Virus record (IMG/VR): IMGVR_UViG_3300048590_000360 | Coordinates: 1 to 64,000 of that record | DNA length: 64,000 bases | Direction: 5' to 3' (one strand) | Source: a virus | Part shown: positions 1-64,000 of the stretch, in pieces | Layout of the letters: each line of letters opens with the position of its first letter | Numbering within the stretch: position 1 is the stretch's first letter | Translations under genes and position numbers: made by a program | The notes under the pieces: model-generated | What the model was told of the DNA's origin: nothing | The model's input: the letters and a program-made list of their open reading frames with translations, nothing else | Database searches by the model: none

Positions 1-527
1 TTTGCTTCGTTAGTTACTGTAATAACTTTGAATTTCGGGAACATAAATTCCACGTTGCCTTTTTTATCTTTTTCTGCACCGTGAATCTGTACAGCACCCT
101 TATACACGTCGTTTTTATTTGTAAATTCAAAGAAGTCAACCAATCCGGAACCAGCTAACTTTATGTTACCGATTTTATATTCAGTTCCATCTTTGTATGC
201 AATGTATATGGATTTGGCGAATTTACCACCTTTATTCATGCACTTCAGCGATTCATATACACCTTCTTCATATATCCCGTTTTTGGTGCGGACAGTGACG
301 TTTTCACCTTTTTTTCTCCATTCGGTACTCCAATAAGAACTTTTGTCTGATTCCGAATAACCCGTGATGCAATTAAGCATATCCAGAACCATAAAGGAAA
401 AAGGTAATTTCATAAATTCCTTTTCCTTGGTTTCCTTGTTGTAGGATTCGATACATCCTTTTGAACCATTCCATTCAAAATATTTTTGAACGGGGTTTGT
501 TACTTCTGTGTTGTTACTTCTACTCAT
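1..527 (-). CDS. hypothetical protein, N-terminal part only (gene runs off the left window edge)
   Basis: ATG at 527 (rc). Manual translation MSRSNNTEVTNPVQKYFEWNGSKGCIESYNKE... stays open for all 175 codons to position 1. Absent from the ORF track because no stop is reached. Same strand, 29 nt downstream of the ATPase gene. Confidence 0.5.
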   Translation of the reverse strand, partial: MSRSNNTEVTNPVQKYFEWNGSKGCIESYNKETKEKEFMKLPFSFMVLDMLNCITGYSESDKSSYWSTEWRKKGENVTVRTKNGIYEEGVYESLKCMNKGGKFAKSIYIAYKDGTEYKIGNIKLAGSGLVDFFEFTNKNDVYKGAVQIHGAEKDKKGNVEFMFPKFKVITVTNEA

Positions 528-556
528 TTTGATTTGATTTATTTATTAAAAAGTGT

Positions 557-1801
557 TTACTCTACTATAAATTCTACTTGAAGTTTTTCCTGTCCTCTGA
601 CAACTTGTTCAATGAAGATTTGCCAGTCATTATCTTTAGCAATTTTCATGATGTCCTCATATCGTTTTTGGCCTATACTTTCTCCATGTTCAATGAATAA
701 CATTCCTAATTCCGGATTCTCAGCCATCTTTAGTTTAATTCCCAATTCAATGATTTCTGACGTTGACATAGAATCAATATGCACAGGTGTCCCGTTATAC
801 ACTAATCCTTCTGTGTTAAAGAATAATCCGTTAACTGGTGTGTCCATACTCTCAATGGTGTCTTTCACTGTCACTCTTAATTCTTCTATATCTGTTGTAA
901 GAACTTCGTAAGACTTTTCATGTTCTTTGAATGTCTTTTCTAATTCTACTGCTTGATAGTAAGAATCTACTTTTCTGTTAGATTCATGAGCATTTGATAT
1001 TTCGGATTGTAATTGTGAAACGTCAATCTTGCTATGACTTTTCAACCAAGTATCAATTTTGTCAATTTCTACTTGTAATGTTTCTTTGGAAGACTTCAAT
1101 GACTTTAATCGTTCTTCTAATTCATAGATTTCTGTTTCAATGGATTTCAGCCCTTCCTTTTTCTGTGAACATGTTATTTCTCCACGGGTGTACGTTTCAT
1201 TATTTTGAACTGCTTTTGCCAACTGTTCTTCTTTGGCTTTTATGTCTATCTTTTCGGGTTTCTCACCCCCGATAAGTAGGTTGTAAGATTCGTGTTTTTT
1301 GAGACTACCCTCAAACATTTTTAGATTCCTGCCTACTTCGGTGCGTTCTTCGTACTTCTTGGCAATTTGACCTTCATAATTTGCTAATTCCCGTTGAATT
1401 TCTTCGGGCAGCATTGACTTGAAGATTTCCACTTGTTTCTTTCTCCCTGATTCAGATTCAGAAAGTTTCACGAACTCGTCTATATTTAATGACGTTGCTC
1501 CAACAATCCCAGCAATTACACCCTTCTTGCTTTCAATAATTCCTCCAGGGGCTTCCATTACAATCTTCCCCTTCTTGACGTTGAATTTTATTTCCCTCCC
1601 GTCTTTTAAGACGATCACGTACCCCTCTGCTTCGGTGCTTGGTGGGATTTTCTTCGCCCCTAAAGCTATCTGGATAAACTGTAGGAAAGATGACTTTCCC
1701 ACTCCATTATCTCCGCAAAGAATTACGTTTTTCCCTTGAACATCTACGTTCAAGTCTTTTAAGCACTTGAATTGCTTAATGTGTACTTGCTGTGTTTTCA
1801 T
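557..1801 (-). CDS. SMC/RecF/SbcC-like ABC-type ATPase with central coiled coil
   Basis: 414 aa. N-terminal Walker A GDNGVGKSS, long charged coiled-coil-like middle, C-terminal Walker B/D-loop-like MLFIEHGESIG. Architecture of Rad50/RecN-type ATPases. Confidence 0.7.
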   Translation of the reverse strand: MKTQQVHIKQFKCLKDLNVDVQGKNVILCGDNGVGKSSFLQFIQIALGAKKIPPSTEAEGYVIVLKDGREIKFNVKKGKIVMEAPGGIIESKKGVIAGIVGATSLNIDEFVKLSESESGRKKQVEIFKSMLPEEIQRELANYEGQIAKKYEERTEVGRNLKMFEGSLKKHESYNLLIGGEKPEKIDIKAKEEQLAKAVQNNETYTRGEITCSQKKEGLKSIETEIYELEERLKSLKSSKETLQVEIDKIDTWLKSHSKIDVSQLQSEISNAHESNRKVDSYYQAVELEKTFKEHEKSYEVLTTDIEELRVTVKDTIESMDTPVNGLFFNTEGLVYNGTPVHIDSMSTSEIIELGIKLKMAENPELGMLFIEHGESIGQKRYEDIMKIAKDNDWQIFIEQVVRGQEKLQVEFIVE

Positions 1802-1974
1802 TTAGATTTGATTTGATTATATTCATTTGGCAAGTACCTCATTAAAATTTGGATTAAGGTATCCTGGATTTTCTCTTTTTTTCCACTTTTTAAACGGTTG
1901 TTGCTGTTTATTACCTTCAGTTGGTAATGTAAGTCGTTGGGTATCTTCAACGACATATGTGTTATTTCACTCAT
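1798..1974 (-). CDS. small ribbon-helix-helix-like protein (58 aa, below ORF-track cutoff)
   Basis: Manual translation MSEITHMSLKIPNDLHYQLKVINSNNRLKSGKKEKIQDTLIQILMRYLPNEYNQIKSK. Beta-alpha-alpha pattern typical of RHH proteins. Its TGA overlaps the ATPase ATG (ATGA). Confidence 0.45.
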   Translation of the reverse strand: MSEITHMSLKIPNDLHYQLKVINSNNRLKSGKKEKIQDTLIQILMRYLPNEYNQIKSK

Positions 1975-2134
1975 TTGTTTTAATTAATTTTAAATATTCT
2001 TCTCCCCACAAAATTTCCTCTTTGTAATCCTGTAATGATTTTTTAAAAAGGTTTTTATTCTTGTACCTTTTTATTCTCCCTTCCGCTTCAGGAATGGATA
2101 TTGTCCTATTACGTATCTTACCGAGTAAATTCAT
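1967..2134 (-). CDS. hypothetical small protein
   Basis: ORF-track ORF 1967..2164 trimmed to ATG 2134 (MNLLGKIRNR...), because a terminator hairpin and a TACTTTTG box occupy 2137-2179. Confidence 0.4.
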   Translation of the reverse strand: MNLLGKIRNRTISIPEAEGRIKRYKNKNLFKKSLQDYKEEILWGEEYLKLIKTNE

Positions 2135-2136
2135 TT

Positions 2137-2144
2137 CAAAAGTA
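2137..2144 (-). promoter_or_regulatory. -7 promoter box (rc TACTTTTG)
   Basis: Matches TAnnTTTG. Lies 2 nt upstream of ATG 2134 and directly after terminator 2151..2179. Confidence 0.4.
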
Positions 2145-2150
2145 ATTAAA

Positions 2151-2179
2151 AAAACAAAACACACTAAAGTTTAGTGTGT
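2151..2179 (-). terminator. rho-independent terminator
   Basis: Perfect 9-bp stem acacactaa (2159-2167) / ttagtgtgt (2171-2179) with a 3-nt loop. On the minus strand it is followed by TTTTGTTTTTTT. Confidence 0.7.
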
Positions 2180-2231
2180 CTTATTACGTTTAATTTTATG
2201 TTTGGTTACGTTTCTTTGAAAAAAACTTGAA

Positions 2232-2408
2232 TTATTTTTCGAGAATACCGATTAGTGAATCTTTGGATCGGAGGAATACAAGTCCTAAAGCACACCATCC
2301 GGCTGCTGCTGTGTAGTCTTTTGTTTCGTGGTACTGCCATGCTGCGAAACCTAATACTGCTACTCCTATAATAGTAGTAACGTAATTTTTAATGAGACGT
2401 TTTTTCAT
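2232..2408 (-). CDS. small membrane protein with two predicted TM segments (58 aa, holin-like size)
   Basis: Manual translation MKKRLIKNYVTTIIGVAVLGFAAWQYHETKDYTAAAGWCALGLVFLRSKDSLIGILEK. Two hydrophobic stretches. Overlaps the end of 2389..2748. Confidence 0.45.
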   Translation of the reverse strand: MKKRLIKNYVTTIIGVAVLGFAAWQYHETKDYTAAAGWCALGLVFLRSKDSLIGILEK

Positions 2409-2748
2409 TGTTGATTAGTTTAGATATTAGACTGTCAAGTTTAGTATTGATTGCACTCAACTGTTTTTCTATTGAGTCTTTCAGTTCGTTATGCCTTTCC
2501 TTCATATCGGCTGTTTTTTCGTCACACCTCTGTTGAAGTTCGGCTTTCATTGCCGTCTTTGAGGCATGAACGTGGATTAGTTCTTCCTTCATAGTAGATT
2601 TAATTGTGTTAGTTTCCTTATCCATGTTGGCTTTATGCTCTTGGATAATCCTTTCAACTTCACCTAACTTGAATTTGATGTAGAAGTATCCTCCTGCTGC
2701 TGATACGACTATTCCCAGAAGGGCTGCAATATCTAATATCTCATTCAT
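2389..2748 (-). CDS. membrane-anchored coiled-coil protein
   Basis: 119 aa. N-terminal hydrophobic ILDIAALLGIVVSAAGGYFYI followed by a charged helical region. ATG at 2748. Confidence 0.6.
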   Translation of the reverse strand: MNEILDIAALLGIVVSAAGGYFYIKFKLGEVERIIQEHKANMDKETNTIKSTMKEELIHVHASKTAMKAELQQRCDEKTADMKERHNELKDSIEKQLSAINTKLDSLISKLINNEKTSH

Positions 2749-3092
2749 CGTTTGAATAGTTTTTTAATCCATTTCTTAATAGGACAAAGATAAGGTTTCT
2801 TTTCTATTGTTTTTTTTGTTGTTGGTGTATTGATATGTACCGTTTTACGGGAAACGTCGGTGCGTAGTGTCTGAATGTAGCTTTCAATTACCTTTGCTAC
2901 ATCAGTATCACCCCATGACCCCTCAACGTATGGCTGCGGAGGTATTTCGTGGAATATCCTTACCCCCTCCTGCCCTAAGATTACAATCTGAGGCGCAAAG
3001 GTCTGGGCTATAGGATTGTCAATAGTGCGGAATAGTTCGTACCCGTTGTACTGAATCTCTACTCCCGGATGTGTGTCAACTTGTAGTGTCAT
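2745..3092 (-). CDS. hypothetical protein
   Basis: 115-aa ORF with ATG start and a 4-nt overlap with the downstream gene. Confidence 0.6.
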   Translation of the reverse strand: MTLQVDTHPGVEIQYNGYELFRTIDNPIAQTFAPQIVILGQEGVRIFHEIPPQPYVEGSWGDTDVAKVIESYIQTLRTDVSRKTVHINTPTTKKTIEKKPYLCPIKKWIKKLFKR

Positions 3093-3133
3093 TGTTGTGT
3101 GTATTATACCCCTGCTTCAGCAAAGGTTGCGTA

Positions 3134-3790
3134 TTAGAATGATACATAGCGGATTAGAATGTATTGGTATGTTCCATTGGTCTTGGTGATATTACCAACC
3201 CCGGGAGAATAAACAATCTTTGCTAAAGTGGTGTTACTCTTTGGTGTAGTAGTTGACCACACACCATTTGTAAAACTAACATTCAAAGGGCTGTAATTGA
3301 GGGGATCGGCACTTTTGTAATCACACAATGTGCTTAACTCCGTAATGTTAGGTACATACCAATTCACCGCGTTAAAGGAATACGGTTGACCTGCCAATAC
3401 ATTCGCCCAAGTGTCGGGGCCTTTTATAATTCGATACCACACCGGAACTATACCATTAACATAATCAGCATACAGCCAATCATATACCTCATCATTGGCG
3501 TATGTTTGGCCACCTGCGGAATCTGTGAATCTATTGGTATTACCGTAGGGGTTATTGTTATTCAACACCGTGAACGAACTACCCCTGCCACGTTCCAGCG
3601 CCCCATCGTCATTCGCAACGTATGATGTCGTTTGTCCTGTCTTCGCAATGGAAGCCACATTGTACCTATTGTCGGGAACAACCCATATACCGTTATTCAA
3701 TGCGCCAGCAGTAGTGCCATCTTCGTATTCTACAAGATAACCTTTTCCCAATTTAAACATTCCACTACCGGACTTCCCGAATGCAGCCAT
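3134..3790 (-). CDS. tail-fiber-like protein, possible DUF1566/Lcl-C-like domain
   Basis: 218 aa. WYVPNITELSTLCDY ... GVWSTTT resembles the W-LP-EL / WSS pattern of DUF1566 (match by eye only). Lies in the virion gene block. Confidence 0.4.
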   Translation of the reverse strand: MAAFGKSGSGMFKLGKGYLVEYEDGTTAGALNNGIWVVPDNRYNVASIAKTGQTTSYVANDDGALERGRGSSFTVLNNNNPYGNTNRFTDSAGGQTYANDEVYDWLYADYVNGIVPVWYRIIKGPDTWANVLAGQPYSFNAVNWYVPNITELSTLCDYKSADPLNYSPLNVSFTNGVWSTTTPKSNTTLAKIVYSPGVGNITKTNGTYQYILIRYVSF

Positions 3791-4266
3791 TATGCAAAGA
3801 AGGTTACAATAATCTTTCCGTCATTAGTAGTACTATCAAGAATCAATGGTCTTGGTCTCCGCGTGGTGGAGGGTGAACTATTAACAGCATACGTTCCAGT
3901 AGCACCGTCAGGCAATAACTGTCCATCAACTGTCTCCCCACTTGTACTGTCAATCAAGTACGCAATACTTTGATAACCGATTGGAGGTGTTTTTTTCAAG
4001 GTAGAACCACTTAAAGTATTGGAAAATTCTTCATCAACGGTTAACTCAGTGGCGCTTTCGATGCTTATAATTTTTCGTATTTCGGTATTAGTAGCATCAT
4101 ACAGAAAATCTCCAGGTTGTAGTTCAGTAGTAAACAATGTACCCGAACCTATAATCCTATCTTTTCTTGACATTGTGGAACATGTTCCCGTGATACTTTC
4201 ACTTTGAGGGAACGTATCTTTCACATTGTTATACGTTGCGTGTTGGTTGTTAATAGTAACTGCCAT
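3790..4266 (-). CDS. hypothetical virion-associated protein
   Basis: 158-aa ORF. TAACTTTG box 14 nt upstream. Overlaps the downstream start by 1 nt. Confidence 0.6.
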   Translation of the reverse strand: MAVTINNQHATYNNVKDTFPQSESITGTCSTMSRKDRIIGSGTLFTTELQPGDFLYDATNTEIRKIISIESATELTVDEEFSNTLSGSTLKKTPPIGYQSIAYLIDSTSGETVDGQLLPDGATGTYAVNSSPSTTRRPRPLILDSTTNDGKIIVTFFA

Positions 4267-4280
4267 GATGAATTTTTTTA

Positions 4281-4288
4281 CAAAGTTA
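4281..4288 (-). promoter_or_regulatory. -7 promoter box (rc TAACTTTG)
   Basis: TAnnTTTG match 14 nt upstream of ATG 4266. Confidence 0.4.
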
Positions 4289-7200
4289 ACGATTTCTTTC
4301 GACCTTTCTTCTTGATGTACTTCTGGTACTTATACTTCTTGTAGTTACACTTCTTTTATACGACCTTCCCCCTCCTGATTTAGATTCTTTTTTCTTTCCC
4401 TTTCGCATAGTCTCAATGGTATAATCAGTATCTCCGTATTTTTTACTCATTACATTGTTTTGGTACCTGATTAATCCTCTAATTGCTGGTGTCCATGCTT
4501 TGCTATCTGTGATACCAAAGGAACGGGCAAGGGCATCTAATGCTATAATCCCTGCAATGCGTCTTTCTTCTTCAGTCAACTTTACCCTTTCGATAATTGC
4601 TGGTTCATTTTTATACGGGGCTTTCACAACAAAATCAGTTTCGCCAGTAATAAACTGTTCGATGTATGGCGCGGCATTGGCCACATTCTCTATTACAACT
4701 GAACCGGAACCAAAAAGGAACGCTAACTGTCCTAATGCAGTTTCATTCTCATATATAGGTAATAAGTCCTTATTCTCATAATCTTCATCTATCATCCCTG
4801 CTACAAGGTTTACACCGTGTCTTGCTTTTCCTTCTATTAATGAACCAAATCCCCCAACTGCGGTATCCAGATATGCTTGTATCAATGATTGAACTGCTTG
4901 TTCCTTAACATCTTTGTCCTTGAACATTTTCTCCAATAGTTCTTCATCTTCGTCATCAACAACGGCACGAACAAAGGATTCTGCTATAGCTTTAGACAAG
5001 GCACCTAACATGATTATCTTTATTCCAGTAAAAACTACTGCTTCAGCGAAATATCCCATCATATCTGCCATTGCTTCACCCCACTCTTTGGAATTTACAT
5101 GGTGCCTCCTTAACTTTTGAATGTTTAACATCGCTGTCCCACGGGCATTGAAACTAAACGAACTAAACGGTGCAACGGTATTCATGAACATATCTTTCCA
5201 CGCATTCTTTCCACGTTGAACTAAGAAGGAACCCTTAGTGAAATCTGATATATTCTGTGTCCTATCTATCTGTTGGTCTGCATAGGATGACGCTTCAGCA
5301 TCTGGATTCTTAGCTTGTGTATCCCAATCTATTTCGCCCAACGGGATACCCTTTTCTTCAACTAAAAATTTAGTGTAATAAGCTCCCCACGTCTTTTTGG
5401 CTATCCAATAATCTGAATTCTGTAAAGTCCATAACGCTAATTCTTTGGACTTATCAATAACCTTTCCAGCTCCTTTTGTTGCTTGATTTTTAGTAATAAA
5501 ATCAAAGAACTTCATGAATGCACTTTCAGATTGTGATGCTGTTTTTTTAATAGTTTGGTTCACAGGATCGGATTTTGTTCCTGCTTCCATGGACTTCCTT
5601 TCTAATATTGTTCCTTTGGAATAGAAACTGTCAGGCATATTTGAAGGTATCTGTCTGTAGTAGAATTGAACTTTTGGATTGAATGCTAAATTAATCGCTG
5701 CCCTAACATATACACTTGGTACCTGAACCACAAATTGTAAAACGGAACCCAATGCGTTTACAGCACCAATATCCCTTATTCTTTTTGTTACATTGGTGAA
5801 CTCTTTGATTACTTCATTACCGTCACCGGTCATCATATTTCTATGTTGTTTGATGCTATCAATGAGTTTGTTTAATAGAACATTTGATGCGTATTCTCCT
5901 GTCTTGTCAATGAATACAGAATTGTTGAATATCTTTTCTGCCCTTTGCCTTGCGCCAATAGTCTCAATGTAATACATAGAATCCATCATCTTTCTCTCCA
6001 CAACGCTGTCAAAGTCTAAGTCTAATCCGCGTCCTTTCCGCATTTTCATGAACTTCACCCTGTCAATCGTTGTCCCTGCTTGTTTCGTGTCAAGTCCTGG
6101 CTCTCCGTAACTCACATCGTCGAATGATGCTTCTTTAGTAATTGTCTTAGTAGCTGTTGGCGTGTAGTTATCCCATGCTGCTAACATCTTATTGTCATAA
6201 GCTCTCAAAGTTTTATCTAAGTTGCCTTTGAATTGTGCTGCTGTATTTATTCCTAACTGAACAATTTCCCAATTACCAGACTGTTCTGAAGATACTCTTT
6301 CTATAAATGCTTGTGAAGGGTTATCTGTAGCCAATGCCGGTTCTACATATTTTTCAAGAAACTTCTGAATTATTTCGCCTTCTTTTATTAAGGCTTTCTT
6401 TTTGCTTTCCTGTTTAGCAATAGCATCATTCATTAATACTTCTGCACGTTTCCGGAAATCTGAATTCGCATCCCCGTTGTGTTGAATGATATAAGCAATA
6501 ATACCCCTTGCAATTACATTTTCTACAGACCTTAATTCGGGATTCCCTTTGAGAATCTTGGCTAAAGGTTTAACCCATGCTGAATGAATAAATCTTCTTG
6601 ACCTTCCATATCCTGCGTGAATTTCCTGTACACCACTTAACGCTGCAAATTTAGCACCCAATGTAGTAGAATTCATTATGGCTTCCATCATCTGGGAAGT
6701 ACTGAAGTACACATTCTTAATCTTTCCTAATACTCCTTCTATTTGGTGTGTGCTTTGTTTGTCTAACCACTCAATGGTTTGTGCCGCCCTTATTGTTTCG
6801 ACTAATGCGCCAGCGTAATCTACATTCTGATTTGCCACGGCATTATTCAAAGTATTGATTAATTCAATAATATCCCTGTCACTTAACATGTCAGGGGAAC
6901 TGTTTAGAATTTCATTAATCAATGCTTTTTCACTGTCATCTAATCCGTCTAAGTCTCCGTCCTGTTCTGCTTGTTTATATTCTTCAATAACTTGCATTGC
7001 TTCATTGAGTAATGCTGTCCGCTTCTCAATATCTATTTCATCCTTTTCGTCGTCGCTGAGTGCATTTTCTTCATTGTACTTTCTAATTTTATCTTGAACT
7101 TGTTCCAATGTATCAGTAGGGTCAAATTTTATATTGTCACCGTACTTTAATATTAACATATCCCGATAATTAGCCTGTACTACTTCTTGTACTACTTTAA

Positions 7201-10200
7201 GTACTGATTCCATTTCAGCATTGGTAATCATTCCTTCTTGGCCTGCATTATCTACAAAGAATATTTCATTATCCTTGTCAAACTTTACCTTTGCGCCTTG
7301 CACCATTGTTGAAATCTTATCAATTAACGGGGCAAATACTTCATTGAATGTCTTTTCATCAAGATATTTAGGATTGATTTTTAGAATATCTCTGAGGATG
7401 GGTTTCTGTTCCGCAAATACTCTGGTTGTCTTACTTCCCATTGCCTTACGGATACCTTTCATCTTCTTCTTTACTTCATTCTTTCTGCGTTGCTTTTCTG
7501 CGGATTCCTTGTTCCTTTCTTTTGTGACTTTGGCGCGTTGGTTCACCATTTTTTTAACAGCACTATTCTTAGATAGATTGTTCCATGTTCCGGATTGAAA
7601 TACCGTCTTAAATGCTATTTTGAACAATTCGTCTGCTTCTTTTTTAGATAGTCCGTATCTATTCATTACGTCTTTTACGAATTCAGCCTTTGTGGTTTTA
7701 TCGGTGAGGATTTTCGCGCCATAATCCAACATGTCTTGGCGCGTGTTCAAATAAGTTTGGAACCCTTTAGCAGTATCCCTGAACATTTTCCCTACTTGCT
7801 TTTCTTTCCACCCACGTTCTTTAGCTATATGTTTGACGTGGCTTATTGATAATCCATTCTTCCAGAATAACTGAACGGCTTCACCTACTGTCATATCCGT
7901 ATCCATCATCCCCTGAGTAGCAATCATCTTAGCAAGTGAAGGTGTGAACCCGTAATGCAATATTAAACCTTTTACTACAGCATCATATCCATGTCCTTCT
8001 TGTAGTTTAACTTGTGCATTGATTATCGCTTGGTTATATTCCTGTGGAGTAATGGTATCTAATGTAGTGCTTGTCTTTTTGGCTTTTTGTGGGCGTACTT
8101 TAGGTTTCAGTGAATCAAGGTAACTTTGATATACTTCATTTTCGCTCATCTTGTAATGGTGTGGTAACTTACTAAGGTCTCCACCCATTTTTTTTAACCA
8201 CCATTTTCTATCAACAAACCATTCATTGGTGTATTCTCTGGCAACTTGTTCCGGTGTCTTTTCTTTCTTCTTAGCCCACTTGTGACCCTGTGCTTCCATA
8301 CGTTCACGGAACTTTTGTTCACGGACTTTCTGAACAGGGGTGTCTGTTGTAATAATTGTGCCGGATTTAAATGATTTATGAATACCTTTTATTACTGATT
8401 CTATATCATTTGCTTCGTACAGTTTTGTTGTTTTTAATTTTCCCAATAAATTATTGATAAAATCGGCAATCTTTTGTAAAATGTTCATCTTGTCAGGGAA
8501 TTTCCCTGCGACAATTCGCGCAACGCCTTCAGTAAGAAATTCTATATCCCTATCCGTATCATCATACTGTGAAGCAAAATCGTCTAACTCAGCCAATAAC
8601 TCAGGATTTGAACTTCCAAGTAATGTCCTTAATTCGGTTGCTAACTTCTTAACCTTGTCTGGGGAACTTAATACGGTATGTATTCCCTCATGTATTAGAC
8701 TTGTCAATAAATTAGGATTAGCAGCGTTCATGTTTACGTGAATCTCATCCCCATCGGCAAAGGCATATACTACTCCATCTTTTTCAATCGCTTTCCCTGC
8801 CCTTTTTTCAAACTGTTTATTGAAATTATCCGCGTCATAATGGAATGTCATAGAACTTCTTAGGGACTGAAATATTCTTGGCAACCACTTAGCCATTCTC
8901 CTTGTAGATTGTGAAGATGTTTTATCCTTCATCATACTTGCAGCAATCTGCCGAATCTCTTTTGTGTTCTTTGCTGTTACAGTTTTCGGTCGTTGGGGTA
9001 GTAATGGTAACTCAGAAAAATCTACAGATTCTTCAACCTCTGTTTCAGTAATTGGTTCGGCTTCGTTTTTTCGTTTTAATACTTCTTTCTGATAGTCTGT
9101 CTGCATAGATTCATCTTCGTAAATACCTATACTATCGTCCCATATCCTTTGTAGTTCTTTTCTCCCTTCTTCTGTACCAACCTTATCTTTAATCATATCA
9201 AGGACTTCAATGGGCGTTTCCATCCAATCACGTTCTACTGCATATTTATTTTCATCATTAATATATTCAAACAATCCTTCAAAGTCAATTACACCTGTGT
9301 TATCGTCAGTCCATTTCCTTAAAGTATTAATAACTTTATCGTCTTTTTTTGATGCTTTATCACTTGAATCTCTTGCCTTTTCTACAACTTTCTGTGCCGT
9401 TTCCCTATTTAAAGATTTCCCAGTAAGGTTTTCATACATGGTAGCAACTGCCCTTGCTTCTTTACTTACCTTTTGATATTTAGCTTTATATGGATTGGAA
9501 AGTATATAGTCAATAATATCCTGTTCTGATACATATTGTCCTGCCCTTTCGCTAATTTCTTGCGCAATAACATCAAGGGGCATCCCATCTCTACCTTTTC
9601 TTGTTAACCAAAATCTACCAATGGCTTGCCCTATAAGATTCTTATCCCCATAATGTATAAAATCTTGTCTCCTGATTGAGTATTCTCTGATTAATTCACC
9701 AATATAATCTTCACCGGAAGTGTGTTCAATGTATAATTCTGCAAGTCTCTCAGGCGTGGGTGTTTCCCCTTGACGTAATCCAGTGGCAGTATCTAATTCA
9801 TTAGGGTCAATTTCTTTTCCCGTCTCTATAAGTCTCATAGATTCGTCAAAGAAAAATTCTTTCCCTTCTTCAGTTTCAATCATAGTCAGAATATCATCCT
9901 TATCTTCTTGACTTAATTCAGTATCTGTTTCTAACCTTTCTTTCACCCAATCATAATCTACGCCGTCTAATCCCATTGAATCACGAATGAACTTCTCTTT
10001 AGGCGTAAATTCCTTTGGTTTAACTTCTTCTTCAACTTGTTCTTCTTTTTTCGGTTCACTGTCATCTTTTTTTCCTTCCGGTTTTTCTATTACACCTGAG
10101 TATTGGTTAGTACTGTAGTCCTTAAATACCTGTGCGGCACTCTTACCATTACGGAAAATATCTTCTAAGGCTTGTTGTGACTGATTTAATCGCTTCGTTA

Positions 10201-12874
10201 ATTTCTCTTTCTGTTCCGCGTCAACAATATTCGTTTCATCTAATTGTTTGATAGCGTCTTTCAATTCCTCATTGTTAGACAATAAGTGCATCATTACTGC
10301 TGCATCGGATTCACTTTTTGCACCAGCAACGGTAGCTCTTTGAAGATTCTTGTCAAGAATTTCTAACCTTGACTTCATGGCCTGAGAATCTTCCTTCGAT
10401 AACCGTCCTGAATCAACTGCCTTATCAATTCTACGAAGCATATCTGACTTGTTTACTGCCGCATCATATTCTAACAGTAATTGTGTCGGGTGTACTTTTT
10501 TCTTAGCAGTGGCAACTTCATATATCCCTCGTGGGGCACCAATAGCCCACATGCCTAATGCAGAAAATGCTGCGGTCTTAAACACTTCATCGGCACGAAT
10601 CTCATCGTCAAAAACATCTTCACCCAATAGATTATTGGAAATATGATTAGTCAGTTTCTCTACTGATAATGACGCAAGTTCTTCAGGCACTTCTTTTAAC
10701 CCTTCCCTGTATATTGAATATAATGCACTATTGATAACGTCTTTCTTCGTTAATCTTGTTAAGTCAGTAATTCCATTCGGGGTAAGTAATCGTTTTAAAG
10801 TATTGTCAGTAATTGCCCTACCCTTTCCTGTAAGAATAAATGTTGAAGGGAAAATAGATTCAGCCATTGCCAATACAGTTCCTGCCGTATTTGCATACAA
10901 TAATGAAGTGGCGTACTGTGAATCAGGATTCATGTAATCTAATTTCTCCATGGCTTCATTGTAGTAATTACCCGTTGTCATTACATAGGATGAAGTCATT
11001 ATCCCTACCCTTGATGCTGCTTTGGCTGATAACCCTGCTAATTGGCCAACCTTTGTCACTCCTGCTGCCGGAATCATAATCGTCCCAATACCTACTAATG
11101 TATTGGAGAATTCTCTTGTTAAACCATTATTCACTTCGGTCTCAACGGTCCTTTCTAACCTTGCCCGTTTTGTTTCATCACTCATTTCTCCACCCGTAAC
11201 CATATTGTACAATCCTGACATCCCATCTTTAACGGTAATCAATCCGTCATTAATTCCTGTACCAATATCATCAACACGTCTCTCTAACCATGACATATTC
11301 TGATAGTCACGTTCACTGTTTCTTTTAATCTTTTCTAATGCCCTTTGGTCTGTTTCTGCTTGTTTGTAAGCGTTCAAAGTTTCAGGAGTGTCTTTATCCT
11401 TGATTACTGCCATTTCGTACCCTGCCAATAGATGTTTAAGGTACTTGTCGGCACGGTTATGTTTGTAGGTTAATTCAGCAATAGCCTGTTCTTTCTGTTC
11501 TTCTGGTGCATCTGACATATTGATTCGCGCCATTTCTTCAGCATATTCAACTGCCATTTCATTATTGTAATACTTAAAAGCAGATTCCACAAATTCCATA
11601 TCCTTAACTTGGTCATGGGATTTAGTGAATGATGCACTGGAAAAGTCATATCCCTGCTTTTCAATCTTACCTACAGTTTGTTGGTGTCTTTGTGCGTAAC
11701 TATGAAGTACATCGGCAAACACATCCCTTGCATTACTCTCTGAAGGGGTGAACTTTTCGGGGATATCACCAAGAACACCTTTGGCAATTCCCCCCAACTG
11801 CTGCACATTCTCCGGACTTTCACCTTCCACAATATTACCGAACACGTCAACAACAACTTTCTCTCTTGCTGTTTCTTGTTCTTCCTGAGACATATCTTCT
11901 AAAGATACTTTACTTCGTTGTTTTGTCGTTGGTTGGTCGTAAACGTAAAAGTTCACACCTTCATCTGGCATTGTGGTAATTGCCCTATCTATCACGTTTA
12001 TCTTCCCGTCAACGGCTTGCTTTGGTGCGGATATTCTTTGATTTAAGTCTTGTTGGTTAGAAACTACAGGCAAACCTTCCATTGGTTCTACTTTCACTTC
12101 ATCAGATGAAACAGTAAGTTTTGGAATTAACCTTTTATCAATAGTAGTCTTTGGCCTATCTTGTTCCTGTACTTCTGTAACGTCAAAGGTGGGTTTGTAT
12201 TTCTTGATATGCTTATCAGCCTTGTTTAAAATCTGTTGCTGTTTCTCATTAATCAATTCAGAATCCAAAAGATTGTATTTCTCTTTGACAAATCTGTTTA
12301 ACAGTCTTTCTTTCTCTTGTGGGTTGTTCTGAATTACTTCGGTACGTACACCATATACCTTTGCCGCTTCGTTCAAGTGGTCATTGTATTCTTCTTCGGT
12401 GAATCCTTTAATTATTTCACTGGTTTTACTTTCGGAGTATGTGTCTATCTCTTTAACTGATAACGGTCTTACTGCTTGTTCTTTAACTATACTTGGTGAA
12501 ACCAATGATTTAACCGCATCCATCTTGGGACGGACAGCGTTATTCGGCTCTTGAACAATTCTCTGAGCAGGTGTTTTACTTGTAGTAGAAGGGGAAACGG
12601 AAGGTGATACTGATGGGACTTCGGAACTTGATTCTTTTTTTTTTTCTGTAAGCTGTTCAACGGAGAATAATTCGGGGTACTTAGAATCTAATTCATTCCA
12701 ATCAGCATACTTTCCTGATGCTGCTGTGGTAGCGTATGAATGTAGAATTTTCTTATCATAAGATGATAATTCGGGATACTTGGCATCTAACTCATTCCAT
12801 GTTGCGTATTTTCCTGATGCTGCTGTGGCCGCATAAGAACGCAGTATTTTTTTATTGTCAGTGTCTTTTTCCAT
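4286..12874 (-). CDS. giant multidomain virion (internal/ejection-type) protein, 2862 aa
   Basis: Single uninterrupted ORF. N-terminal 2 x 33-aa tandem repeat, HEGIH (HExxH) at nt 8678-8692, DLDFD at nt 6008-6022, basic Ser/Arg-rich C-terminus. Follows two smaller proteins in the way T7 gp14-15-16 are arranged. Confidence 0.8.
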   Translation of the reverse strand: MEKDTDNKKILRSYAATAASGKYATWNELDAKYPELSSYDKKILHSYATTAASGKYADWNELDSKYPELFSVEQLTEKKKESSSEVPSVSPSVSPSTTSKTPAQRIVQEPNNAVRPKMDAVKSLVSPSIVKEQAVRPLSVKEIDTYSESKTSEIIKGFTEEEYNDHLNEAAKVYGVRTEVIQNNPQEKERLLNRFVKEKYNLLDSELINEKQQQILNKADKHIKKYKPTFDVTEVQEQDRPKTTIDKRLIPKLTVSSDEVKVEPMEGLPVVSNQQDLNQRISAPKQAVDGKINVIDRAITTMPDEGVNFYVYDQPTTKQRSKVSLEDMSQEEQETAREKVVVDVFGNIVEGESPENVQQLGGIAKGVLGDIPEKFTPSESNARDVFADVLHSYAQRHQQTVGKIEKQGYDFSSASFTKSHDQVKDMEFVESAFKYYNNEMAVEYAEEMARINMSDAPEEQKEQAIAELTYKHNRADKYLKHLLAGYEMAVIKDKDTPETLNAYKQAETDQRALEKIKRNSERDYQNMSWLERRVDDIGTGINDGLITVKDGMSGLYNMVTGGEMSDETKRARLERTVETEVNNGLTREFSNTLVGIGTIMIPAAGVTKVGQLAGLSAKAASRVGIMTSSYVMTTGNYYNEAMEKLDYMNPDSQYATSLLYANTAGTVLAMAESIFPSTFILTGKGRAITDNTLKRLLTPNGITDLTRLTKKDVINSALYSIYREGLKEVPEELASLSVEKLTNHISNNLLGEDVFDDEIRADEVFKTAAFSALGMWAIGAPRGIYEVATAKKKVHPTQLLLEYDAAVNKSDMLRRIDKAVDSGRLSKEDSQAMKSRLEILDKNLQRATVAGAKSESDAAVMMHLLSNNEELKDAIKQLDETNIVDAEQKEKLTKRLNQSQQALEDIFRNGKSAAQVFKDYSTNQYSGVIEKPEGKKDDSEPKKEEQVEEEVKPKEFTPKEKFIRDSMGLDGVDYDWVKERLETDTELSQEDKDDILTMIETEEGKEFFFDESMRLIETGKEIDPNELDTATGLRQGETPTPERLAELYIEHTSGEDYIGELIREYSIRRQDFIHYGDKNLIGQAIGRFWLTRKGRDGMPLDVIAQEISERAGQYVSEQDIIDYILSNPYKAKYQKVSKEARAVATMYENLTGKSLNRETAQKVVEKARDSSDKASKKDDKVINTLRKWTDDNTGVIDFEGLFEYINDENKYAVERDWMETPIEVLDMIKDKVGTEEGRKELQRIWDDSIGIYEDESMQTDYQKEVLKRKNEAEPITETEVEESVDFSELPLLPQRPKTVTAKNTKEIRQIAASMMKDKTSSQSTRRMAKWLPRIFQSLRSSMTFHYDADNFNKQFEKRAGKAIEKDGVVYAFADGDEIHVNMNAANPNLLTSLIHEGIHTVLSSPDKVKKLATELRTLLGSSNPELLAELDDFASQYDDTDRDIEFLTEGVARIVAGKFPDKMNILQKIADFINNLLGKLKTTKLYEANDIESVIKGIHKSFKSGTIITTDTPVQKVREQKFRERMEAQGHKWAKKKEKTPEQVAREYTNEWFVDRKWWLKKMGGDLSKLPHHYKMSENEVYQSYLDSLKPKVRPQKAKKTSTTLDTITPQEYNQAIINAQVKLQEGHGYDAVVKGLILHYGFTPSLAKMIATQGMMDTDMTVGEAVQLFWKNGLSISHVKHIAKERGWKEKQVGKMFRDTAKGFQTYLNTRQDMLDYGAKILTDKTTKAEFVKDVMNRYGLSKKEADELFKIAFKTVFQSGTWNNLSKNSAVKKMVNQRAKVTKERNKESAEKQRRKNEVKKKMKGIRKAMGSKTTRVFAEQKPILRDILKINPKYLDEKTFNEVFAPLIDKISTMVQGAKVKFDKDNEIFFVDNAGQEGMITNAEMESVLKVVQEVVQANYRDMLILKYGDNIKFDPTDTLEQVQDKIRKYNEENALSDDEKDEIDIEKRTALLNEAMQVIEEYKQAEQDGDLDGLDDSEKALINEILNSSPDMLSDRDIIELINTLNNAVANQNVDYAGALVETIRAAQTIEWLDKQSTHQIEGVLGKIKNVYFSTSQMMEAIMNSTTLGAKFAALSGVQEIHAGYGRSRRFIHSAWVKPLAKILKGNPELRSVENVIARGIIAYIIQHNGDANSDFRKRAEVLMNDAIAKQESKKKALIKEGEIIQKFLEKYVEPALATDNPSQAFIERVSSEQSGNWEIVQLGINTAAQFKGNLDKTLRAYDNKMLAAWDNYTPTATKTITKEASFDDVSYGEPGLDTKQAGTTIDRVKFMKMRKGRGLDLDFDSVVERKMMDSMYYIETIGARQRAEKIFNNSVFIDKTGEYASNVLLNKLIDSIKQHRNMMTGDGNEVIKEFTNVTKRIRDIGAVNALGSVLQFVVQVPSVYVRAAINLAFNPKVQFYYRQIPSNMPDSFYSKGTILERKSMEAGTKSDPVNQTIKKTASQSESAFMKFFDFITKNQATKGAGKVIDKSKELALWTLQNSDYWIAKKTWGAYYTKFLVEEKGIPLGEIDWDTQAKNPDAEASSYADQQIDRTQNISDFTKGSFLVQRGKNAWKDMFMNTVAPFSSFSFNARGTAMLNIQKLRRHHVNSKEWGEAMADMMGYFAEAVVFTGIKIIMLGALSKAIAESFVRAVVDDEDEELLEKMFKDKDVKEQAVQSLIQAYLDTAVGGFGSLIEGKARHGVNLVAGMIDEDYENKDLLPIYENETALGQLAFLFGSGSVVIENVANAAPYIEQFITGETDFVVKAPYKNEPAIIERVKLTEEERRIAGIIALDALARSFGITDSKAWTPAIRGLIRYQNNVMSKKYGDTDYTIETMRKGKKKESKSGGGRSYKRSVTTRSISTRSTSRRKVERNR
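12656..12853 (-). repeat. 2 x 99-bp imperfect in-frame tandem repeat at the 5' end of the giant gene
   Basis: Encodes KKILRSYAATAASGKYATWNELDAKYPELSSYD followed by KKILHSYATTAASGKYADWNELDSKYPELFSVE. Confidence 0.85.
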
Positions 12875-12875
12875 A

Positions 12876-14243
12876 TTATCTCATTTCTATATTATCATCA
12901 CCAGATGGTAAAGATGCAGATTTCGGTATCTTCCCTCCCCCAGTTAAGTATTTTTCCATATCATTAACATAGTTAATCCCATAATTTTGTATCAACACGT
13001 CTTTCACTTCGTTATAAGGTCTTATGATAGTGGCATTATCTTTAACAACTTTTTCTGTGTTATCATCTGTGTATGATTCACTTGTTACACCAATAGCATA
13101 CAGACCTTTCTTTCCGTTATAATCACCATAAACTATCTGAGAATAACTTGTCTTCGGATTTACTTTCAATGAAGGAGACTTACCAGTGTCATAACTTAGG
13201 TTCCTTGTGTCTGAAGTAAATGGAATAGCCATATCAATAGTAGCCGGTAATTGTACACCTGTAGGGAATGATAATACTTCGTTTTTTTCACTTATCTTTT
13301 CTGTTCCAGTCCATGGTACGCGTTTAGTCATGACCTTAGTGACAGGGAAGTTATATTCCAAAGTAGTTTGTTCTTCAGGTTTGAATACTATCTTGCCACC
13401 TCTACCTGACAAGTCTCTTACACTTGATTCTACTTGCTGTGTGCTATACTGTAGAAGTACATCATTGGAATAAGATTCCATATCTACTTCACCGTTATCA
13501 TCCACGTATCCGGCTTTCTTTGCCGATTCAATCATTACAGGGTCTGTTTTCCCGTAAGTAACCAAGGCATTCTTATACGCTGCTTGGTCAAGTTGGGTAG
13601 ATGAACCACTAATGTTTTTACCGTCTTTATCAACGGAATATCCTGATGCTTTGAGATGTTTCGCAAATGGTATCTTCTCAATAGCATAGTCAATGGCATT
13701 CGGAAGGTTCTGTTGAGGTTTCCTTGCCTCATTGTACTGTTCTAAGAACTTGTCAGGATTAGCAAGATATTCCGGATTCGTATATAAATCTTCTAATATT
13801 CCTCTTTGTTCTATAGTAAACAATCTTTGATCTTCAGGTTTTGAAGCATCTTGGTCATGCAATGTCTGTAAAAGTTTCAGATATTCTTTCTGTTCTTCGG
13901 ATTGGTCAAGCAACATGTTCATATTCCTTAACTCATCGTAATATTCTTTTTGCATGGTTGGGTCAGTGGCAACTTGTTCCCATCTCCCAGCGAACTTATC
14001 GTCAATAGTATTCCACATTTCCATGATAGACTTACTATCTCTTGTGTAGAATCCGCGTTTATCTTTAAGGTCAAGATATTTGCCTTTGAGTTCATCTGCC
14101 GCTTTTTGTGCTGCTGCTTTTTGTTTTACAGCCCTATCCCTTTCTGATTGGTCAAGGGCGATAGCAAGGTCTATTGGAGCTGACGTATCAAACACCTGTG
14201 CAGCACCATGTCCAATACCTTTAGAAACAGGATTATTCGCCAT
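12876..14243 (-). CDS. putative internal virion protein (455 aa)
   Basis: The ORF-track start 14288 is TTG. ATG 14243 (MANNPVSKG...) gives an 11-nt overlap with the upstream gene. The stop lies 1 nt before the giant-gene ATG. Confidence 0.7.
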   Translation of the reverse strand: MANNPVSKGIGHGAAQVFDTSAPIDLAIALDQSERDRAVKQKAAAQKAADELKGKYLDLKDKRGFYTRDSKSIMEMWNTIDDKFAGRWEQVATDPTMQKEYYDELRNMNMLLDQSEEQKEYLKLLQTLHDQDASKPEDQRLFTIEQRGILEDLYTNPEYLANPDKFLEQYNEARKPQQNLPNAIDYAIEKIPFAKHLKASGYSVDKDGKNISGSSTQLDQAAYKNALVTYGKTDPVMIESAKKAGYVDDNGEVDMESYSNDVLLQYSTQQVESSVRDLSGRGGKIVFKPEEQTTLEYNFPVTKVMTKRVPWTGTEKISEKNEVLSFPTGVQLPATIDMAIPFTSDTRNLSYDTGKSPSLKVNPKTSYSQIVYGDYNGKKGLYAIGVTSESYTDDNTEKVVKDNATIIRPYNEVKDVLIQNYGINYVNDMEKYLTGGGKIPKSASLPSGDDNIEMR

Positions 14244-14856
14244 CTTGGTTTTCTTCGTAATTATCGGTTTCTTCAAATGCAGGGACAATAGGTTTCTTTT
14301 GTTTAAAAGAATATCCTTTATTGATTGCAGCCGTTCCTGCTTTAGCTAAATTAGTCATTCCCCCCATGACATTCTGCATACCGGCTCCAATAAGGGCTTG
14401 TGAACTTTCTAACTTCTGTGTGTATGGGTCTAATTTGTTAATCATAAACTCCTTTTCCTTCTCCGCAGCAATATCAGACTTAGCTTTCATAACGTCTTGT
14501 CTTGCCTGTCTGCGTATTTCAGCATCCATAGAAGTCATACGAAGAAAGTTTTGATTTTGGCTATCCATTAATCCCCCTAATCCCATAAACCCTGCACCAC
14601 GTTCTGAACCCTGAGTTAATGCCGTCTGAGTTTGCCTTTCAACGCCTTGGCGCATTAGATTCTCAGAAGCAGCGTCTAACCCTTCGGTAGCAGCGATTTG
14701 GGCTAACCTTAGATTGTCCTCAAATTCTTTGGACATGGTGTATTCCGGCCTATCTAACTTCTTGATTTGCCTTTTTCCTGCAAATGATTGGCCTATACCC
14801 ACCCCAGCCTGAATCACTGAAGGTATTGCCGAAATCGCTAAACTTATTGGATCCAT
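14233..14856 (-). CDS. putative internal virion protein (207 aa)
   Basis: Trimmed from 14931 to ATG 14856 (MDPISLAISAIP...), because a TATCTTTG box lies 4 nt upstream. Gly/Ala/Gln-rich with a hydrophobic N-terminus. Confidence 0.7.
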   Translation of the reverse strand: MDPISLAISAIPSVIQAGVGIGQSFAGKRQIKKLDRPEYTMSKEFEDNLRLAQIAATEGLDAASENLMRQGVERQTQTALTQGSERGAGFMGLGGLMDSQNQNFLRMTSMDAEIRRQARQDVMKAKSDIAAEKEKEFMINKLDPYTQKLESSQALIGAGMQNVMGGMTNLAKAGTAAINKGYSFKQKKPIVPAFEETDNYEENQDGE

Positions 14857-14860
14857 AGTA

Positions 14861-14868
14861 CAAAGATA
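14861..14868 (-). promoter_or_regulatory. -7 promoter box (rc TATCTTTG), 4 nt from ATG
   Basis: rc context AAAAAAAATTATCTTTGTACTATGG. Divergent from the plus-strand box at 14897. Confidence 0.55.
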
Positions 14869-14896
14869 ATTTTTTTTGTTGGATAAAAAAAAGCTA

Positions 14897-14904
14897 TATA
14901 TTTG
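14897..14904 (+). promoter_or_regulatory. -7 promoter box TATATTTG
   Basis: TAnnTTTG match 7 nt upstream of ATG 14912. Confidence 0.5.
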
Positions 14905-14911
14905 TATTCTG

Positions 14912-15607
14912 ATGCACAAGCCACGTAGCAAGTATTTCTATTCAGATAAAAGTTTTGAAATTTTCGGCAAACTCAATAAGAGTAAGAAGATAAAATACTA
15001 CGTGTTCCTATGTTCCGCTAAAAAGAAGTTTGTCGGATTAGGTTCCTATACTTTTGCTCATTTATGTAGTATAGGATATAGTAAGGAAACCGTCCGAAAG
15101 TATCTTCAGGAAATGATTAAAATCGGTTGGGCTACAAAGGTAAGCGCAACGAAGTACGTTCTTAAATCTTATTATAAGATATGTGAAGAAAATGGAGTAA
15201 GTATATATCCAGGAAGAATGGTCTTTAAATGTGAAGACCTTTCCGAGATAAAAACCCGTGTCGCCTATTGCATTGTCGAACGGAATTGTAACCAACAGGT
15301 TTATATCACATGTAACAAAACTGGGACGCCTAAGAAAAGGCACGCGCTCCGCAGTAACCGTTACGATGTAACTTATGGAACAAACCGTTTGAGTGGTGTT
15401 ATGGGATACCGAAGCAAGATGTCTGGGACAAATCTATTCAGAAAAATGAAGGAGTTACAGTTATGTTACCGTGTGCAACAATCACGCATCTTAGGTGACA
15501 TACAAACTTTGACTCATCATGTTTTTGATTACAGACATTCTGCTTACCTTTCATACGATGGTCGAACAGTAATTGAAAAGCTACCATGTTTAATAAGATT
15601 CTACTGA
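14912..15607 (+). CDS. putative winged-helix DNA-binding protein
   Basis: The ORF-track start 14876 is TTG. ATG 14912 follows the promoter box. The segment FAHLCSIGYSKETVRKYLQEMIKIGWATKV looks HTH/wHTH-like by eye. Confidence 0.5.
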   Translation: MHKPRSKYFYSDKSFEIFGKLNKSKKIKYYVFLCSAKKKFVGLGSYTFAHLCSIGYSKETVRKYLQEMIKIGWATKVSATKYVLKSYYKICEENGVSIYPGRMVFKCEDLSEIKTRVAYCIVERNCNQQVYITCNKTGTPKKRHALRSNRYDVTYGTNRLSGVMGYRSKMSGTNLFRKMKELQLCYRVQQSRILGDIQTLTHHVFDYRHSAYLSYDGRTVIEKLPCLIRFY

Positions 15608-15635
15608 GAAAAACCATTTGGGATTACTTTGTACG

Positions 15636-15658
15636 GTATAGTCAGGCACTGACTATAC
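15636..15658 (+). terminator. perfect 10-bp hairpin after 14912..15607 (terminator or operator)
   Basis: gtatagtcag (15636-15645) gca ctgactatac (15649-15658). Only a weak T tract follows. Confidence 0.4.
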
Positions 15659-15772
15659 TTACGCATGCGTGTTACACGTATGTGCGTTACACGTATGCCT
15701 GCGCGTATATGTAATAATATTCTTAATTACTACTGTTTTATTAAAAAATTGAATTGTTAAAATTTGAACAAA

Positions 15773-16375
15773 ATGATTGAAACTGAAAAGAAAAAAAACA
15801 TTACTGATTTAATTTTAACCGAATACGAAAAAAAGTGTTCTGAAATTAGTGATATTAACGAATTACTTCCTACTTTGTTACAATTCTCACGAGATTGTAA
15901 GATTATTACTGAAATGGGTGTTCGTACAGTGGTATCTACATGGGCTTTTTTAGCGTCATTTCCAGAGAAGTTGGTATGTTACGATTTATGTCGACACCCA
16001 AATATCGGCTTAGTAGAGTCTTACGCTAATAATGTTGGCGTGGATTTTCATTTCACTGAAAGTGATGTGTTGAAAGTTGAAATTGAAGAAACTGATATGT
16101 TGTTCATAGATACTTTTCACAGTGCTGAACAATTACGAAGGGAATTGTTCCTTCATTCCGGAAAAGTCCGTAAATACCTTGCGTTTCATGACACAACTAC
16201 TTTCTGGGAACATGCTGAACCTTCATACGGAATTGCTGGATTGAATCAAGTTAATTGTGGGGAAGGGTTGCGTTACGCTATTGAACCTTTTCTTGTTTCA
16301 CATCCCGAATGGGAAGTTGCCTGTAAATTAGAAAACAACAATGGGTTAATGATTTTACGGAAAGTGTCACGGTAA
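15773..16375 (+). CDS. class I SAM-dependent methyltransferase (Methyltransf_24 / CmcI-like)
   Basis: Motifs IITEMGVRTVVST (SAM-binding loop-like) and MLFIDTFHS. The ORF-track start 15764 is TTG, so I used ATG 15773. Confidence 0.6.
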   Translation: MIETEKKKNITDLILTEYEKKCSEISDINELLPTLLQFSRDCKIITEMGVRTVVSTWAFLASFPEKLVCYDLCRHPNIGLVESYANNVGVDFHFTESDVLKVEIEETDMLFIDTFHSAEQLRRELFLHSGKVRKYLAFHDTTTFWEHAEPSYGIAGLNQVNCGEGLRYAIEPFLVSHPEWEVACKLENNNGLMILRKVSR

Positions 16376-16437
16376 ATTCAGCAGAAACTTAATTAGTGTT
16401 GATGCAACAAAAGGGGAACTACACTACTGAAGACTTG

Positions 16438-19400
16438 TTACGTATTCATCTCTGATGGTTCATATCTAATAGCAGCAGCGAAAAGTTTTTGTTCACCTTC
16501 TGTTGTGCTTTGTAACGTCACTGTAATAGAGTGACACCTTATATCGTCTCCGTTAATTAGGGGTAAGTCTATGTTTGGTGTATTTGCGTCTTGGAGTAAA
16601 GATGCTTTGTGGACACCCTCAAAGGTTTCAAAATCTTCACCAATTAGAGAACTACTTTGACCGAATTGATTTTCAATAAGTGGACATTCCCATACTTCAG
16701 ACGATTCTACCAATATATTCTTAAAGAATTTAATGATTGTAGGATTGTCATTGAACACTACTGTAATAGAAGATGGGGTAAATTGTCCCCTGAATGTATT
16801 AGGTAAGCCCACTCCATGCTTGTATAGTCTCCCGTTCCAGAATGAAATATAAGTTGAAGGTATGTTTTGTAATTGTTCACTATCATAAGAATATGATGTA
16901 GTCCACCGGTTTTTAGATTCACTGAATGTTATTGTAATACCGTCAATATCTTTAATTGCATTTGATAACGATACGTTTACTTGTGACGGACGAACACCTT
17001 CTGGACGTGTACTATTGTCAGTGGTAATTTGTATCTGTTTGTATATAGGTTCAAAGGATAGAATATATTCCTTCCTTTCACTAACGTATACGCCATGCAC
17101 ATAGAATTTCCTTCCAGAAGATACCCTGTCATTGAATACCTTGTTAAATAATGCTGACATAAGGTAACTATTCTGTACAGCATCATGGTTAGAATCTATT
17201 CTTTCTATCCCAGAATTAAAGTTCATTCTTAGCACGGCACCCCTATTGGCATCTGTGAAGTATATATTTGCACCGTACTGCGCGAATGATTCAGGGTTGG
17301 TGCTGATACCGTATTCTAATCCATAGTAATTCATTTTAGAAATCACTGTAAGTTCTGAACTTATATCTCCTACTACGCCCCCAGAAGCAGAAAATAAAAC
17401 ATCCTTATTCACCAATGCAAAGCCAACCTTATTTTCTTGGAATATTACTACACGTTCCCCTTGTGAGTATGCTTTCTGAATGTGGCCATAAGCATGATTG
17501 AAAGTCTTAGTACTTTCTGGGAAGAAGTTACTAAGTCCATCAATTTGTGTTTCTGGAATGTATAGTTCGCTCCAATATACAGTTACGGGTCTATGGATTT
17601 TTCTTAATAATTTATCTACATTATTTCCACGTCCTTTACTCCATACGTTTGAAGTATAAAAGTCTGATTGGGAAAAATCTTCGACAAGGTAGTCCAATGG
17701 GTCTGTGAACCCGATTGCCAAATAATTATATCTTCTTGGCCTAATCCATATATCACCGTCATAGATATCAATAATTGCCGGTTGTAATGCAGTCTGATTC
17801 TGTAATGAACCTTTGTGTAATCCGTTTTCAATTTTATATGTGTTTCCTATTTCGTAATATAGTTGGTTTTCTGATACCTTTTTTGGCGTGTAAATTTCAA
17901 CCATGTTTCCAATAGTAATCTTCATGGTATTTGTTTCGTCTGCTGCCACGGTAATTTCTGAAGTACTTTCATCGAAAGAAAGTATTTCATATTCATAGAA
18001 TGATGAATACACTTGTCCTGTAGAAGATGTCGGATTAAACCATACAGATCGAATCTTATCACCTTTAGTATATGTGTAGGATAATAGTGGCCGGGAATCA
18101 TAAGCATCATTAAACTGTTGCAAGGTGCCTATGAATATTTTGTATCTATTATTGGCCTGTGCTGTAACTGTACCAACTCTCGTCCATACAAACCTTGCTG
18201 TTTGATTGTTCCCTGCATATACTGGCGCGTAATGTGTCGCCCATTCTGGAGGTGAATGGTGAAGTTCCATACGAATGAAGTTCCTTCCGATGGTACCTAT
18301 TTCTGTCGGGAATGGGGCATATGGCATAAAACTACGGTTGGTCTGTACCTTCCCATATCTTCCTGCATAATCGTAATACACTAATCCTACAGGGTGCGTG
18401 GAACCTGACTTAAAGGAAGGGGATACTCTTACCCGTGACGATGTGTTGTTGACGTTTACCTGGGTAACTATTGATTCGGTGTAATTAAGTGGGTATATAG
18501 ATGTAACAGGGTCTGATGTATTGATTATCGTTTTAATGATTATTCCATATCCTGAAGTAAACGGTACAGCTTGGCAAGAAATTACAGATGAGGTACCAAA
18601 CACGGAACCAGTTAGTATTTTAGGCAGTAATGTAGAATCCGTATTTAGTTTGTTGATGATGTTACTGATTAACAATCCTAAGTTTGGGAATGTTTCTTCG
18701 GATGAAGTAACAATGTGCGTATATTTAACTGTTATGTCTTTTGTTTTGTAAACATTCGCTGCACTTGGAGTCTCAATGTTTAGATACTTAATTTCTAACT
18801 TAAATTGAATATCAATAAGGTCGTTTTCAAAGAATGTTCCAGAGAAGTAAATATCTAAGTCTGAAATTTTTTGACCGTTAAGTCCTGAAGGTATGCCTCC
18901 TATTACATCTATTGTCGTAGAATCGGTGTTCTTTGTGTATAATGGTGTGTCCCCTGATACTTGGTCTATGTTACTTATTCGTTCACCGGAACCGTATATT
19001 CTACCTTGTTCAATATTGAACTGTTGGTCGTCAAGTGATATAATACTTGCGAAGGAACTTCCTAAGTCAATATTATCAAAACCTTCAGTAATATTAAAGT
19101 AACCTAACCTTTGCCCGTCTAACAGGCATTGTTCCTTTGCAAGTAACGGTACAAAGTCATAGGGTTTATTTACCTCTGTTTGGGAAAGTAAAGTTAAAGT
19201 CCGGTCATTGTAGAAGGGATATGTGTATGTTGAAAAATCTATTGGGGCAATACCGTCAACCCATGTAGAAGAATCATCTTTATTAATGGTATCCACCAGG
19301 TAAAAGTCTCCAGAGTTACCATACCTAACACACACATTTATCTTTCTTATCGCTGAGTCACCTGTTTCAAAGGTAATGTTCAATACATTGTTCTGATAGT

Positions 19401-20082
19401 TGTTATATGTGGCGTTGATTCTGTCATAGGAATCTGTTAGCGGTGGCGCGGATACTTTAGATATAGTAGAATATGCAGACCTTTTATTGTCCCAATCGAC
19501 GAATTGTGTCCTGAATTGAAATACATTACCTTTTAAGTTGTTGAATTTCTTTGACGAATCCGAATCATAGTTAAGTGATGGGGGTAATACCGGTTGTGGG
19601 ACAATATTGTTTATGTATCTTTCGGTAAGTAATGAGGGATACATCCCTGACTTGGCTCGTTGAATATTAATACATCTTGGATGCCCGTTCCCATCAGTGA
19701 AATATAATAGACCATTAAGAACAAAAGGTGTAACAATAAGGTAGTCAAGATTAAAGTTTAGAACTTTAGATTCAATGAGTATTGTAATGTCATTAAGCAC
19801 AACGTCATATTCAAATATTGAATGTTTGGCGTTTGAATTGTAAAGGAAGTAGTAAACTTTGTTGTTTATATCATCAAGGCATGAGCCGATAACCTTATTA
19901 GCTCCAGATGGTAGTACGGTATCAATTAATAGGTCGCCATTAACATGTTGGACTGTTCCAACAGCTTTGTCCTGATTACCTGAGTTTTCAATATTGACTG
20001 CGAACCTATAGTCACCTTGTTTTACGGTTCTATCATCTGAATCGGAGTCCATTCCTCCAAAGAATATCCTTTTCTCTAACAT
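16438..20082 (-). CDS. large virion structural protein (tail/baseplate/fibre-like), 1214 aa
   Basis: Long ORF. The ORF-track start 20115 is GTG inside a terminator hairpin. ATG 20082 (MLEKRIFFGG...) lies 4 nt after a TATCTTTG box. Confidence 0.75.
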   Translation of the reverse strand: MLEKRIFFGGMDSDSDDRTVKQGDYRFAVNIENSGNQDKAVGTVQHVNGDLLIDTVLPSGANKVIGSCLDDINNKVYYFLYNSNAKHSIFEYDVVLNDITILIESKVLNFNLDYLIVTPFVLNGLLYFTDGNGHPRCINIQRAKSGMYPSLLTERYINNIVPQPVLPPSLNYDSDSSKKFNNLKGNVFQFRTQFVDWDNKRSAYSTISKVSAPPLTDSYDRINATYNNYQNNVLNITFETGDSAIRKINVCVRYGNSGDFYLVDTINKDDSSTWVDGIAPIDFSTYTYPFYNDRTLTLLSQTEVNKPYDFVPLLAKEQCLLDGQRLGYFNITEGFDNIDLGSSFASIISLDDQQFNIEQGRIYGSGERISNIDQVSGDTPLYTKNTDSTTIDVIGGIPSGLNGQKISDLDIYFSGTFFENDLIDIQFKLEIKYLNIETPSAANVYKTKDITVKYTHIVTSSEETFPNLGLLISNIINKLNTDSTLLPKILTGSVFGTSSVISCQAVPFTSGYGIIIKTIINTSDPVTSIYPLNYTESIVTQVNVNNTSSRVRVSPSFKSGSTHPVGLVYYDYAGRYGKVQTNRSFMPYAPFPTEIGTIGRNFIRMELHHSPPEWATHYAPVYAGNNQTARFVWTRVGTVTAQANNRYKIFIGTLQQFNDAYDSRPLLSYTYTKGDKIRSVWFNPTSSTGQVYSSFYEYEILSFDESTSEITVAADETNTMKITIGNMVEIYTPKKVSENQLYYEIGNTYKIENGLHKGSLQNQTALQPAIIDIYDGDIWIRPRRYNYLAIGFTDPLDYLVEDFSQSDFYTSNVWSKGRGNNVDKLLRKIHRPVTVYWSELYIPETQIDGLSNFFPESTKTFNHAYGHIQKAYSQGERVVIFQENKVGFALVNKDVLFSASGGVVGDISSELTVISKMNYYGLEYGISTNPESFAQYGANIYFTDANRGAVLRMNFNSGIERIDSNHDAVQNSYLMSALFNKVFNDRVSSGRKFYVHGVYVSERKEYILSFEPIYKQIQITTDNSTRPEGVRPSQVNVSLSNAIKDIDGITITFSESKNRWTTSYSYDSEQLQNIPSTYISFWNGRLYKHGVGLPNTFRGQFTPSSITVVFNDNPTIIKFFKNILVESSEVWECPLIENQFGQSSSLIGEDFETFEGVHKASLLQDANTPNIDLPLINGDDIRCHSITVTLQSTTEGEQKLFAAAIRYEPSEMNT

Positions 20083-20086
20083 GAAA

Positions 20087-20094
20087 CAAAGATA
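20087..20094 (-). promoter_or_regulatory. -7 promoter box (rc TATCTTTG), 4 nt from ATG
   Basis: rc context TTTTTGTATCTTTGTTTCATG. Lies immediately downstream of terminator 20096..20122. Confidence 0.55.
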
Positions 20095-20095
20095 C

Positions 20096-20122
20096 AAAAA
20101 AAGGGTGGGAACCACCCCACCC
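20096..20122 (-). terminator. rho-independent terminator
   Basis: Stem gggtggg (20103-20109) / cccaccc (20116-20122). The minus-strand RNA is followed by U7. Confidence 0.7.
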
Positions 20123-20149
20123 TAATTTAAACCAAGGAAACCATAGAAA

Positions 20150-20368
20150 TTACACATAGGTACGTGTGGAGAAACACAAAAGTTTCGACGGATTGGAAAA
20201 ATCTTTGAATATTTTTTCTGCTTCAGTGTAGTTGTCTGCATAACAAGTGAATAATACCTGTTGAATTTTGAGATTGTTTTTGGCAGCGTATTCTTTACAT
20301 AGACTTAATTCAGATGCGTCTTTTACCTGTGTGCCAGACTTAATTAGGAAAGTAAATTTCTCAGCCAT
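20150..20368 (-). CDS. hypothetical protein (72 aa)
   Basis: The ORF-track TTG start 20383 was trimmed to ATG 20368 (MAEKFTFLIK...), 4 nt after a TATCTTTG box. Confidence 0.55.
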   Translation of the reverse strand: MAEKFTFLIKSGTQVKDASELSLCKEYAAKNNLKIQQVLFTCYADNYTEAEKIFKDFSNPSKLLCFSTRTYV

Positions 20369-20657
20369 GGAGCAAAGATACAAAGATTAATATTTGGCGA
20401 ACTTCTCTTTTTGTGAAGTGAATCTTTGATTCACCAGACTTGTCGGAAATTGTCATTGATCCGTTTTTGAAAGTGATATTCCCATTATCTAACGTCATGT
20501 GGTGTGTTTTTGTGGGTATTTCAGGAAAATGGTGAAGCATCTTTATTGCTGATTCAATTCCCATGGTTATGTCTTTAGGGTTTGGTTGTGGTATTTTTGC
20601 CCCTGTGCGCCATTTGTTGTAAGTCATCAATGTTAGTAAGGTTTCTTTCTTATTCAT
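20361..20657 (-). CDS. hypothetical protein
   Basis: 98-aa ORF with ATG start. Operon-like overlaps with both neighbours. Confidence 0.55.
   Translation of the reverse strand: MNKKETLLTLMTYNKWRTGAKIPQPNPKDITMGIESAIKMLHHFPEIPTKTHHMTLDNGNITFKNGSMTISDKSGESKIHFTKREVRQILIFVSLLHG
20373..20380 (-). promoter_or_regulatory. -7 promoter box (rc TATCTTTG), 4 nt from ATG
   Basis: rc context TTTGTATCTTTGCTCCATGG. Confidence 0.5.
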
Positions 20658-21267
20658 TATTTAGGTCAGTTAAGTTCATCCATGATATAATACCTGTATC
20701 AGATTTTCCCGTTTTAACATCGTCTAACGGATTCTTCTGTAGTCTCTGTAGTCTTGCTACTTCTTTTTTCTTTTTCTTGGCATATAGTGCTTCTAATTTC
20801 TTTTGCGCATCGGCTTTTTTTGCTAAGAATGTCTTTTGTGTTTGAATATTCCAATAGTACTGTTTGTAGGATTGCCATTCGGGTCTTGAATTGATATACC
20901 GGATAGCCCAATATGCCAATTCTTCAATCGAAATATTCAATTCAAATTGTAGTAATTTCTGAATCTGTTTAGCTACGTCAGGTTCAATCATAATCTCAAT
21001 CTTGTGAGTTCTTTTCTGGTTTATGCCTTGGTTCCATTTTTTCTGTGGACGGGGCATGAACATCCCTGTGAACTTTACTACTTTAGTGTAGTCAGTGTAT
21101 TCGTCCATTCCTTCAGGCAACCATTCGTAGTATGCTTTATTACTTTCGGGGAGTTGGGTATTGGTGAATTCTTCTAACATATCAGCACGTTTTCTCAGTG
21201 CGTCAACAACGTCCAACACATCATCCCTGAAAATAGGGACCTTAGACGGTTTTATTTTACGTCTCAT
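20650..21267 (-). CDS. hypothetical protein
   Basis: 205-aa ORF with ATG start and 4-nt overlaps on both sides. Confidence 0.65.
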   Translation of the reverse strand: MRRKIKPSKVPIFRDDVLDVVDALRKRADMLEEFTNTQLPESNKAYYEWLPEGMDEYTDYTKVVKFTGMFMPRPQKKWNQGINQKRTHKIEIMIEPDVAKQIQKLLQFELNISIEELAYWAIRYINSRPEWQSYKQYYWNIQTQKTFLAKKADAQKKLEALYAKKKKKEVARLQRLQKNPLDDVKTGKSDTGIISWMNLTDLNNE

Positions 21268-21455
21268 TTGGCGAAGTTATGGTTAATTATCTTCCGGATA
21301 TACGTAGTGAATGTTTCTTCAGTTATGTTTGACTTCACCATTAATGATATTATTTTGAAATTTTTCTGGATGAATTCCTTTGCACGGGAAGGATTTGTGA
21401 TAGTAATTTCCCTTGTTGCAAGTCTGATGGCTTCTTTGAATGTGATTGGTTCCAT
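21264..21455 (-). CDS. hypothetical protein
   Basis: 63-aa ORF with ATG start, coupled to the downstream gene. Confidence 0.45.
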   Translation of the reverse strand: MEPITFKEAIRLATREITITNPSRAKEFIQKNFKIISLMVKSNITEETFTTYIRKIINHNFAK

Positions 21456-21477
21456 AGTTTATTGATTTAGTTATTGA

Positions 21478-21744
21478 TTACGGTAATTTACTTTTTAAGG
21501 TTTCAGTTTTATAGACTAATTCATACGGTGTTGTTGCCATTGGTTTACCTAGTATTGAATCACAACCTAAAGGTACGAAGGTTAATTGGTATGCAGAATC
21601 CGGACAGCATTGGCATGGTGTGATTGTCTGGGATGTTATTGGCGCGTGGGTAACTGTACATTCTTCCGTTGTATGGCGCGTATTAATCCAAATATGGCCT
21701 AATACTATAACAATAAGGAATAAGACTGCTGAAGTAGTTTTCAT
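21478..21744 (-). CDS. small secreted or membrane Cys-containing protein
   Basis: 88 aa. N-terminal signal-like MKTTSAVLFLIVIVLGHIW. Confidence 0.5.
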   Translation of the reverse strand: MKTTSAVLFLIVIVLGHIWINTRHTTEECTVTHAPITSQTITPCQCCPDSAYQLTFVPLGCDSILGKPMATTPYELVYKTETLKSKLP

Positions 21745-21974
21745 GATAATGGTAAGTTAGGTAACGGCATCCAATGAGTCACTCTATAATCATCATCAAC
21801 GTAGGCATCCCCGTCAAGTCCATCGTATGACTGCCCCCACAACCAATCTGATATATGATTATCTGGGACGTAACACCTTGCCATGATACGGATCTTATTA
21901 TCCACCACAGCTAATACATTAGTATTACCTTTGGGAAGGGAATGTTCTACGGGAATCCATTGATTATTTATCAT
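21741..21974 (-). CDS. DUF551-like protein
   Basis: WIPVEHSLPKG ... VLAV ... THWMPLPNLP matches the DUF551 pattern (match by eye only). Confidence 0.55.
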   Translation of the reverse strand: MINNQWIPVEHSLPKGNTNVLAVVDNKIRIMARCYVPDNHISDWLWGQSYDGLDGDAYVDDDYRVTHWMPLPNLPLS

Positions 21975-21975
21975 T

Positions 21976-22263
21976 TCACTTCTGATTTACATTTGGCCTG
22001 CGCCCAACCACGGCCCCATCTTCTGGGGTGTAGAAGGTAGTCATCACCCATTCAGGGTTGTCGAAACCTACTTGTACCGGTGGACGTTCACTCCACCTAA
22101 TGGATGGGTCTTGCTGCTTCGCTGCGTAGTACTTCGTGAGTAGCTTAGAAGCCCTTAGTGTATTCGTGCCGCAGATTTCCGCTAACCGCTTTTGGCTTAA
22201 ATCCGGGCAGTCGGTGTGCAACCTCACCAGTTGCTTCGTTAGAATTATCGCTGATTCGCTCAT
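21976..22263 (-). CDS. hypothetical protein, possible HTH
   Basis: The ORF-track start 22302 is TTG, so I used ATG 22263 (MSESAIILTKQLV...). The segment SQKRLAEICGTNTLRASKLL is HTH-like. Confidence 0.45.
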   Translation of the reverse strand: MSESAIILTKQLVRLHTDCPDLSQKRLAEICGTNTLRASKLLTKYYAAKQQDPSIRWSERPPVQVGFDNPEWVMTTFYTPEDGAVVGRRPNVNQK

Positions 22264-22304
22264 TTTGATTGGTATTAAAAGGCCGCATCCCGTTATAAGC
22301 AATG

Positions 22305-22496
22305 TTAAAGGTGGTCAACCTCAAGTTTTTGCCAAGTTTTACCATCGGTAGTAAACTCATTCTTGCACAAATCATAAACTACCATTCCGACATCAGGATT
22401 AAAATGATTCTCAGTGTCAAACCAAGCTGTTAGGAATGGCAACTTTACTTTGGTTGTAATTAAGTATCTCATAATCAAAAACACTGCTGCCAACAT
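22305..22496 (-). CDS. hypothetical protein
   Basis: 63-aa ORF with ATG start. Confidence 0.45.
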   Translation of the reverse strand: MLAAVFLIMRYLITTKVKLPFLTAWFDTENHFNPDVGMVVYDLCKNEFTTDGKTWQKLEVDHL

Positions 22497-22547
22497 TCGT
22501 TTACCGCAAGTGGGGGTGACAGCGTTAAACCCACTTGCAGTTTTTCA

Positions 22548-22595
22548 ATTTAACTTTCGGTTCGGCAACTTCGCCAAGCTGCAAAACGTTTAGCC
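22548..22595. repeat. attC-like structured repeat (outlier copy)
   Basis: Ends atttAAC ... GTTTAGCC. rc reads GCATTGGCTAAACGTTTTGC..., homologous to the 50663 element end GCATTACGCCTAACGTTTTGC. The distal end shares AGTTAAATTGAAAAACT with the 26806-26822 and 49226-49240 regions. Confidence 0.4.
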
Positions 22596-22612
22596 AATGC
22601 CTCCGGCACGGT

Positions 22613-22849
22613 TCATTGGTTCACGTTCAACCCTATCTCTGCAAGGTTAAGCATCTTATCCATAGCTCGCAGGCTCATCAACTGCATCGCTGCACGGTGT
22701 TCTTTTATGGCCACGTATAGAGTGTACAGTACCTCCCTTTCCACTGATGCCGTTCCATCGGCTAACTCCTTGCGAATAGCGACGTGCCATTCATTGAAGC
22801 TCACCTGCTCCGGCGGGTGAACTGTGGACTGGATTTTTAGTTTGCTCAT
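22613..22849 (-). CDS. hypothetical protein
   Basis: 78-aa ORF, the first gene after a long intergenic region. TAACTTTG box 26 nt upstream. Confidence 0.55.
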   Translation of the reverse strand: MSKLKIQSTVHPPEQVSFNEWHVAIRKELADGTASVEREVLYTLYVAIKEHRAAMQLMSLRAMDKMLNLAEIGLNVNQ

Positions 22850-22875
22850 AAAATGGTTTTGGCAGTGATACGCAC

Positions 22876-22883
22876 CAAAGTTA
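22876..22883 (-). promoter_or_regulatory. -7 promoter box (rc TAACTTTG) with upstream TTTG
   Basis: rc context TTTTTTTTGAAACTTTTTGAAACCTTTATAACTTTG. A TTTG lies about 21 nt upstream of the TA, which fits the Bacteroidota -33/-7 layout. Confidence 0.5.
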
Positions 22884-23277
22884 TAAAGGTTTCAAAAAGT
22901 TTCAAAAAAAATTAAAAAAAGTTCTTTTTTGAAATATCTTTTGGCGCGGATGAATTCAGGAACCAATTTTTCCCTTCGTCCTTTCTATGTACATCCATAG
23001 TGAAAACCCGACAAAAAACTGTGGATATATCTCAAAAAACGGTTTCTATATACCGGAACCATAGTAAGACGCGGATACTTTAACCAAACACACATAAAGC
23101 ATTGGTTTAAACATAACTTATACATCATCACTTAAAGTAATACTCAAACCAATACAACCCTTCGTCCTCTCCCATAGCACCTTTCACTATCACCTTTCAA
23201 CGTCCCCTGTTCATCAGTTATCGTTTAACGGTTGTGTGTGTATTATTTGTATGTGTATCTTTCATAAGATAAGGCAC

Positions 23278-23305
23278 AAAAAAAAGGCTCCCCTTTCTGG
23301 GAACC
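23278..23305 (-). terminator. rho-independent terminator after radC-like gene
   Basis: Minus-strand RNA GGUUCCC AGAAAG GGGAGCC (one G-U pair) followed by U8. Confidence 0.65.
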
Positions 23306-23329
23306 TTGGCGCGGGGAATATGACGCGTG

Positions 23330-23776
23330 TTATAACACTCCGTGATCAGCGAATGAGTAATAAGCCTCTGCCGTTAATATACAATGGTCAATAACTTGCA
23401 CATCAAACAGATTTAGTGCATCTTTTATCTTTCTGGTTATTTGAATGTCCTGTTCCGACGGTTTCAAATTGCCAGATGGATGGTTATGCGCAATAATAAC
23501 GGCAGCGGCCAAGGAATCTAATGAGAATTTAGCAATTAGTTTGATGTCGACAACGGTTCCATAGCATCCTCCTTGTGAAATTTTAACATAACCGGTGACG
23601 TTGTTGGCGCGGTTTAAAGTAATTAAAAAGAAACTTTCATACACGTCTATATCACAGCCCCAAAACTGGCGCATAAATTCGACACTATCCAAAGACCTGG
23701 TAATTTTTACTGAATTCATGTCCGTGGTTACTTTTTGAAGTTTGAATTCTGAAATGGTTTTTTTAAATGGTTTCAT
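23330..23776 (-). CDS. radC: RadC-like JAB/MPN domain protein
   Basis: 148 aa with the signature AAVIIAHNHPSGNLKPSEQDIQITRKI (the HNHPSG...PS..D motif of the RadC/JAMM family). Confidence 0.85.
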   Translation of the reverse strand: MKPFKKTISEFKLQKVTTDMNSVKITRSLDSVEFMRQFWGCDIDVYESFFLITLNRANNVTGYVKISQGGCYGTVVDIKLIAKFSLDSLAAAVIIAHNHPSGNLKPSEQDIQITRKIKDALNLFDVQVIDHCILTAEAYYSFADHGVL

Positions 23777-23886
23777 GGTTTCTAATTTTTAAAGTTTGTT
23801 TATTAAAACTGCGATTCCTAAGAAAAGGAGCCCAAAGCATGTAAGAATAGCGCAGAGCACCAGGAATGAAATTAATCGGCGCATGG

Positions 23887-24537
23887 CTAACAAACAAATT
23901 GATTTGATGCACCAGACATTCCAACATTTTTAGCAAATGGCGCATTATTCCATTTATCAAAATCAAACTGGGATATTCTTTCGGCATCTGCAATAGATAC
24001 GTGAATATTAAATCTATTGCAGCTCAAGTCCGGATGAAAGAGCTCATATACATTCCCATCTTCGGATTTAGCGAATACATAACATTTACCGGTAGCATAT
24101 AGCAGTTTTGCGTCTTCGATAGATATTTTTAATGTATTTGCCAGTGTTTCAGGGGAAAATTCTTCTCCTTCAGGGATTTCAACGTGGTTTTCGTGGATTG
24201 AATAAACTCCTAATTTTTTAGCAGCCTTTAACCGTATGGCGCGTGCTTTGTTATTCCTTTTTATTTCCCTTCTATTTTTTAAGGACTCCTTCTTCCGGAC
24301 CGCAAGTTCTTTTAATTTTTCCTTAAGCATAGCAGGAGTAACGGTAATCTCTATCATTTCGTGCCGGATGGAACTATTATATTTGGTTCCCCTACCTTGG
24401 TACCATTGCCTGTCATCGAAGAAGAAAATACTCCCGTCAGGCATTAAAATGCGTTGGGTACCTTTCATTTTTAGCGTGTAAGTTTTTTTAAAGTTCTCTT
24501 CAACAAATTGTCTGGTTATTTCTGTTCTATTTTTCAT
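23887..24537 (-). CDS. hypothetical protein
   Basis: 216-aa ORF with ATG start in the conserved context AGAAACCATGAAA. Confidence 0.65.
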   Translation of the reverse strand: MKNRTEITRQFVEENFKKTYTLKMKGTQRILMPDGSIFFFDDRQWYQGRGTKYNSSIRHEMIEITVTPAMLKEKLKELAVRKKESLKNRREIKRNNKARAIRLKAAKKLGVYSIHENHVEIPEGEEFSPETLANTLKISIEDAKLLYATGKCYVFAKSEDGNVYELFHPDLSCNRFNIHVSIADAERISQFDFDKWNNAPFAKNVGMSGASNQFVC

Positions 24538-24859
24538 GGTTTCTTGGTTTTTAAAGGTTAATTAAATTTATAAACATAACATTTCATCTCCATCGCCAGC
24601 ATCCAGCGGACACCGTAAATCTTTTTTGGTTTCATGGTTTCTATTTTTTAGTTTTGGTTTATAGTACATATACGCCATCATCTCATAAATAGTTTCAAAA
24701 AAAATAAAAAAAACTTAAAAAACTTTCAGGTATCTAAAACTCAAGCGCAAAAACTTGGCGCGTGAACAACAAATAACATTACACACCAGGTAAAAAACAA
24801 AACAGTAAGACAAAACACATATAAATATATCTTTCCTTCAGTTCCTTTCACCAGGTCAT

Positions 24860-24940
24860 TTCCTTCGGTGTCCTTCCTTCGGTGTCCTTCCTTCGGTGTC
24901 CTTCCTTCGGTGTCCTTCCTTCGGTGTCCTTCCTTCGGTG
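24860..24940. repeat. 14-bp tandem repeat, 5.8 copies (ttccttcggtgtcc), iteron-like
   Basis: Exact units at 24860, 24874, 24888, 24902 and 24916, plus a partial unit at 24930. Degenerate copies lie just upstream (24831-24859). Confidence 0.9.
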
Positions 24941-25948
24941 CATCAGCGCATTAGCTAATATTACAACAAAGTAGAACGAGTCCGCGGAACGTAGATCGTA
25001 ACGGGGTTAAACCTTTTGTTGTTATCTTTGTACCTGGCACCGGCTAAATGAATCCTTCAACGTGCTGACACTAAAGTACTCATAACATGCATTATGTTAA
25101 ATAGGGATTTTTGTAACCGATTAAAAACTAACGTGTTATATTATTGTCTATACAAGAGTTGTTTTATAACGGGTGAAAAGAAAATATAAAACATTGATTT
25201 TCAAGGATGAACAAAGCAGTGTTATTTTGTCGTGAAAATTCGTTAAAAGGTGGTGTAAAACGGGGAAAGGTGCGGACGGCTGCAATACGTTAAATGTACT
25301 GCGTTATCGTTGCGCGGTTGGTGTCGGGATATAGGTTGAATGGTTTGGCTGTGTTAAAACCGATTTAAATCATATTTTAACGTATCCTTGCTGCGGTGTA
25401 TCTTCTCGGAATGTACCCCATGCCCCTCTGAATCCCGTTTCCTTTTTCGCACATCCCCCCTTCAATGCCATATAACCCCTTGACTGGACCGTTACGTATG
25501 AGATTCAATGGGGTTATTGAGGGATACTGCAGGATGGTGTTTGAAGGAATTGGTATTGGTGAAAGGGGCTGTGTGGAATTGTGATTTGCTTGATGGGTAT
25601 GTGGGGTGTCACTGTATTATTGAATTATTTGTTTAAGTGACATTGCATAACTATGTAATTTTCTGGGGTGTTATGTGTTATTACTTAAAGTAATTGTTTA
25701 ATAGTTGTGTGTGTTGATTGGTTGTTTGGTGGTAGGCTTCCAACGGTTTGTTGGTGTTTTATTGGGGGCTGATTGACACTAAGTATGTGATTTTGAGGTA
25801 TGGTTATTTTTTGTGATTTGGTGATAGGATTCCAATAATGACGTGGTATTGAATATTTTTTTTGTTTAATATATACTATGGTGAGTTCTGCTACAAGCTA
25901 CGACACATTTCATTAGTGGGTTCATTCGTAAGCTGTTGTTGATTATAA

Positions 25949-25990
25949 TAGATATTTCAGTTTTTGTACAACGATTTTGTAAATGTCCAT
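25949..25990 (-). pseudogene. truncated copy of the first 14 codons of the tyrosine recombinase gene
   Basis: rc ATGGACATTTACAAAATCGTTGTACAAAAACTGAAATATCTA (MDIYKIVVQKLKYL), then it diverges and stops after one more codon. Confidence 0.7.
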
Positions 25991-26035
25991 GCTGTAACCC
26001 CTTATTTTATTGGTATTGTTGTTATATGGTAGTTA
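25949..26035. repeat. 87-bp exact direct repeat, copy 1 (junction plus recombinase 5' end)
   Basis: Identical to 48213..48299. Ends in ggtaGTTA, followed by a different cassette. Confidence 0.9.
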
Positions 26036-26044
26036 TCGGCAACC

Positions 26045-26407
26045 CTAAGCGGACACCACAAACAATTCAGTTCCATATAGAGAATAGAAAATATTTTGTA
26101 GTTCGTGGACATATTGTAAGTCTGTTAAAACTAATTGACAAACAAAATTGCCTTGAATAAATCTAAATTTATCATCAGCAGTTGATATACCTACATTGTT
26201 GTCTTTGTTGTAAAATTTATCTTGTATTTTGCTGTTTGTAAATCCAAAATCGGTGAGCCATTTATCAGTTAGTTTTACAGGATAAAATGGTTTGTCTAAT
26301 TCATTTTGTAAGTACATTGCGAATAAAGAGCCATCCAACTTTATAATATCTTCGTTAAAAGAAACATAGTTTCCTACTCTTATTTGTGTTGCGTTTAAAT
26401 ATTTCAT
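26045..26407 (-). CDS. hypothetical cassette protein
   Basis: 120-aa ORF with ATG start. The stop lies 7 nt from the GTTATCG junction core. Confidence 0.6.
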   Translation of the reverse strand: MKYLNATQIRVGNYVSFNEDIIKLDGSLFAMYLQNELDKPFYPVKLTDKWLTDFGFTNSKIQDKFYNKDNNVGISTADDKFRFIQGNFVCQLVLTDLQYVHELQNIFYSLYGTELFVVSA

Positions 26408-26454
26408 TTTTTATTTGTTTAAATTGTTAATAATCATTCCGAAAGAAGGGCAGC

Positions 26455-26541
26455 CGATAACAGCGTATAAAGTAAACCGCCAATCCCCACCCACGTAGCC
26501 AACGCAATTGTCGGCTTCCCTTATACGCAAAAGCGTTAGCG
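26455..26541. repeat. attC-like structured repeat
   Basis: Ends CGATAAC-AGC ... GCAAAAGC-GTTAGCG. Stem gcgtataa (26463-26470) / ttatacgc (26521-26528). Confidence 0.55.
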
Positions 26542-26550
26542 GAAATGATT

Positions 26551-26793
26551 TTACCCACCCATATCTACAATAGTAGGTTTAATCGGTTCACCGCCAACCG
26601 AAGCGAATAGAGATAGTTTTTTACTTGGTTTACCATCTTCAACCATCCAAGCAATTGAACCGCAACAAGGCGTTGAACCTGTCCAGTTTTTTAATTGAGT
26701 TTTACATACGTTACATTCCACCCAAAAATCACTATCCGCTAACACATTATTTGCGTCAGTGGGGGTGTTGTTTTTCAAATCGTCGTTTTGCAT
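26551..26793 (-). CDS. small zinc-ribbon-like cassette protein
   Basis: 80 aa with CNVC ... CCGS. The first ~17 codons lie inside repeat 26737..26870. Confidence 0.55.
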   Translation of the reverse strand: MQNDDLKNNTPTDANNVLADSDFWVECNVCKTQLKNWTGSTPCCGSIAWMVEDGKPSKKLSLFASVGGEPIKPTIVDMGG

Positions 26794-26870
26794 ATTATTA
26801 AAATTTAGTTTTTCAAATTAACTGTGGTGGTGTAATGCCCCACCGAACGCAAATAATCGGCACGTTAGCA
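26737..26870. repeat. attC-like structured repeat, long subfamily (134 bp, downstream ATG in loop)
   Basis: Ends CGCTAAC ... GTTAGCA. Arms attatttgcgt (26746-26756) / acgcaaataat (26847-26857) and gtgggg (26759-26764) / ccccac (26838-26843). The stop of 26865..27107 lies inside gTTAgca. Confidence 0.55.
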
Positions 26871-27107
26871 GTCAGTTTGCCCCAAATCACCGTAAGGCTT
26901 TTGAAGTGCTTTACTACTAATAGCTATTTCTCCGTTAGGAAGTTCATTGCAATGGCAAACCGAACTGCTAACAGGCGGTTGGCGCAATACTTGTTTCATC
27001 GCTTCGATTAAAGTGTGGTACATTTCAGCATCGCTTACTTTGTCATTCTCGCTTTTCGGGTATCTATTGTCTATTACCCATTGTGCTATTTCTTGTATCG
27101 TTTTCAT
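26865..27107 (-). CDS. hypothetical cassette protein
   Basis: 80-aa ORF with ATG start. Confidence 0.55.
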   Translation of the reverse strand: MKTIQEIAQWVIDNRYPKSENDKVSDAEMYHTLIEAMKQVLRQPPVSSSVCHCNELPNGEIAISSKALQKPYGDLGQTDC

Positions 27108-27171
27108 ATCAAAATTTTGTTTTAATTATTCGTACTGCGCCAACCGCCAAACCGTTATAACCAATAGGGGT

Positions 27172-27369
27172 TCAGTCCTTCGATTTAACATTTCGGTTGG
27201 CGGTTTTCTTATTTTTTTGCACACGCTCTTTGGTTTTTTCAAAACCATTAGATTTTGATTCTCGTTCCAAAATATCCTGTGCCAAGTTTTTAAAATCCGT
27301 GTTCTCATCAATGGCTCTCTTGCTCAATGATTTTACACATTCATCTGATAAATCAAGTAGTTTTTTCAT
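27172..27369 (-). CDS. ribbon-helix-helix-like small protein
   Basis: MKKLLDLSDECVKSLSKRAIDENTDFKNLAQDILERE shows a beta-alpha-alpha pattern. It is the last gene of a three-gene unit. Confidence 0.5.
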   Translation of the reverse strand: MKKLLDLSDECVKSLSKRAIDENTDFKNLAQDILERESKSNGFEKTKERVQKNKKTANRNVKSKD

Positions 27370-27805
27370 ATCCTTTATTTAGTATTTTTCTACAACTTTC
27401 CGCGTCCTTTCCGTTTGGTTGGTGTTTTAGTTTCCACAAAGAACTACTTGCGTAATGTTTTGCCAAACTTTCGCACTTTTCAAATGGAACAATAGTATAG
27501 ATATACGAAGTAATCTCTATACTGCTTTCGGTATTACCGCCAAACATAGCTTCGCTTTCTTCAACACAACAAGATAAAACTGGTTCACTTTCATTATCTT
27601 CAAATTTTATCACTGAAAGTTCTTTAATTACATCACTTATTGTAGTAGATTTTAATTGTACATTCTTTTCTTTTTTATCAAACCAATGAATGTAATTACG
27701 ATGTAGTGTAGTAAAATCACGTTTTTTCAAAAGCTCAATAGCTTCATTCCTACTTTTAGTAGTTGATTTTAGGTAATGCTGATATACTATTTCTTCTTGT
27801 GTCAT
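27353..27805 (-). CDS. hypothetical cassette protein
   Basis: 150-aa ORF that overlaps the downstream RHH-like gene by 17 nt. Confidence 0.6.
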   Translation of the reverse strand: MTQEEIVYQHYLKSTTKSRNEAIELLKKRDFTTLHRNYIHWFDKKEKNVQLKSTTISDVIKELSVIKFEDNESEPVLSCCVEESEAMFGGNTESSIEITSYIYTIVPFEKCESLAKHYASSSLWKLKHQPNGKDAESCRKILNKGYEKTT

Positions 27806-27816
27806 AATCGTTATTT

Positions 27817-28107
27817 TTAAAGGGTTTTAAAGTAGTTAAGTAATTGATTAAAATACTTCCCGTAATACTCAATAGCATAGCCATTCATATAAGCAGGTTT
27901 TACACTTTCTCTTTGTGAGGCAACCACATTAATTCCTAAAGTTTTTGCTGCAAAATCAACAAAGTTTTCAAGTTTGGTGTCGAGCCATTTAATATCACAA
28001 TCCCTAAATTCTCCTTTATTTAATTGGTTTATTATTTTAGTAATCGGGTCTATTAAAGAAACTTCGATAATAAACTGGTCAATTGCTGTGTTGTTTGTTG
28101 CTTTCAT
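27817..28107 (-). CDS. hypothetical cassette protein
   Basis: 96-aa ORF. TATATTTG box 24 nt upstream. Confidence 0.6.
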   Translation of the reverse strand: MKATNNTAIDQFIIEVSLIDPITKIINQLNKGEFRDCDIKWLDTKLENFVDFAAKTLGINVVASQRESVKPAYMNGYAIEYYGKYFNQLLNYFKTL

Positions 28108-28131
28108 TTTGTTTCGTTTTTAATTCTGATA

Positions 28132-28139
28132 CAAATATA
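28132..28139 (-). promoter_or_regulatory. -7 promoter box (rc TATATTTG)
   Basis: Overlaps the first unit of the 3 x 9-bp repeat at 28135..28161. Confidence 0.5.
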
Positions 28140-28161
28140 TACCATATATACGATATATACA
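28135..28161. repeat. 3 x 9-bp tandem repeat (ATATATAC-N), operator-like
   Basis: atatatac at 28135, 28144 and 28153, with an exact 9-bp period. Confidence 0.8.
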
Positions 28162-28291
28162 AGTAAAAGTTTCAAATATTTTAAAACTAACTGATTTTCA
28201 AAGAGAATAATTTTTAAATCCCTCCCTAAAAAAATAAGAAAACTGCTGTTTCTGCTCCGAATTTGGCTTTGTGCTAAACAATCCCTACTGG

Positions 28292-28346
28292 TTATAACAG
28301 CACATTGGCGGCATTAAAACGACCGCCAATCTGCATCACGTTGTAT
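28292..28346. repeat. attC-like structured repeat (55 bp)
   Basis: Ends TTATAAC-AGC ... GCATCAC-GTTGTAT. Stem attggcgg (28304-28311) / ccgccaat (28323-28330). Confidence 0.55.
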
Positions 28347-28494
28347 GCAATTATGGCGCAAAAGACCAGGTAAATAGCCAAATATTTTTAGTAAATAGTG
28401 AGTTTAGGATTAGAAAATGACTTAATTTTTGTCAAGCCTTGCAAAGTAGATTTGCTGAAAAGTATTTTCAAAGCGAATTACGCTAAAAGGCTTG

Positions 28495-28502
28495 CAAAGG
28501 TA
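28495..28502 (-). promoter_or_regulatory. -7 promoter box (rc TACCTTTG) with TTTG 20 nt upstream, inside an ORF-free cassette
   Basis: rc TTTGACTTTGTCTTTTTTTTCTAATACCTTTG. No ORF of 20 aa or more lies downstream before repeat 28292..28346. Confidence 0.4.
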
Positions 28503-28688
28503 TTAGAAAAAAAAGACAAAGTCAAATTTTTATTCTAATACGATCATAAACTGCTATTTATTAAAGAGATGGCTTGGTTTGTAAAAGACTAATCTTATCC
28601 CTTTGGGGCATAAGACCAATATTTTTCAATCATTTAACTAGGTTTTTTGCGGCATAACTGGGACTGTTTTCATAACTTAGCCGAGTTA

Positions 28689-28772
28689 GAATAACAGCAC
28701 ACAACAACAGGTTTGTTCAATGCCTGCCGCCGGCGCAACACAGGCACTGCACAAACCTGCTATACGTTAGGT
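28689..28772. repeat. attC-like structured repeat
   Basis: Ends GAATAAC-AGC ... GCTATAC-GTTAGGT. Stem caggtttgt (28708-28716) / acaaacctg (28751-28759) plus an inner tgcctg/caggca pair. Confidence 0.6.
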
Positions 28773-28813
28773 GCAATAAAAAATAAATTTCCCACCGCAC
28801 CAAACTAACAACA

Positions 28814-29080
28814 TTAATCCTTCTTTTTAGAGTATTGAAAAACCAATTGGTTGGCAATGTGGTTAAACTCTAAATTGTTTTTGTCATCGCCTGTAATCTT
28901 ATTGAAAAGATGCGTAGGCATAATGTTTGCCAACGCGTGGAAAAAATGCGTAAGGTTATCGCCTTCTTGTAATTCTTGTTGGTCAATGTGAAAATCACTT
29001 TCGCTATCTTCATCAAAGAGTTCCGCAATTTTTCCACTTAACATTGCCGCATAATGTAAATGTTTTTCGGTCTGTGCCAT
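28814..29080 (-). CDS. hypothetical cassette protein
   Basis: 88-aa ORF with ATG start. Confidence 0.55.
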   Translation of the reverse strand: MAQTEKHLHYAAMLSGKIAELFDEDSESDFHIDQQELQEGDNLTHFFHALANIMPTHLFNKITGDDKNNLEFNHIANQLVFQYSKKKD

Positions 29081-29128
29081 AATTGAAATTTGTTTTAAAA
29101 GCCCACGCTAAATTTATTTTTTACAGAC

Positions 29129-29227
29129 ACCTAACAGCAGGTAGGCAAAATGCCGCTATGAGCCTGAGTGCTTTGATATTTACATTTGTGGTAAGCGTCA
29201 CTATCGCCTACCTGCAAACCGTTAGCG
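29129..29227. repeat. attC-like structured repeat
   Basis: Ends ACCTAAC-AGC ... GCAAAC-C-GTTAGCG. Perfect 10-bp stem gcaggtaggc (29137-29146) / gcctacctgc (29206-29215). Confidence 0.6.
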
Positions 29228-29234
29228 GAAAATG

Positions 29235-29570
29235 CTACATCCACTCATCCAACGGAACATTTTTAGTTTTAAATTTTTTGCCTTGAACTGTTAGCACGTA
29301 GTCAAAATTTGCTCTTTGCCAATTACTTTGGTGTATCAACCCCATTCTAACCAATCGAAACAAAATAGACGAATTAAATGTGAACTCACCTTTTGCAGAA
29401 CAACAAGTAACTGTTGATGTACAAGATTGTGTTATCAATTGCCATCCATTTTGAAGACAAAAAACAATCATATTTTGTTTTGGAGTTAGTTTTAATTTAA
29501 CCGCATCATCCGCTAACACGTGTTTTGCGTCAGGCGGGGTTTCGTGGTTAATTGCAGTTTGTGTTTTCAT
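29235..29570 (-). CDS. hypothetical cassette protein
   Basis: 111-aa ORF. The N-terminal ...PPDAKHVLADD is encoded inside repeat 29511..29643. Confidence 0.55.
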   Translation of the reverse strand: MKTQTAINHETPPDAKHVLADDAVKLKLTPKQNMIVFCLQNGWQLITQSCTSTVTCCSAKGEFTFNSSILFRLVRMGLIHQSNWQRANFDYVLTVQGKKFKTKNVPLDEWM

Positions 29571-29643
29571 AATTTAATTTTGTTTAAGTTGAAAGTTTGC
29601 GGTTTTCAAACCCGCCCGAACGCAAAGCACCTTAACGTTGTAG
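29511..29643. repeat. attC-like structured repeat, long subfamily (133 bp, downstream ATG in loop)
   Basis: Ends CGCTAAC ... AAC-GTTGTAG. Arms gtgttttgcg (29520-29529) / cgcaaagcac (29621-29630) and ggcggg (29533-29538) / cccgcc (29611-29616). Confidence 0.5.
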
Positions 29644-29655
29644 GCAATTGCCTTG

Positions 29656-29889
29656 CTATAAAAGCGTATTGCCACATTTTCCGCAAAAGTCTTGAACTTT
29701 ACTGTTTACCCTGTTATTTTCGCAATCGCAAGGCAACTGTTCGCTTCGCCCTACAACAGGGGCTATATGTAATACTTGGATCATTGCTTCGTAAATAACT
29801 TCAAGTTGATTTGAGTTAAATTCTTGCTCAACGCTTGTAAAGTTTCCAAATGTATTTAATGCTTCTAATAATATTTTTTCTTTATCCAT
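29656..29889 (-). CDS. small cassette protein with C-terminal CxC...CxxC
   Basis: 77 aa ending ...LPCDCENNRVNSKVQDFCGKCGNTLL. Confidence 0.5.
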   Translation of the reverse strand: MDKEKILLEALNTFGNFTSVEQEFNSNQLEVIYEAMIQVLHIAPVVGRSEQLPCDCENNRVNSKVQDFCGKCGNTLL

Positions 29890-29940
29890 TTCTATTAAGT
29901 TTTATCGTTAATAAATCGTACTACATATAGCCCCAAACCG

Positions 29941-30204
29941 TTAGCTGCAAGCTGGCAGACTAATCCACGCAATAACGCTTCCGTTTGTATGTTGTGGTCG
30001 CATATCATTAACCCAAACAATTACCCGATTATCTTCAAGCCTTAAATGACATACATCCATTTTACCATAGTCGGTTAATATTAGCACTGGTTTACCAAAT
30101 TCGGGTAATTGTTTTTCTACTGGAATCCAGCCAGCAGCTAACACAGTATTGCCGACAATTGCGGGTTCTGTGGTAGGTTCAACTTTTTGTTTTTTATTGT
30201 TCAT
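29941..30204 (-). CDS. DUF551-like cassette protein
   Basis: GWIPVEKQLPEFGKPVLILTD ... VIAWISLP resembles DUF551 (match by eye only). The stop lies inside gTTAgct. Confidence 0.5.
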   Translation of the reverse strand: MNNKKQKVEPTTEPAIVGNTVLAAGWIPVEKQLPEFGKPVLILTDYGKMDVCHLRLEDNRVIVWVNDMRPQHTNGSVIAWISLPACS

Positions 30205-30269
30205 TTGTGCAAATTTTGAAGTTTTTTAATTCTAATTCCGCAACTGCGGCAATACTCGGAACGTTAGCA
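30136..30269. repeat. attC-like structured repeat, long subfamily (134 bp, downstream ATG in loop)
   Basis: Ends AGCTAAC ... GTTAGCA. Arms agtattgccg (30145-30154) / cggcaatact (30247-30256). Confidence 0.5.
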
Positions 30270-30275
30270 CCAATA

Positions 30276-30509
30276 CTACGAGTGTGCTGCAAAAACCTGA
30301 TTATCCCTTAATCGTATTTGTTCTCTTATCTTTTCGGCTAATTGTTCTACTTCGTCAGAATAAGAACATATAACAGTTCCGTCCTCTTTTTTTAAGGCTA
30401 TAGGCATTGCGTTTGCGTATAAGTCAAATAGTGCCTTAAATAGTTCTTTTCTGTGGCTATCATTCAAAATAGCTTCTCTTTGTTTTTGGTAATATTTTTG
30501 GTCTTTCAT
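30276..30509 (-). CDS. hypothetical cassette protein
   Basis: 77-aa ORF. The conserved leader AGTACGGATTATTAAC lies upstream. Confidence 0.5.
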   Translation of the reverse strand: MKDQKYYQKQREAILNDSHRKELFKALFDLYANAMPIALKKEDGTVICSYSDEVEQLAEKIREQIRLRDNQVFAAHS

Positions 30510-30543
30510 TCTATTTATATTTTGTTGTTAATAATCCGTACTG

Positions 30544-30608
30544 GTGCTAACAGCAAATAAGCAAAACTCCGCTATCGCTACGCTTCGCCTATTTGCAAAC
30601 CGTTAGCG
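30544..30608. repeat. attC-like structured repeat (65 bp)
   Basis: Ends GTGCTAAC-AGC ... GCAAAC-C-GTTAGCG. Stem gcaaataagc (30553-30562) / gcctatttgc (30587-30596), with one A-C (G-T on the minus strand). The stop of 30603..30920 lies inside gTTAgcg. Confidence 0.6.
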
Positions 30609-30920
30609 GTCATTGCCGCCAAGCCCAAGTCCCTTAATTATCCTTTCCATAAAGTCGCCACTTTTTTTCACATCGCAAGTTTCGTTAAACCATTTTTCGT
30701 CCTCTTCATTTTCAGGAAAAACAATGTTGCACCTCATAGCAGTTTCCCTTAGAAGCGGCAACGAACCGCTAACATCGGGTTGGGCTAAATTTTTATTGGC
30801 TACGAGTTGCGCGTATTCGGAAAGGATAATTGATACTTTCCCTTTCGTGTAGAACTCTTCCCCTTCATCATTAGTATAGTCTGGTGTCCACATTTTCAAA
30901 ACTTCCATTTCTCTTGTCAT
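30603..30920 (-). CDS. hypothetical cassette protein
   Basis: 105-aa ORF with ATG start. Confidence 0.55.
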   Translation of the reverse strand: MTREMEVLKMWTPDYTNDEGEEFYTKGKVSIILSEYAQLVANKNLAQPDVSGSLPLLRETAMRCNIVFPENEEDEKWFNETCDVKKSGDFMERIIKGLGLGGNDR

Positions 30921-31022
30921 GCTATTTATATTTAGTCGTTAATAATCCGCCAATAAAAACTTCGCCAACCCGTCCACCGTTATAGCACATTAAAACGATG
31001 CTATAACAGCGCATAAGAGAAG

Positions 31023-31286
31023 TTAAGGCTTAGATAGTGCTTCGAGCAAAGATTCTGCATGAAGAACAGCCAACTCACTAATACCACTTGGTGAGAATGT
31101 CATACTTCCTCCTTGTGTCATTCCTCCGTTACAATTTGCTAATAATCCTTGCATCGCTAATCCTGCAAAATACTCCTTCTTAGTTAAACCATATTGGGTA
31201 AAACTTCCATTAGGATCAAGCATAGAATCTATGTATTCTTTACCTTTAATTCTAGCATTCGTTTGCTGTTCTGTTTCCTTTTCCAT
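31023..31286 (-). CDS. hypothetical cassette protein
   Basis: 87-aa ORF. The stop lies inside gTTAagg. Confidence 0.55.
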   Translation of the reverse strand: MEKETEQQTNARIKGKEYIDSMLDPNGSFTQYGLTKKEYFAGLAMQGLLANCNGGMTQGGSMTFSPSGISELAVLHAESLLEALSKP

Positions 31287-31397
31287 AATCTAATTTTTTT
31301 AATTTGTTTCGCCTTAACTTCTCCTATGCGCCTACCGTTAGCGGCAAGCGTAGGACACCACTCCGAATAAACAGCATCCTACACAAACCGAAAAAGG

Positions 31398-31772
31398 CTA
31401 CACAATTTCTCTCAAGTGCCGTAAATTGCTTTCTGCCTTTTCATTTAGGTCATTCAAACTGTAAAGCAAACGAATGATTTCTTCCGTTACGCTTTCGGGC
31501 TGTTTTTCTTCCATAGCTTCTTTAAGCGTTGAAGGTTCGTCATACCTTTTAATCGTTTGCAATTTGCTTTTAGTTTCGCATACAATACCATCGTAGCGAT
31601 TTACGGCACTTTGTAACCTTTCGATAATCACATTCAATTCAGGTTGATGAACCGAAGTAGGCATATCTTCTGTTAATACTTCTGGCGCAATTTGAATTAC
31701 TTTTTCATAATGCACTTCTCCACCCTGAGTTACTTTCAGAATGTCACCGATTTTCAATTTACTTTTGTCCAT
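31398..31772 (-). CDS. hypothetical protein
   Basis: 124-aa ORF with ATG start. Confidence 0.6.
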   Translation of the reverse strand: MDKSKLKIGDILKVTQGGEVHYEKVIQIAPEVLTEDMPTSVHQPELNVIIERLQSAVNRYDGIVCETKSKLQTIKRYDEPSTLKEAMEEKQPESVTEEIIRLLYSLNDLNEKAESNLRHLREIV

Positions 31773-31842
31773 ATTTTTTTAATTAAAATTGTTATCAAAA
31801 ACTGCCACCAGCTGTATAAACCGCAGGTACCGGATAGAATAC

Positions 31843-32052
31843 TCATTGTATCTCCCTCCATTCCTCTGGTGGCGTATCATTCACCATGGTTTCAATCTCA
31901 GCAGCAGGGGGGATGATAACCTCAGTGTCCCCTTGCCGGATGTCAACTGACCCATTACTACCGATGTAGTGTTGTTCTGTTATTCGTACCAGTACCGGTA
32001 CAGGTACAACAACGGTGTACCATTTGGTTACTATAAAGTTATTCTTCGTCAT
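31843..32052 (-). CDS. hypothetical protein
   Basis: 69-aa ORF with ATG start. Overlaps the upstream gene end by 14 nt. Confidence 0.45.
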   Translation of the reverse strand: MTKNNFIVTKWYTVVVPVPVLVRITEQHYIGSNGSVDIRQGDTEVIIPPAAEIETMVNDTPPEEWREIQ

Positions 32053-32539
32053 GTGGTTTATGTTGTAGGTGTTGGAATAAGAATTTTTGTGCAGGGTTTC
32101 TTCCCCATATGAAGGGATAGAATTTTACGTTATGCTTTTTGATGGTCTGATTGTATTCTATTGCAGAAGTGACTAACGACTGAAGCATTTTACCGTATTC
32201 TGTATTCCATGGATTGGGTTTCTTTGCATTAATCCAAGATATAGGATGTAGTAGTGACGTATAGATGACTACGTTGCGTTTGTGTGTTTTGGCGAAGTTT
32301 ATCGCCCATATACAGGCAAGATACTCATAGATTTTTAGTCCACCGGTATATAATCGTGGGGAATGGTATAGTATCTTTTTATTGGTAGTAACAATAAACC
32401 ACCCTGTTTTATACTTAGTGTGGAATGTAGCATCTACATAGATGGCATTTTTAACAGGTTCCATGCCGTATCTGTGTAGTTGTGTTGCTACTTGTCTTTC
32501 TGTGAGTGGTATTCTATCGTGTCTTATTCGTTTAGTCAC
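32039..32539 (-). CDS. hypothetical protein, weak RNase H-like resemblance
   Basis: 166 aa with a GTG start in a GTGA overlap with the upstream gene. AIYVDA ... YEYLACIWAINFA ... VVIYTS loosely recalls RNase HI D-E-D spacing, but the third acidic residue is not obvious. Confidence 0.35.
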   Translation of the reverse strand: MTKRIRHDRIPLTERQVATQLHRYGMEPVKNAIYVDATFHTKYKTGWFIVTTNKKILYHSPRLYTGGLKIYEYLACIWAINFAKTHKRNVVIYTSLLHPISWINAKKPNPWNTEYGKMLQSLVTSAIEYNQTIKKHNVKFYPFIWGRNPAQKFLFQHLQHKPHDEE

Positions 32540-32808
32540 AATGTCCAGTATTTTAGTTCGTAGAATTTATCTTGTTTCTTTGGATTAAAGGGTGTAAAGG
32601 TTGGAGGTTTAAACCATTCAACTTTGACTTGTGGTACAAAGTCTCTAAACGCCTTTTCCAAGCTTTTTCGTTTGATATAGCTTCGGTATGTTTGTATATT
32701 GATTCCTTCAATTTTTCTTCTAATTGATTCGTTTCGTTGTTCAATTTGTTGTATTGAATTACGATATCGTTCAATTCTTTCTCTAATTGATTGCTCATGC
32801 GCTGTCAT
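32536..32808 (-). CDS. hypothetical protein
   Basis: 90-aa ORF with ATG start, coupled to the downstream gene. A second long frame (32553..32798) overlaps it. Confidence 0.45.
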   Translation of the reverse strand: MTAHEQSIRERIERYRNSIQQIEQRNESIRRKIEGINIQTYRSYIKRKSLEKAFRDFVPQVKVEWFKPPTFTPFNPKKQDKFYELKYWTL

Positions 32809-32828
32809 ACGTTATGTATTCTGAAAGG

Positions 32829-33422
32829 TTACATTTTTTTCACCAGGAGGCATATATCTTTTGTCCTGATACAGTACATGAGTTTGTTTTCGATGTAAAT
32901 GGCGTACATTCTGTTTGGTTTAAATACTACCGTGTCGTATTGTTCTACGCCTTGCGCCATCATAGATTCATCTATGTGGATAATCGTGCCAAACATATCC
33001 TTTCTATCGTCTTTATGCACCAATGTAAGCCCTTTGTGTTCGGTGTCCTTTTTTATTTCTTGAACCAAGTTCCATCCCTGTTGCATGTGTATGAATCCTG
33101 ATCGTACTTTGCAATAGATATTTTCATAGATTACTTTGTACGTTCCGTCGTCTTGTTTTTTGTCTATAGTAGTGTGGTTTACATATACTATATCGCCAAT
33201 TTCTATATCAATTTTCCGTTCAAAAGCACCTTCAGGGCATGTCATCCTTGGCAGAGACATTACAACTGCTTTCTGGACACAGTTTTCTTCAGCGTATGGT
33301 CTGAAGGAAGTGTCTTTGAAGATTGAGATGTTACCGAGTTGAATAGTTTCGTTTTGGGTTTTCTCCATTTTAACGCCTACATAGTTATATAGGGGTTGGA
33401 TTTTTGGGATATTAGATTCCAT
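32829..33422 (-). CDS. hypothetical protein (start 33422 or 33368)
   Basis: 197-aa ORF. ATG 33422 overlaps the upstream gene by 46 nt. The alternative ATG 33368 avoids the overlap. Confidence 0.6.
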   Translation of the reverse strand: MESNIPKIQPLYNYVGVKMEKTQNETIQLGNISIFKDTSFRPYAEENCVQKAVVMSLPRMTCPEGAFERKIDIEIGDIVYVNHTTIDKKQDDGTYKVIYENIYCKVRSGFIHMQQGWNLVQEIKKDTEHKGLTLVHKDDRKDMFGTIIHIDESMMAQGVEQYDTVVFKPNRMYAIYIENKLMYCIRTKDICLLVKKM

Positions 33423-34063
33423 TGTATTTTATCTTGTTCAATTATTTCCGGCGCTTCAGTGACTCTTGATACGTTTTGAGATATATAGTGGTGTGCATAT
33501 AGACCTTTTACAAGGCATTGTTGGTATCCGAGTTGTCTTGCAAGGTCGAATATCCAATTATCCCCGAACCATATTTTTAACGTCTCAGGAATAGGGAACA
33601 CGAATTCTAATAGCGTTTGGTCAAGGACTAAGAATACTCCTGGTATTCCCCCATCTACATTTATGAGTTGGATGTTCTTTGTATCCGCTTCGTTGAACTT
33701 TTCTACATGGCACCACGTGGGGCATGGGACGGTCATAGGGTTTTCTTTTTCTACTTTATTCAATACTTTAAGCCAATCGGGATGAAGTACTAAGTCTGAA
33801 TTCATTATGCAACATCTTTCGTATTTATTTACCAATGCGAAATCCATTATTTGGTTCCATGCTGGGTTAACGTATATGTTTTGTGGGTTAATGATAAGGT
33901 GTACGTTGTCTCTTTCACTGTAATCCATAAGCATAGATAACATGTCATGTTCGCACCCGTTACTTATTAGTAATAAGTCTGCACCGGCAGATAGGACGCT
34001 TTCTATCGCTTCACGGGTATGTTTTAAACCGTATAAACAGGGTATGCCGACTATAGTGTTCAA
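33377..34063 (-). CDS. glycosyltransferase family 2-like protein
   Basis: 228 aa. N-terminal NTIVGIPCLYGLKHTREAIESV (GT-A beta1-alpha1 pattern) and CCIMNSDLVLHPDW. TTG start directly after the upstream stop. Confidence 0.55.
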   Translation of the reverse strand: MNTIVGIPCLYGLKHTREAIESVLSAGADLLLISNGCEHDMLSMLMDYSERDNVHLIINPQNIYVNPAWNQIMDFALVNKYERCCIMNSDLVLHPDWLKVLNKVEKENPMTVPCPTWCHVEKFNEADTKNIQLINVDGGIPGVFLVLDQTLLEFVFPIPETLKIWFGDNWIFDLARQLGYQQCLVKGLYAHHYISQNVSRVTEAPEIIEQDKIQWNLISQKSNPYITM

Positions 34064-34774
34064 TTAAGGATACACTTCAATGATGAAAGTAGTATTTAAT
34101 AATACTCCGTTTTGCAAACTAAACGCTATTTCTCCATATTTATACGTTTCTATATTAATATGTGTAGCAGTCATCCCATGTGTAACTAATCCTGTGGATA
34201 CGCCTCCACCAATGGTTACAATCGTTTTTGTTACGTCAAAAGTACCTAAGTATCGGTATTGGCCTACACTACCATACGTATAAGAACGGCTACCTTCTAA
34301 TGTATCTTCTAACACTTCTGCTGTAGGGGCATTTGTGCCTGATTGAGTAATTAATGCTTTATATCTTCTTACCACGCCAACTGCCGAAAGTACTGCATCA
34401 AGGTCAATGGCGTAAATGTATTCTTTACCGTTAATATCTTGTACTACTGACCTTGTGGCATCCCTGTAATCTTCTGTTACAGAAACAATGTCTTTCGTGT
34501 CTATTCTGTAGTTAGTGTCCTTACCGATTAAGTCACTACCAATGCCTACAATAGTGCCTGAGAGTGTTTTGTCCCATTCCGGACGGTACAGTACGTCTAA
34601 TCCCGTTCCGCTTAATGTCAGCGTCCGTGATTCATTCGCAAAGGCATACACTATATCGGTATTAGTGGCACCTTCAGTTACGTTAAGGATTCGCGCCTTG
34701 TTAAGCAGAATACGTGTAGAATCTATCGTTTGATTCCCTACTGCCAGTAATGTTGCATCAAGTAAATTTGCCAT
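34064..34774 (-). CDS. hypothetical virion structural protein
   Basis: 236-aa Thr/Gly/Val-rich ORF in the structural block. Confidence 0.6.
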   Translation of the reverse strand: MANLLDATLLAVGNQTIDSTRILLNKARILNVTEGATNTDIVYAFANESRTLTLSGTGLDVLYRPEWDKTLSGTIVGIGSDLIGKDTNYRIDTKDIVSVTEDYRDATRSVVQDINGKEYIYAIDLDAVLSAVGVVRRYKALITQSGTNAPTAEVLEDTLEGSRSYTYGSVGQYRYLGTFDVTKTIVTIGGGVSTGLVTHGMTATHINIETYKYGEIAFSLQNGVLLNTTFIIEVYP

Positions 34775-34776
34775 GA

Positions 34777-35052
34777 TTATAGTTTTATAAAGTCTTTAGT
34801 GCTGTTGAAAGTTAATTCTAAACCGTCGGTTCCTTCGTTAATTGATTTGTAAAGGTAGTCTTGTTCTCCAATTTTCACCCATATAACATAGCGAAGAATA
34901 CCGAATTCCTTGTGGTGGTCAATATCTGTAGTAATCGCTGATACAATGGCGCGGCCATGTCCCCCTAAATTCACTAACCCACCAACCTTGTAATTGGCAG
35001 ATTCACCCCATTTGATACGGATAATACTATTGGAAACTACTTCACTTTTCAT
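34777..35052 (-). CDS. hypothetical protein
   Basis: 91-aa ORF with ATG start. Confidence 0.55.
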   Translation of the reverse strand: MKSEVVSNSIIRIKWGESANYKVGGLVNLGGHGRAIVSAITTDIDHHKEFGILRYVIWVKIGEQDYLYKSINEGTDGLELTFNSTKDFIKL

Positions 35053-35954
35053 TTCTTTAACTTCTTTTTACGTAGATCATTGTCCTTCGGTGAGGACTTA
35101 TCTAATGCACCAACCTTATCTTTGAAATTACGAATTTTATAGTTTCCACCAATTCCAGAAATATCCTCAGCACGCCAATATCCACCAACACCACCAGATG
35201 TATCACCTTTACTCCTATATGTATCCCCACGGTATTGTCCTGTTTTATCCGTACCTGAGATGTTTTTCTTTCCTGAACCTTTTTCGTACAGTTGCCCCCC
35301 TGTATCTATACGACGGGTTGAATTTAGATTAGATAGACCATTACCTGAATTAATTTTAAATTTACTCTTAGACTTTGTGAAACCCCCTTGTCCATCAGGA
35401 CGAAAAGATGCTACTTTGATTTTTTTAAGTCCCCCTCGTTTGTTTTTAATCAAAGTCACTCTGTTATATCCCTTCCTATCCCTTACTTTAGTCCCTTCTT
35501 CTCCACCTTTGGCCTTACCTCCCGTGTCTAATGTCTCATCCTCTTTGGCCTTAACTGTGGTCGTTCGTCTTTTAAAGACTTTATTGAGAATGTTTCTTTT
35601 TCCATAATATGCTGTCGTTTTATGGGATGTACCCGTTTCTCCTGTAGTGGATGAACCTGACTTATCCCCTTTGGGTTGTTCGTCCTTCATGTTTCGGATA
35701 ATATTTGCAGTCCCCGTCGTGAAACCGTATTTCCCAGCAGTTTCCTTTTCAAGTGTTTCAGACTGGTCTTTCTTTAATCCCCCAGCGTATGTCTCACTAC
35801 CTTTATGTTTACTTGAACCATCTTTCTGGCCTATAATAACATTTACGTTCAGGTCTTTCTCTTGTTTACCTTCTCCTTGTGCAGTACTTTTAACACTACT
35901 TTCTACATATCCGTATGTAGTTCTGCGCTTATTCCTTTTTCTCAGCCTGTCCAT
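35049..35954 (-). CDS. highly basic Gly/Lys/Thr-rich protein (possible internal or DNA-associated virion protein)
   Basis: 301-aa low-complexity K/R/G-rich ORF. TATCTTTG box 15 nt upstream. Confidence 0.6.
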   Translation of the reverse strand: MDRLRKRNKRRTTYGYVESSVKSTAQGEGKQEKDLNVNVIIGQKDGSSKHKGSETYAGGLKKDQSETLEKETAGKYGFTTGTANIIRNMKDEQPKGDKSGSSTTGETGTSHKTTAYYGKRNILNKVFKRRTTTVKAKEDETLDTGGKAKGGEEGTKVRDRKGYNRVTLIKNKRGGLKKIKVASFRPDGQGGFTKSKSKFKINSGNGLSNLNSTRRIDTGGQLYEKGSGKKNISGTDKTGQYRGDTYRSKGDTSGGVGGYWRAEDISGIGGNYKIRNFKDKVGALDKSSPKDNDLRKKKLKK

Positions 35955-35969
35955 AAATGATAATTTTTA

Positions 35970-35977
35970 CAAAGATA
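35970..35977 (-). promoter_or_regulatory. -7 promoter box (rc TATCTTTG)
   Basis: 15 nt upstream of ATG 35954, in the 35-nt gap after the terminase stop. Confidence 0.45.
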
Positions 35978-35989
35978 ACATTTTTTGTT

Positions 35990-38080
35990 TCACCTTATTC
36001 TTCGTTTAGTGAATAATGGTTTGGGTTTTGTTCCTTCCTTCATTGATTGTGAAATCTTTTTTCTGGTAAAGTCTTTGGCACCAATATAGGCTAACATAGA
36101 TGCTACCGTTAAGTCATACTTAGTCCAATCTCCAGGTTCAAATTTTAACCAATCATGTAGTAAATCTTCCAAACTACAAGTTCCGTTAAGACTGCGTACT
36201 ATATCTACTTCAGGGATACCTAATTTAGTTAATTGTGTTTCTATAGTTATTTCTCCAATAAAATCATGGATATACCCATGTAGTCTATCCATCAATGTCT
36301 CTCTGACAAACTCTCCTGCTGTACTAATCCCTTCAACGGGTTTTGATGCTTTGTCTCTATTGAGTATTGATTGTTTTGTTTTTTTTATAAATCCCCCGTG
36401 TCCGGATTCCCGAAGGTAATTAATAAGTCCTGGCTTTTGGTTTTCTATGAGTAAGTCCCAAGAATAGAACATTGCTACTTTCAACGCATCATCCCAAAAA
36501 AGTTTCGGGGTTTCTCTCCTGTAACAGTATGAGAACACGAAACAGTTACTTTTGAATATATCCATTGGTTCATAAGCTCTAAACCCTACAATCGCAGCGT
36601 TAGACCTTCTTGTATCTACAGTGGTTTTATGGTCGAATGGGTCAACACCTATACATCCTGATTCTGTAAATTTAGGTTTCCTTCCTGTCATATCCTGTGT
36701 GAAACAGTTTCTGTCTTGTGGTAATGGCATCCACCCCACTTTGAATAATCCTTCAGAATCGTCCACAAATCTTACTACAGTTCTTTCGTCATTTTCAAAT
36801 AGAAAATTTCCTACTCTATAAGGAACCGATACAACTGAGGCATTGTGTTCCAACTGTTCGTATATCTTATCAGCAGGAAACCCCTCACCTTTACTGTCAA
36901 GGATAAATGCTTCCATGACGTTTGTAGGGTATTTTCTCTTTTCCTCATTGAGTTTTGTACCTGTTAGTTTAGTTCTTTTGCTTTTAAGATAGTCCAAGGC
37001 ACCAATGGTTTCCGTTTCTCCTTCATTGTTAGTGAATGGTTTTAATGGTGTTTCAATTACTGAATATCCATATTCATCAATGAATCCACTTAGTCCGTGT
37101 TGCGCTGGTTTGAAGTATCTGTATAATCCTGAAATAGTCCTTCCATCGTCTTTCCTATTGTTTGCGTCTGAATCCCTCCATAGATTTGCAACAGGTTCAC
37201 CCCCTGCCCTGTTTGTTTCTTCTACAGTAGATGAAAGGTATGCTTTACCTACAATGGTTTTTCCAACTTCTAAGCATGGTTTCAAAATGTACCACCGTGA
37301 TTCTGGGTTTGCATTTGATGGTTTTCCTATCTCATCCTGATAGTTCCTGAATTGTCGTGTTCCATCGTATGCTTCTTCTTTAGATGATTCATAATCAATG
37401 AAACTATTAAGTACGTTTTTGTAGGTTTTCTTTTCGCCTTTTGTGCTTCTGCGTGCGGGTTCTTCAAACTTTAATGCTTTTTGTGGTGAAGTCTGCCCTG
37501 AGTCAATAGGTTTCCAAAAGTCAGGTAATTTCTTCCAACTTTTTACCATCTTCAGGAAGATACGTAAAGCATCAATGTCTGTCTTAGATTGAATCCCTGA
37601 TTGCTCATCCTTCACTAAGGACGTTGCTTCATATAGGATACATGAACCTTTATATGTTTTTCCTGAACGTCTATCGGAAATGAATAATAATCCGTAACAG
37701 TTTTTATCTTTAACACATAAGTCCCAAACGTAAAAGAAGTCTCTGTCAGATTCGCGCCATTCCGGAAGGTCTTTGCCAATGTACCAATATGTGAGGTAAA
37801 AATAATGTAACCCTGTTATGTATTCTATCTTCCCATTATTATAAAAGAAGATACCGTTTTTTCTTCTGTCAAGTTCCCTAATGTATAACTGTTCTTGTTC
37901 TTGTACTGATAAGGCATTCCAACGGAGATGGTCTTTCGGTGCTTTCCACTTGTGATTGTACTTTTGGTTAGAATTAAGGATTTGAGAAACTTCTGGTGGT
38001 TCTGGTAGGTGTATTTTGTATTTATACCCTGTCCCATCGTCAATCTCCCTGATTTTTTTAAAATCCTTAACCGATTCCAT
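35990..38080 (-). CDS. terL: terminase large subunit
   Basis: 696 aa. Walker A-like SDRRSGKT, Walker B-like NYQDEIG, and nuclease-domain motif CIGVDPFDH. Confidence 0.85.
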   Translation of the reverse strand: MESVKDFKKIREIDDGTGYKYKIHLPEPPEVSQILNSNQKYNHKWKAPKDHLRWNALSVQEQEQLYIRELDRRKNGIFFYNNGKIEYITGLHYFYLTYWYIGKDLPEWRESDRDFFYVWDLCVKDKNCYGLLFISDRRSGKTYKGSCILYEATSLVKDEQSGIQSKTDIDALRIFLKMVKSWKKLPDFWKPIDSGQTSPQKALKFEEPARRSTKGEKKTYKNVLNSFIDYESSKEEAYDGTRQFRNYQDEIGKPSNANPESRWYILKPCLEVGKTIVGKAYLSSTVEETNRAGGEPVANLWRDSDANNRKDDGRTISGLYRYFKPAQHGLSGFIDEYGYSVIETPLKPFTNNEGETETIGALDYLKSKRTKLTGTKLNEEKRKYPTNVMEAFILDSKGEGFPADKIYEQLEHNASVVSVPYRVGNFLFENDERTVVRFVDDSEGLFKVGWMPLPQDRNCFTQDMTGRKPKFTESGCIGVDPFDHKTTVDTRRSNAAIVGFRAYEPMDIFKSNCFVFSYCYRRETPKLFWDDALKVAMFYSWDLLIENQKPGLINYLRESGHGGFIKKTKQSILNRDKASKPVEGISTAGEFVRETLMDRLHGYIHDFIGEITIETQLTKLGIPEVDIVRSLNGTCSLEDLLHDWLKFEPGDWTKYDLTVASMLAYIGAKDFTRKKISQSMKEGTKPKPLFTKRRIR

Positions 38081-38463
38081 TAGACGTATTTTTCAAGGAA
38101 TGTCCCTGCATCGTTGTTTTGATTCCCTAATTGTGCTGAAGTATCTGGTGTGAGTTCCTTTTCAAGTAACTTCATTGTTTCAATCATCTTAGGCATCTTA
38201 TCAATGAGAATCATCACTCTGTCGAATGCTTTATCTGAACTTTTAGTTAAGGATGTATATGACAATAAATCAACTTCTTGTTCTTCCCCTTCATTGGATA
38301 TTGTTACAGGGTTATTAAGTAGTTCTCCTAATGCGTCTAATTGTTTTCTGAGTCCGTTGTATAACGAACCCATTGAACTTATCGCTGATAGGTTTCTAAT
38401 GTGTAGAATCAGGATGTCAATATATTCCTGATCTGAACATTTTGGTGGCCGTTTAATGTTCAT
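38080..38463 (-). CDS. hypothetical protein (small terminase subunit by position only)
   Basis: 127-aa ORF whose stop overlaps the terL ATG. Confidence 0.35.
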   Translation of the reverse strand: MNIKRPPKCSDQEYIDILILHIRNLSAISSMGSLYNGLRKQLDALGELLNNPVTISNEGEEQEVDLLSYTSLTKSSDKAFDRVMILIDKMPKMIETMKLLEKELTPDTSAQLGNQNNDAGTFLEKYV

Positions 38464-38767
38464 CTTCTGTAATGATTACACCATAAGCGTCTATCTGCCG
38501 GATTAGTTTAAAATCTTTGGTCCCGTCACCTAAGTCCAATGCAATATTGTATGTGTTGTTTTTGTTGTACGCCAATATTTCACCGTCATTAACTTGTCTG
38601 GTGTATTGTCCGTACCCTTCACCGGCACTGAGTACTTTTCCCACACTGGGATATATTGTTTCCTCTGCTGTTTCAGGGATAATAATGCCTGAACGTGTTT
38701 TTCTTTCGTTTACTACAGGGTCTATCAGAATGTAGTCGTTAAGTGCTTTGAATGATTTGATTCTCAT
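38453..38767 (-). CDS. GroES-like co-chaperonin
   Basis: 104 aa. KALNDYILIDPVVNERKTRSGIIIPETAEE...GKVLSAGEG parallels the GroES pattern (PL-DRVLV...KT-GGI-LP...G-V-AVG-G). Confidence 0.65.
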   Translation of the reverse strand: MRIKSFKALNDYILIDPVVNERKTRSGIIIPETAEETIYPSVGKVLSAGEGYGQYTRQVNDGEILAYNKNNTYNIALDLGDGTKDFKLIRQIDAYGVIITEDEH

Positions 38768-40173
38768 TTTTGTGAATTATAGTGGTAAAAATATACCGGT
38801 TTATTTATGTGTACTGCTGTTTTAATTAACTTGGAATTCTTTAAATTTAGTAACTGTTGAACGTCGCTACCGTTATCTGCTCTTTGTTTCCTGCCCCCAC
38901 CATTACCCCAAATAACAGGAAAAGGTACCTGAAGCATGTATTTTCTTTTGATAGCGCACAGATGACCGGGACTCTTTTTCATTATCTTTAATCCCGTATT
39001 GCAGTCCTCATTCTCATAAAACTGTCCTCTGTCAGTGGAAGGGTCATGCTGATAGATGATGTGTGAATATAGTTTATCATCAATGAATGTTTTTGCTTCA
39101 ATAGTAACACAATCAACGTCTGGGTTTGCCTCTATCTTTTCAATGATTTGAGTTAAATAATCATTAGTAATAATATCGTCATCATCAATAGATATAACGT
39201 ATTCAGCGTTAGACCGAATGGTACACTTGTTTCTTTTTCCTCCGATTGGTATTAATCCCCCGTCCCTTTCAATAATTAGTTGAACTTTATCCGCTAATCC
39301 GTTACGGGCAATTTGTGTATTAAGTATTGATATTAATGTGGAAAATTCTTTTACTCTGGATTGTATTGTAGCAATACACACAGCTAACATGTATTTATGT
39401 TCTAATTCTTTACAAGCCAATGACTGCATGATAGTTTTCATGGTGTTATGGTCATATTCAGCCCGTATTGATTCCATCATATCTTCAGAAGATTTGTTCT
39501 TTAAAGACTCCTTCGGGAATTTTCGTTCACCGGTTTCCTGAATGTATGTTGGATTGATTAATTTGTATGGTTTAGGTACCACTGTTTTTTCATTACTAAC
39601 ATAGTTTCTAATATTGCTTTTATGGACGTGGTATGATTTGATAGAACACGAAGGGTTTTCTACTTTGTATCCTACTGATTCTATTTCATAGGCTATACGG
39701 TTATCGCATCCTGGCATTCCGAAGTGAAAGTCTCCTTTAACATCCCTTATTACACCCCTGAATATCCAACAATCCTGACTATCCCAAGAAGCATGATGTT
39801 TGATTTCATTACCGTTTACGTCCCAACGGGATAAAGCAAAACATCTATCTTTCGTTAGGTATGCGTTAATCAATTTTAAATCTTCGTCTTTGAAGTAAAT
39901 ATCTGCATTAGCAATTATTGTTATTGTGTTTGCATCAGGCATGGTGTCACAGGCTACACGGAATGCGTCGTTATATGTTGGCCTTGAATCTAATTTTTTG
40001 ATTCTAATTTTCGGGGATGAAACATTAGTCACGTCTTCGTCAACAATCAATACTATTAAGTCAATAAGTTCTGTCGCTGAATTTTCTGCAAGAACTTTCA
40101 GAATCTCATAATTTCGTTCTTTGTTTGAGTCTTTATAAAAGGGGACAATGAGTTGTATTGTGCTATTAATCAT
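38764..40173 (-). CDS. two-domain glycosyltransferase-like protein (C-terminal GT2)
   Basis: 469 aa. The second half has AVCIATIQSRVKEFSTLISIL ... YVISIDDDDII (GT-A DxD). The N-terminal half has a similar IVPFYKD...LIVDED layout. Confidence 0.6.
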   Translation of the reverse strand: MINSTIQLIVPFYKDSNKERNYEILKVLAENSATELIDLIVLIVDEDVTNVSSPKIRIKKLDSRPTYNDAFRVACDTMPDANTITIIANADIYFKDEDLKLINAYLTKDRCFALSRWDVNGNEIKHHASWDSQDCWIFRGVIRDVKGDFHFGMPGCDNRIAYEIESVGYKVENPSCSIKSYHVHKSNIRNYVSNEKTVVPKPYKLINPTYIQETGERKFPKESLKNKSSEDMMESIRAEYDHNTMKTIMQSLACKELEHKYMLAVCIATIQSRVKEFSTLISILNTQIARNGLADKVQLIIERDGGLIPIGGKRNKCTIRSNAEYVISIDDDDIITNDYLTQIIEKIEANPDVDCVTIEAKTFIDDKLYSHIIYQHDPSTDRGQFYENEDCNTGLKIMKKSPGHLCAIKRKYMLQVPFPVIWGNGGGRKQRADNGSDVQQLLNLKNSKLIKTAVHINKPVYFYHYNSQK

Positions 40174-40795
40174 ATTGAGTAAGTATTGATTTGACTATTT
40201 CTTCACTATGGTATTTGTCTATGGCATGGTATCCAAGTGAACCGTAATATCTAATAGATTCTACTGAGAATTCGCTGCATACGTCTCTGGGTGCTAATTT
40301 CATTCCTATTTCTAAAAGTTTATTAGAAAAGAATACATCTTCGTTTCCATGAACTACTTCATTGTATCCGTCTAATTCGTCGTGGATACATATTAGCATG
40401 GCAAGAGGGCATCTTAGACTTAACCCCCCGTTACCTCCGTGTTGTTGAAATGGCCATGGCGCACCTACATAATCCCATTTAAAGAATTCTTCAATACCTT
40501 CCCTGAGAAGTCCTGAATCGTGTTGAAAAATGAGTACACGATCATAACCTGTAAATTTTTCCCAGAAGTATTCTGAAGTAAGGAGGTTGTTATAATCTGA
40601 TATAGAAAATTGTTTCTTTTGAATTTTTGGGTCTAATTCAAATTCGATGTTAAGTTTTTCTGCGATATGTTTGTTTTCTTTGGAACCGTATAGAAAAATG
40701 TCGGTATCCGGTGGTAAGAATTTTCTATGACAATCTATAGTGATATGTAAGTCATTCAACGGTCTTGTTTCTATGATAATGGCTGCTAAACTCAT
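40166..40795 (-). CDS. DUF5672-like protein (glycosyltransferase-associated)
   Basis: 209 aa. YNNLLTSEYFWEKFTGYDRVLIFQHDSGLL ... YVGAPW resembles DUF5672 (match by eye only). Confidence 0.45.
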   Translation of the reverse strand: MSLAAIIIETRPLNDLHITIDCHRKFLPPDTDIFLYGSKENKHIAEKLNIEFELDPKIQKKQFSISDYNNLLTSEYFWEKFTGYDRVLIFQHDSGLLREGIEEFFKWDYVGAPWPFQQHGGNGGLSLRCPLAMLICIHDELDGYNEVVHGNEDVFFSNKLLEIGMKLAPRDVCSEFSVESIRYYGSLGYHAIDKYHSEEIVKSILTQYD

Positions 40796-41544
40796 ATTAG
40801 TACCTTATTGTAGTTAATGTGATTTTGCATGAATTTCGGCATTATTGTCTTATCGAATGGAACTGCTTGTTTCCATATATCTCTTGATGCAGGATGGTAA
40901 CAGTCCTCAGTATTGGTTTCTGGATTCCAGTCCATTACTTTTTGCAAGTATGATTCTATGGAACCGTGTAAAGATAGTATTTCAGATTTATGTCCATGTA
41001 TATCCAATTTATATTTTATAACTTCTTTTGACTGACTATATCCCATGTGTAAGTAAGGACATTCGATTACAAGCATTCCATTTCCTGTCCCTTTTGAGAA
41101 TCTTACAGGGGTGAACCAATCTATCATCTGCCAGTTGAAAGACCTCCATAGGTCTATTTTACCACTTACGCCAAAAGTTTTATGTATTTTATCATCATAG
41201 ACAGTTTTAATTGAAGATTCTAATTTCTCAGGGAACCATACTTCGTCTGCATCTGAAGTAAATACAATGTCGTTGTTATAGGCAAGTCTTTGACCATATC
41301 CACGGTGTTCCCCTTCATTTCCAGCAACGATATCTGTCCAAAATAATTTGTTTTTAGCTGTATCTGTTGCAATCTGATATAATTCTTCTTTTGAATCAGG
41401 ATTATAGAGGTTAGTCATGAATCCGTATGAAGGTCTTTGTGAATATAATACATGGATTTCGTCAACAAGATTAACGTAACTTAGTATGCTTACTTCTAAG
41501 TATTCTTTTCCGTAATGTAGAGGGATGTATGCTGCAATTTTCAT
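40792..41544 (-). CDS. glycosyltransferase-like protein (GT-A type)
   Basis: 250 aa. N-terminal MKIAAYIPLHYGKEYLEVSILS and FTSDADEVW (DxD-like). Confidence 0.45.
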   Translation of the reverse strand: MKIAAYIPLHYGKEYLEVSILSYVNLVDEIHVLYSQRPSYGFMTNLYNPDSKEELYQIATDTAKNKLFWTDIVAGNEGEHRGYGQRLAYNNDIVFTSDADEVWFPEKLESSIKTVYDDKIHKTFGVSGKIDLWRSFNWQMIDWFTPVRFSKGTGNGMLVIECPYLHMGYSQSKEVIKYKLDIHGHKSEILSLHGSIESYLQKVMDWNPETNTEDCYHPASRDIWKQAVPFDKTIMPKFMQNHINYNKVLI

Positions 41545-42455
41545 ACTGTATGTAGTTTCAGTATATTAGTTGCCATCATGTAGAAAGTATAGTCATTCAT
41601 ACATCTTTTGGCCGCTTGTTTTCCAATCTTTTCCGCTAAAAATGGATTCTCTAAGTAGTATCGTGTTTTGTCAATCAAGTCCTTTGTATCATGGAATACG
41701 ACAACTTCATTGTTTATATCCCAATCTTTTTCAATATCCGGATAATGATGGGTAATTATCAGCATACCACAGGCTGCCATGCGTATCATCCTATCAGAGA
41801 AATACCGTTCATACGCAAAGTGACTGATGTTTATTCCTATTTTAGCCCCTCTGTAAATGGATGCTTCTAATGGTTGGCTGTCGTTACATTCTGCTTCTAC
41901 AGTTTTATGCCCCACGCCCCATACATGGAATGATTCCCCAAATTCAGATTTCAGATTATTTACTGCTTCTAATCTGAATTTGCTCAAAGGGAACATATTT
42001 CCGTAATTATTCCCCATGAAGATTACTGGTGCAGTTTTAATCTTTAATCCATGGGTGTTGTATATTGTTGCGTCAATGCCTATCTGAAGGTATTCTGCGT
42101 TGTATCCTTTTGCCCTAAATTCCCTTACGTTAGTCATATTGCTAAACGCAGTGGTAACGAACGGTGCCACATCAACGTACCATTGTGGTATTGGACTTCT
42201 AACGTCCCCAGTCCAATTAATAACATGTGATATTCCGCTTAATGCTTCAAAGGTTTCTTTGAGAAGTATATTTTCTCTTTGTACTTGAATGAAGATAATG
42301 TCAGGGTTCAACCTTGTTGCTATATCTACGGCAACGGCATTAAGGTCTGGTGTAGATGTTGGTAGTTCGGTAAGTTCACAGATATCGGCAAGTGCCTGAC
42401 TTAATCCGGAAGAATGGTTAGGTTTAACCATTAACCCGATATGTAATACTTTCAT
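41541..42455 (-). CDS. CgeB/GT1-like glycosyltransferase
   Basis: 304 aa. The C-terminal RMAACGMLIITHHYPDIEKDW...VVVFHDTKDLIDKTRYYLENPFLAEKIGKQAAKR resembles Glyco_trans_1_2/CgeB family ends. Confidence 0.5.
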   Translation of the reverse strand: MKVLHIGLMVKPNHSSGLSQALADICELTELPTSTPDLNAVAVDIATRLNPDIIFIQVQRENILLKETFEALSGISHVINWTGDVRSPIPQWYVDVAPFVTTAFSNMTNVREFRAKGYNAEYLQIGIDATIYNTHGLKIKTAPVIFMGNNYGNMFPLSKFRLEAVNNLKSEFGESFHVWGVGHKTVEAECNDSQPLEASIYRGAKIGINISHFAYERYFSDRMIRMAACGMLIITHHYPDIEKDWDINNEVVVFHDTKDLIDKTRYYLENPFLAEKIGKQAAKRCMNDYTFYMMATNILKLHTV

Positions 42456-42476
42456 TTAAATTCAATTTAAGTATCG

Positions 42477-42484
42477 CAAATGTA
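42477..42484 (-). promoter_or_regulatory. -7 promoter box (rc TACATTTG)
   Basis: 21 nt upstream of ATG 42455 and directly after terminator 42486..42523. Confidence 0.45.
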
Positions 42485-42485
42485 T

Positions 42486-42523
42486 AAAAAAAAACGCTCC
42501 AACAAAAAAAATGTTGAAGCGTT
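42486..42523 (-). terminator. rho-independent terminator
   Basis: 12-bp stem aacgctccaaca (42493-42504) / tgttgaagcgtt (42512-42523) with one G-U on the minus RNA, followed by U7-9. Confidence 0.75.
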
Positions 42524-42541
42524 TTTATGTTAGATTTCAGC

Positions 42542-43162
42542 TTATACTAACAGGTATCCTGTTTCTGATGTTCCGGTTGGGATATTTGTCGAGAAAGTGA
42601 TTGTTGTCACATCTGTAGTGGCATTGTAACTTGAACTTGAAACAACAAGTATTCTGTCGTTATTTGTACCGAGCATAGATACCACAACTCCATTGGTGAA
42701 GATAGATGTCTTATCGCTTTCAAAACTTGCCAATGATATAGTATCATTTGTAGCGTTTACCACGTCGAATTCATAGGCTGTGGAACCTGCTTTTTGGAAT
42801 TGGCGTACAGTAATGGCTGATTCTGTTTCACTGGTGTCAAGTTTTTCCAATCCGGCACCTTGGTTGTCGTATAGAATAACAGCATAGTTATCTGAAGGGT
42901 CTGTATCAATATGGCGTATTCTATTAATGTTTACGTATATGGTAAGACTGTTTGATAACAATACACTAATCAGGGTATCTGAGTAGGTGGCTATGCTTGA
43001 CGGGGAATCAGTAACAACCACGGATTTTCTGATTCCGTCGGCTTGTTCAAAGTAGTACACTGCTGCACCTAATGTATCTGTGGCTATTTTGGTAATATCA
43101 GTATCCAATACTTGGAAACTTCCAGAACCGTCTGCTAAATTAAGAATGATAGTTTTTGCCAT
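42542..43162 (-). CDS. hypothetical virion structural protein
   Basis: 206-aa Ser/Thr/Val-rich ORF. TATCTTTG box 21 nt upstream and a strong terminator downstream. Confidence 0.6.
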   Translation of the reverse strand: MAKTIILNLADGSGSFQVLDTDITKIATDTLGAAVYYFEQADGIRKSVVVTDSPSSIATYSDTLISVLLSNSLTIYVNINRIRHIDTDPSDNYAVILYDNQGAGLEKLDTSETESAITVRQFQKAGSTAYEFDVVNATNDTISLASFESDKTSIFTNGVVVSMLGTNNDRILVVSSSSYNATTDVTTITFSTNIPTGTSETGYLLV

Positions 43163-43183
43163 TTCAATAGTTTTTTGATGCTA

Positions 43184-43191
43184 CAAAGATA
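43184..43191 (-). promoter_or_regulatory. -7 promoter box (rc TATCTTTG)
   Basis: 21 nt upstream of ATG 43162. Confidence 0.45.
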
Positions 43192-43206
43192 TGTATTCTT
43201 TTTGAA

Positions 43207-43494
43207 TCATTTTTTACGGTTTGCATCCTTTCTATTTTTGACCATATTCCCCATTCTTAGTTTACCGTCTTGTCCTCTGACAAGTTCTTTTCCTGTACCG
43301 GCACGTTTACCATACACTCCGAGTTCTCTTGCTTTCTTATTGTGTTCGGATCGGTATTCTACTTTCCCTTTTTGGTACTTTTTATCATAGGCAAGTTTTT
43401 TAGCTCTTGCCAGTTTGTTTTTCCTGTAGTACTTCGTTGTGGGTGAAGCTGCACCATCAGTGACTAACTTTGTCCCTGCTATCTTATTTCGCAT
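43207..43494 (-). CDS. small highly basic protein
   Basis: 95-aa Lys/Arg-rich ORF. TATCTTTG box 4 nt upstream of the ATG. Confidence 0.55.
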   Translation of the reverse strand: MRNKIAGTKLVTDGAASPTTKYYRKNKLARAKKLAYDKKYQKGKVEYRSEHNKKARELGVYGKRAGTGKELVRGQDGKLRMGNMVKNRKDANRKK

Positions 43495-43498
43495 GAGA

Positions 43499-43506
43499 CA
43501 AAGATA
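43499..43506 (-). promoter_or_regulatory. -7 promoter box (rc TATCTTTG), 4 nt from ATG
   Basis: rc context CAGTATCTTTGTCTCATGCG. Confidence 0.5.
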
Positions 43507-43512
43507 CTGATA

Positions 43513-44007
43513 TTATGCTTCAGGATATCTACATATTCCGTAAGGATGATTATTTCTGTTGAAAATATATGTAAAGAACTCGTTTATCTGTTCAAGACGG
43601 TTTCCCCAATTTTCCCAAGAAAGTTTATTTTTGTCAATAAATATTACAGCGGAATTGTCAGTTCTACTGGATTGATGTATAGAGTAATAATACTTTACAC
43701 CTTTAACTTTAATTTCCCCGTAACCATATATGTGTTTAGTTAGTTTACCCACTGTTAGTATTTTTAGTGTACTTATTTCTGGGAACACATATCCTCTTGC
43801 ATAGATATACGTCTGACCTGGAATGGTATCTGTTTCAGCAAGTTTTTCATAATTATTCAATAGACTGTCAAGTGATATTACTTTAAGTTCATGTTTACGG
43901 GCTTCGTTTTTTTTGTAGTATTTGTATGCGTTTTTCCACACAATGGCATCTGCATTGGTAATACAAAGGAACAATACTGCTGTAAGAATTACTTTTAGAG
44001 TTTTCAT
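43513..44007 (-). CDS. secreted protein with signal peptide
   Basis: Trimmed to ATG 44007 (MKTLKVILTAVLFLCITNADA...), which sits in the conserved context AGAAACCATGAAA. Confidence 0.6.
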   Translation of the reverse strand: MKTLKVILTAVLFLCITNADAIVWKNAYKYYKKNEARKHELKVISLDSLLNNYEKLAETDTIPGQTYIYARGYVFPEISTLKILTVGKLTKHIYGYGEIKVKGVKYYYSIHQSSRTDNSAVIFIDKNKLSWENWGNRLEQINEFFTYIFNRNNHPYGICRYPEA

Positions 44008-44074
44008 GGTTTCTGATTTTTGGTTAAACATAGTAGGTTTAACGATGGTGTCTGACTAAAGGTTACAAAAAAAA

Positions 44075-44821
44075 TCAGATTTTTGGTGCGCTCATGAATC
44101 CAGACTTATACGCTGCGACTATTTCAGTAATAGTCATAGCGTTATGTTTCTTTAAAGCCCTTGTTTTTTCTCTTTGGTATGTCTGTCGTGCTAAGATTTT
44201 TTCATTAGCTGGCACCATTTTATTGAAACGTATATCGCAAAGGTATAACCAATGTTTTATTGGTTCGATGTCATACGGGTGAACATAGAAGTTTCCGTCT
44301 GAAGTATCAAAATCTGCGACATATTCTAAGAAGATAGAATCAAAGGATTCTCCCTGTTGAATAGCAATGTATCCTTCGTTTGGGAATATCTTATAGTATC
44401 CCCAGTAATTTCTACCGGAACCCACGCCATAGTCTGTAGGGAATGTATTTTGGAACTCAGTATAAGTCAGGAAAGGATATAACCCGTTATGGTCTGTAAA
44501 TTGTGGCGTTGTCCTCACTCCACAGTCATTCGGTTGTGGCATTGGCATATTACTATTAAGTCCTAATGCAAGCTTTTGTCCGTTTTTAGAAAGGTAAATC
44601 TTTCTGTAATCTACATAATCTGACGGAAGGATGACAATATCATTATCTTCGATATCTACCTCTACTTCTTTAATGATTTGGTTCATCCCAAAGGACTGAT
44701 ATATATCCCTGAGTCCGTTTAATCCGTTTTGTAAAAATCTTCCGTAAGACCTATCTATTTGGTCTTTTCCTAATTCGATATAGTATTCACGGATTATTTC
44801 GTCAAGGGTGTATTTCTTCAT
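44075..44821 (-). CDS. hypothetical virion-module protein
   Basis: 248-aa ORF with a 4-nt overlap with the upstream gene. Confidence 0.65.
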   Translation of the reverse strand: MKKYTLDEIIREYYIELGKDQIDRSYGRFLQNGLNGLRDIYQSFGMNQIIKEVEVDIEDNDIVILPSDYVDYRKIYLSKNGQKLALGLNSNMPMPQPNDCGVRTTPQFTDHNGLYPFLTYTEFQNTFPTDYGVGSGRNYWGYYKIFPNEGYIAIQQGESFDSIFLEYVADFDTSDGNFYVHPYDIEPIKHWLYLCDIRFNKMVPANEKILARQTYQREKTRALKKHNAMTITEIVAAYKSGFMSAPKI

Positions 44822-45438
44822 GGTTGGTCAACATTATCGTTTACTATATCCTGTGGTGGCTCTGGCGCGAACATTTGTACTACACTCTGAATAACTATTA
44901 GTTCCATATCAGGGGGAATAGATAATTCGTCATTAACACCCAATGAAGATATTCCGAGAATCAGTTTTACGTTCATGTAGTCAGGTTTTTGACTTTTATC
45001 CATATTTGGAAATATGATTCTATTACCCTCTCTGTAGAACGGTGTTCTGTTGTGCAAAGCTCTGGCATGAAGATTTTCAAACAATTCATTAAAACCAGGA
45101 ACTACTTCAGTGTATCCTGTCGCCTTTGGTTCCTTTGATGGGGCAATATGTCTGATACCTATACCATGGGGTAGGTCAATAACTTTGGCCGGTAAATCAA
45201 GGTATGACGTACATAAGTCTGAATCCCATGAAACGGGGACGTTTTTAAACACATTTGTAAGTGTTCCGTCAATAGATTGTTCGCTGTCGGTACGTGATTC
45301 AAAGTATCGAACTCTCACCACGTTTGCCAGTACTTGTTCAACGGAGAGTATAAGTTCCCTAATATCTATTTTACTGTCTGCAGATCTATGTCCCAATAAC
45401 AGGAGGCATTGTTCCGCTAAACTTTTCTTGGTTGCCAT
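44818..45438 (-). CDS. hypothetical virion-module protein
   Basis: Trimmed from the upstream ORF-track start at 45453 to ATG 45438 (MATKKSLAEQ...), 4 nt after a TACCTTTG box. Confidence 0.65.
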   Translation of the reverse strand: MATKKSLAEQCLLLLGHRSADSKIDIRELILSVEQVLANVVRVRYFESRTDSEQSIDGTLTNVFKNVPVSWDSDLCTSYLDLPAKVIDLPHGIGIRHIAPSKEPKATGYTEVVPGFNELFENLHARALHNRTPFYREGNRIIFPNMDKSQKPDYMNVKLILGISSLGVNDELSIPPDMELIVIQSVVQMFAPEPPQDIVNDNVDQP

Positions 45439-45442
45439 ATAA

Positions 45443-45450
45443 CAAAGGTA
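45443..45450 (-). promoter_or_regulatory. -7 promoter box (rc TACCTTTG), 4 nt from ATG
   Basis: rc context TTTGTACCTTTGTTATATGG. Confidence 0.5.
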
Positions 45451-45462
45451 CAAAAAACAAAG

Positions 45463-46041
45463 TTACCCAATATAGGCACGTTGCTTAATGTAATTTTCAT
45501 TTAATAGATTCAATCCTGAGAAGTATTCTGATAGGACTCTTTCCATGTCTTTTTTACTACCGTTGTACGTGAGTACTACTTTGAGAAGATTGTTCCATGA
45601 ATCTTCAAAAGGTTTTTCATTCTTTGGCACGATGTCAATGACAATCCCCCCTCTAAGGATAATTTCATTTATTCTTGTAAAGTCGTTGCAGTCTAAGATA
45701 AGGATGATGTCTGATTTCACGTTGTTGAGGTTGTGGAATAATGACTTTTCAAGGAATCTTTTTCCCATTATTCGTCCTATTCCCCTGAATTGGTCGCAAA
45801 GTCCTTGGACGGTCTCTTGATGGGCTGAAATGTATTTTTCTTTAGCTTCTGGCGAATAATATCTCAGGGGTGCAATGTACCGGCCAAAGTCAACAACGTC
45901 TCTTTTCACGCTGGTGTTTACTTCTACTAATGATTCAATCTGACTTAGGAAAGTGGTGCCATATATATCACCTTTCATCATGTATGATAACATTCGTCCT
46001 ACTTCGTAATACTCTTTGCACCTTATCCCAAAGATTTGCAT
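45463..46041 (-). CDS. hypothetical protein
   Basis: 192-aa ORF with ATG start, 1 nt after the upstream stop. Confidence 0.65.
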   Translation of the reverse strand: MQIFGIRCKEYYEVGRMLSYMMKGDIYGTTFLSQIESLVEVNTSVKRDVVDFGRYIAPLRYYSPEAKEKYISAHQETVQGLCDQFRGIGRIMGKRFLEKSLFHNLNNVKSDIILILDCNDFTRINEIILRGGIVIDIVPKNEKPFEDSWNNLLKVVLTYNGSKKDMERVLSEYFSGLNLLNENYIKQRAYIG

Positions 46042-46042
46042 G

Positions 46043-46255
46043 TTACGAATGTACGAATGTTTTTCTTGTCCTAATTACATCTGTGATATTATTCCTTGGA
46101 AATGTGATTGGTTCTTCAGTTCCGTATTTTAGTATAGATAGTAGTGTGTCGTCAATTTGACAATCTACAGATAATTTATTGAACGAAGTAACCTTCCCTG
46201 TGAAGGTGATTTTCCTTGCCCTATCAATAACATATATCTTGTCACCTACTTTCAT
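46043..46255 (-). CDS. hypothetical small protein
   Basis: 70-aa ORF. TATATTTG box 5 nt upstream. Confidence 0.5.
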   Translation of the reverse strand: MKVGDKIYVIDRARKITFTGKVTSFNKLSVDCQIDDTLLSILKYGTEEPITFPRNNITDVIRTRKTFVHS

Positions 46256-46260
46256 AGATG

Positions 46261-46268
46261 CAAATATA
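46261..46268 (-). promoter_or_regulatory. -7 promoter box (rc TATATTTG), 5 nt from ATG
   Basis: rc TGTTTAAAAAATAACTTTTATATTTGCATCTATG. A near-duplicate block TGTTTAAAAAATTACTTTTG lies about 30 nt further upstream. Confidence 0.45.
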
Positions 46269-46314
46269 AAAGTTATTTTTTAAACAAAAAACATCAAAAG
46301 TAATTTTTTAAACA

Positions 46315-46785
46315 TTATATTCTTTGAACAACGAATTGATTCATATATTCTTCAGGCGTTTGGAATGTTATGTTCAGGGAAGTTTCTCCGAATTTCATAC
46401 AGTTTGTGGTGAATTCATTGAATGTGTTGTGGTCTGCCCCTTCTAATTTGTGAGGGACTTTAATAATTTCACCGGTTTCAGGATCTGGGATTTCGTCATA
46501 CCCTAAGAATCTAAGTTTAAGCCAATGGTAAGTATTATCTTCGTCCATGTCGAATCCTTGTTCATTGAGTGCGTCTGTAATCCTTGGGACTATTTCGGCA
46601 AAGAAGTATCCGTTTTGTGATTTGCTTTTTGGTCTGATACCTTTGGAAAATTTTACGTCAAGGATAATATGGTCTGAAGTTCCGAATTTATAGACTATTT
46701 GGCGCAATAACGAATCCTTATCCATTAAGGACATTTGCCATTTGTCATTTTCTTTTCGGAGGATTAATCTACCTTTGATTGTCAT
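46315..46785 (-). CDS. hypothetical protein (faint NinB/Orf-like motif)
   Basis: 156 aa. KSKSQNGYFFAEIVPRI loosely recalls the RS-xQN-xxW motif of lambda NinB. Weak, by eye only. Confidence 0.3.
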   Translation of the reverse strand: MTIKGRLILRKENDKWQMSLMDKDSLLRQIVYKFGTSDHIILDVKFSKGIRPKSKSQNGYFFAEIVPRITDALNEQGFDMDEDNTYHWLKLRFLGYDEIPDPETGEIIKVPHKLEGADHNTFNEFTTNCMKFGETSLNITFQTPEEYMNQFVVQRI

Positions 46786-47228
46786 TTGATGATGATAACT
46801 GTAATTATTCCGGCACCGATAATTGATGATAGGAATGTAATTATTTTCCCTCTTTTTTTCACTTTCTCCTGAAGTGTTATGTTTTGTTGGATGATGTTTT
46901 CTTCTTGAAGTTTATACTTTGTGATGATGTCTCTGGCAATTACCTGTTCGTGGGTTAGCAGTTCGTTTTCTATGATGTATGAATCTTTCAAGTTATTGAG
47001 TATTCTAATACGTTCTTCTGTTGTTGCAAGCATACTGTCACATTCCTGAAGGTTTACTTTTGTTGTAGCGAATGTTTTAATTTTCGCCAAACTGAAACAT
47101 CCCAGAGTATCGTTGTTTTGGATTTTCCAACCGTCAATATATTTCTGAGAGGATGCTGTCAATGTCATTCCATTTGCTACTATCAATAGCATTACGAATG
47201 GGGATGTAAATGTATTTGATTTCTTCAT
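46782..47228 (-). CDS. membrane protein (hydrophobic N-terminus, coiled coil, C-terminal TM)
   Basis: 148 aa. FVMLLIVANGMTLTA at the N-terminus and IITFLSSIIGAGIITVIIIK at the C-terminus. Overlaps the upstream gene by up to 95 nt. Confidence 0.5.
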   Translation of the reverse strand: MKKSNTFTSPFVMLLIVANGMTLTASSQKYIDGWKIQNNDTLGCFSLAKIKTFATTKVNLQECDSMLATTEERIRILNNLKDSYIIENELLTHEQVIARDIITKYKLQEENIIQQNITLQEKVKKRGKIITFLSSIIGAGIITVIIIK

Positions 47229-47439
47229 TGGTAGGTAGTTTTGCTAATGAGTCGTAAATTTGTTTTCTTTGGGAATGTAGTTCTGTGATTAGGCTATCAT
47301 TTATTTTGATTACATATTGGTACTTTGAGTCGTCTATTATTTGTATTTGTGGCGTTGGATGTTCCGGTTTAGTCAAAAGATATGTTATGACAACCATATA
47401 GATTGCAAATAATACTGCTAATATTTTAGTGGGGTTCAT
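47134..47439 (-). CDS. membrane protein with N-terminal TM
   Basis: 101 aa starting MNPTKILAVLFAIYMVVITYLLTK. Confidence 0.5.
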   Translation of the reverse strand: MNPTKILAVLFAIYMVVITYLLTKPEHPTPQIQIIDDSKYQYVIKINDSLITELHSQRKQIYDSLAKLPTNEEIKYIYIPIRNAIDSSKWNDIDSILSEIY

Positions 47440-47462
47440 TCCTGCGAATTTATGAATTTATT

Positions 47463-48254
47463 TTAGATTGGTAAATTCACTTTTGAAAGCAACTGATTTG
47501 AAACGTGCGTGTATATTTCCGTGGTTTTTATATTTGAGTGTCCTGCAATCTTTTGAATAATCCTTGTGTCTGTACCTGATTCAAGCATAGCGGTAAATGA
47601 TGAATGCCTGAGAAGGTGGAAATGATAATCCTTGCCGATGTATTTTTTGACAATTTGGTTGCAACTTGCAGATGAATATTGATTACTGAATTGCCCGTTA
47701 AAAAGGTATTCTGTTGGTTTATATTCTTTGTAGTATTCTCTTAGCGTGGTGAGTATTGTTTGGCTTAGTGGCACGATTCTATCCTTTCTACCTTTGGCGT
47801 TTTTGATGTAAATTATCATTCTACTGGAATCAATGTCGGTTATCTTTAGGTTGATTATTTCTGAAACTCTAAGTCCTACACTAAATGCCAATGATATAAT
47901 TGCTTTATGCTTTAAGTTTTCGATGTTATTGATAGACTTAATAAGGTGTTCTCTATCAATTACTCTTGGTAGTTTCTTTTCGGAACGGGGTCTGTTAAAA
48001 TGAACCTTGTCGTATTTTTTGTTTAATCCGTATTTGTATAAGAATCTTATTGCGTTAATAATTTGATTCTGTTGTGATACTGATTTGAACGGATAATTGT
48101 CTAAATACTGCTGAAACTCTTTTGCGGAAACTCTTGATATATGTACTTTACTTTTTGATAGGTATTCGTCAATATAATATAAGTAAACTTTTTGTGTGTT
48201 TTCTGAATAATTTAGATATTTCAGTTTTTGTACAACGATTTTGTAAATGTCCAT
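47463..48254 (-). CDS. tyrosine recombinase/integrase, short XerC/D-like (263 aa)
   Basis: Catalytic signature GLRVSE (Arg I), KGRKDRIVPL, HLLRHS (His-x-x-Arg), GHSNIKTTEIYTHV (His ... Tyr). No obvious extra insertion of the IntI type. Confidence 0.9.
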   Translation of the reverse strand: MDIYKIVVQKLKYLNYSENTQKVYLYYIDEYLSKSKVHISRVSAKEFQQYLDNYPFKSVSQQNQIINAIRFLYKYGLNKKYDKVHFNRPRSEKKLPRVIDREHLIKSINNIENLKHKAIISLAFSVGLRVSEIINLKITDIDSSRMIIYIKNAKGRKDRIVPLSQTILTTLREYYKEYKPTEYLFNGQFSNQYSSASCNQIVKKYIGKDYHFHLLRHSSFTAMLESGTDTRIIQKIAGHSNIKTTEIYTHVSNQLLSKVNLPI

Positions 48255-48299
48255 GCTGTAACCCCTTATTTTATTGGTATTGTTGTTATATGGTAGTTA
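48213..48299. repeat. 87-bp exact direct repeat, copy 2 (recombinase codons 1-14 plus 45-nt upstream junction)
   Basis: Identical to 25949..26035. Ends in ggtaGTTA of the GTTAGGT core (48296-48302). Confidence 0.9.
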
Positions 48300-48308
48300 G
48301 GTGCAATG

Positions 48309-48485
48309 CTAAACGACATACACCAACTCAATCTGAAATTTACCATTTTCTCGGTCAATAAATCTTTCTGCATCTTCAACTGTATCAAAGTAGTCAGCAA
48401 GGTATGCTTCTTTACTCCATCCGTAGGCTTCACCACAATAATAAGTTTGAGCCTCAAAATCTTTTACTACATATTTCTTTTCCAT
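48309..48485 (-). CDS. hypothetical cassette protein (58 aa)
   Basis: The ORF-track GTG start 48515 lies inside repeat 48514..48597, so I trimmed to ATG 48485 (MEKKYVVKDFE...). Confidence 0.45.
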   Translation of the reverse strand: MEKKYVVKDFEAQTYYCGEAYGWSKEAYLADYFDTVEDAERFIDRENGKFQIELVYVV

Positions 48486-48513
48486 TTTTATTTGAATTTG
48501 TGAAAAGCACTGC

Positions 48514-48597
48514 ACCTAACAGCGGTTTTGTGCAAGTTGCCCAACCGGCTCAATGCCCACGCTCCGCAGCCTGACACAAAGCCGCAAAACGTTGGCA
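48514..48597. repeat. attC-like structured repeat
   Basis: Ends ACCTAAC-AGC ... GCAAAAC-GTTGGCA. Stem gcggttttgtg (48522-48532) / cacaaagccgc (48575-48585), with one T-G. Confidence 0.6.
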
Positions 48598-48603
48598 GTA
48601 ATG

Positions 48604-49203
48604 CTACGAGAACACCGACCAACTACCATCTTTCTTATTTATTTTCATTACGCCTTTCTTTGACAAATCTTTATCGTATGGATTTTCAAGAAACAAAAAC
48701 TCTGTACTTTCCATTGATTTTAAAGAGTTACAATAAAATTCGCCTGTTTCAATGTTGTAGTAATTGCTATCAACTGAATAAATGCAACTACCCTTTTTTA
48801 TGTAAGGGCTTTTAAATTGGTCAAATTCTTTTTTCTCAACTCCGTTTTTATCAATTATGCACCAGCGACCTTCTAAATGTTTTCTTTGTAATTCAAGTTC
48901 TTTTCGACTTTTATTTGGATAGCATTTTTTAATAAAATCATAATCATAAATTGCTTCTACATATTTAAGAAGCATAAAATAATCTTGTTTTATATCACCC
49001 CCAAATCCACCAACACGATAAAGCGATTTGCTTATTAATTCACCATTTTTTGTAAGGCAAACAAAATCATTACTATTATTATTCCACTCATTCAAATAAT
49101 CTTGATTAACCTGAATAGGGGATAACTGCAAAGCACTACTGCCAACATCTGCTTTATGCAAGTGGGGCTGAACTGCTAAATTGAACATTTGTAATTCTAT
49201 CAT
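48604..49203 (-). CDS. hypothetical cassette protein
   Basis: 199-aa ORF with ATG start. The stop lies 6 nt from the repeat end. Confidence 0.65.
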   Translation of the reverse strand: MIELQMFNLAVQPHLHKADVGSSALQLSPIQVNQDYLNEWNNNSNDFVCLTKNGELISKSLYRVGGFGGDIKQDYFMLLKYVEAIYDYDFIKKCYPNKSRKELELQRKHLEGRWCIIDKNGVEKKEFDQFKSPYIKKGSCIYSVDSNYYNIETGEFYCNSLKSMESTEFLFLENPYDKDLSKKGVMKINKKDGSWSVFS

Positions 49204-49265
49204 CTTTTGTACTTTATTTAAACATTAGTTTTTCAAATTCCCCACCTGACATAAAGCAGTGGGCG

Positions 49266-49472
49266 TTATGCTCCATTGCTACGGAAGTACTCAGAATTAG
49301 CATTTGAGATAACATTTTTATTCTTTTCTTCCTTCGCTTTGAAATAAGAAACAAGAATACTTTCAACCGTGTTATTAAAACTTGGTCTGTTTGTTTCTTC
49401 CCGTTCTTTTTCTATTGCTTCAACTAACCAATCGTTTTTGTCAGTTAGTTTTAATGATATTCTCTTACTCAT
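49266..49472 (-). CDS. ribbon-helix-helix-like protein, paralog a
   Basis: MSKRISLKLTDKNDWLVEAIEKEREETNRPSFNNTVESILVSYF. About 90 percent nt identity to 51266..51451. The stop lies inside gTTAtgc. Confidence 0.6.
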   Translation of the reverse strand: MSKRISLKLTDKNDWLVEAIEKEREETNRPSFNNTVESILVSYFKAKEEKNKNVISNANSEYFRSNGA

Positions 49473-49473
49473 A

Positions 49474-49773
49474 TTACCACCAAATTCTTAATCCAATACA
49501 CCAATTTTCTTCTGCATCCTTATATGAATACATATTAGATAACAAACCAAGTTCTTCTATTTTAACTTGTGCTTTTTCTAAAGAACGCCTCAATAAACCA
49601 TCCATATTTGGTGCGTTACCAATATGCAATTCATTTTTACCTTCTTTAGCAGCATCAACCAATCTTTTCTCTAAATTAATTAATTTGCTGTTAGCCATTT
49701 CTTCAATAGCTTGTTCAACAGTCTGCTTTGTGTTTTTCGCAGTAATTTCTTTAAGTTTATCTGTTGTAATCAT
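49474..49773 (-). CDS. hypothetical cassette protein
   Basis: 99-aa ORF. Its stop lies 1 nt before the RHH-like gene ATG. TACCTTTG box 28 nt upstream. Confidence 0.6.
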   Translation of the reverse strand: MITTDKLKEITAKNTKQTVEQAIEEMANSKLINLEKRLVDAAKEGKNELHIGNAPNMDGLLRRSLEKAQVKIEELGLLSNMYSYKDAEENWCIGLRIWW

Positions 49774-49801
49774 AATTATCTTGTTTTATTAATTTATACG
49801 T

Positions 49802-49809
49802 CAAAGGTA
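49802..49809 (-). promoter_or_regulatory. -7 promoter box (rc TACCTTTG)
   Basis: rc TTATTTGAAACAAAAGTATTACCTTTGACG, 28 nt upstream of ATG 49773. Confidence 0.45.
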
Positions 49810-49942
49810 ATACTTTTGTTTCAAATAACCTAATCTTTTTTCAATTATTTTTTAAAGCGTTGATAATCAGCCACCACACAAAAGAATAAAAATGTTTGTA
49901 GTGCTTCGATTGAAAGAATGTACTAAATTGACCGCAACGAGA

Positions 49943-50038
49943 GCATAACACGTGCTATAAGCAAGTTTGCCAATAACATTTGTGCTAAATTTGAACATTT
50001 CTGCAAGGCAAACCTGCTCATAGCACCATACGTTGTGC
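49943..50038. repeat. attC-like structured repeat
   Basis: Ends GCATAAC-ACG ... CCATAC-GTTGTGC. 20-bp stem gtgctataagcaagtttgcc (49952-49971) / ggcaaacctgctcatagcac (50007-50026) with two A-C (G-T on the minus strand). Confidence 0.6.
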
Positions 50039-50042
50039 GTAA

Positions 50043-50258
50043 TTAAAGTATCTCTACCAATTTACCACTTTCCAATATTTTGGTTAGGCAATTGCCACAC
50101 CTATTTTGTACTGCCGATTCTCCAATAACTTGAAACCTAATCAAGTCATTTAATTTATGATATTCGCCACATCCTAAGCAATTATAACTACGCACAACAT
50201 TATGTATAGCACATTGCTTTTCTACCTTTTTGCTAAATAATTTCTTAATCCAGTTCAT
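50043..50258 (-). CDS. small zinc-ribbon-like cassette protein
   Basis: 71 aa with CAIH...CLGC...CGNC. Confidence 0.5.
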   Translation of the reverse strand: MNWIKKLFSKKVEKQCAIHNVVRSYNCLGCGEYHKLNDLIRFQVIGESAVQNRCGNCLTKILESGKLVEIL

Positions 50259-50322
50259 ATTGTTTTTAATTTAGGTTAGTTGTGGCAACGTGCCATACAC
50301 TCGTCCGTTAGCCGTAATGCCG

Positions 50323-50565
50323 TTAGACATCATCATCACCTTTGACAAGTTCCAACTGACCGACATAGAAATCGCCACAATCTTTTTTATATGCAATGTT
50401 TTTTTGCTTAAATGTTTCTTCTAAATCAGCTTGACATAAGCAATAATCAAGTTCAAGCGTATTGTAATAGTCCTCTTTTATTGGCAAAAAACCAAAGTGA
50501 GTTTCAAATTCTCGTGGCGTTCCTATTTCTACTTCGCCTCTATTTATTACTACGATATGGCACAT
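50323..50565 (-). CDS. hypothetical cassette protein (80 aa)
   Basis: The ORF-track start 50649 would read through repeat 50568..50663, so I trimmed to ATG 50565 (MCHIVVINRGE...). The stop lies inside gTTAgac. Confidence 0.5.
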   Translation of the reverse strand: MCHIVVINRGEVEIGTPREFETHFGFLPIKEDYYNTLELDYCLCQADLEETFKQKNIAYKKDCGDFYVGQLELVKGDDDV

Positions 50566-50567
50566 AC

Positions 50568-50663
50568 GGCTAACAGCGTGTTTATGCAAGCGGGCGGACA
50601 GCTTGCGGTTAATATTTAAGTTCGTGCTATGCCCGCCTGACATAAACACGCAAAACGTTAGGC
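50568..50663. repeat. attC-like structured repeat
   Basis: Ends GGCTAAC-AGC ... GCAAAAC-GTTAGGC (the canonical integron core). Stems gcgtgtttatg (50576-50586) / cataaacacgc (50641-50651) and gcgggc (50590-50595) / gcccgc (50631-50636). Confidence 0.65.
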
Positions 50664-50669
50664 GTAATG

Positions 50670-50891
50670 CTAATCAACCGAAATTAATTTAGCATAGACC
50701 ATTTTTGTATCGAAATGTTCCTCCAAAACTTTAGTTATTTCTTCTATTGAAATATCATCAGCATTTTTAGGGTTAAATCCATATTCCCATTTACAATATT
50801 CATCATCTATTGTAATGATAAAAGCACTACGCCTAACAGCACCTAAATCGCTATTGGCTGTTTTGTGGTTAATTGATTTTTCGTGTTCCAT
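50670..50891 (-). CDS. hypothetical cassette protein
   Basis: 73-aa ORF with ATG start. Confidence 0.5.
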   Translation of the reverse strand: MEHEKSINHKTANSDLGAVRRSAFIITIDDEYCKWEYGFNPKNADDISIEEITKVLEEHFDTKMVYAKLISVD

Positions 50892-50972
50892 TGTTACTTT
50901 ATTTTAAGTTGATAATTCTTTGTTTTAAATCGCCAACAGCGTTTAGCTGCGGAACCGTTATAAAACAGTTTG

Positions 50973-51194
50973 CTATTCAAATTTATCACTCCAACATTTC
51001 ATACTGCAACACGGGGCATACTTGCTATTCATCGGCTTACCGCAATCGCAAACCGATTTTATAACATGGGCTAAACCCAATGCTTGCATTATCGTTTCAT
51101 AATAAAATCCCAAATTACATTCTTCATTTTGTACTCCTTTTTCATATACTTTAAACAGTAGTTTCTCTATTTGCTTTCTTTTTTGCTTTGCCAT
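50973..51194 (-). CDS. small Cys-rich cassette protein
   Basis: 73 aa ending CDCGKPMNSKYAPCCSMKCWSDKFE. Confidence 0.5.
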   Translation of the reverse strand: MAKQKRKQIEKLLFKVYEKGVQNEECNLGFYYETIMQALGLAHVIKSVCDCGKPMNSKYAPCCSMKCWSDKFE

Positions 51195-51265
51195 TTCAAT
51201 TAAATTTTGTTGTTAATAGTCGCACTGTGTTTAGCCCCGTTCCGTTATGCTCCATTGCTACGGAA

Positions 51266-51451
51266 CTACTCCGAATTAGCATTTGTGGTAACATTTTTAT
51301 TCTTTTCTTCCTTCGCTTTAAAATAAGAAACAAGAATACTTTCAACAGTATTGTTAAAACTCGGTCTATTGGTTTGCTCCTGTTCTTTATTTATCGCTTC
51401 AACTAACCAATCGTTTTTGTCGGTTAGTTTTAATGATATTCTTTTACTCAT
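51266..51451 (-). CDS. ribbon-helix-helix-like protein, paralog b
   Basis: MSKRISLKLTDKNDWLVEAINKEQEQTNRPSFNNTVESILVSYF. Shorter C-terminus than paralog a. Confidence 0.6.
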   Translation of the reverse strand: MSKRISLKLTDKNDWLVEAINKEQEQTNRPSFNNTVESILVSYFKAKEEKNKNVTTNANSE

Positions 51452-51650
51452 TTGTTTTCACCTTAATTTCCCACCATTCGTAAAAATCCATTCCTGATTT
51501 ACCTAAACTTTCACCAACAATTGCTGGTTCATCTGTCATTCCTTCCATGTAACCATCATTATATGCTTCATCAGCAATATTTTTAATGAAATCAGTAGCA
51601 TGTTGTTCGCTCAAACCGAGTTTTACAAGTAATTCAATTCTATTTTTCAT
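51444..51650 (-). CDS. hypothetical cassette protein
   Basis: 68-aa ORF overlapping the RHH-like gene start. A 7-bp inverted repeat atcttta/taaagat lies immediately upstream (51651-51678). Confidence 0.55.
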   Translation of the reverse strand: MKNRIELLVKLGLSEQHATDFIKNIADEAYNDGYMEGMTDEPAIVGESLGKSGMDFYEWWEIKVKTNE

Positions 51651-51715
51651 ATCTTTAAATGTTGCTTATCATAAAGATTGAAACGCAATGAAAATACAAA
51701 AGGTTACAACCAAAA

Positions 51716-52504
51716 TCAGATTCCTTTAATTTTATTCATTTCAGCATACTGAATGAGTTGTTCTTCCCTGATAGATATACCAAGTAATGCAAGAACACCC
51801 ATTGCTATTTTATTGAAAGATTCTTCTGGTGCGTCAATATCAATAGATGATGATGAATCATACACCGGTCTTTCATTAGATATGATATACCCCCATACAG
51901 GGGTTTGCGGCTCCCGTAAATAAGTCAAAAACACATCCTGAATACCTTTCTTCGGATATATCTGAATGTATTCGCCAAACAATGTACATATCGGAAATTC
52001 CACTGTAGGCATTCTTATAGAGGAATCAAGATACGTAGCAACCTCATCATCTCTTACAAGGTTCACGTTTTTTTCGTAAGTTATGACGGGTCTTGTTTCT
52101 GTATTATTTGGACTATACCCACATATATTTGAATCTTTATCACCAGAATAAACTTTATATACAACCCTTAACGATGAAAAATGGAGGTACTTCCCTAACT
52201 TTGTTCCTGTTTTATCTTTGGTAGTTCCATCCGGAACGGTTATTTTACCTTCAGAGTTAGGGGATAATGGTGCGGTAACTTTCAAATGTCTGAGATTATC
52301 AATAATCTTAGTAGTCATCTCGTAAGCATATCGTGGAACGGGTCTGCCTGGTTGGTATTCTTCTTCGTTACCATACTGCTTAGAAGTCCATTCCCATAAT
52401 GCCTGTCTTACAATACTATTGAACCTTACAGGGGGTATAGTGCCTTTCCCGTTTTTATTTGAAACGGTGTCAACAAATTGTTTGAAGTTATTAATATTTA
52501 TCAT
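51716..52504 (-). CDS. hypothetical virion structural protein
   Basis: 262-aa ORF, the last gene of the structural operon before array A. Confidence 0.65.
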   Translation of the reverse strand: MININNFKQFVDTVSNKNGKGTIPPVRFNSIVRQALWEWTSKQYGNEEEYQPGRPVPRYAYEMTTKIIDNLRHLKVTAPLSPNSEGKITVPDGTTKDKTGTKLGKYLHFSSLRVVYKVYSGDKDSNICGYSPNNTETRPVITYEKNVNLVRDDEVATYLDSSIRMPTVEFPICTLFGEYIQIYPKKGIQDVFLTYLREPQTPVWGYIISNERPVYDSSSSIDIDAPEESFNKIAMGVLALLGISIREEQLIQYAEMNKIKGI

Positions 52505-52506
52505 AG

Positions 52507-53946
52507 TTATCTTATTTCACTCCATTTAAAGGAAGCTAATACTGAAGCATCTGTTCCGGATGTTCTTATTGCTGCAATCGTTAATATTCCACTTTCGTCA
52601 CCTTGTCTATCCCAAAGTACATTTCGGCCTAATATCCCCGATTGATCTTCTAAGCTATTTTTAGACGTTGCAACGTATTCTGAGTGGACAATATGCCCAT
52701 TGGTGTATGCTGTAGCTGCTATATCGTATTCCATTCCAGACTGTGTAGTATCAACATTATTCCATGAAGCATTAGTTAATAGACAGTCATGTATTACAAT
52801 AAGTTTTATCGGGTTATCTGTTTGAATTGTGAAACTTAAAGGAATGTATATACCTAAGTTTGGTATTGAATTAAATGTGCTTCTTGGCCTGATAGAAATC
52901 AATGGCACTAAAGAGGTACTGATAGTTTTGGTTGTAGTTCCTCTATCTGCAACTCTGTTAAACGCTGGGATATCGAATAAATCATTTCCTCCTTCACTTT
53001 TCACTGTGGCACAGATTCCAGTCATAGTGGCTGAAGCATTTATAGGAATACGATAACAGAACCCTATACCGTTGCTTTCATTACCATATCCTATTTCCAT
53101 GTAGGTATATGTAGCATCATTGTAGATTCTGTAACAGACAGGAAGATTCGGTGTTTGCCAATATCCTGTATTTCTCCTGTTGTCGTTTTTTATCTCATGG
53201 AGACAAGTTATTATCCCATCTCTATTAATCATGTATCTTATTCTACCAACTTTTAACGATTGGAAGTCTAATTCAAAGATTTGGCTTTTATCCCAACTGA
53301 TATCTGTATTAGGATAATCCCATTCGGATTGTGGTACTAATGTAGTAACCGCTGTTCCTGACACGGATGAACGTAGAAAAATGAATGCAGTTCCACCACT
53401 GATAGATGCATAATTTAAGACTCCTGTAATAGATATAAACTGAGAACATCCCGGTGTATAAGGGATAGGGTAACTTGATAATACAGCACCGTCTCCGGTT
53501 CCAGTTGCCACGACTGATAATAGTGCGTGCCTTTTATCAGCGTCGTGTGTTATTGTGCCATTCCCGTTTTCAATCTTATCGAATAACTCTTCCTGAAGGT
53601 CGTAATTAAATTCAGCATCGAATCTGTCACCGTTCTCAGATACTCTTAACCGGCCAAAGGAATCTAAGTTCACGGAATCAGCGAACTTTGTTAAGACTGT
53701 TTCGTATGTTGGGATTATTTCAGGGGCTTCATATTCATCAATCCAAGATTGTATTTCCACTACATATTCTTCCAATGTTTCAAAGTCAGGGACTGTTATT
53801 TCTTGGAAAGGGATTGTTACTTCACCAACAATTAATTGGCCATTCTCTGCATATACTGATAAATCTGCTTTTGAATAAAAGCGAATATCCTTATCATTAT
53901 TATTGATACGGATACGGTCATCGTCATAATTATACAGTTTATACAT
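52507..53946 (-). CDS. virion structural protein (tail/fibre-like)
   Basis: 479-aa ORF in the structural operon. The N-terminus resembles the 78-aa upstream product. Confidence 0.65.
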   Translation of the reverse strand: MYKLYNYDDDRIRINNNDKDIRFYSKADLSVYAENGQLIVGEVTIPFQEITVPDFETLEEYVVEIQSWIDEYEAPEIIPTYETVLTKFADSVNLDSFGRLRVSENGDRFDAEFNYDLQEELFDKIENGNGTITHDADKRHALLSVVATGTGDGAVLSSYPIPYTPGCSQFISITGVLNYASISGGTAFIFLRSSVSGTAVTTLVPQSEWDYPNTDISWDKSQIFELDFQSLKVGRIRYMINRDGIITCLHEIKNDNRRNTGYWQTPNLPVCYRIYNDATYTYMEIGYGNESNGIGFCYRIPINASATMTGICATVKSEGGNDLFDIPAFNRVADRGTTTKTISTSLVPLISIRPRSTFNSIPNLGIYIPLSFTIQTDNPIKLIVIHDCLLTNASWNNVDTTQSGMEYDIAATAYTNGHIVHSEYVATSKNSLEDQSGILGRNVLWDRQGDESGILTIAAIRTSGTDASVLASFKWSEIR

Positions 53947-54175
53947 TATCTATTAATTCCCTAATTTGAATAATAAGTTCGTCAGTGGTATTCCCGTTTG
54001 GAGTAGTAATACTTGAAGGTGTTAAGGATACAACTCTTGTTTCATCACCGATATATATTAATCCATTTTGGGCGTACACATAAGCAGAATCTTTTTGTAT
54101 GATGAAGATATTGTCATTATCAACAACGACTCTTAATAATCCCAATGTGCTATTTTGGTTTACAACTTTAGCCAT
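53939..54175 (-). CDS. hypothetical small structural-module protein
   Basis: 78-aa ORF, coupled on both sides. Confidence 0.5.
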   Translation of the reverse strand: MAKVVNQNSTLGLLRVVVDNDNIFIIQKDSAYVYAQNGLIYIGDETRVVSLTPSSITTPNGNTTDELIIQIRELIDNV

Positions 54176-55905
54176 TATGACCTTGTTAGTTTAACTGTTG
54201 CAATTCCTTTCCCCCCTTTGGTTGTTTTCGCAGTGGTAAGTGTCATAACATCATCTGCCGCAAAAGTATTGTTAGACGAAGGTGTTAAGGTAAATGCTGT
54301 ACCGATTGTACTACTTGCAGTCAGTGTTATGGTACCCATACTTGCTGCTGAGTTATCTTTACAGACTACTGTGGCGTCATCTGTTGCAGCAATATTCTTA
54401 GAAACGGCAACGTACACATGGCTTACTGTACAAGCAAAAGGTATTTTAATCTTCATGTCGCCTACTTCATCTGTCTCAAAACTTACGGGTACTGTTATCA
54501 TTTCATAATTCAGTCTTGGGGCTAATTTTGCGACGGTAACTGCCGCATCATAGATATCAACGGTTGCAATACGGTACCCTGCATCTGGGGACACTAAAAT
54601 ATCTACAGCCCATGTGGTTCCATTATACCAACATTCTATAATCAATCCTCCAACAAGGGCTTCGTGCGCTGTTAATGCCTTGCCTCCGATTGTCACTGAA
54701 TAACTTCCTACAGTTACGTTCCCATTGTAACGTATATAGAAATGGTCGCCTTTAATTGCATCTGTTGTACTTAGTGATATAGCATAGTTTCCTGAAGATA
54801 AAGAAACGGCACCAGACACATCAATAAACCGTTCATCGGTATTTGCAGTAAGTGTTATTGTTGTGTTGTTGGCTACAGTAAGACTTCTTGTAGCATATAA
54901 GGTTGGTGAAATAAGCGGCTGTAATGCTGTACGTATTACTGACACTGTAGGCATTGCATTTCCGGTGCGGAATAATTCGTAATATGTTGCCCCTGCAACG
55001 TCCCACATTAAAGCAATTTTATCGGCTTTATTCCCTAAAACTGCGCTATTAGTACCTGATAATACTATATTCCCTTGCCCTGACCTTACTGTGATTGTCT
55101 TTGCAGTGTTTGGTTCTAAAATAAGTATATCCCCATCAACTTGTCCAGCGAATAGTATTGAATCTAAATTAGTACTTGAACCACTTGTGTCAATTGTGAT
55201 AATTTCAATAGCAGATTGGCGCATCCCATTATTGGTACGGATTAATGTCCCAGCAGAGTTCACTGAATACTCAAACCTTTTTATATTTCCTTGTAGTCCC
55301 TGTGGGATTATGTCTGAGGATATTTCAATAGCGTTGGTCAAACTTGTCGAACTTGCTGCTGTACCACATGAACATCCGGTGGAATCAAAATCCGCATTGA
55401 TAAAGAATCTATAACCGTACACTCCGTCATATAACGTATTTCCGTCACTTCCCCCATCCAAGGTTAATGTTGACGTGAAAGTAGCGTCCCCTGTATTTGT
55501 GATTACTATTGCATATCCGTTTTCCGCGGCACCCCCTGTTTTAGTGAAAATTGCAATATTTCTGTTACTTCTATATGCTGAATAGGTACCGTAATCATTA
55601 ATAGCGTCAACGATATCGTTTGCAATATCTATAACAGCGTCTCCGTTAAGATATGATATGGTACTCATTATAGCGGAACCGTTAATATCTATATCTACGT
55701 TTCCCCCACTTGTAGGTACTGTTGCACCAATCGTAATAAGGTTGTATGCGTTACGTGGCGCGTTACTCCATACCGTTGCTCCGGCAGCCTTTAACCTTCT
55801 GGCACCATCTTCATTGTTCGTGAATGAACTTACTATCGTTGTCCCGTCGGTAGCAACAATATAAACCTTCCCTGTTCCGTTACCAAGATATTGTATTGCA
55901 CTCAT
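54175..55905 (-). CDS. virion structural protein (Thr/Ser/Gly-rich, fibre/decoration-like)
   Basis: 576-aa ORF with a 1-nt overlap with the upstream gene. Confidence 0.65.
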   Translation of the reverse strand: MSAIQYLGNGTGKVYIVATDGTTIVSSFTNNEDGARRLKAAGATVWSNAPRNAYNLITIGATVPTSGGNVDIDINGSAIMSTISYLNGDAVIDIANDIVDAINDYGTYSAYRSNRNIAIFTKTGGAAENGYAIVITNTGDATFTSTLTLDGGSDGNTLYDGVYGYRFFINADFDSTGCSCGTAASSTSLTNAIEISSDIIPQGLQGNIKRFEYSVNSAGTLIRTNNGMRQSAIEIITIDTSGSSTNLDSILFAGQVDGDILILEPNTAKTITVRSGQGNIVLSGTNSAVLGNKADKIALMWDVAGATYYELFRTGNAMPTVSVIRTALQPLISPTLYATRSLTVANNTTITLTANTDERFIDVSGAVSLSSGNYAISLSTTDAIKGDHFYIRYNGNVTVGSYSVTIGGKALTAHEALVGGLIIECWYNGTTWAVDILVSPDAGYRIATVDIYDAAVTVAKLAPRLNYEMITVPVSFETDEVGDMKIKIPFACTVSHVYVAVSKNIAATDDATVVCKDNSAASMGTITLTASSTIGTAFTLTPSSNNTFAADDVMTLTTAKTTKGGKGIATVKLTRS

Positions 55906-57479
55906 TATGCGTCAAGTTTAATGATTATAGTATGTGAAGTGATATTATCGTCTAAGAATACTGCTTTGCCGTATGTCGCCCATCCTGGATTTGCTCTTTC
56001 AATCAAACTGAATGTTACTGAATCCGTTCCATAAGAAGTTATAGTAACATCGAATTCTATTCCGCTTACCACTTGTACATAAGGGTAAATTGGCGTGGTA
56101 TCTCCTGATGTAGCCTTAAAGGATGAAAGTGTAAAACTATTCGGTGATGTCTCCCATATCGTATATGTAGAAGCATTATTATTAACGATACTCACACCCG
56201 AAGTAGTAAACACTGAACCATATTTCTTACTCTTAACTGCTGTAAGTGTAGGCACTAATCCTGCTGTTTTATTTGAAACAATTTGTAACTCATAAAAGAA
56301 TGAATCTGGATTGTCTGTTGTGGCTGAATTGGTAATTGTATAAGTAACTGTACCGTCGGCTGCTGTGGATGAAGATATAGTTATTCCTGTTCCAGCAGCA
56401 AAGTCCAACACTGACATGTTATTCAGTTTATTGTACAGTGCAGTCTGTAATGAAACAGTATAGGTTGTTTGTCCACCAGATTCTACTTCAGTAACGGTCA
56501 CTCCATTTCCTGCCTCTACAATGATATTTGCGACAATTCCTGCAAGACCGGTAAGTAATACGGGAGTTCCTTCAGAGCAACCACAATCATCATTGAAGTC
56601 TCCTAATGCACGGATATCGGCAAGGTAAGCACTAACATGTGTTTGTTTGCCGCATTCAATGGCTTGTTTAGCCAATGACATAATACTAATAGCTTTTTGT
56701 AATTTCGTTAAAGCATCATTTCCGTATGTAGTTCCTTTTGCATTTGTCCAAGTATTCCAAAGTTTCCAAAGTCCGCAATATACATCGCAAAGGTTCGGGT
56801 CACATTGAACGTCTAATTTATGGGTGCAAGTAAGTAAGTCCTTAATATAGATTCCACTTCCCATTGAATAAGTTAAGGTAGAACTTAGTGTAAGGTTATA
56901 TACCAGAATACTATTCTTAACAACGTACACTGAAGTAGTACTAATTGTACTTGTTGTGCCTGTTACGTCTGAAGTATTGGCTACGGCAGGATATACGATT
57001 CTGAAGTCACGTAATACTGTTGGAGCAACTCCCCCTGTAGTATATGAAGTATTATCTGTACCGGTAATTCGTGGAATATTACAATCAACTGTGCCGCCTA
57101 TAGATAATGATACGGGGCTATAATTAAGTGTGTATGTTTTTGTTTTTGTAACGTCATAAGCAACGTCAATACTTGCGCCAGAGATTCTAACCTGATATGT
57201 TACACTGTAGGCTCCTTGTTGAACAGATCCGTCACCCATTAATGGAAGTGAAATGGAATTATTAATGAGTGAAACGTCAGCATCAATATCAGGTTCGGTA
57301 TGGTCTGAATTGGCGTAAATCGTTGTTCCGTCTGGGGCTGTTATGTTGGTAATACATCCTGTGGCTACTGTTGTAGATACGGAAGCTCCTGCATAATCTG
57401 AAGTATCTTGAAGAATGAATACCTTTGGGCTGGAACTATAATCGAATGTTAAATTAAAATCTGCTGATGAAAGTGCCAT
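55905..57479 (-). CDS. virion structural protein (Thr/Ser-rich)
   Basis: 524-aa ORF. TATCTTTG box 17 nt upstream. Confidence 0.65.
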   Translation of the reverse strand: MALSSADFNLTFDYSSSPKVFILQDTSDYAGASVSTTVATGCITNITAPDGTTIYANSDHTEPDIDADVSLINNSISLPLMGDGSVQQGAYSVTYQVRISGASIDVAYDVTKTKTYTLNYSPVSLSIGGTVDCNIPRITGTDNTSYTTGGVAPTVLRDFRIVYPAVANTSDVTGTTSTISTTSVYVVKNSILVYNLTLSSTLTYSMGSGIYIKDLLTCTHKLDVQCDPNLCDVYCGLWKLWNTWTNAKGTTYGNDALTKLQKAISIMSLAKQAIECGKQTHVSAYLADIRALGDFNDDCGCSEGTPVLLTGLAGIVANIIVEAGNGVTVTEVESGGQTTYTVSLQTALYNKLNNMSVLDFAAGTGITISSSTAADGTVTYTITNSATTDNPDSFFYELQIVSNKTAGLVPTLTAVKSKKYGSVFTTSGVSIVNNNASTYTIWETSPNSFTLSSFKATSGDTTPIYPYVQVVSGIEFDVTITSYGTDSVTFSLIERANPGWATYGKAVFLDDNITSHTIIIKLDA

Positions 57480-57496
57480 ATTTATAATATTTGCAA

Positions 57497-57504
57497 CAAA
57501 GATA
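57497..57504 (-). promoter_or_regulatory. -7 promoter box (rc TATCTTTG)
   Basis: 17 nt upstream of ATG 57479. Confidence 0.45.
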
Positions 57505-57550
57505 CATAAAACAATGTAACCTTTATTTTAGGCTTTCGTATATTGCCGAT

Positions 57551-57802
57551 ATGACTGAAAAAGAATTTAGCAAATCCCGTGCAATAAAAAGTGTACTCAG
57601 GTATCTTTCTGTGATACCTGTGGAGTTATCTTATGCAAGTCGTGTAACAACTGCGCGTGATTGTGCGTATGAAGAAGCAAAAATGTTAACGTCAATGGCA
57701 CACACACAGAAAGATATAAGGGTATTAACCTATATTAAGAAATATTTGGCAAACGTGAAATACAAAGATTTAAGGGAGGATTTGTGTAATGCAATGGATT
57801 AA
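57551..57802 (+). CDS. hypothetical protein (opposite-strand island)
   Basis: The ORF-track start 57491 is TTG, so I used ATG 57551 (MTEKEFSKSRAIK...). 83 aa. Confidence 0.5.
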   Translation: MTEKEFSKSRAIKSVLRYLSVIPVELSYASRVTTARDCAYEEAKMLTSMAHTQKDIRVLTYIKKYLANVKYKDLREDLCNAMD

Positions 57803-58040
57803 AATTAAAGAAGATTACGGGTGTGAATTAGCCTGTATCTATCTATTAGATTACCTTAACACTGTTTATGACAGGGTAAGAATAGAAACGTCAAAAAAAA
57901 GGGTTCTTATTACTGGTATTTCCGGTGTTGACGAAGAAGTTTATACTCATAGGTCGTATAGGTCAGAGAAACCTGTCCCTGAGAAATTATTCGATGCCTT
58001 ATACGCTTTTACGTTTAAGGATGCACCACATTTGAATTAA
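57789..58040 (+). CDS. hypothetical protein (opposite-strand island)
   Basis: 83-aa ORF whose ATG overlaps the upstream gene end by 14 nt. Confidence 0.5.
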   Translation: MQWIKIKEDYGCELACIYLLDYLNTVYDRVRIETSKKRVLITGISGVDEEVYTHRSYRSEKPVPEKLFDALYAFTFKDAPHLN

Positions 58041-58055
58041 GGAAAGTTTATGTGA

Positions 58056-58092
58056 AGAAAAAGGGGTGTAGTCGGATACACCCCTTCCCTTT
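58056..58092. terminator. bidirectional rho-independent terminator between convergent genes
   Basis: Perfect 8-bp stem ggggtgta (58063-58070) / tacacccc (58077-58084). The A-rich 5' flank and T-rich 3' flank give U tracts on both strands. Confidence 0.75.
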
Positions 58093-58113
58093 GTTCTCTA
58101 ATCACCATTGGTG

Positions 58114-59553
58114 TTAAGAACGCTTAATGTACAGACAAGTGTTGGCTGCCATAAGTTCAAAGCCCATTACTGAATAATAACGAATCTCATAAACTGCTTT
58201 AGCATCATCACCTTCTTTCATTTTGTCGTGGAATACAACACGCTTACGGTTATCCTCACCTCTTGCAGATTCAAGGTAACGTAAACGAAGTGTTGGTACC
58301 ATTTGTCCGAATTCTTCTCCACCGGCTACTTTCGCTTGCTTAGTAGGGATTAAGAATCCTTCGTATGGGTATCCATAACCAGAAGCACCAAGAGATTGAA
58401 CGTCATTAAACGCTTCCATTCTCCTTTTTAGGAACCGGTGTCCATTAACAGAAAACTCCTGAAAACGTAGGTTAGCAGATTTCTCAGCATCAGCAGAGAA
58501 TGTACCATAAGAGATAGCACCATTCTTCAGGATGTCACGGAACTCACGGTCAATTTGTCCGTCAAGACGGATACCATTGAACATCATGTGTTCGTCACCG
58601 GCTTTTTCAGCATTCAAAGTGATAACCATGTCCTCAATATCAGATACCGTCAAACCAGTTGCACCGGTGTAGTTCTGAATGTTGGCACGGCTAATCATCT
58701 CAGGAATCAAACCATTTGAGCGTAACACCGGAGTTTCAGCAGTATGGAACACTTGTGCAAGGGTAGTGTTGCTGATTTGTTCACCAACAAGTAATCCCAA
58801 GTCAATTTTATTACAAAATACTGCGTAAGCCTGTTGTTCACCTTTAATTGTGAATTTAGGTGCGCCACGGTCAGCACCGTCTGGTTCGTACCATAACACC
58901 ACGTCATTACCAATATATGAAACAGTGTGTTTCATAGTGGTAGTACCCATGTAGTTTGAATACTTAGTGGCTTTAAATGAATAACCTTCAGGAAATGCTT
59001 CACCTTCACCTGTAGCTTGTCCTACAATAGAGATTTCATCTGCTGTAGCAATCGCAGGGATAGCTTTAGTAGAATTTACAGGGTAAGCAACGAATGTCCC
59101 AGCTGATTTGTTAACAGATGTTACGATTGCCTGAATGTAGTTACCACTTGAAGCGGTAGTACCTGAAGCTGGTTTAATCTGAATGATGTCACCTTTAACA
59201 ACTGAGTTGCCATTTTTAGTACCGGTAACACTTGTGTCATACGGAGACGCTGAACCTATTGAAGTAGTAGATGAACTATCCAAAATAAATGTAGCGGCTG
59301 CACCGGCACTTGCACCAGTAGTAGTAGCTTTGATTTTCGGATAAATTCTATCTTCTTCCCAATGGTCGTATTGGATGTCTGTTGCACCTTTTTCTGCTCC
59401 GAACATTTGGAACAAATAAGATAGGTTTAACAGTTCTTTGCCATAGCGTGAAGTCAATAGACGTTCTACGTCAGGTCTGATAGCACTGTATGTGCTGTAG
59501 AAATTGTGGTCGGTGGGTGTGTATGTTTGTCCACCTTTTGTGTAAGTTGCCAT
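58114..59553 (-). CDS. major capsid protein (candidate)
   Basis: 479 aa. Lies directly downstream of the portal-size and scaffold-like genes and is followed by a strong terminator. Assignment by gene order and size, not by a verified fold. Confidence 0.6.
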   Translation of the reverse strand: MATYTKGGQTYTPTDHNFYSTYSAIRPDVERLLTSRYGKELLNLSYLFQMFGAEKGATDIQYDHWEEDRIYPKIKATTTGASAGAAATFILDSSSTTSIGSASPYDTSVTGTKNGNSVVKGDIIQIKPASGTTASSGNYIQAIVTSVNKSAGTFVAYPVNSTKAIPAIATADEISIVGQATGEGEAFPEGYSFKATKYSNYMGTTTMKHTVSYIGNDVVLWYEPDGADRGAPKFTIKGEQQAYAVFCNKIDLGLLVGEQISNTTLAQVFHTAETPVLRSNGLIPEMISRANIQNYTGATGLTVSDIEDMVITLNAEKAGDEHMMFNGIRLDGQIDREFRDILKNGAISYGTFSADAEKSANLRFQEFSVNGHRFLKRRMEAFNDVQSLGASGYGYPYEGFLIPTKQAKVAGGEEFGQMVPTLRLRYLESARGEDNRKRVVFHDKMKEGDDAKAVYEIRYYSVMGFELMAANTCLYIKRS

Positions 59554-59588
59554 TTTTGTTTTAAAAATTAAGTTTGTAAATTAACACT

Positions 59589-60692
59589 TTAGCCAAGTAT
59601 TGAGTTACGTGCCTTATCTTCTGCTGTGAGTGGTTTAGTCGGTTCAGTAACGCTATTGTTACCTCTCTTAAAATCAATATTATCAATCTTCTCTACTGTT
59701 GATTTCGATCCTATCGAAACTCCTTCATTAAAGATTGTTCTACTGATATCTTCAAACCTATCCAGCGTAAGAATATCTCTACGCATTTTGTTATAGTCAA
59801 CGGATACTTGACCTTCTTTGTCCGTTAACCACCTTTGCCATATCATGTTTGAATTGCCAGTCATTGTGTTAATAACTCCACTTTTCGCTTCGTCGTTAAC
59901 ATCGAAATTGACTTCAGCCACAACTTCACCTTTCGCATTTGTAATTTTAAATGTTTCTTTGGCGTAATTTTTAAGGTTGTCACTGAGGGCATTTTTCAAC
60001 ACAATCATTTGTTCCTCTATCTTAGCTGGTGCGTTTTGCTGTTCTGCCTTTTTAACCATGTACTTTATCTCACTAAGATTCGGTAGTTTAGATTTAATTT
60101 CATTAATTTTCTTAATGGCATTTCTTTCTTCTCTTGCAAATTTAGCTGATAACAAGTCTAAAAAATCTGGAGTAATTTTACCTTCATCAATAAGGTTTTG
60201 AATATCCTCATCTGAAAATTTATCTTCATCCAAATACTTGTATTCCTGTAGTGCAGCTTCAATTTCAATATCTGATATTTCCGGGTCGTCTAATAACATT
60301 GCTGCTTTTAGAATTTCCACAGAATCCATTTGTTCCGGATCCATTGATTGGATTACCTTAATATCTTCTGTGGTGTACCCGTATTGTTCAACTAAGGAAT
60401 TGTCAATCCTTTCATATATATCTAAGATTGAATCATCTTCACTGATGAATGGTTTTTCCTCTTTCTGTGTTTCTATTGGTACCTGTTCTTCTGTCTTAGT
60501 CTCTACAGATGTAGTAACGGGTGTTTGTTCTTCAGATTTTGTCTCCGCAGGAGGTGTTGCCGGTGCCTGTTCTTCAGATTTTGTCTCCGCAGGAGGTGTT
60601 GCCGGTGCCTGTTCTTCAGGTTTTGCGTTTTCTTCATTCAAAGAACTATCTACCCTTTTCATTCCGGGTACTTCATCAAAAATTCCATTCAT
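59589..60692 (-). CDS. scaffolding-like acidic protein with tandem repeats
   Basis: 367 aa, Glu/Asp-rich and helical, with the N-terminal repeat KSEEQAPATPPAET. Sits between the portal and capsid candidates. Confidence 0.5.
   Translation of the reverse strand: MNGIFDEVPGMKRVDSSLNEENAKPEEQAPATPPAETKSEEQAPATPPAETKSEEQTPVTTSVETKTEEQVPIETQKEEKPFISEDDSILDIYERIDNSLVEQYGYTTEDIKVIQSMDPEQMDSVEILKAAMLLDDPEISDIEIEAALQEYKYLDEDKFSDEDIQNLIDEGKITPDFLDLLSAKFAREERNAIKKINEIKSKLPNLSEIKYMVKKAEQQNAPAKIEEQMIVLKNALSDNLKNYAKETFKITNAKGEVVAEVNFDVNDEAKSGVINTMTGNSNMIWQRWLTDKEGQVSVDYNKMRRDILTLDRFEDISRTIFNEGVSIGSKSTVEKIDNIDFKRGNNSVTEPTKPLTAEDKARNSILG
60527..60620. repeat. 42-bp in-frame tandem repeat, 2.2 copies
   Basis: Units at 60527-60568 and 60569-60610 are identical, and a partial third follows. 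They encode (K)SEEQAPATPPAET. Confidence 0.9.
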
Positions 60693-60757
60693 TTTTATTT
60701 GATTTAATTGTTACAAAAGTAATAAAAATTTATTTCATTACACAAGTATGTGTTTTT

Positions 60758-63160
60758 TCACACGTCTAATGCTGATTTAATTGGATTGAATTGTGTCTGT
60801 GGGTCACGGACTCCTGGAACTAAGTCTGTTCCAGGTTTACTACCTATATCTGCTGTAGGTGAATTTTGGTCAGACAACTCCGCAGCAACTTGAATCTTTT
60901 CAATTTCACTATCACCTCTAATATGGGCTACTGCTCTATCACCGTTTATTTCAGTTTCTTTAAGTCTAATCTTCCATGTATATTCTGCTTCAATCTCAGC
61001 TAAACGGGCTTCTGTTTTTGCTTTAATAATTTGCAGTTCTTTCTCAGTGCTTGCCACGACAGACATTTTTTCTCTTTCAGCAATTAACATTTCTTGTTCT
61101 GCACGTTGTTTGCTAACTTCCTCATTCCTTTTCTTCATGATGTACGATAACATCCTTTCACCTTTCTTGGTATTAAGTGTCCTGCGGATATTAGTAGCAT
61201 CATCCAATGTAATAGATTTTTCCTGAAGGGCAATTTGGATATCGTTCTCAAGCTTAGCAATTTCCTCTTTCCCTGGTAGTGCTTCAGTTTTAATACCTAA
61301 TTCAATAGATTCAACGTCACCTAATGCTTCCATTGATACGATACCCATTTGGCCGATTACAGATTCATAAGCATCTCTGCAAGATGGGTCGTGTACCAAT
61401 CTTATCTGAATCATTCGGCTTAATGTTTCTCCAGTGGGTTCATAGATTCCTTTGACATAGGTTTGGTAAATTTCCCTAAGTGCGTTATTAGAATTTATTA
61501 GTTGTAATTTTTGAATACCTATTGCTGTATCTTTGTCCGGTTTAAATGTATCCATTGCAGATATACCGGTTATCTCTCTTATTTTCTCCAATTCAAATCT
61601 GATAATCTCCATGAATGGAGCAATCTGTCCCACGATGCCGTTTGGCAATGGGATAATTGGTGGCCTGTTCATATATTCTCCGTCAACAGTTGAATCTGAA
61701 TGCACCAATATACCCTTTTGGACATATAGTTTAATTAATTCCGTTGGGTCTGAGACTTTAACAGAATCAAGCATTACACCTGTTAATGAATCTATACTTA
61801 TGGATACCCCTGGAGGGATAGCTTGTGCAATGAACTGACGCATCTTCAATGATGCTATCTGTATATTGTCAAGGTGTGATTTACTTCTATCAATAAGACT
61901 ACGGCTTTCATTGTATCTGTAGTTAATTGAATACATTATAAATTTCCGGTAACAGCGTGAACTTAGTTTACCTGATTTCTTTGGGCGTAGTGAATTCTTT
62001 GCTCTCCCCCACGATGCCATCTTATCAATAGAGATTACATATATTCCTTCATATTCTCTTTCAATGCTTTTGGCAAATTTCTTATCTTCATCAATCTCTG
62101 TGTTAAAACCTTTGTTGTTGAAGTAATGGTTGCCGTATTTATTTTCTTTCCATTCCCAATTTAACAAATCCTCACTATACAGTATAAAATCAAGTATTTG
62201 AATCCTATATTCATCATACGTTTCTTCTTCTCTTGTTCTTTGAGTGCTGTAGTTTTGGTAGCTTTCCCCGAAACTCCAAATGGGATTGCCATTGGAATTT
62301 GCTGCTTTTTTTGCTGCTTGGAAAAGTTCTTCTTCTGAAAGGTGTTGGTTAAGTTTGCGAAGTTCTCTTACTGTTATGAATTTCAGTTCTCCCATGTATT
62401 CTACATCCTTCAAGTCAGGTCTGTCTGTTTGAGAATGGATTATAAATTCTATGTCAGAATATCTGATTCTGGGTTTATTGTTTTCGTCGAAGTACAACCT
62501 TATTGCTGCTCTGCTATTTTCCAGTAAGTCACGTTTTACTCTCTTGCTGATTTCCTGCCAATCATTATTGTAAAATTCAAAATTTGTAAGTTCCTCAAAG
62601 GCAATTTCAATATCCTGTTTAAATGTCAAGTCCATGTGCATATCTATTTCGTCAATAGACTTGAATACCATTTTAGGTATCTTCATTAAAGGGATACCGG
62701 TTTGCTTTTCTAATTCAAGTGCCGTTTTATATTTGACATAATCACCGATGAACTTATCCCTTGCATTATCCCTTAGTGATTTACTTTTTGGGTCAATAGC
62801 ATTGAATTGAATGTTATATTCCTGATTCAGCATATCCCCTAATACGGAGTCAATTAATACAGGCATAGGGCTAACAATGTCCCACGATATATTAAGGTAT
62901 GATTCACCTGTGCTATCAATCTCTTGGTCTAGTACAGGCATGTATTGACGTATATCCTGATTTCCGTCTGAATAGAGTCTGTTGTTGCGTATTTTTTGCC
63001 GTCTCCTTGTAAGATATTCATCGTACAGTGCTTTACTGTAGATGTGTTTAGCAACACGTTTCCCCCATTTAGGGGTTTGTTTTATTGCTGGGTCTATATC
63101 TGAATTGGGGAAAGGTGATTCAGACATTATTTTTTCATAATCTTCTTTGGATCTGGCCAT
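60758..63160 (-). CDS. portal protein (candidate)
   Basis: 800-aa ORF upstream of the scaffold-like and capsid candidates, with a C-terminal charged coiled coil. Assignment by size and order. Confidence 0.55.
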   Translation of the reverse strand: MARSKEDYEKIMSESPFPNSDIDPAIKQTPKWGKRVAKHIYSKALYDEYLTRRRQKIRNNRLYSDGNQDIRQYMPVLDQEIDSTGESYLNISWDIVSPMPVLIDSVLGDMLNQEYNIQFNAIDPKSKSLRDNARDKFIGDYVKYKTALELEKQTGIPLMKIPKMVFKSIDEIDMHMDLTFKQDIEIAFEELTNFEFYNNDWQEISKRVKRDLLENSRAAIRLYFDENNKPRIRYSDIEFIIHSQTDRPDLKDVEYMGELKFITVRELRKLNQHLSEEELFQAAKKAANSNGNPIWSFGESYQNYSTQRTREEETYDEYRIQILDFILYSEDLLNWEWKENKYGNHYFNNKGFNTEIDEDKKFAKSIEREYEGIYVISIDKMASWGRAKNSLRPKKSGKLSSRCYRKFIMYSINYRYNESRSLIDRSKSHLDNIQIASLKMRQFIAQAIPPGVSISIDSLTGVMLDSVKVSDPTELIKLYVQKGILVHSDSTVDGEYMNRPPIIPLPNGIVGQIAPFMEIIRFELEKIREITGISAMDTFKPDKDTAIGIQKLQLINSNNALREIYQTYVKGIYEPTGETLSRMIQIRLVHDPSCRDAYESVIGQMGIVSMEALGDVESIELGIKTEALPGKEEIAKLENDIQIALQEKSITLDDATNIRRTLNTKKGERMLSYIMKKRNEEVSKQRAEQEMLIAEREKMSVVASTEKELQIIKAKTEARLAEIEAEYTWKIRLKETEINGDRAVAHIRGDSEIEKIQVAAELSDQNSPTADIGSKPGTDLVPGVRDPQTQFNPIKSALDV

Positions 63161-63182
63161 AACTTTTTATCTAAAAGTGTTC

Positions 63183-63190
63183 CAAAGATA
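63183..63190 (-). promoter_or_regulatory. -7 promoter box (rc TATCTTTG)
   Basis: 22 nt upstream of ATG 63160 and directly after terminator 63195..63220. Confidence 0.45.
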
Positions 63191-63194
63191 CAAT

Positions 63195-63220
63195 AAAAAA
63201 AGGGAGTGTAATACCCCCTT
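63195..63220 (-). terminator. rho-independent terminator
   Basis: Minus RNA AAGGGGG UAUUACA CUCCCUU (one G-U) followed by U-rich UUUUUAUUG. Confidence 0.6.
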
Positions 63221-63241
63221 CTTTTATTATTGTTGTTCTAT

Positions 63242-64000
63242 TCATTCTGCCGGAGCATCATTGACTTCTTTATTCGCCAAAAGTAGGCTTGTTAATCTAC
63301 TTGTGTCAACCATTAATTCTTCTTCCAATTCTGAGATAGAACCGTATTTCTTTGCTCTTTTTGACCCGTGGTACCTGACAAAAACACCTTCAGGCGTTTC
63401 TTCTATTACCTGAAGTTCTTTTGATTCATTAATAATTTTACTGATTAAAGAAAAGTCTTTTGCAACGCCACGCTTAACGTCGAATTCTTCATCTGCTTTC
63501 AATGTTGGTTCCACAAGCATAATGATATCCTTCAGTGACTGCATGAATTCAGGTTTCTTGTCGCACATTTCACAGAAGTAGTCAAACACAGGCATATTGT
63601 GACTTTGAGCAATTAATAAACCGTTTTTGAATGACAATTTATTCGCGCCTCTATCTTCTACAATGTGGCCGTCCATGATTGCCCTACTCATCCAATATTT
63701 TACCTTCATAACCGGATTGCTAATTGCATTCATGATTAATTCAGGTGAATTGGTTGCCTTGGCATATAATGCCTGTCTTAGTTCACTGATAGGGTGTTTA
63801 ACTAAAGATGAAACGGGTTCTAAACCATTGCTCATTGCAAAGGATATTGCCATAACTTCATTAGGAGACATAGACCTGATTGCAGATTGAGCTTCAATAA
63901 CCTTTTCAACCTTAGAATTATATTCCTGAGATTTTTGGTCAATATCGAACTGCTTAAAAAGTACGGCATGTTGGTCAAACCTGTAGATAGAATTTTCATT
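63242..64000 (-). CDS. hypothetical protein, C-terminal part (frame stays open to the right window edge)
   Basis: The ORF track starts at Met 63871, but the same frame has no stop from 64000 down (NENSIYRFDQHAVLFKQFDIDQKSQEYNSKVEKVIEAQSAIRS-MSPNEV...). Confidence 0.6.
   Translation of the reverse strand, partial: NENSIYRFDQHAVLFKQFDIDQKSQEYNSKVEKVIEAQSAIRSMSPNEVMAISFAMSNGLEPVSSLVKHPISELRQALYAKATNSPELIMNAISNPVMKVKYWMSRAIMDGHIVEDRGANKLSFKNGLLIAQSHNMPVFDYFCEMCDKKPEFMQSLKDIIMLVEPTLKADEEFDVKRGVAKDFSLISKIINESKELQVIEETPEGVFVRYHGSKRAKKYGSISELEEELMVDTSRLTSLLLANKEVNDAPAE

Follow-up and report, generated by a model that had tools for sequence, protein, structure and literature searches.

Why should a crAss-like phage genome carry two arrays of small mobile gene cassettes that both start at the same 87-bp docking site, when only one of the two docking sites still has a recombinase gene next to it? 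The locus lies within a 64,000-nt stretch of phage DNA (hereafter the window), in which positions 25949-26035 are identical to positions 48213-48299 over 87/87 bases, with no extension by even a single base on either side. An exact 87-mer repeat cannot arise by chance in 64 kb. A sequence-only reading had proposed that identity stops at the core of an attI-like half-site joined to different cassettes by site-specific insertion, and that copy 1 is the remnant of a second platform whose recombinase gene was deleted. The observation is confirmed, with all coordinates as given in that reading, and the interpretation is supported, although the deletion origin is its least secure step. The elements of the repeat and its surroundings are as follows:

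25949-26035: copy 1 of the repeat, an orphan attI-like site plus the first 14 recombinase codons, heading array 1
48213-48299: copy 2 of the repeat, the 5' end of the intact recombinase gene, the attI-like site and the GTTA core, heading array 2
47463-48254, minus strand: a 263-aa tyrosine recombinase, Xer/IntI-like, the only complete copy in the window
48255-48299: the attI-like site of the intact platform, 41 nt (48255-48295) plus GTTA (48296-48299), reading TAAC↓TACCATATAACAACAATACCAATAAAAT on the minus strand (↓, the junction)
25991-26035: the same attI-like site without a recombinase gene
25943-25990, minus strand: a truncated reading frame of 14 recombinase codons, one Leu codon (TTA) and then TAA

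The first 14 codons (MDIYKIVVQKLKYL) occupy 48213-48254. From the core, copy 2 continues GGTGC into a 58-aa cassette ORF (48309-48485), and copy 1 continues TCGGC into a 120-aa cassette ORF (26045-26407).

Assembly artefact is excluded as far as is possible without reads. Exact protein look-ups recovered independent contigs of the same phage from two other samples: contigs L029 (JGI sample 3300048591, equal to window positions 25455-31130) and L028 (JGI sample 3300048836, equal to 19681-26979) span copy 1 with both flanks, while L027 (3300048591, equal to 37463-51079) and L122 (3300048836, equal to 42048-54926) span copy 2 with both flanks, and all are 100% identical over the 87 bp. Neighboring contigs of sample 3300048591 overlap by exactly 127 nt, suggesting, by inference, assembly with a k-mer longer than the repeat, so that single k-mers would span it. 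Even a wrongly resolved repeat would leave a truncated copy, because the left flank of copy 1 departs from the recombinase gene at codon 15, whichever array is attached.

The window is part of a phage genome with almost all genes on the minus strand, encoding a terminase large subunit (35990-38080), a portal (60758-63160), virion proteins, and a 1225-aa protein that carries the crAss muzzle C-terminal domain. It also encodes a RadC-like JAB-domain protein (23330-23776) about 2.2 kb beyond copy 1, and a 2862-aa ORF (4286-12874) with no PHROG family, which near its 5' end holds a 90-nt imperfect tandem duplication (12667-12855) at 80% identity. Rfam and tRNA scans of the window found nothing. 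The recombinase contains PF00589 and PF13495 domains, and its motifs GLRVSE, KGRKDR, HLLRHS, GHSN and IYTHV align with those of the XerC-like recombinase 4a8e (E 4e-37). Residues R129, K154, H213, R216, H239 and Y248 are invariant in 12 relatives; their identification as the catalytic residues is our own assignment. The best profile match is archaeal XerA (NF040815, 169 bits), which is below the family cut-off of 220; the scores against XerC (134 against 335) and XerD (133 against 330) are also below their cut-offs. Length and domain layout are those of XerA and XerC/XerD recombinases, but the genomic context is a cassette array, not a dif site (although no search for a dif site was made). The integron integrase models were likewise not satisfied (TIGR02249, 150 bits against a cut-off of 265; NF011946, 97 bits against 435), and the additional domain inserted in the catalytic domain of IntI, essential for attC recombination (PMC8138268), is absent: the alignment to VchIntIA (2a3v) splits, with query residues 179-206 facing chain residues 185-260, so that about 48 residues are missing.

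To the right of each repeat copy lies a chain of units, in which the R' box (GTTnnnnnn) that opens an ORF unit is the reverse complement of the R'' box (nnnnnnAAC) that closes it:

26032 to about 31800, minus strand: array 1, about 12 cassettes with attC-like hairpins between them
48296 to about 51650, minus strand: array 2, about 8 cassettes in the window and 9 in sample 3300048836
26032-26461, minus strand: the first ORF unit of array 1 (120-aa ORF), bounded by GTTATCGGC and GCCGATAAC
50953-50960: AACCGTTA, the site of a natural one-cassette insertion/deletion between samples

Thus GTTATCGGC pairs with GCCGATAAC at 26453-26461, GTTAGGTGC pairs with GCACCTAAC at 48512-48520, and the same rule links every later cassette. 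Between two units lies an imperfect palindrome of 47-190 nt or more. Folded as single strands, these palindromes give an R box of 5-7 bp, an asymmetric internal loop (1-2 nt on one side, 5-6 nt on the other), an L stem of 10-13 bp with small bulges, and a variable loop, whereas the two 96-nt attI regions do not fold (z about 0). With polarity-specific criteria, the window holds 17 such hairpins in one polarity, 16 of them inside the arrays, against 4 in the other polarity and 1.65 per strand expected from shuffles. All cassette ORFs are on the same strand as the recombinase gene and read towards it, in the window and in relatives. None of the cassette proteins has a Pfam family (one gives a weak DUF551 hit), and the two arrays share no cassette.

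An ‘empty’ unit at 30980-31009 (GTTATAGCA, 11 nt, TGCTATAAC) has no ORF between R' and R'', and is conserved in an unrelated phage contig (L002, about 7960-7995). The 87-aa ORF 31023-31286 lies inside the loop of a hairpin (31010-31338), between L'' and L', instead of between R' and R''. Three homologous cassette proteins (26551-26793, 29235-29570, 29941-30204) carry the R'' box inside their coding sequence (motif V-L-A near the N-terminus), so that the hairpin overlaps the start of the gene. A conserved motif, GATTATTAAC on the minus strand, lies about 20-25 nt upstream of many cassette start codons, next to the R'' box (26425-26436, 30524-30536, 30935-30947, 51209-51221), and could be a promoter, a translation signal or a protein-binding element. 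Within array 2, a 209-nt duplication at 91% identity (49264-49472 and 51243-51451) covers one gene of a two-gene cassette, starting at GTTATGCTC and ending at the start codon of the duplicated gene (plus strand).

Why does identity end at GTTA? Four independent comparisons place the crossover there. First, L030, a 512-nt contig from an unrelated ENA sample, carries the 120-aa cassette at 96% identity in a different array context; homology is limited to window positions 26032-26462, and on the left it starts at the G of GTTA, preceded by a hairpin arm rather than by the site. Second, L122 is 100% identical to the window over 12.9 kb except for 316 extra nt at 50956/57, flanked by AACCGTTA on both sides. 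On the plus strand this insert reads G↓TTACCGCC, a 69-aa ORF on the minus strand, GGCGGTAAC, a hairpin, then G↓TTATAAAA, a natural gain or loss of one cassette showing that an ORF unit travels with the hairpin to its right, which is 5' of the ORF in the sense direction. Contigs of sample 3300048591 break exactly here, so both forms probably coexist in that sample. Third, relatives (L004-L007, L010, L040, L043 and L048-L054), including phage and Bacteroidota sequences, keep a core TAAC↓TAnnATATA upstream of the recombinase gene, and most keep an ACCAATAAAAT box 40-100 nt upstream of the ATG, with unrelated sequence on the cassette side; L005 and L006 diverge at the AAC next to this core. Fourth, the cultured Polaribacter phages Freya_1, Freya_6 and Freya_10 are 99.8-100% identical from the recombinase gene onwards, but become unrelated about 66 nt upstream of the ATG, at ...ACAAC↓, ...CCAAC↓ and ...CTAAC↓ next to ACCCCTATAACAACAATAAG. 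The sharp right end of the repeat is therefore a recombination junction, as the sequence-only reading had proposed. A model in which the attC lies 3' of the ORF, as in canonical integrons, was rejected because the first ORF unit abuts the site with no hairpin between them, and because the L122 indel carries the hairpin on the other side. The single-crossover model does not predict one observation: in L030 (positions 1-35, compared with window 26462-26534) the same ORF unit carries an unrelated hairpin on its R'' side. Together with a contig break (31004) that falls inside the R'' box of the empty unit, this suggests that exchange can also occur at R'', or that hairpins are swapped by homologous recombination between conserved hairpin families.

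At the family level, arrays of 10-25 hairpins lie upstream of the recombinase gene in L002-L007, and no second copy of the site lies within 10 kb of the recombinase gene in L002-L013. In a Flavobacterium metagenome-assembled genome contig (L047), an attI-like core (TAACTATTATATA, 1616-1630) lies 186 nt downstream of the recombinase stop codon, with a second core in the usual place upstream. Among the 1.48 Mb of sequence first examined, the window is the only record with two exact copies of the site. An exact search for a 26-mer of the site in IMG/VR and in the JGI metagenome collection, which do not hold this phage, found nothing.

How did copy 1 arise? Two features lie beyond its left edge:

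24540-25948: an ORF-free 1.4 kb, G/T-rich, that follows copy 1 in the direction of transcription
25913-25927, minus strand: a weak 15/16-nt match to 47426-47441, the start-codon region of the gene downstream of the recombinase, possibly a relic of a once complete platform

The ORF-free stretch contains a 14-nt tandem repeat (TCCTTCCTTCGGTG, 24846-24954) whose unit number differs between samples (L028 has two fewer units than the window, and contig L031 has one more), and which could be an origin with iterons or part of a non-coding RNA. In a tblastn search only residues 1-14 of the recombinase were found at copy 1, with no other recombinase remnant in the window. The 15/16-nt match, which lies 16-22 nt beyond the two stop codons, has P of about 0.003 in a restricted, post hoc shuffle test (80 x 80 nt) but is not significant in a wider one, and we treat it as a lead only. 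Direct comparison with close relatives was limited: the 236-aa protein and the terminase gave no relatives in IMG/VR, homologs of the 216-aa protein next to copy 1 lie in unrelated phages, and the closest recombinase homolog (76% identity) is also on another backbone, so that in the collections searched no genome with the same backbone was found.

Parallel cases are nevertheless available. A pattern scan of IMG/VR for the site gave 117 stretches, of which sixteen have a full recombinase gene right behind the motif and two are informative exceptions. Contig 3300042862_000334 (61.5 kb, on a backbone unrelated to the window) has a complete platform (L175) and, 24.7 kb away on the same strand, a second site (L170), also preceded by hairpins. 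The second site is followed by recombinase codons 1-45 (84% identical at the DNA level) fused to the last ~6 codons (KINLPL*), and homology resumes in the gene downstream (score 46, reached by 0 of 2000 shuffles); that is a second platform whose recombinase gene suffered an internal deletion. A further contig, L232, keeps codons 1-104 and the last 8 codons next to an attI-like site, with an HNH-type endonuclease gene (9837-11129) in place of the middle of the recombinase gene; Freya phages carry an HNH endonuclease gene directly after the integrase gene (L001, 4969-5592). As the retained stubs are 14, 45 and 104 codons long, the left edge of the repeat looks like an arbitrary deletion end-point, not a functional boundary.

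The explanation we favor, with reasonable though not high confidence, is that this phage carries an integron-like gene-capture system comprising one short tyrosine recombinase, a double-stranded attI-like docking site in the 41 nt upstream of the recombinase ATG, and arrays of cassettes, each made of a small ORF and a folding attC-like hairpin. The recombinase most likely binds the double-stranded site and the folded hairpins and exchanges strands at G↓TT, inserting circular cassettes at the site and excising cassettes or moving them between hairpins; sequence to the right of GTTA was placed there by insertion of different cassettes, and sequence to the left is the fixed half of the site. Copy 1 is an orphan docking site that most likely descends from a second copy of the platform that lost its recombinase gene by deletion, an origin that is inferred in this genome. 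Because both copies are identical, and integron integrases can generally act in trans, the single remaining recombinase probably serves both sites. Exchange between the two direct copies would excise the 22-kb interval that holds the terminase gene, and such products would be defective. A simple old remnant does not explain the 100% identity of the 87 bp, given only 84% in the parallel case; either the event was recent, or the short remaining homology was homogenized, for instance by branch migration from an attI x attI exchange.

Of the alternatives, the one that survives best, though we consider it unlikely, is that copy 1 is a dead relic, with array 1 a frozen integrase-less array that no longer receives cassettes. 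Consistent with this, the same first cassette sits at copy 1 in every contig that covers it, and the only demonstrated indel is in array 2. However, the site is intact to the base and is the same sequence that the recombinase must recognize at copy 2, and contigs of sample 3300048591 also break inside array 1, with a 127-nt overlap at 31004-31130, which suggests polymorphism there. Somewhat less probable still is that there was never a complete second recombinase gene, and that a short patch (site plus 42 nt), or a patch plus cassettes that were later replaced, was copied to 25.9 kb by illegitimate recombination, or that attI x attC exchange between two genome copies was followed by a length-restoring deletion. 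The perfect identity of the 87 bp, the lack of a detectable recombinase remnant, the absence of shared cassettes, and slight similarity at the left boundary (TGATTATAA against TGAATAATT, in a 112-nt, 91% match) are in keeping with this view, while the two phage contigs in which orphan or decayed platforms arose from complete recombinase genes, and the weak 15/16 match just past copy 1, speak against it. A chimeric join or collapsed repeat is very unlikely, despite contig breaks at three places in or near the arrays in sample 3300048591, since both junction pairs are reproduced in independent assemblies from two samples and the swapped pairing would place the terminase gene on a 22-kb circle. 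Equally improbable is that the copies are attL and attR of a 22-kb integrated element, or the ends of a mobile segment: they are direct repeats with a recombinase gene just inside one end, but the interval holds the terminase large subunit and virion structural genes while the portal and muzzle genes lie outside it, so that neither part is a complete element, and the right edge of the repeat is a cassette junction, not a target-site boundary.

The closest published precedent is Shewanella prophage M16-3 (PMC9892861), in which a complete integron and an integrase-less array each start with the same attI sequence, and phage structural genes flank the second array. M16-3, a cryptic prophage of a gammaproteobacterium, has a canonical IntI (95% identical to that of S. 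oneidensis), whereas the 263-aa recombinase described here lacks the IntI insertion (26.6% identity to the M16-3 integrase), the host lineage is Bacteroidota, the backbone is crAss-like, and the cassette ORFs point towards the site. As in canonical integrons (class 1; Vibrio chromosomal integrons with IntIA), the recombinase gene is adjacent to a primary site, cassettes join at G↓TT, imperfect-palindrome sites have R''/L''/L'/R' boxes, the first bases of a cassette are complementary to its own R'' box, and a cassette moves as an ORF plus one attC (with L030 as one exception). In contrast to canonical integrons, whose cassette ORFs read away from attI and are expressed from a promoter (Pc) in the attI/intI region, the attC here is 5' of the ORF and transcription runs towards attI and the recombinase gene, and only 41 nt separate the ATG from the crossover. 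Because the recombinase lacks the IntI insertion and the cassette orientation is the mirror image of the canonical one, we have not classified the system as an integron. Array 1, with 11-12 hairpins, also fits the description of a CALIN (a cluster of attC sites lacking an integron integrase; PMC9892861), the nearest recombinase gene, which ends at 47463, being about 15.7 kb away, but it retains a complete primary site and a 14-codon stub of the recombinase gene. CALINs have been reported in virulent phages such as Polaribacter phage P12002L (PMC9892861), which has no integrase gene at all and gave only scattered hairpin hits with our criteria.

Literature searches found no description of this recombinase family as a cassette system. 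The family is large, with 5,299 protein clusters at E <= 1e-40, and also occurs in genomes of Bacteroidota isolates such as Flavobacterium urumqiense and Mesonia aquimarina; sources name it XerD or a lysogeny integrase, the latter being how the gene of the Freya phages was read (PMC8776804). It is possible, though we advance this only tentatively, that the repeat belongs to an undescribed class of integron-like gene-capture systems carried by Bacteroidota phages, including crAss-like phages and cultured Polaribacter phages, that would combine a short Xer-like recombinase without the IntI domain, attC hairpins with a fixed asymmetric bulge, cassettes that face the docking site, and genomes in which one recombinase serves several docking sites in trans. 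In this reading, orphan docking sites left by repeated loss of duplicate recombinase genes are kept because they still capture cassettes.

Two copies of one docking site joined to different cassettes place the crossover within the four bases GTTA, and show that at most 83 bp to its left are common to both copies. If copy 1 is active, a phage can run several cassette arrays from a single recombinase gene. The pattern of a platform duplicate followed by loss of the recombinase gene, found in another, unrelated phage contig (L170/L175), with a decayed recombinase gene next to an attI-like site in a third (L232), offers a concrete route by which integrase-less arrays arise.

Follow-up and report, generated by a model that had tools for sequence, protein, structure and literature searches.

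Arrays B and C of a crAss-like phage are very probably integron-like cassette platforms. Both lie in the 64,000-nucleotide stretch of DNA analyzed here (positions 1 to 64,000 of the IMG/VR virus record IMGVR_UViG_3300048590_000360), which we call the window. The original prediction had likened the spacers between small minus-strand ORFs to integron attC sites, and this likeness is supported by breakpoints at YAAC, cassette-specific end complementarity, an attI-like site and an adjacent tyrosine recombinase. The system is not a canonical IntI/attC integron; its enzyme and its site design are both different. We found no published description of it in the literature. The further remark on such arrays not being described in phages needs tempering, since small CALINs in virulent phages have been reported (PMC9892861), although that report does not include this system.

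Hairpin sites and the strand that folds

Read on the minus (gene) strand, each element starts with y'-YAAC-G, continues through a bulge of 4-5 nt, a stem, a loop and the return stem, and finishes with T-GTT(A/G)-y. The base helix, TAACG/TGTTA, contains an invariant G·T pair and is set off by the bulge from a stem that covaries and is 10 bp or longer, and the loop (4-281 nt among the elements) is either a few bases or large enough to hold a promoter and gene start. The window has 17-18 elements, located at 26.4-31.4 kb or 48.5-51.3 kb. A descriptor scan (AACG, a 4/5-nt bulge, at least 9/10 paired positions, 0/1 nt and TGTT) gave 19 minus-strand matches, 17 of them inside these two regions, and six weak matches on the plus strand, whereas second-order Markov random windows gave about four matches with both strands summed (about two per strand by chance). 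When only Watson-Crick pairs were counted (at least 9/12), the minus strand had 18 elements and the plus strand had none. All eight occurrences of the motif CGTTAGC in the window are on the plus strand, seven of them at 26.5-31.4 kb.

The ten stem sequences listed in the original prediction were all found at exactly its coordinates, and its view that the stems differ in sequence yet stay complementary was confirmed. When seven compact elements were aligned by fixed offsets from their conserved ends, 96% of the cells paired and double (compensatory) changes were seen at seven of the ten inner pairs; sliding the partner by 1-3 columns reduced pairing to 33-49%. The unpaired AAAC noted beside GTT is real, being the 4-5 nt bulge, which is on the same arm every time.

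The compact hairpins, all on the minus strand, are E1 (26459-26537, from AAC to GTT), E2 (28296-28342), E3 (28703-28768, with a 21-bp stem), E4 (29133-29223) and E5 (30549-30604) in array B and E6 (48518-48593) in array C. The large minus-strand hairpins of array B extend into coding sequence. The loop of that at 26741-26866 contains a AATTTGAAAAACT block, an ATG and 17 codons of ORF 26551-26793, and its 3' arm is coding; that at 26970-27156 (13+3 bp stem) has its 3' arm within ORF 26865-27107; and those at 29515-29639, 29755-29942 and 30140-30265 enclose the starts of ORFs 29235-29570, 29656-29889 and 29941-30204, respectively. In E7 (31005-31339, minus strand, 21-bp stem) a 281-nt loop holds the entire ORF 31023-31286, and contig Ga0498929_0005927 stops precisely at the TGTTA of this element (window position 31004). 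Array C has, also on the minus strand, large hairpins at 49144-49267 (enclosing the start of ORF 48604-49203), 50196-50309 (3' arm within ORF 50043-50258) and 51063-51246 (3' arm within ORF 50973-51194), together with hairpins at 49947-50034 (20-bp stem) and 50572-50659 (which overlaps the start annotated for ORF 50323-50643). Several details of the original prediction need correction. The supposed degenerate or short copies at 27138-27202, 29905-29946 and 31311-31395 are the 5' arms of elements of 114-335 nt, the 3' arms of which lie within or past the next ORF, and the element lengths, given as 55-134, range from 47 to 335 nt once the large elements are counted. Stop codons do fall within the terminal GTTA at 26865, 29941 and 30603, but the GTTA at 31023 is a piece of the inner stem rather than an element end. 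Array B has 14 cassette ORFs of 65-150 aa (26045-31772, minus strand), in which no Pfam domains were found except for a weak DUF551 match.

Stem mismatches indicate which strand folds. Under the Watson-Crick-only ascertainment, G·T exceeded A·C by 11 to 2 in the window (p=0.02) and by 67 to 22 in ten other loci (p=2e-6), in which 89 elements are on the recombinase strand and two on the other. The excess of G·T over A·C pairs argues that the minus strand is the folding strand. As the folded strand of the phages is also the mRNA-sense strand, selection at the RNA level could give the same G·U bias. The hairpins might thus be RNA elements of a polycistronic early transcript, acting as RNase III-type processing sites, terminators or start-masking structures, an explanation that we consider unlikely. 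It agrees with the tolerance of G·U pairs, with the large elements that enclose a promoter-like block and the beginning of the next ORF (its ATG and 13-45 codons), and with the absence from the arrays of the host-type TAnnTTTG promoter. Against it, no Rfam matches were obtained, and the ORFs of the Chryseobacterium arrays lie opposite the strand of the favored fold, which is therefore antisense to the genes there.

Complementary ends, simple sites and the recombinase

The 6 nt past each GTTA pair with the 6 nt ahead of the next TAAC, and do so in a cassette-specific manner. Adjacent pairs (n=78) had a mean of 4.56/6 complementary positions with 54 scoring at least 5, compared with means of 2.16/6 for non-adjacent pairs (n=1166) and 2.18 for flanks belonging to one and the same element. 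The rule also holds at the terminal sites (26035 and 48299) and for the hairpins of the Freya phages. Cassette-specific end complementarity is a hallmark of integrons and is left unexplained by an RNA function of the hairpins.

Each array ends in a simple (non-hairpin) site, TAAC followed directly by TACCATATAACAACAAT. The attI-like simple site of array C (48255-48299, minus strand) reads ...TGCACC-TAAC and then TACCATATAACAACAATACC..., and is 42 nt before the ATG of a gene (47463-48254, minus strand) encoding an intact 263-aa Xer-like tyrosine recombinase with the Pfam domains PF13495 (Phage_int_SAM_4) and PF00589 (Phage_integrase). The last cassette of array C has the 5' flank TGTTAGGTGCA, which is exactly complementary to TGCACCTAAC, and a TATAACAACAAT motif is common to this simple site and that of Freya. 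At its downstream end, array B has a second copy of the site joined to the initial 42 nt of the recombinase ORF (25949-26035, minus strand), and its last cassette is bounded by TGTTATCGGC...GCCGATAAC. This copy and positions 48213-48299 are an exact 87-bp repeat (100% identical) that begins precisely at the TAAC of 26032-26035; the body of the recombinase is absent after it. Such YAAC..TATA.. ends, without a hairpin and beside tyrosine recombinase genes in unrelated phages and bacteria, are a second feature that RNA processing leaves unexplained.

The recombinase gene is transcribed away from array C. Against NCBIfam the protein scored 169 bits with XerA and 150 bits with the integron integrase model TIGR02249, each below its cut-off. 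It is collinear with XerA (4A8E) and lacks the IntI-specific insertion, having 26 aa where VchIntIA has 74. This protein is the most likely candidate for the cassette recombinase. The enzyme of temperate phages, Freya among them, could be primarily the lysogeny integrase, with the simple site as its attP.

Breakpoints and distribution of the cassettes

The same layout of array, simple site and recombinase was found in the cultured Polaribacter phages Freya_1-10, with the array directly upstream of the integrase. Where compared, the flanks outside the array are 98-100% identical in all of the isolates Freya_1, 2, 5, 6, 8, 9 and 10, and in the compared regions six isolates differ by whole cassette blocks. 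Each of the six different junctions falls directly after YAAC; apart from one internal deletion and one alternative block, they make up a nested series that runs to the attI-like site. A single-cassette deletion was also found in a metagenomic variant of the window's own phage. The 300-bp cassette at 29640-29939 (minus strand; hairpin, promoter-like block and 77-aa ORF) is absent from Ga0498920_0004801 of sample 3300048836. The alignment of L002 to the window runs from 43422 to 29939 and then from 29639 to 29541, the two segments overlapping by 4 nt (CGTT) and the partners having joined in a shared AACG. These partners are the CAAC-G of the hairpin at 29515-29639 and the TAAC-G of that at 29755-29942, and the full, undeleted version (L008) is present in the same sample. 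The proposal that gene presence or absence in relatives should break at AAC-GTT was thus borne out by the six Freya junctions and by this deletion. It was likewise borne out by an 80-aa cassette with a 99% identical counterpart in a contig of an unrelated phage (29% GC), where homology stops exactly after GCTAACG.

Other boundaries differ. A cassette shared with L009 has its 5' boundary inside the hairpin loop rather than at a site, and some homology blocks between loci stop at the hairpin 3' end (between TG and TTA), whereas other breakpoints are at the 5' end (between TAAC and G). One cleavage position does not explain all of the mosaicism. If the hairpins acted only in RNA, cassette turnover would arise incidentally, through homologous or microhomology recombination between the conserved hairpin sequences, and that the sole junction in the window's phage has just a 4-nt overlap is in keeping with this; the seven independent junctions within a 3-4 nt core, without longer homology, are not. 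An RNA role could coexist with the DNA role. The precedent for turnover by such recombination would be the PeSL (promoter-early stem-loop) elements of T4-type phages, reportedly described by Arbiol et al. 2010 (Genome Biol Evol), in which repeated intergenic stem-loop and promoter units are said to flank small early phage genes and to be tied to gene shuffling and mini-circle excision in hyperplastic regions. That shuffling has reportedly been ascribed to homologous recombination between conserved repeats of about 70 bp, and PeSL elements are said to differ from the present system in having no dedicated tyrosine recombinase, AAC/GTT core, covarying stems or end-complementarity rule.

At least nine unrelated viral contigs in IMG/VR (L013-L018, L020, L021 and L023) have the array, simple site and recombinase, and share with the window only the recombinase and a few cassette/hairpin modules. 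Chromosomal arrays of Chryseobacterium and Flavobacteriales have the same sites, flank rule and attI-like site and a short recombinase.

It is very unlikely that the modules are MITE-like or pdif-like double-stranded units mobilized by a transposase or by an XerC/D-type enzyme of the host, with the phage recombinase serving only lysogeny or dimer resolution. Site orientation does alternate (TAAC... and then ...GTTA), hairpin and ORF modules are both bounded by inverted repeats and each is found alone as a block of inter-locus homology, and a MITE census found many elements common to Flavobacteriales and their viruses (PMC11602168). However, target-site duplications are absent, the elements are confined to co-oriented arrays beside the recombinase (0-3 matches on the other strand or elsewhere), and the stems of differing sequence covary, unlike those of recent MITE copies. 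As double-stranded DNA each junction has only one conserved arm (TAAC), a two-arm Xer site being formed only upon folding, and the G·T/A·C asymmetry favors a single-stranded substrate. The pdif modules of Acinetobacter plasmids are similar in being discrete gene units between inversely oriented Xer-family sites, in sharing sites with their neighbors so that orientation alternates, and in their Xer-like clade of recombinase. The pdif sites, in contrast, are complete 28-bp double-stranded sites recognized by the host XerC/D, and pdif modules lack a covarying-stem hairpin, a terminal simple site beside a dedicated recombinase gene and such cassette-specific end complementarity.

Relation to integrons and a proposed mechanism

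As in integrons, the 5' end of a tyrosine recombinase gene lies by a simple attI-like site followed by the cassette array, site structure is conserved over sequence with AAC...GTT ends, and the sites have an unpaired segment, which is asymmetric, and a terminal loop, which varies. Crossover maps within AAC/GTT, a cassette begins with bases complementary to those that start its own site, and the preferred folded strand is the "bottom" strand relative to the layout of attI and recombinase. Repeats within an array resemble one another, much as the VCR repeats in the chromosomal integron of Vibrio cholerae do, and the bacterial versions of the system have divergently oriented cassette ORFs. Unlike integrons, the recombinases are Xer/XerA-like proteins of 263-280 aa without the IntI-specific insertion, the 4-5-nt bulge is on the cleaved arm (integrons have an unpaired central spacer and extrahelical bases on the other arm), and loops reach 281 nt and can include a promoter, the start of a gene or an entire gene. 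The ORFs of the phage arrays are on the folded strand, directed to the recombinase, and have their own promoter-like blocks, and the system is found in lytic-type crAss-like and siphovirus phages of Bacteroidota.

It is most improbable that the arrays are an ordinary integron fragment (CALIN) which was captured from a bacterial host and has canonical attC sites dependent on a host IntI. The ends do resemble RYYYAAC...GTTRRRY, the arrays consist of small ORFs, and Qi et al. 2023 (PMC9892861) described virulent-phage CALINs of 2-3 sites, which canonical attC models detected and IntI1 recombined, and in which attC-like sites lie between co-oriented small ORFs of lytic genomes, including that of a Polaribacter phage. 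A phage recombinase, an attI-like site and isolate-to-isolate cassette variation were not described there. In the present arrays, a recombinase without the IntI insertion is kept beside the arrays in phages and bacteria alike, the bulge is on the arm opposite the canonical extrahelical bases, the symmetric unpaired central spacer is absent (canonical features: PMC8946536), and the phage ORFs are reversed relative to canonical cassettes. Moreover, the IntegronFinder 2.0 survey found in Bacteroidetes only a single complete integron (Salinibacter) and In0 elements (PMC9024848).

On the minus strand a cassette consists of G, the bulge, the hairpin, T-GTTA-y, a promoter-like block with its ORF(s) and then y'-YAAC, and the hairpin is the analogue of attC. 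In the mechanism that we favor, the 263-aa recombinase encoded beside array C would most likely cut the folded minus strand in its 5' arm, within AAC, the substrate presumably being folded single-stranded DNA rather than double-stranded or RNA-guided. Exchange of the cut strand with another hairpin site would excise a circle, whereas exchange with the attI-like TAAC site beside the recombinase gene would give insertion. No junctions of circular cassettes turned up in a metagenome collection, which evidently does not contain the source samples. In the excised circle y' would meet y, thereby lengthening the base helix to about 10-11 bp, which would explain the complementary ends of each cassette. 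If this is true, small early or accessory phage genes would be gained, lost and swapped between phages together with their own expression signals, and cassette exchange may possibly extend to bacterial chromosomes.

Hairpin elements and the strand that folds

The window genome (37% GC) is that of a crAss-like phage. It encodes a protein with the crAss muzzle C-terminal domain, a terminase large subunit (TerL), a portal and a 2862-aa ORF, and almost all of its genes are carried by the minus strand. The same phage was found in three JGI metagenomes. Among cultured phages it is closest to crAss-like phages of Flavobacterium and Cellulophaga, with a TerL identity of only 32%; no TerL relatives were found in IMG/VR, and megablast of the array region against the phage collection gave no match. 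Short internal tandem duplications (80-85% identity) are present at 12667-12855, inside the 2862-aa ORF, and at 60484-60625, inside ORF 59589-60692.

The original prediction was of attC-like hairpins with covarying stems, and each stem that it quoted was found in place. Read on the minus (gene) strand, the elements have the form y'-YAAC-G, a 4-5-nt bulge (GTTT, TTTT and others), stem, loop, return stem, 0-1 nt and T-GTT(A/G)-y. Scanning with a descriptor of this form gave 19 minus-strand matches, 17 of them within array B (26.4-31.4 kb) or array C (48.5-51.3 kb), as against six weak matches on the plus strand and about four in random sequence (both strands combined). When only Watson-Crick pairs were allowed, 18 elements were found on the minus strand and 0 on the plus strand. 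The motif CGTTAGC occurs eight times in the window, always on the plus strand, and seven of the eight copies are at 26.5-31.4 kb. The stems do covary: in seven compact copies compared at fixed offsets from the conserved ends 96% of the cells pair, with compensatory double changes at 7 of the 10 inner positions, whereas register-shifted controls were only 33-49% paired.

As in attC sites (RYYYAAC/GTTRRRY), the elements end in yTAAC...GTTAG/y and their stems vary in sequence while the structure is kept. Other parts of the predicted likeness required revision. The elements measure 47-335 nt (loops of 4-281 nt) rather than 57-141 bp, and the asymmetric unpaired AAAC is real as a single 4-5-nt bulge opposite 0-1 nt, but the fine structure of canonical attC is not present. 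The bulge is on the crossover-bearing arm, the R' arm of the folded strand, and the outer helix (TAACG/TGTTA) contains an invariant G·T pair. The copies taken as degenerate are actually the 5' arms of large elements. These have the 3' arm 114-188 nt downstream, inside the next ORF, and their loops contain a promoter-like block, an ATG and 13-45 codons; in the element at 31005-31339 the 3' arm lies past an entire 87-aa ORF. Three paralogous cassette proteins (...EAMxQVL...PV...CxC...) are encoded at 26865-27107, 29656-29889 and 50973-51194. In each gene a 13-nt coding segment forms the 3' arm; it is wholly different in the three and perfectly matched by the upstream 5' arm, and thus coding sequence covaries with intergenic sequence.

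A covariance model (R1) built from the seven compact elements with trimmed loops recovered only the two short-loop copies (E<1e-7) and was dropped in favor of the explicit descriptor scan with its random and opposite-strand controls. At the gathering score Rfam 15, which has no attC family, gave no match in the window, in IMG/VR contigs L013 and L015, in Chryseobacterium sp. Leaf394 contig_7 (L100), in a further contig, L099, or in the Freya phages of Polaribacter, and nothing passed E-value thresholds; one miRNA match was at chance level (E=0.83). A decayed element is present at 22497-22612 (GGCTAAACG-TTTT-GCAGCTTGGCGAAG...AATTGAAAAACT...CCCCCACTTGCGG), upstream of ORF 22305-22496. It is like the bacterial and L099-type elements described below except that TAAACG replaces TAACG. 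The surrounding small-ORF region (20-24.5 kb) is otherwise devoid of elements and hence may be an old, fixed array.

Minus-strand folds of the elements were consistently more stable than plus-strand folds. In our initial count of G·T versus A·C pairs the detector itself allowed G·T, which biased the result, and with a symmetric detector false positives wiped out the signal. The valid test uses elements found by Watson-Crick pairs only. At the non-Watson-Crick positions of such elements G·T outnumbered A·C by 11 to 2 in the window (p=0.02) and by 67 to 22 in ten other loci (p=2e-6). Hence, the AACG...TGTT strand is the strand selected to fold. Two roles for the hairpins were rejected: intrinsic terminators, because the hairpins are not followed by a T-run, and N4-type template-strand hairpin promoters, because it is the non-template strand that folds preferentially. 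Double-stranded modules of the MITE or pdif kind would fit the alternating site orientation, but would account neither for the covariation and the single-strand bias nor for the strict limitation of the elements to arrays, and we consider that reading very unlikely. An Xer/dif site is a 28-bp double-stranded sequence having two inverted 11-bp arms and a central region of 6-8 bp. Unlike such sites (pdif included), the junctions taken as double-stranded DNA have the TAAC arm only; the partner GTTA, at a distance of 47-335 nt, joins that arm only through folding. A MITE census (PMC11602168) may have included repeats of this type without interpretation.

Cassette ends, simple sites and a short recombinase

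The units between YAAC sites, each a hairpin plus ORF, obey a rule: the six bases after the TGTTR of one element complement the six bases before the YAAC of the next. In 78 adjacent pairs from the window and nine viral contigs the mean score was 4.56/6, and 54 pairs scored at least 5, versus 2.16/6 for 1166 non-adjacent pairs and 2.18/6 for the two flanks of one element. Essentially all window cassettes conform, mostly perfectly; the pair formed by elements E3 (28703-28768) and E2 (28296-28342) has a single mismatch. The match is perfect for a three-gene cassette running from 28296 to 27156 (TGTTATAACCA...TGGTTATAACG), and the last cassettes of array B (TGTTATCGGC...GCCGATAAC at 26035) and array C (TGTTAGGTGCA...TGCACCTAAC at 48299) also obey the rule. 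The classical signature of integron cassettes is that both ends belong to one site, which is whole only in the excised circle, and the end-complementarity rule matches that signature. In an excised circle the 5-bp helix at the base of the hairpin would lengthen to about 10-11 bp. Positions 30963-31004, immediately following the element at 31005, read TGTTA-TAGCA-TCGTTTTAATG-TGCTA-TAACG, which looks like an 'empty cassette' with both flanks and both cores and 11 nt between them.

An intact gene for a 263-aa tyrosine recombinase (47463-48254, minus strand; PF13495 and PF00589) begins 42 nt downstream of the end of array C. In NCBIfam the protein scored highest with archaeal XerA, at 169 bits, and with the integron integrase model TIGR02249, at 150 bits (cut-off 265); neither score reaches its cut-off, nor does the score of 97 with PRK15417 (cut-off 435). 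It aligns collinearly with XerA of Pyrococcus (4A8E), and where VchIntIA (2A3V) has 74 residues it has 26; thus it lacks the IntI-specific insertion, which is likewise absent from bacterial and phage homologues of 265-280 aa. The array terminates at a simple site, TAAC followed by TACCATATAACAACAAT, 42 nt from the recombinase ATG. This terminal site (TAAC then TACCATATAACAACAATACC) has no hairpin. At the end of array B the simple site recurs together with the opening 42 nt of the recombinase ORF, as an exact 87-bp copy (25949-26035) starting exactly at TAAC. Hence, array B looks like a second platform that has lost its recombinase gene. Just after the truncated recombinase start is a 1.4-kb stretch without an ORF (24538-25948), which gave no Rfam match and no tRNA. 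Within it a 14-nt tandem repeat (about 24830-24940) varies in copy number among metagenome samples, contig L004 having 14 nt more and L005 28 nt less. Simple sites of the form YAAC followed by N5-7-TATA(T/A/C) were located solely by exact complementarity to the flank of the last cassette; this succeeded in 14 of 17 loci, and most of the sites are 42-164 nt before the recombinase start.

The integron geometry, the crossover within AAC/GTT and the identity of the folded strand with the bottom strand make an IntI-like mechanism the most likely. If the window plus strand is taken as 'top', the recombinase points away, followed by attI and then by cassettes that each end in their own site. The recombinase would bind the folded hairpin on both sides of the bulge, at the TAAC/GTTA box and at the first stem turn, and would cleave within AAC on the 5' arm. 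The cleaved strand would then be exchanged with another hairpin or with a double-stranded simple site. That this recombinase is the catalyst, that the substrate is single-stranded DNA and that circles form as intermediates are inferences.

In the window and all other phage loci the ORFs are carried by the folded strand and directed toward the recombinase. The phage cassette ORFs have recurrent GATTATTAAC or AATTTGAAAAACT blocks upstream; within the arrays GATTATTAAC(A/G)A or AATTTGAAAAACT is about 20-35 nt before the ATG. The Bacteroidota-type -7 motif TAnnTTTG (tatctttg) is found upstream of many structural and late genes across the window (for example, upstream of 16438-20082, 35049-35954, 42542-43162, 55905-57479 and 60758-63160); no such host-type promoter was found in the window arrays. 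These motifs suggest that the array genes form a separate transcription class, possibly early or transcribed by a virion RNA polymerase. Pfam searches of 25 concatenated cassette ORFs gave nothing beyond a weak DUF551 match. In array C a 61-68-aa ORF is present in two copies (49264-49472 and 51243-51451, 91% identical), the homology of which begins at CGTTATGCTC, the site core. No minus-strand ORF reaching 40 aa lies in the cassette at 28343-28702, which is bounded by the elements at 28703 and 28342 (JGI called only a 46-aa plus-strand ORF there), and the first ~190 nt of the next cassette (28108-28295) are non-coding.

Junctions in related phages and arrays in bacteria

The cultured Polaribacter phages Freya_1-10 (Forsetiviridae) encode a recombinase homologue 39% identical to that of the window. 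The published genomes are 44.0-48.9 kb with 66-78 ORFs and one integrase, and cassettes are unmentioned (PMC8776804). The compared flanks outside the array are 98-100% identical to those of Freya_10, and the genomes differ in the segment directly upstream of the integrase. With Freya_10 as reference, sites s1-s5 have their AAC boundaries at 8079, 8921, 9823, 12714 and 13021, and s5 is a simple site (AAC then ACCCCTATAACAACAATAAG). Relative to this genome s5 is joined to s1 in Freya_1, to s2 in Freya_2, to s3 in Freya_5 and to s4 in Freya_9. Freya_8 has an internal deletion that joins s2 to s3, whereas Freya_6 has a different two-ORF block between s3 and s5. All six junctions fall exactly at the end of YAAC, the four nested variants all end at s5, and the rules seen in the window also hold for the Freya hairpins and flanks. 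The nested series is the outcome expected of successive insertion at an attI-like site. Aberrant excision of the specialized transduction type was rejected for Freya, because the inserted blocks have YAAC at both ends and no phage DNA is lost.

A seventh junction comes from the population of the window phage itself. Contig Ga0498920_0004801 joins window position 29939 to 29639 within a shared CGTT (AACG on the gene strand), and exactly one hairpin, its promoter block and a 77-aa ORF are gone; the undeleted version coexists in that sample. Thus, the original proposal that breakpoints between related genomes should fall at the boundary of AAC and GTT was borne out, all seven junctions (six in Freya, one in the phage's own population) being confined to the shared AAC(G). 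Two contigs from one sample (Ga0498929_0005927 and Ga0498929_0039919) overlap by exactly 127 nt (31004-31130), and the first stops precisely at the TGTTA that belongs to the 31005 element, a pattern that is only suggestive of an assembly branch or population heterogeneity starting at the 31004 site. Neither the circular junction predicted for the deleted cassette nor the attI-like sequence had any match in a metagenome collection that lacks the source samples of the phage, as the attI-like pattern should have matched the phage's own JGI contigs. Shufflon-like inversion had been considered, since every ORF is flanked by inverted repeats. It was rejected as the main activity because cassettes have a single orientation in all phage loci and the variants are insertions or deletions.

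Relatives of the recombinase with 55-70% identity are encoded on IMG/VR contigs of 31-210 kb. Nine of these (L013-L018, L020, L021 and L023) have 2-17 elements each that obey the flank rule, nearly all directly upstream of the recombinase gene and on its strand. In DNA and protein they are otherwise unrelated to the window but have a few cassette or hairpin modules in common with it, the homology of which stops at AAC or GTT. Some homology blocks between loci end at a 3' GTTA as well as at a 5' TAAC, which would mean either that the two strands are both used, at unequal rates, or that additional processes act. The 80-aa cassette ORF at 26551-26793 recurs, with 99% identity over 284 nt, in a phage contig of 29% GC that is unrelated in other respects (L009), and is also present in L010 and L011. 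In L009 the 3' end of homology is exactly after GCTAACG, and the 5' end is off-site, inside a hairpin loop. The same contig has two near-identical intergenic stretches (2611-3540; GGTCGGAAACG(T/C)CATGGTTGT(G/A)TGGT(G/A)AAATTGGTAGACACGCAGAAC...) that look like tRNA fragments or split tRNA genes.

The same layout is found in the genomes of Chryseobacterium sp. Leaf394, other Chryseobacterium species, Epilithonimonas and a Flavobacteriales MAG (UBA720), with elements of about 124 nt, the same flank rule, a simple site (TAAC then ACCCAAATATACGC) and a recombinase of 278-280 aa that likewise lacks the insertion. The bacterial cassette ORFs are on the opposite strand and diverge from the recombinase, the canonical orientation, so that the favored fold is antisense to the genes. 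The cassettes of L100 (positions 1-8000) and L099 are 0.7-1.8 kb, on the opposite strand, and encode DUF5984, NOV_C and SEC-C-motif proteins and unknowns. These arrays look like chromosomal analogues of integrons, of a kind that would escape standard tools. An exclusive role of the hairpins in RNA, in processing, termination or start-codon masking, would accord with the sense-strand bias and the start-enclosing loops of the phages. It seems unlikely, as it leaves unexplained the antisense fold of the bacterial arrays, the end-complementarity rule, the terminal simple site and recombinase, and seven junctions within a 3-4-nt core. The hairpins may have an RNA role alongside that in DNA recombination.

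Relationship to integrons

To our knowledge, integrons are regarded as essentially bacterial, IntI-dependent and nearly absent from Bacteroidota. We rate the window system as a variant on integrons with a different recombinase and site design. It shares with integrons imperfect palindromes having stems of conserved structure but variable sequence and variable terminal structures, an attI-like site next to the 5' end of the recombinase gene at the array boundary, and crossover in the core site (between G and TT in integrons, confined to AAC(G) in the window and Freya junctions) with cassette ends that rebuild one site, as seen in flank complementarity. Integron integrases have an additional domain near patch III that is absent from the 263-aa recombinase. 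Integron cassettes are promoterless, point away from attI and are expressed from Pc, whereas phage cassettes are self-contained expression units in loci without this arrangement. Canonical attC has a central spacer unpaired on both arms and extrahelical bases on the other arm, the R''/L'' arm of the bottom strand (PMC8946536); the elements instead have a one-sided 4-5-nt bulge on the cleaved arm, and very large loops. CALINs have been reported in virulent phages (PMC9892861) and differ from the present system; the dedicated short recombinase and the site design contradict a captured canonical CALIN, which we regard as extremely improbable. IntegronFinder 2.0 detected almost no integrons in Bacteroidetes (PMC9024848). 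That program requires an IntI signature and thus would not recognize the 263-aa recombinase. No published description of this recombinase and its sites was found in the open-access full-text literature.

We conclude, with moderate confidence, that these arrays represent an unrecognized integron-like family of Bacteroidota and their lytic-type and temperate phages, based on a short recombinase that is Xer/XerA-like and lacks the IntI insertion, together with sites of a mirror-image attC design. The phage cassettes would be self-expressed early or accessory genes, plausibly of host takeover or anti-defense function, in arrays whose turnover is rapid enough for plaque isolates of one bloom to differ, and unrelated phages and bacterial chromosomes may exchange cassettes. 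As Freya and its host are cultured and the natural isolates already form an insertion series, the mechanism is directly testable, and the recombinase and its sites could become genetic tools for Bacteroidota. If the conclusion is true, the integron strategy, in which a tyrosine recombinase acts with a folded-hairpin site and a simple site to stockpile and shuffle genes, exists with a different recombinase clade. The hyperplasticity of phage early and accessory gene regions has long been noted. A cassette system in phages, including a crAss-like phage, would provide a concrete, testable mechanism for it, and may account for cassette exchange among unrelated phages and, possibly, with their hosts.

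Follow-up and report, generated by a model that had tools for sequence, protein, structure and literature searches.

All coordinates are those of the window, by which we mean the whole stretch of 64,000 nucleotides of viral DNA that was analyzed. The genes discussed lie on its minus strand, which we call the sense strand. The window contains a family of at least 19 hairpins organized in two arrays. Array B directly adjoins the gene of an Xer-like tyrosine recombinase and array A lies 16 kb from that gene. The main features are as follows.

26456-31342, minus strand: array A, 12 hairpin sites of 53-341 nt
26456-26540, 26738-26869, 26967-27159, 28293-28345, 28700-28771, 29130-29226, minus strand: array A, sites 1-6
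29512-29642, 29752-29945, 30137-30268, 30546-30607, 30768-30984, 31002-31342, minus strand: array A, sites 7-12
48515-51249, minus strand: array B, at least six hairpin sites, adjoining the recombinase gene on its upstream side (sense direction)
48515-48596, 49141-49270, 49944-50037, 50569-50662, 50832-50962, 51060-51249, minus strand: array B sites
50303-50312, minus strand: one extra 5' box in array B
47463-48254, minus strand: Xer-like tyrosine recombinase, 263 aa, with PF13495 and PF00589
48255-48301, minus strand: simple attI-like site, CCTAAC followed by TACCATATAACAACAATACC..., in the interval from the last cassette to the recombinase ATG
25949-26035, minus strand: second copy of the attI-like site with the first 14 recombinase codons, 87 nt, 100% identical; closes array A

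A scan of the whole window with Rfam 15 gave no match at gathering score, and a tRNA gene search of the window found none. Three hairpins of array A had been described in a sequence-only reading as elements of 133-134 bp with long-range arms. These elements are real and are 131-132 nt long. That reading did not contain two other sites of the same class, which lie in array B and are listed here with the first three.

26738-26869, minus strand: first long attC-like hairpin, 132 nt; 5' box GCTAAC at 26869-26864, 3' box GTTAGCGG at 26743-26736, ATG 26793 within the loop
29512-29642, minus strand: second long hairpin site, 131 nt; variant 5' box tACAAC (CAAC, not TAAC), 3' box GTTAGCGG, ATG 29570 within the loop
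30137-30268, minus strand: third long hairpin site, 132 nt; 5' box GCTAAC, 3' box GTTAGCTG, ATG 30204 within the loop
49141-49270, minus strand: fourth site of the 130-nt class; loop ATG 49203 of a 199-aa ORF (48604-49203)
50832-50962, minus strand: fifth site of the 130-nt class; loop ATG 50891 of a 73-aa ORF (50670-50891)

The fourth site has variant boxes (CAAC/GTTG) that covary with the end of its cassette. Five longer elements (26967-27159, 29752-29945, 30768-30984, 51060-51249, and 31002-31342) enclose at least 40 codons or a whole ORF, and these were likewise absent from the earlier list.

Along the sense strand, the first element has the layout GCTAAC-gtgccg-ATTATTTGCGT-tc-GGTGGGG ... 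CCCCCAC-tg-ACGCAAATAAT-gt-GTTAGC, the second tACAAC-gttaag-GTGCTTTGCG-ttc-GGGCGGG ... CCCGCC-tga-CGCAAAACAC-gt-GTTAGC, and the third GCTAAC-gttccg-AGTATTGCCG-CAGTTGCGG ... CCGCAATTG-t-CGGCAATACT-gt-GTTAGC. All three contain a second inner stem that had not been listed before. The predicted fold agrees with the claimed one and passes from the box stem through the arm to the second stem, leaving an open loop of ~73 nt. Folding z-scores for the sense strand of the three elements were –3.8, –2.0, and –3.8 as RNA and –2.7, –0.1, and –3.2 as DNA, and antisense DNA folded more weakly than sense. The ATGs at 26793, 29570, and 30204 are 50, 53, and 62 nt 5' of the sense-strand GTTA box and therefore 16-20 codons lie inside each element, in agreement with the claim that the loop holds the start codon and first codons of the next ORF. 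In the 80-aa ORF the loop ATG is the only Met before residue 50. The distal arm and GTTAGC box are in frame with the loop ATG, from which they would be read as ...N-V-L-A-D, ...H-V-L-A-D, and ...T-V-L-A-A. By BLASTP the three proteins have nothing in common past residue ~20, the sole similarity being that of residues 6-20 of the 80-aa protein to residues 7-21 of the 111-aa protein. The description of shared N-terminal peptides on otherwise unrelated bodies was borne out.

We compared the window with 80 other IMG/VR viral contigs that encode recombinases 60-70% identical to the one here and that comprise 777 kb of related loci. These were reached via an alignment of recombinase homologs. Single-protein scans of viral contigs with a 197-aa protein and with terminase found nothing, a megablast search of window positions 24-34 kb against cultured phages gave no match, and exact-protein look-ups of the 111-aa ORF, the 87-aa ORF, and the recombinase matched nothing beyond contigs of the same phage. 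The system is carried by a phage that probably infects Bacteroidota. Polaribacter phage Freya, whose integrase is 39% identical and has a variable set of small ORFs upstream of it, contains no such hairpin array. Across the 777 kb, the box-and-arm pattern matched 291 times on the recombinase-sense strand and 2 times on the antisense strand; shuffled sequence gave 4 matches, and these hairpins are far beyond chance. Their position is also strongly biased, with 286 upstream of the recombinase gene and 5 downstream, although the downstream sequence searched was longer. About 110 of the 291 belong to the length class of 120-139 nt.

Covariation was examined in 62 diverse elements of the ~130-nt class, aligned by MAFFT with no fitting. 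In this alignment 91% of cells paired, compared with 54% after shuffling and 38-47% when the partner was slid by 1-3 columns. Compensatory changes were found at 17 of the 18 pairs, and the covariation of the stems is strong. The sense strand is the better folder in 231 of 251 elements and has 655 G.T pairs vs 174 on the antisense strand. The spacers consist of G plus 4 nt on the 5' side and 1-2 nt on the 3' side, and there is a fixed irregularity, a conserved G.T at alignment columns 25/131, in 59 of the 62 elements.

The sites are parts of larger units that are bounded by the box sequences. For the three elements the predicted cassettes are as follows, with a slash marking the predicted TAA/C crossover.

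26536-26864, minus strand: predicted cassette with TAA/C bounds, containing the site and the 80-aa ORF (26551-26793); 3' box GTTAGCGG complementary to its own end, CCGCTAAC
29222-29637, minus strand: predicted cassette containing the site and the 111-aa ORF (29235-29570); 3' box GTTAGCGG pairs with its own end, CCGCTAAC
29941-30263, minus strand: predicted cassette containing the site and the 87-aa ORF (29941-30204); 3' box GTTAGCTG pairs with its end, CAGCTAAC, and the stop codon of the ORF is the TAA of the next box

Homology breakpoints between contigs occur at the invariant TAAC, where common blocks start with TAACG and finish with TAAC. Only blocks longer than one site are informative for this, and a first histogram was swamped by the repeated hairpins. 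One cassette is recombinase-proximal in contig L023 and internal in L058 and L059, and a loop-ATG cassette common to L021 and L053 has both borders at TAAC. The 80-aa gene of the window is also present in an unrelated contig (L001), where the common block stops exactly at GCTAACG. Contigs L016 and L017 represent the same phage, with flanks that are 99% identical, yet from a conserved stop codon to CACATAAC, 75 nt 5' of the recombinase ATG, their arrays are wholly different; this is the one indirect sign of cassette excision and insertion by the recombinase. Because the borders lie in the 5' TAAC of each hairpin, the hairpin and its ORF travel as one cassette. Some rearrangements break within loops and not at TAAC (in L001 the proximal arm is missing, and L017 has only the proximal half plus 15 codons in common with L016).

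Pairing between boxes defines the same unit. The 4 nt 3' of GTTA pair with the 4 nt 5' of the next TAAC in 154 of 216 cases, compared with 9 of 216 for the flank of their own TAAC and a random expectation of 4%. All 19 cassettes in the window follow this next-box pairing over 8-10 nt, including the covarying CAAC/GTTG variants. The cassette is therefore TAA/C-hairpin-ORF-TAA, and the outer GCTAAC and GTTAGC that had been paired as one element are boxes of different cassettes. Because the cassette ORF is on the opposite strand from that in integrons, each gene has its own hairpin at its 5' end. Judged from sequence, the next-box complementarity is the signature of site-specific circularization.

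The recombinase belongs to a family of more than 5,600 homologs, and its putative catalytic R-K-H-R-H-Y positions are invariant among 27 of them. Against the integron-integrase model TIGR02249 it scored 150 bits in two stretches and did not reach the cut-off of 265. Its best NCBIfam match was archaeal XerA (169 bits, below the cut-off of 220), and the scores for other Xer models were 134 vs a cut-off of 335 for XerC and 133 vs 330 for XerD. By these scores the enzyme is a relative of XerA, XerC, and XerD and an equivalog of none. In an alignment to VchIntIA (2a3v), residues 14-179 correspond to IntI 16-185 and residues 206-259 to IntI 260-313, which leaves 26 aa where IntI has 74. The missing segment is the IntI-specific insertion, which reads the extrahelical bases of folded attC. 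Because of the TIGR02249 score and the missing insertion, we rejected a canonical IntI integron. The attI-like site beside the gene is a non-hairpin sequence with the consensus nnnnTAAC followed by TAtnATATAT, which is conserved 45-70 nt 5' of the recombinase ATG in ~70 loci.

With this anatomy, covariation, strand bias, recombinase linkage, and these cassette borders observed, we consider it likely (roughly 80%) that the three elements are long-loop attC-like sites of a phage integron-like cassette system that uses the Xer-like recombinase encoded at 47463-48254. On the sense strand, a site has the anatomy n'n'n'n'TAA/C-G-nnnn-arm-(second stem)-loop-(second stem')-arm'-T-GTTAnnnn, with strand exchange catalyzed by this enzyme inside the invariant TAAC. 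Because of the position of this exchange, the mobile unit would be C-hairpin-GTTAnnnn-ORF body-n'n'n'n'TAA, and the box stem of 8-10 bp would be complete only in the circular cassette. Insertion would occur at the simple attI-like site (TAAC followed by TAtnATATAT...) just 5' of the recombinase gene. Since the ORFs are on the strand with the polarity of the attC bottom strand, each site precedes its own ORF. In the ~130-nt class, the terminal loop contains the ATG with the first 12-27 codons behind it and an A/U-rich leader ahead of it, and reading would continue via arm', the T, and GTTAnnnn into the body. The outcome would be unrelated proteins with site-dictated N-terminal extensions (here ...VLAD/VLAA). 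Points against this reading are the missing IntI insertion, the rearrangements that break within loops, and the many ~130-nt sites that lack a loop-started ORF. We infer that the folded strand is DNA; the excess of G.T pairs on the sense strand suits RNA equally.

In these gene-dense arrays, a test for an ATG in the element gave 58% for real sites and 49% for random 130-nt windows. Loop starts were judged instead from leader families, signal peptides, and the frame of the ORF. In 65 non-redundant cases the loop ATG shares its frame with the body, and in 52 of the 65 GTT is read as a codon. Other phages have near-identical leaders on unrelated proteins, with 59 pairs of leaders similar at ≥60% identity, none of which have homologous bodies. 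Several leaders resemble lipoprotein signal peptides that run across arm' and the box, e.g. MKKFKISTSAAIAVYA followed by MLVAVIFCGC. These data suggest that the loop ATG is used as a start. A point against is that the leaders show a modest codon-position signal, with 185/150/249, 61/33/75, and 142/54/105 differences at the three positions.

Alternatively, the stems may act mainly in mRNA, where the hairpin would gate or couple initiation or be an RNase III-type processing or stability element. In the coupling variant, the hairpin around the start codon would be opened by a ribosome that terminates at the 5'-box TAA. This idea is consistent with the folded strand being mRNA-sense, since with RNA parameters the sense strand is more stable in 226 of 251 elements and has 1016 G.U pairs vs 579, and with the RNA z-scores of the three elements. 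At 67 of 281 sites, and in three cases in the window, the preceding ORF stops at the 5'-box TAA, which also agrees with this idea. However, the same stems are found in the ~52-nt and 80-100-nt classes, where ORFs starting inside the element are rare (16 of 62 and 10 of 97, respectively), and 62 of 69 short hairpins have a fixed 11-nt loop, TCGTTTTAATG, that contains no start codon. In the long class the ATG is in the open A/U-rich loop, outside the stem, and ~42% of the ~130-nt sites (105-145 nt) have no loop-started ORF. A role in mRNA also leaves unexplained the cross-ORF complementarity, the homology breaks at TAAC, the attI-like site, and the linkage to the recombinase. RNA gating cannot be the general role of the hairpins, and we regard a mainly mRNA-based function as unlikely.

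It is less probable still that the hairpins are selfish or structural repeats (MITE/REP-like repeats, terminators, or shuffling substrates similar to T4 PeSLs) and that the neighboring recombinase has no relation to them, being simply the phage's integrase or dimer resolvase. Such repeats would explain intergenic palindromes that recur among small accessory genes, the distance of array A from the recombinase gene, and the breakpoints within certain loops. They would not explain the extreme bias in strand and position that the hairpins of 80 contigs show with respect to the recombinase gene, the closing of array A by its own attI-like copy and recombinase gene fragment, or the next-box complementarity. 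Among the ORFs of 150 aa or more that were scanned with Pfam, the Xer-like enzyme was the sole recombinase or transposase match. In a scan for sigma-70-type signals, the three loops were free of promoter-like sites and of terminator-like T tracts, and 26300-31500 as a whole had no terminator-like site, and on this result, which covers sigma-70-type signals only, terminators and sigma-70 promoters in the loops were rejected. Repeats of the MITE/REP type were also considered and rejected. The loops contain a motif, TTTGAAA...TTTAAAT, that fitted no promoter type. T4-type PeSLs work via homologous recombination, and we know of none with a dedicated recombinase, AAC/GTT crossover boxes, or a circular-cassette signature. 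Like the hairpins here, PeSLs (PMC2839356, PMC4122927) are recurrent stem-loops that carry expression signals, lie on either side of small accessory ORFs in hyperplastic phage regions, and mediate modular shuffling. By contrast, the PeSL pattern of a sigma-70-type promoter plus a terminator was not found here.

We give very little credence to the literal form of the earlier proposal, in which a resident, attI-like long site donates its ATG and leader to inserted cassettes, because, even though near-identical leaders do precede unrelated bodies and L016 and L017 have a 100% identical proximal half plus 15 codons joined to different bodies, the 5' TAAC borders indicate that site and ORF body move jointly, the box 3' of each hairpin pairs with the end of that same cassette, the 80-aa gene has retained ATG, leader, distal arm, and GTTAGC in L001, a foreign context, and the actual platform site is the separate non-hairpin sequence beside the recombinase gene. 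The part of the proposal that stands is that the element would supply a start and a site-encoded leader; the part that does not is the attI-like role, since the site belongs to the cassette and not to the platform. In attI1, an embedded start (ORF-11) extends or translates the first cassette only and lies in the platform. Both cases have a start codon in a recombination site that leads to an N-terminal extension or translation start, but here the start is in each cassette's own site and travels with the cassette.

The attC-like reading has several parallels in integrons. These also have imperfect hairpins of very variable length with outer AAC...GTT boxes, covarying arms, and a variable loop, a crossover in the conserved box, and a site that is whole only in the circular cassette. 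Their arrays likewise are next to a tyrosine recombinase gene and a simple attI-like site, and their sites form families that are similar within a lineage despite differing ORFs. There are also clear differences. The enzyme here is XerA-like, falls short of the integron-integrase cut-off, and has no IntI insertion. In a canonical integron the ORFs run in the direction of the attC top strand, each ORF has its site on the 3' side, and reading of the array leads away from intI, whereas here the ORFs are on the opposite strand with the site 5' of the ORF and are directed toward the recombinase gene. In canonical attC sites, 5-6 nt are left unpaired on either side as a central spacer and the extrahelical bases are at fixed positions, a geometry that differs from the asymmetric spacers (5 vs 1-2 nt), conserved G.T, and 11-nt minimal loop seen here. 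The cassette-specific box stem of 8-10 bp, the phage carrier, and the possibility of a start codon and leader within the site are other differences. XerCD recombines the folded single-stranded attP of CTX-type phages, by which the whole phage genome enters the host dif site. That reaction also involves an Xer-type enzyme that lacks the IntI insertion and acts on a one-strand hairpin, but to our knowledge it involves no cassette arrays and no phage-encoded enzyme. The sense-strand TAACG polarity is that of the cloned bottom-strand attC oligonucleotides listed in PMC9892861. In their work on virulent-phage CALINs, which are groups of attC sites that lack an integrase, Qi et al. (2023) predicted P12002L_attC1 as an attC site, and it was the single tested site not recombined by IntI1 (PMC9892861). 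This site (TGCTAACGGCTACGGCTAAACGGTCGTTTTAATGCCGTTTTAGCCATTGTTAGGC) has the box-spacer-arm layout and the loop TCGTTTTAATG of our short class (PMC9892861). That study reports no dedicated recombinase, attI-like site, inverted cassette logic, or start-in-loop sites (PMC9892861), and we found no account of such a phage cassette system in the literature.

Identical hairpins also occur on unrelated bodies with homology that stops right after GTTA, and this is not explained by a single crossover at TAAC. The standard frame, with GTT as a codon, would permit a second exchange at GTTA onto any ORF body. We therefore suggest, tentatively and as a possibility on which we would not yet rely, that a large family of uncultured phages, probably of Bacteroidota, has its own integron analog with an Xer-like enzyme in which hairpin-site recombination evolved in the absence of the IntI insertion, and that the long sites are portable expression modules swapped at GTTA. 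Each module would consist of the recombination site, an untranslated leader, the ATG, and a leader peptide. If true, GTTA swapping would account for identical leaders on unrelated proteins and would be a natural model for the acquisition of sites by cassettes.

A phage cassette system of this kind would extend integron-type gene capture beyond IntI and beyond bacterial and archaeal chromosomes. A dedicated form, widespread among phages, would exist on another branch of the Xer/IntI clade, which bears on the evolution of single-strand hairpin recombination. Sites would be embedded in coding sequence and would dictate the N-termini of many small accessory proteins, so gene callers and start-site predictions for such phages should account for site-encoded leaders. 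The TAAC and GTTA joints, recurrent leaders, and 'empty' cassettes would provide a data-rich system for studying the origin of cassettes and their sites, and structure-specific sites that tolerate translation could serve as tools. Cassettes elsewhere encode a Lar-like restriction-alleviation protein, lipoproteins, and two proteins that, from motifs recognized in their sequences, we take to be DNA methyltransferases.

The window is a phage genome, with genes for a large terminase subunit (35990-38080), a portal protein (60758-63160) and virion proteins. Nearly all of its genes lie on the minus strand, here called the sense strand. No tRNA genes or Rfam matches were found in the window, nor was DNA-level similarity of the window to any cultured phage. 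The minus strand also contains an ORF of 2,862 aa at 4286-12874. A scan for the pattern [TAAC, short spacer, arm ... arm', short spacer, GTTA] located two arrays of hairpin sites, and the gene for a 263-aa tyrosine recombinase (Pfam PF13495 and PF00589) directly adjoins the second. The features are as follows.

26456-31342, array A, 12 sites by pattern scan
48515-51249, array B, at least 6 sites by pattern scan
47463-48254, minus strand, recombinase gene
48255-48301, attI-like site, the window copy of a conserved non-hairpin sequence
26738-26869, long element with the start of an 80-aa minus-strand ORF (26551-26793) in its loop
29512-29642, long element with the start of a 111-aa minus-strand ORF (29235-29570) in its loop
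30137-30268, long element with the start of an 87-aa minus-strand ORF (29941-30204) in its loop

Homologues of the recombinase number more than 5,600. The best 120 of these span 263-287 aa (263-268 in nearly all cases) and, leaving out the query, are 67-76% identical. In all contexts examined, the gene lies at the 3' end of a run of co-oriented small ORFs in phage-like contigs. We retrieved 80 IMG/VR loci with an alignment of recombinase homologues. In these, the hairpin pattern occurred 291 times on the recombinase-sense strand compared with 2 times on the opposite strand and 4 times in shuffled sequence. Relative to the recombinase gene, 286 hairpins were upstream and 5 downstream despite more downstream sequence having been searched. 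Site sizes were multimodal (61 at 50-59 nt, 93 at 80-99, 110 at 120-139 and 12 at 190-239), so the 133-134 bp subfamily proposed in the sequence-only reading does exist as a size class and is widespread. In a set of 185,579 species genomes, the family turned up solely on four short contigs of Bacteroidota MAGs, which points to phages of Bacteroidota as its carriers.

The sequence-only reading had placed the three long elements and their arms correctly. On the sense strand, each has a 5' box, a 6-nt spacer, a 10-11-nt arm, a second stem of 6-9 bp and a loop of about 73 nt, followed by the complements of the second stem and arm, then GT and the 3' box GTTAGC. The loops do contain the ATGs claimed for them (26793, 29570 and 30204). 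Because these lie 50, 53 and 62 nt upstream of the GTTA box, the distal arm and box would be translated (...NVLADS, ...HVLADD and ...TVLAAG). Sequence comparison bore out that the three proteins are unrelated past their shared N-terminal residues. Two further sites of the same size had been overlooked (49141-49270 and 50832-50962), as had five longer sites enclosing 40 or more codons or a whole ORF.

Folding of the three elements gave the expected structure, with RNA z-scores of -3.8, -2.0 and -3.8, and as DNA the sense strand folded better than the antisense. Sixty-two diverse sites of 120-134 nt were then aligned with MAFFT with no fitting to any structure. RNAalifold predicted 18 pairs from this alignment, 17 of them with compensatory changes; the arms thus covary in homologs. 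Paired cells made up 91% compared with 54% in shuffles and 38-47% when partners were slid by 1-3 columns, and the covariation score was 0.86 versus 0.20 in shuffles. A G.T pair is conserved in 59 of the 62 elements. At 231 of 251 sites the better fold was that of the sense strand, in which 655 G.T pairs were counted compared with 174 in the antisense. The molecule that folds may be DNA or RNA. Three paralogous small proteins (26865-27107, 29656-29889 and 50973-51194; ...EAMKQVLRQPPV / EAMIQVLHIAPV / ETIMQALGLAHV...) each start in a site of about 190 nt. The distal arms of these sites differ in sequence and keep their complementarity to the upstream arm, so that a coding segment covaries with a non-coding one.

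Entirely different arrays lie between flanks of 99% identity in two contigs (L016 and L017), and the differing stretch runs from a conserved stop codon to CACATAAC, 75 nt before the recombinase ATG. Blocks common to otherwise unrelated arrays run from the TAACG of one hairpin up to the TAAC of the following one. One cassette is adjacent to the recombinase in contig L023 and internal in L058 and L059; another, with an ORF starting in a 130-nt loop, is common to L021 and L053 and has both borders at TAAC. The 80-aa gene of the window recurs at 99.3% identity in an unrelated contig (L001), in a block that ends exactly at GCTAACG. In 154 of 216 cases, the 4 nt that follow GTTA can pair with the 4 nt preceding the next hairpin's TAAC; pairing with the flank of the site's own TAAC is seen in 9 of 216 (random expectation 4%). 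Within the window, complementarity to the next box extends over 8-10 nt in 19 of 19 cassettes, and the variant boxes CAAC/GTTG covary. Four lines of evidence thus agree on where the cassette borders lie. A cassette has the form TAA/C-G-nnnn-arm-loop-arm'-T-GTTAnnnn-body-n'n'n'n'TAA, and only circularisation completes its box stem, which is integron logic.

About 70 loci have a conserved non-hairpin sequence, nnnnTAAC/TAtnATATAT, 45-70 nt upstream of the recombinase ATG, and this appears to play the part of attI. Array A is closed by an 87-nt copy (25949-26035, minus strand) that is 100% identical to 48213-48299. It spans the attI-like site and the first 14 recombinase codons, beyond which the sequences diverge, and resembles an additional platform whose recombinase gene is truncated. 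The Polaribacter phages Freya_1 to Freya_10 vary in length (44.0-48.9 kb). Their integrase is 39% identical and is located at position 83 to 4180, which suggests that small ORFs in a block of varying length precede it. Ahead of its ATG is a sequence, GCTAACacccctATAACAACAATAag, similar to the attI-like site of the window; no hairpin array is present in positions 1-4962 of Freya_10 (MT732472).

In the circular cassette, the hairpin loop and the body are variable segments with the long stem between them. Short sites have the ORF in the body and, as their loop, a fixed 11-mer, TCGTTTTAATG (62 of 69 short hairpins), which occurs 88 times in sense and 0 times in antisense (28293-28345; loci L019-L098). 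The arrangement is reversed at 31002-31342, where an entire 87-aa ORF (31023-31286), stop codon included, lies between 20-nt arms. The body that follows this hairpin (30984-31007) is 'empty', being merely the 11-mer within GTTATAGCA-TCGTTTTAATG-TGCTATAAC; 15 such bodies occur elsewhere. In the classes of about 130 and 190 nt, the ORF begins in the loop, crosses arm', T and GTTAnnnn, and enters the body.

At 65 non-redundant sites of 105-145 nt, a loop ATG shares its frame with a body longer than 25 codons. GTT is read as a codon in 52 of these, and the three sites of the window use the minority frame G-TTA-GCx. Leader families recur (e.g. MKDLKHIKRFNESEENLNISD/VS..., M..DNKNTELDNTDKKLHISD/V... 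and ...NANV/LLADS), and none of the 59 leader pairs with at least 60% identity has homologous bodies. Some leaders are lipoprotein-like signal peptides spanning arm and box. Such peptides must be N-terminal, which argues for use of the loop ATG as the start, and we infer this use for the loop starts. Codon-position bias in leaders is modest and, when homologous cassettes are compared, the loop has changed more rapidly than stems or body, so most leaders look like tolerated spacers rather than functional domains.

The initial observation is thus real and its interpretation right in part. The suggestion that the element supplies a start and leader to incoming cassettes holds in that the leader is site-encoded and common to unrelated proteins, but the site is the cassette's own rather than a platform of the attI type. 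The outer boxes that had been paired as one element belong to two different cassettes. The strand that folds better is the one present in the mRNA, so gating of translation initiation by the RNA hairpin may occur as a side effect. However, the same stems exist without an enclosed start, the ATG is in an open loop, and an RNA role accounts for none of the recombination signatures. The data, all at the sequence level, support a phage-borne integron analogue whose long sites would carry the translation start of their own cassette.

The TAACG reading of the sense strand is that of cloned bottom-strand attC oligonucleotides (supplement, PMC9892861). The phage ORFs are therefore inverted relative to the integron convention: they point to the recombinase gene, and each has its own site at its 5' end. 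The best model match of the recombinase is archaeal XerA (169 bits, cut-off 220). Identity as IntI was rejected (150 bits versus a cut-off of 265 for the integron-integrase model), and VchIntIA has 74 residues where the phage recombinase has 26. Positions taken as catalytic R, K, H, R, H and Y do not vary among 27 homologues. Catalysis by the recombinase is presumed. Full-text literature searches found no description of this phage cassette system; the nearest account, by Qi et al. (2023; PMC9892861), describes attC clusters of virulent phages that lack an integrase. One of its sites, P12002L_attC1, has the layout of the phage hairpin family and shares its 11-nt loop; of the sites tested there, it alone was not recombined by IntI1 (PMC9892861). 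The cultured Polaribacter phage P12002L has two further sites of the same architecture; it is absent among the matches listed for the recombinase.

Homology between hairpins often stops right after GTTA, and identical hairpins are present on unrelated bodies. A single TAAC crossover does not predict these two patterns, which would be expected from a further exchange at the GTTA box or if cassettes arose by a common process. Some breakpoints are inside loops. L016 8840-8948 and L017 4677-4785 have an identical proximal half-site, ATG and 15 codons on two different ORF bodies. The L017 copy is without the distal arm and 3' box, so this breakpoint is inside the loop and not site-specific. A loop motif, TTTGAAA...TTTAAAT, was noted. 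A scan for sigma-70-type signals found no promoters in the loops of the three elements and no terminators in 26300-31500.

No Pfam match above threshold was obtained for the ten window cassette ORFs scanned, one of which had a weak match to DUF551 (19 bits, cut-off 22). In other phages, a cassette with a Lar-like restriction-alleviation protein (Pfam match) is at L016 9707-9940, and lipoproteins are among the cassette products. The ORFs from about 484 onward in L040 and from about 3881 onward in L047 (384 and 283 aa) we take, by recognised motifs, to be DNA methyltransferases. The cargo of these phages suggests anti-defence or host-interaction roles. The cassette at 28346-28699, between sites 28700-28771 and 28293-28345, is without a sense-strand ORF; its sole candidate is 46 aa on the opposite strand (28398-28538), and it may be non-coding or inverted cargo. 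Two near-identical small ORFs (49266-49472 and 51266-51451; MSKRISLKLTDKNDWLVEAI...) each end just before a site with the 5' box GGAGCATAAC; they represent a cassette duplicated within array B.
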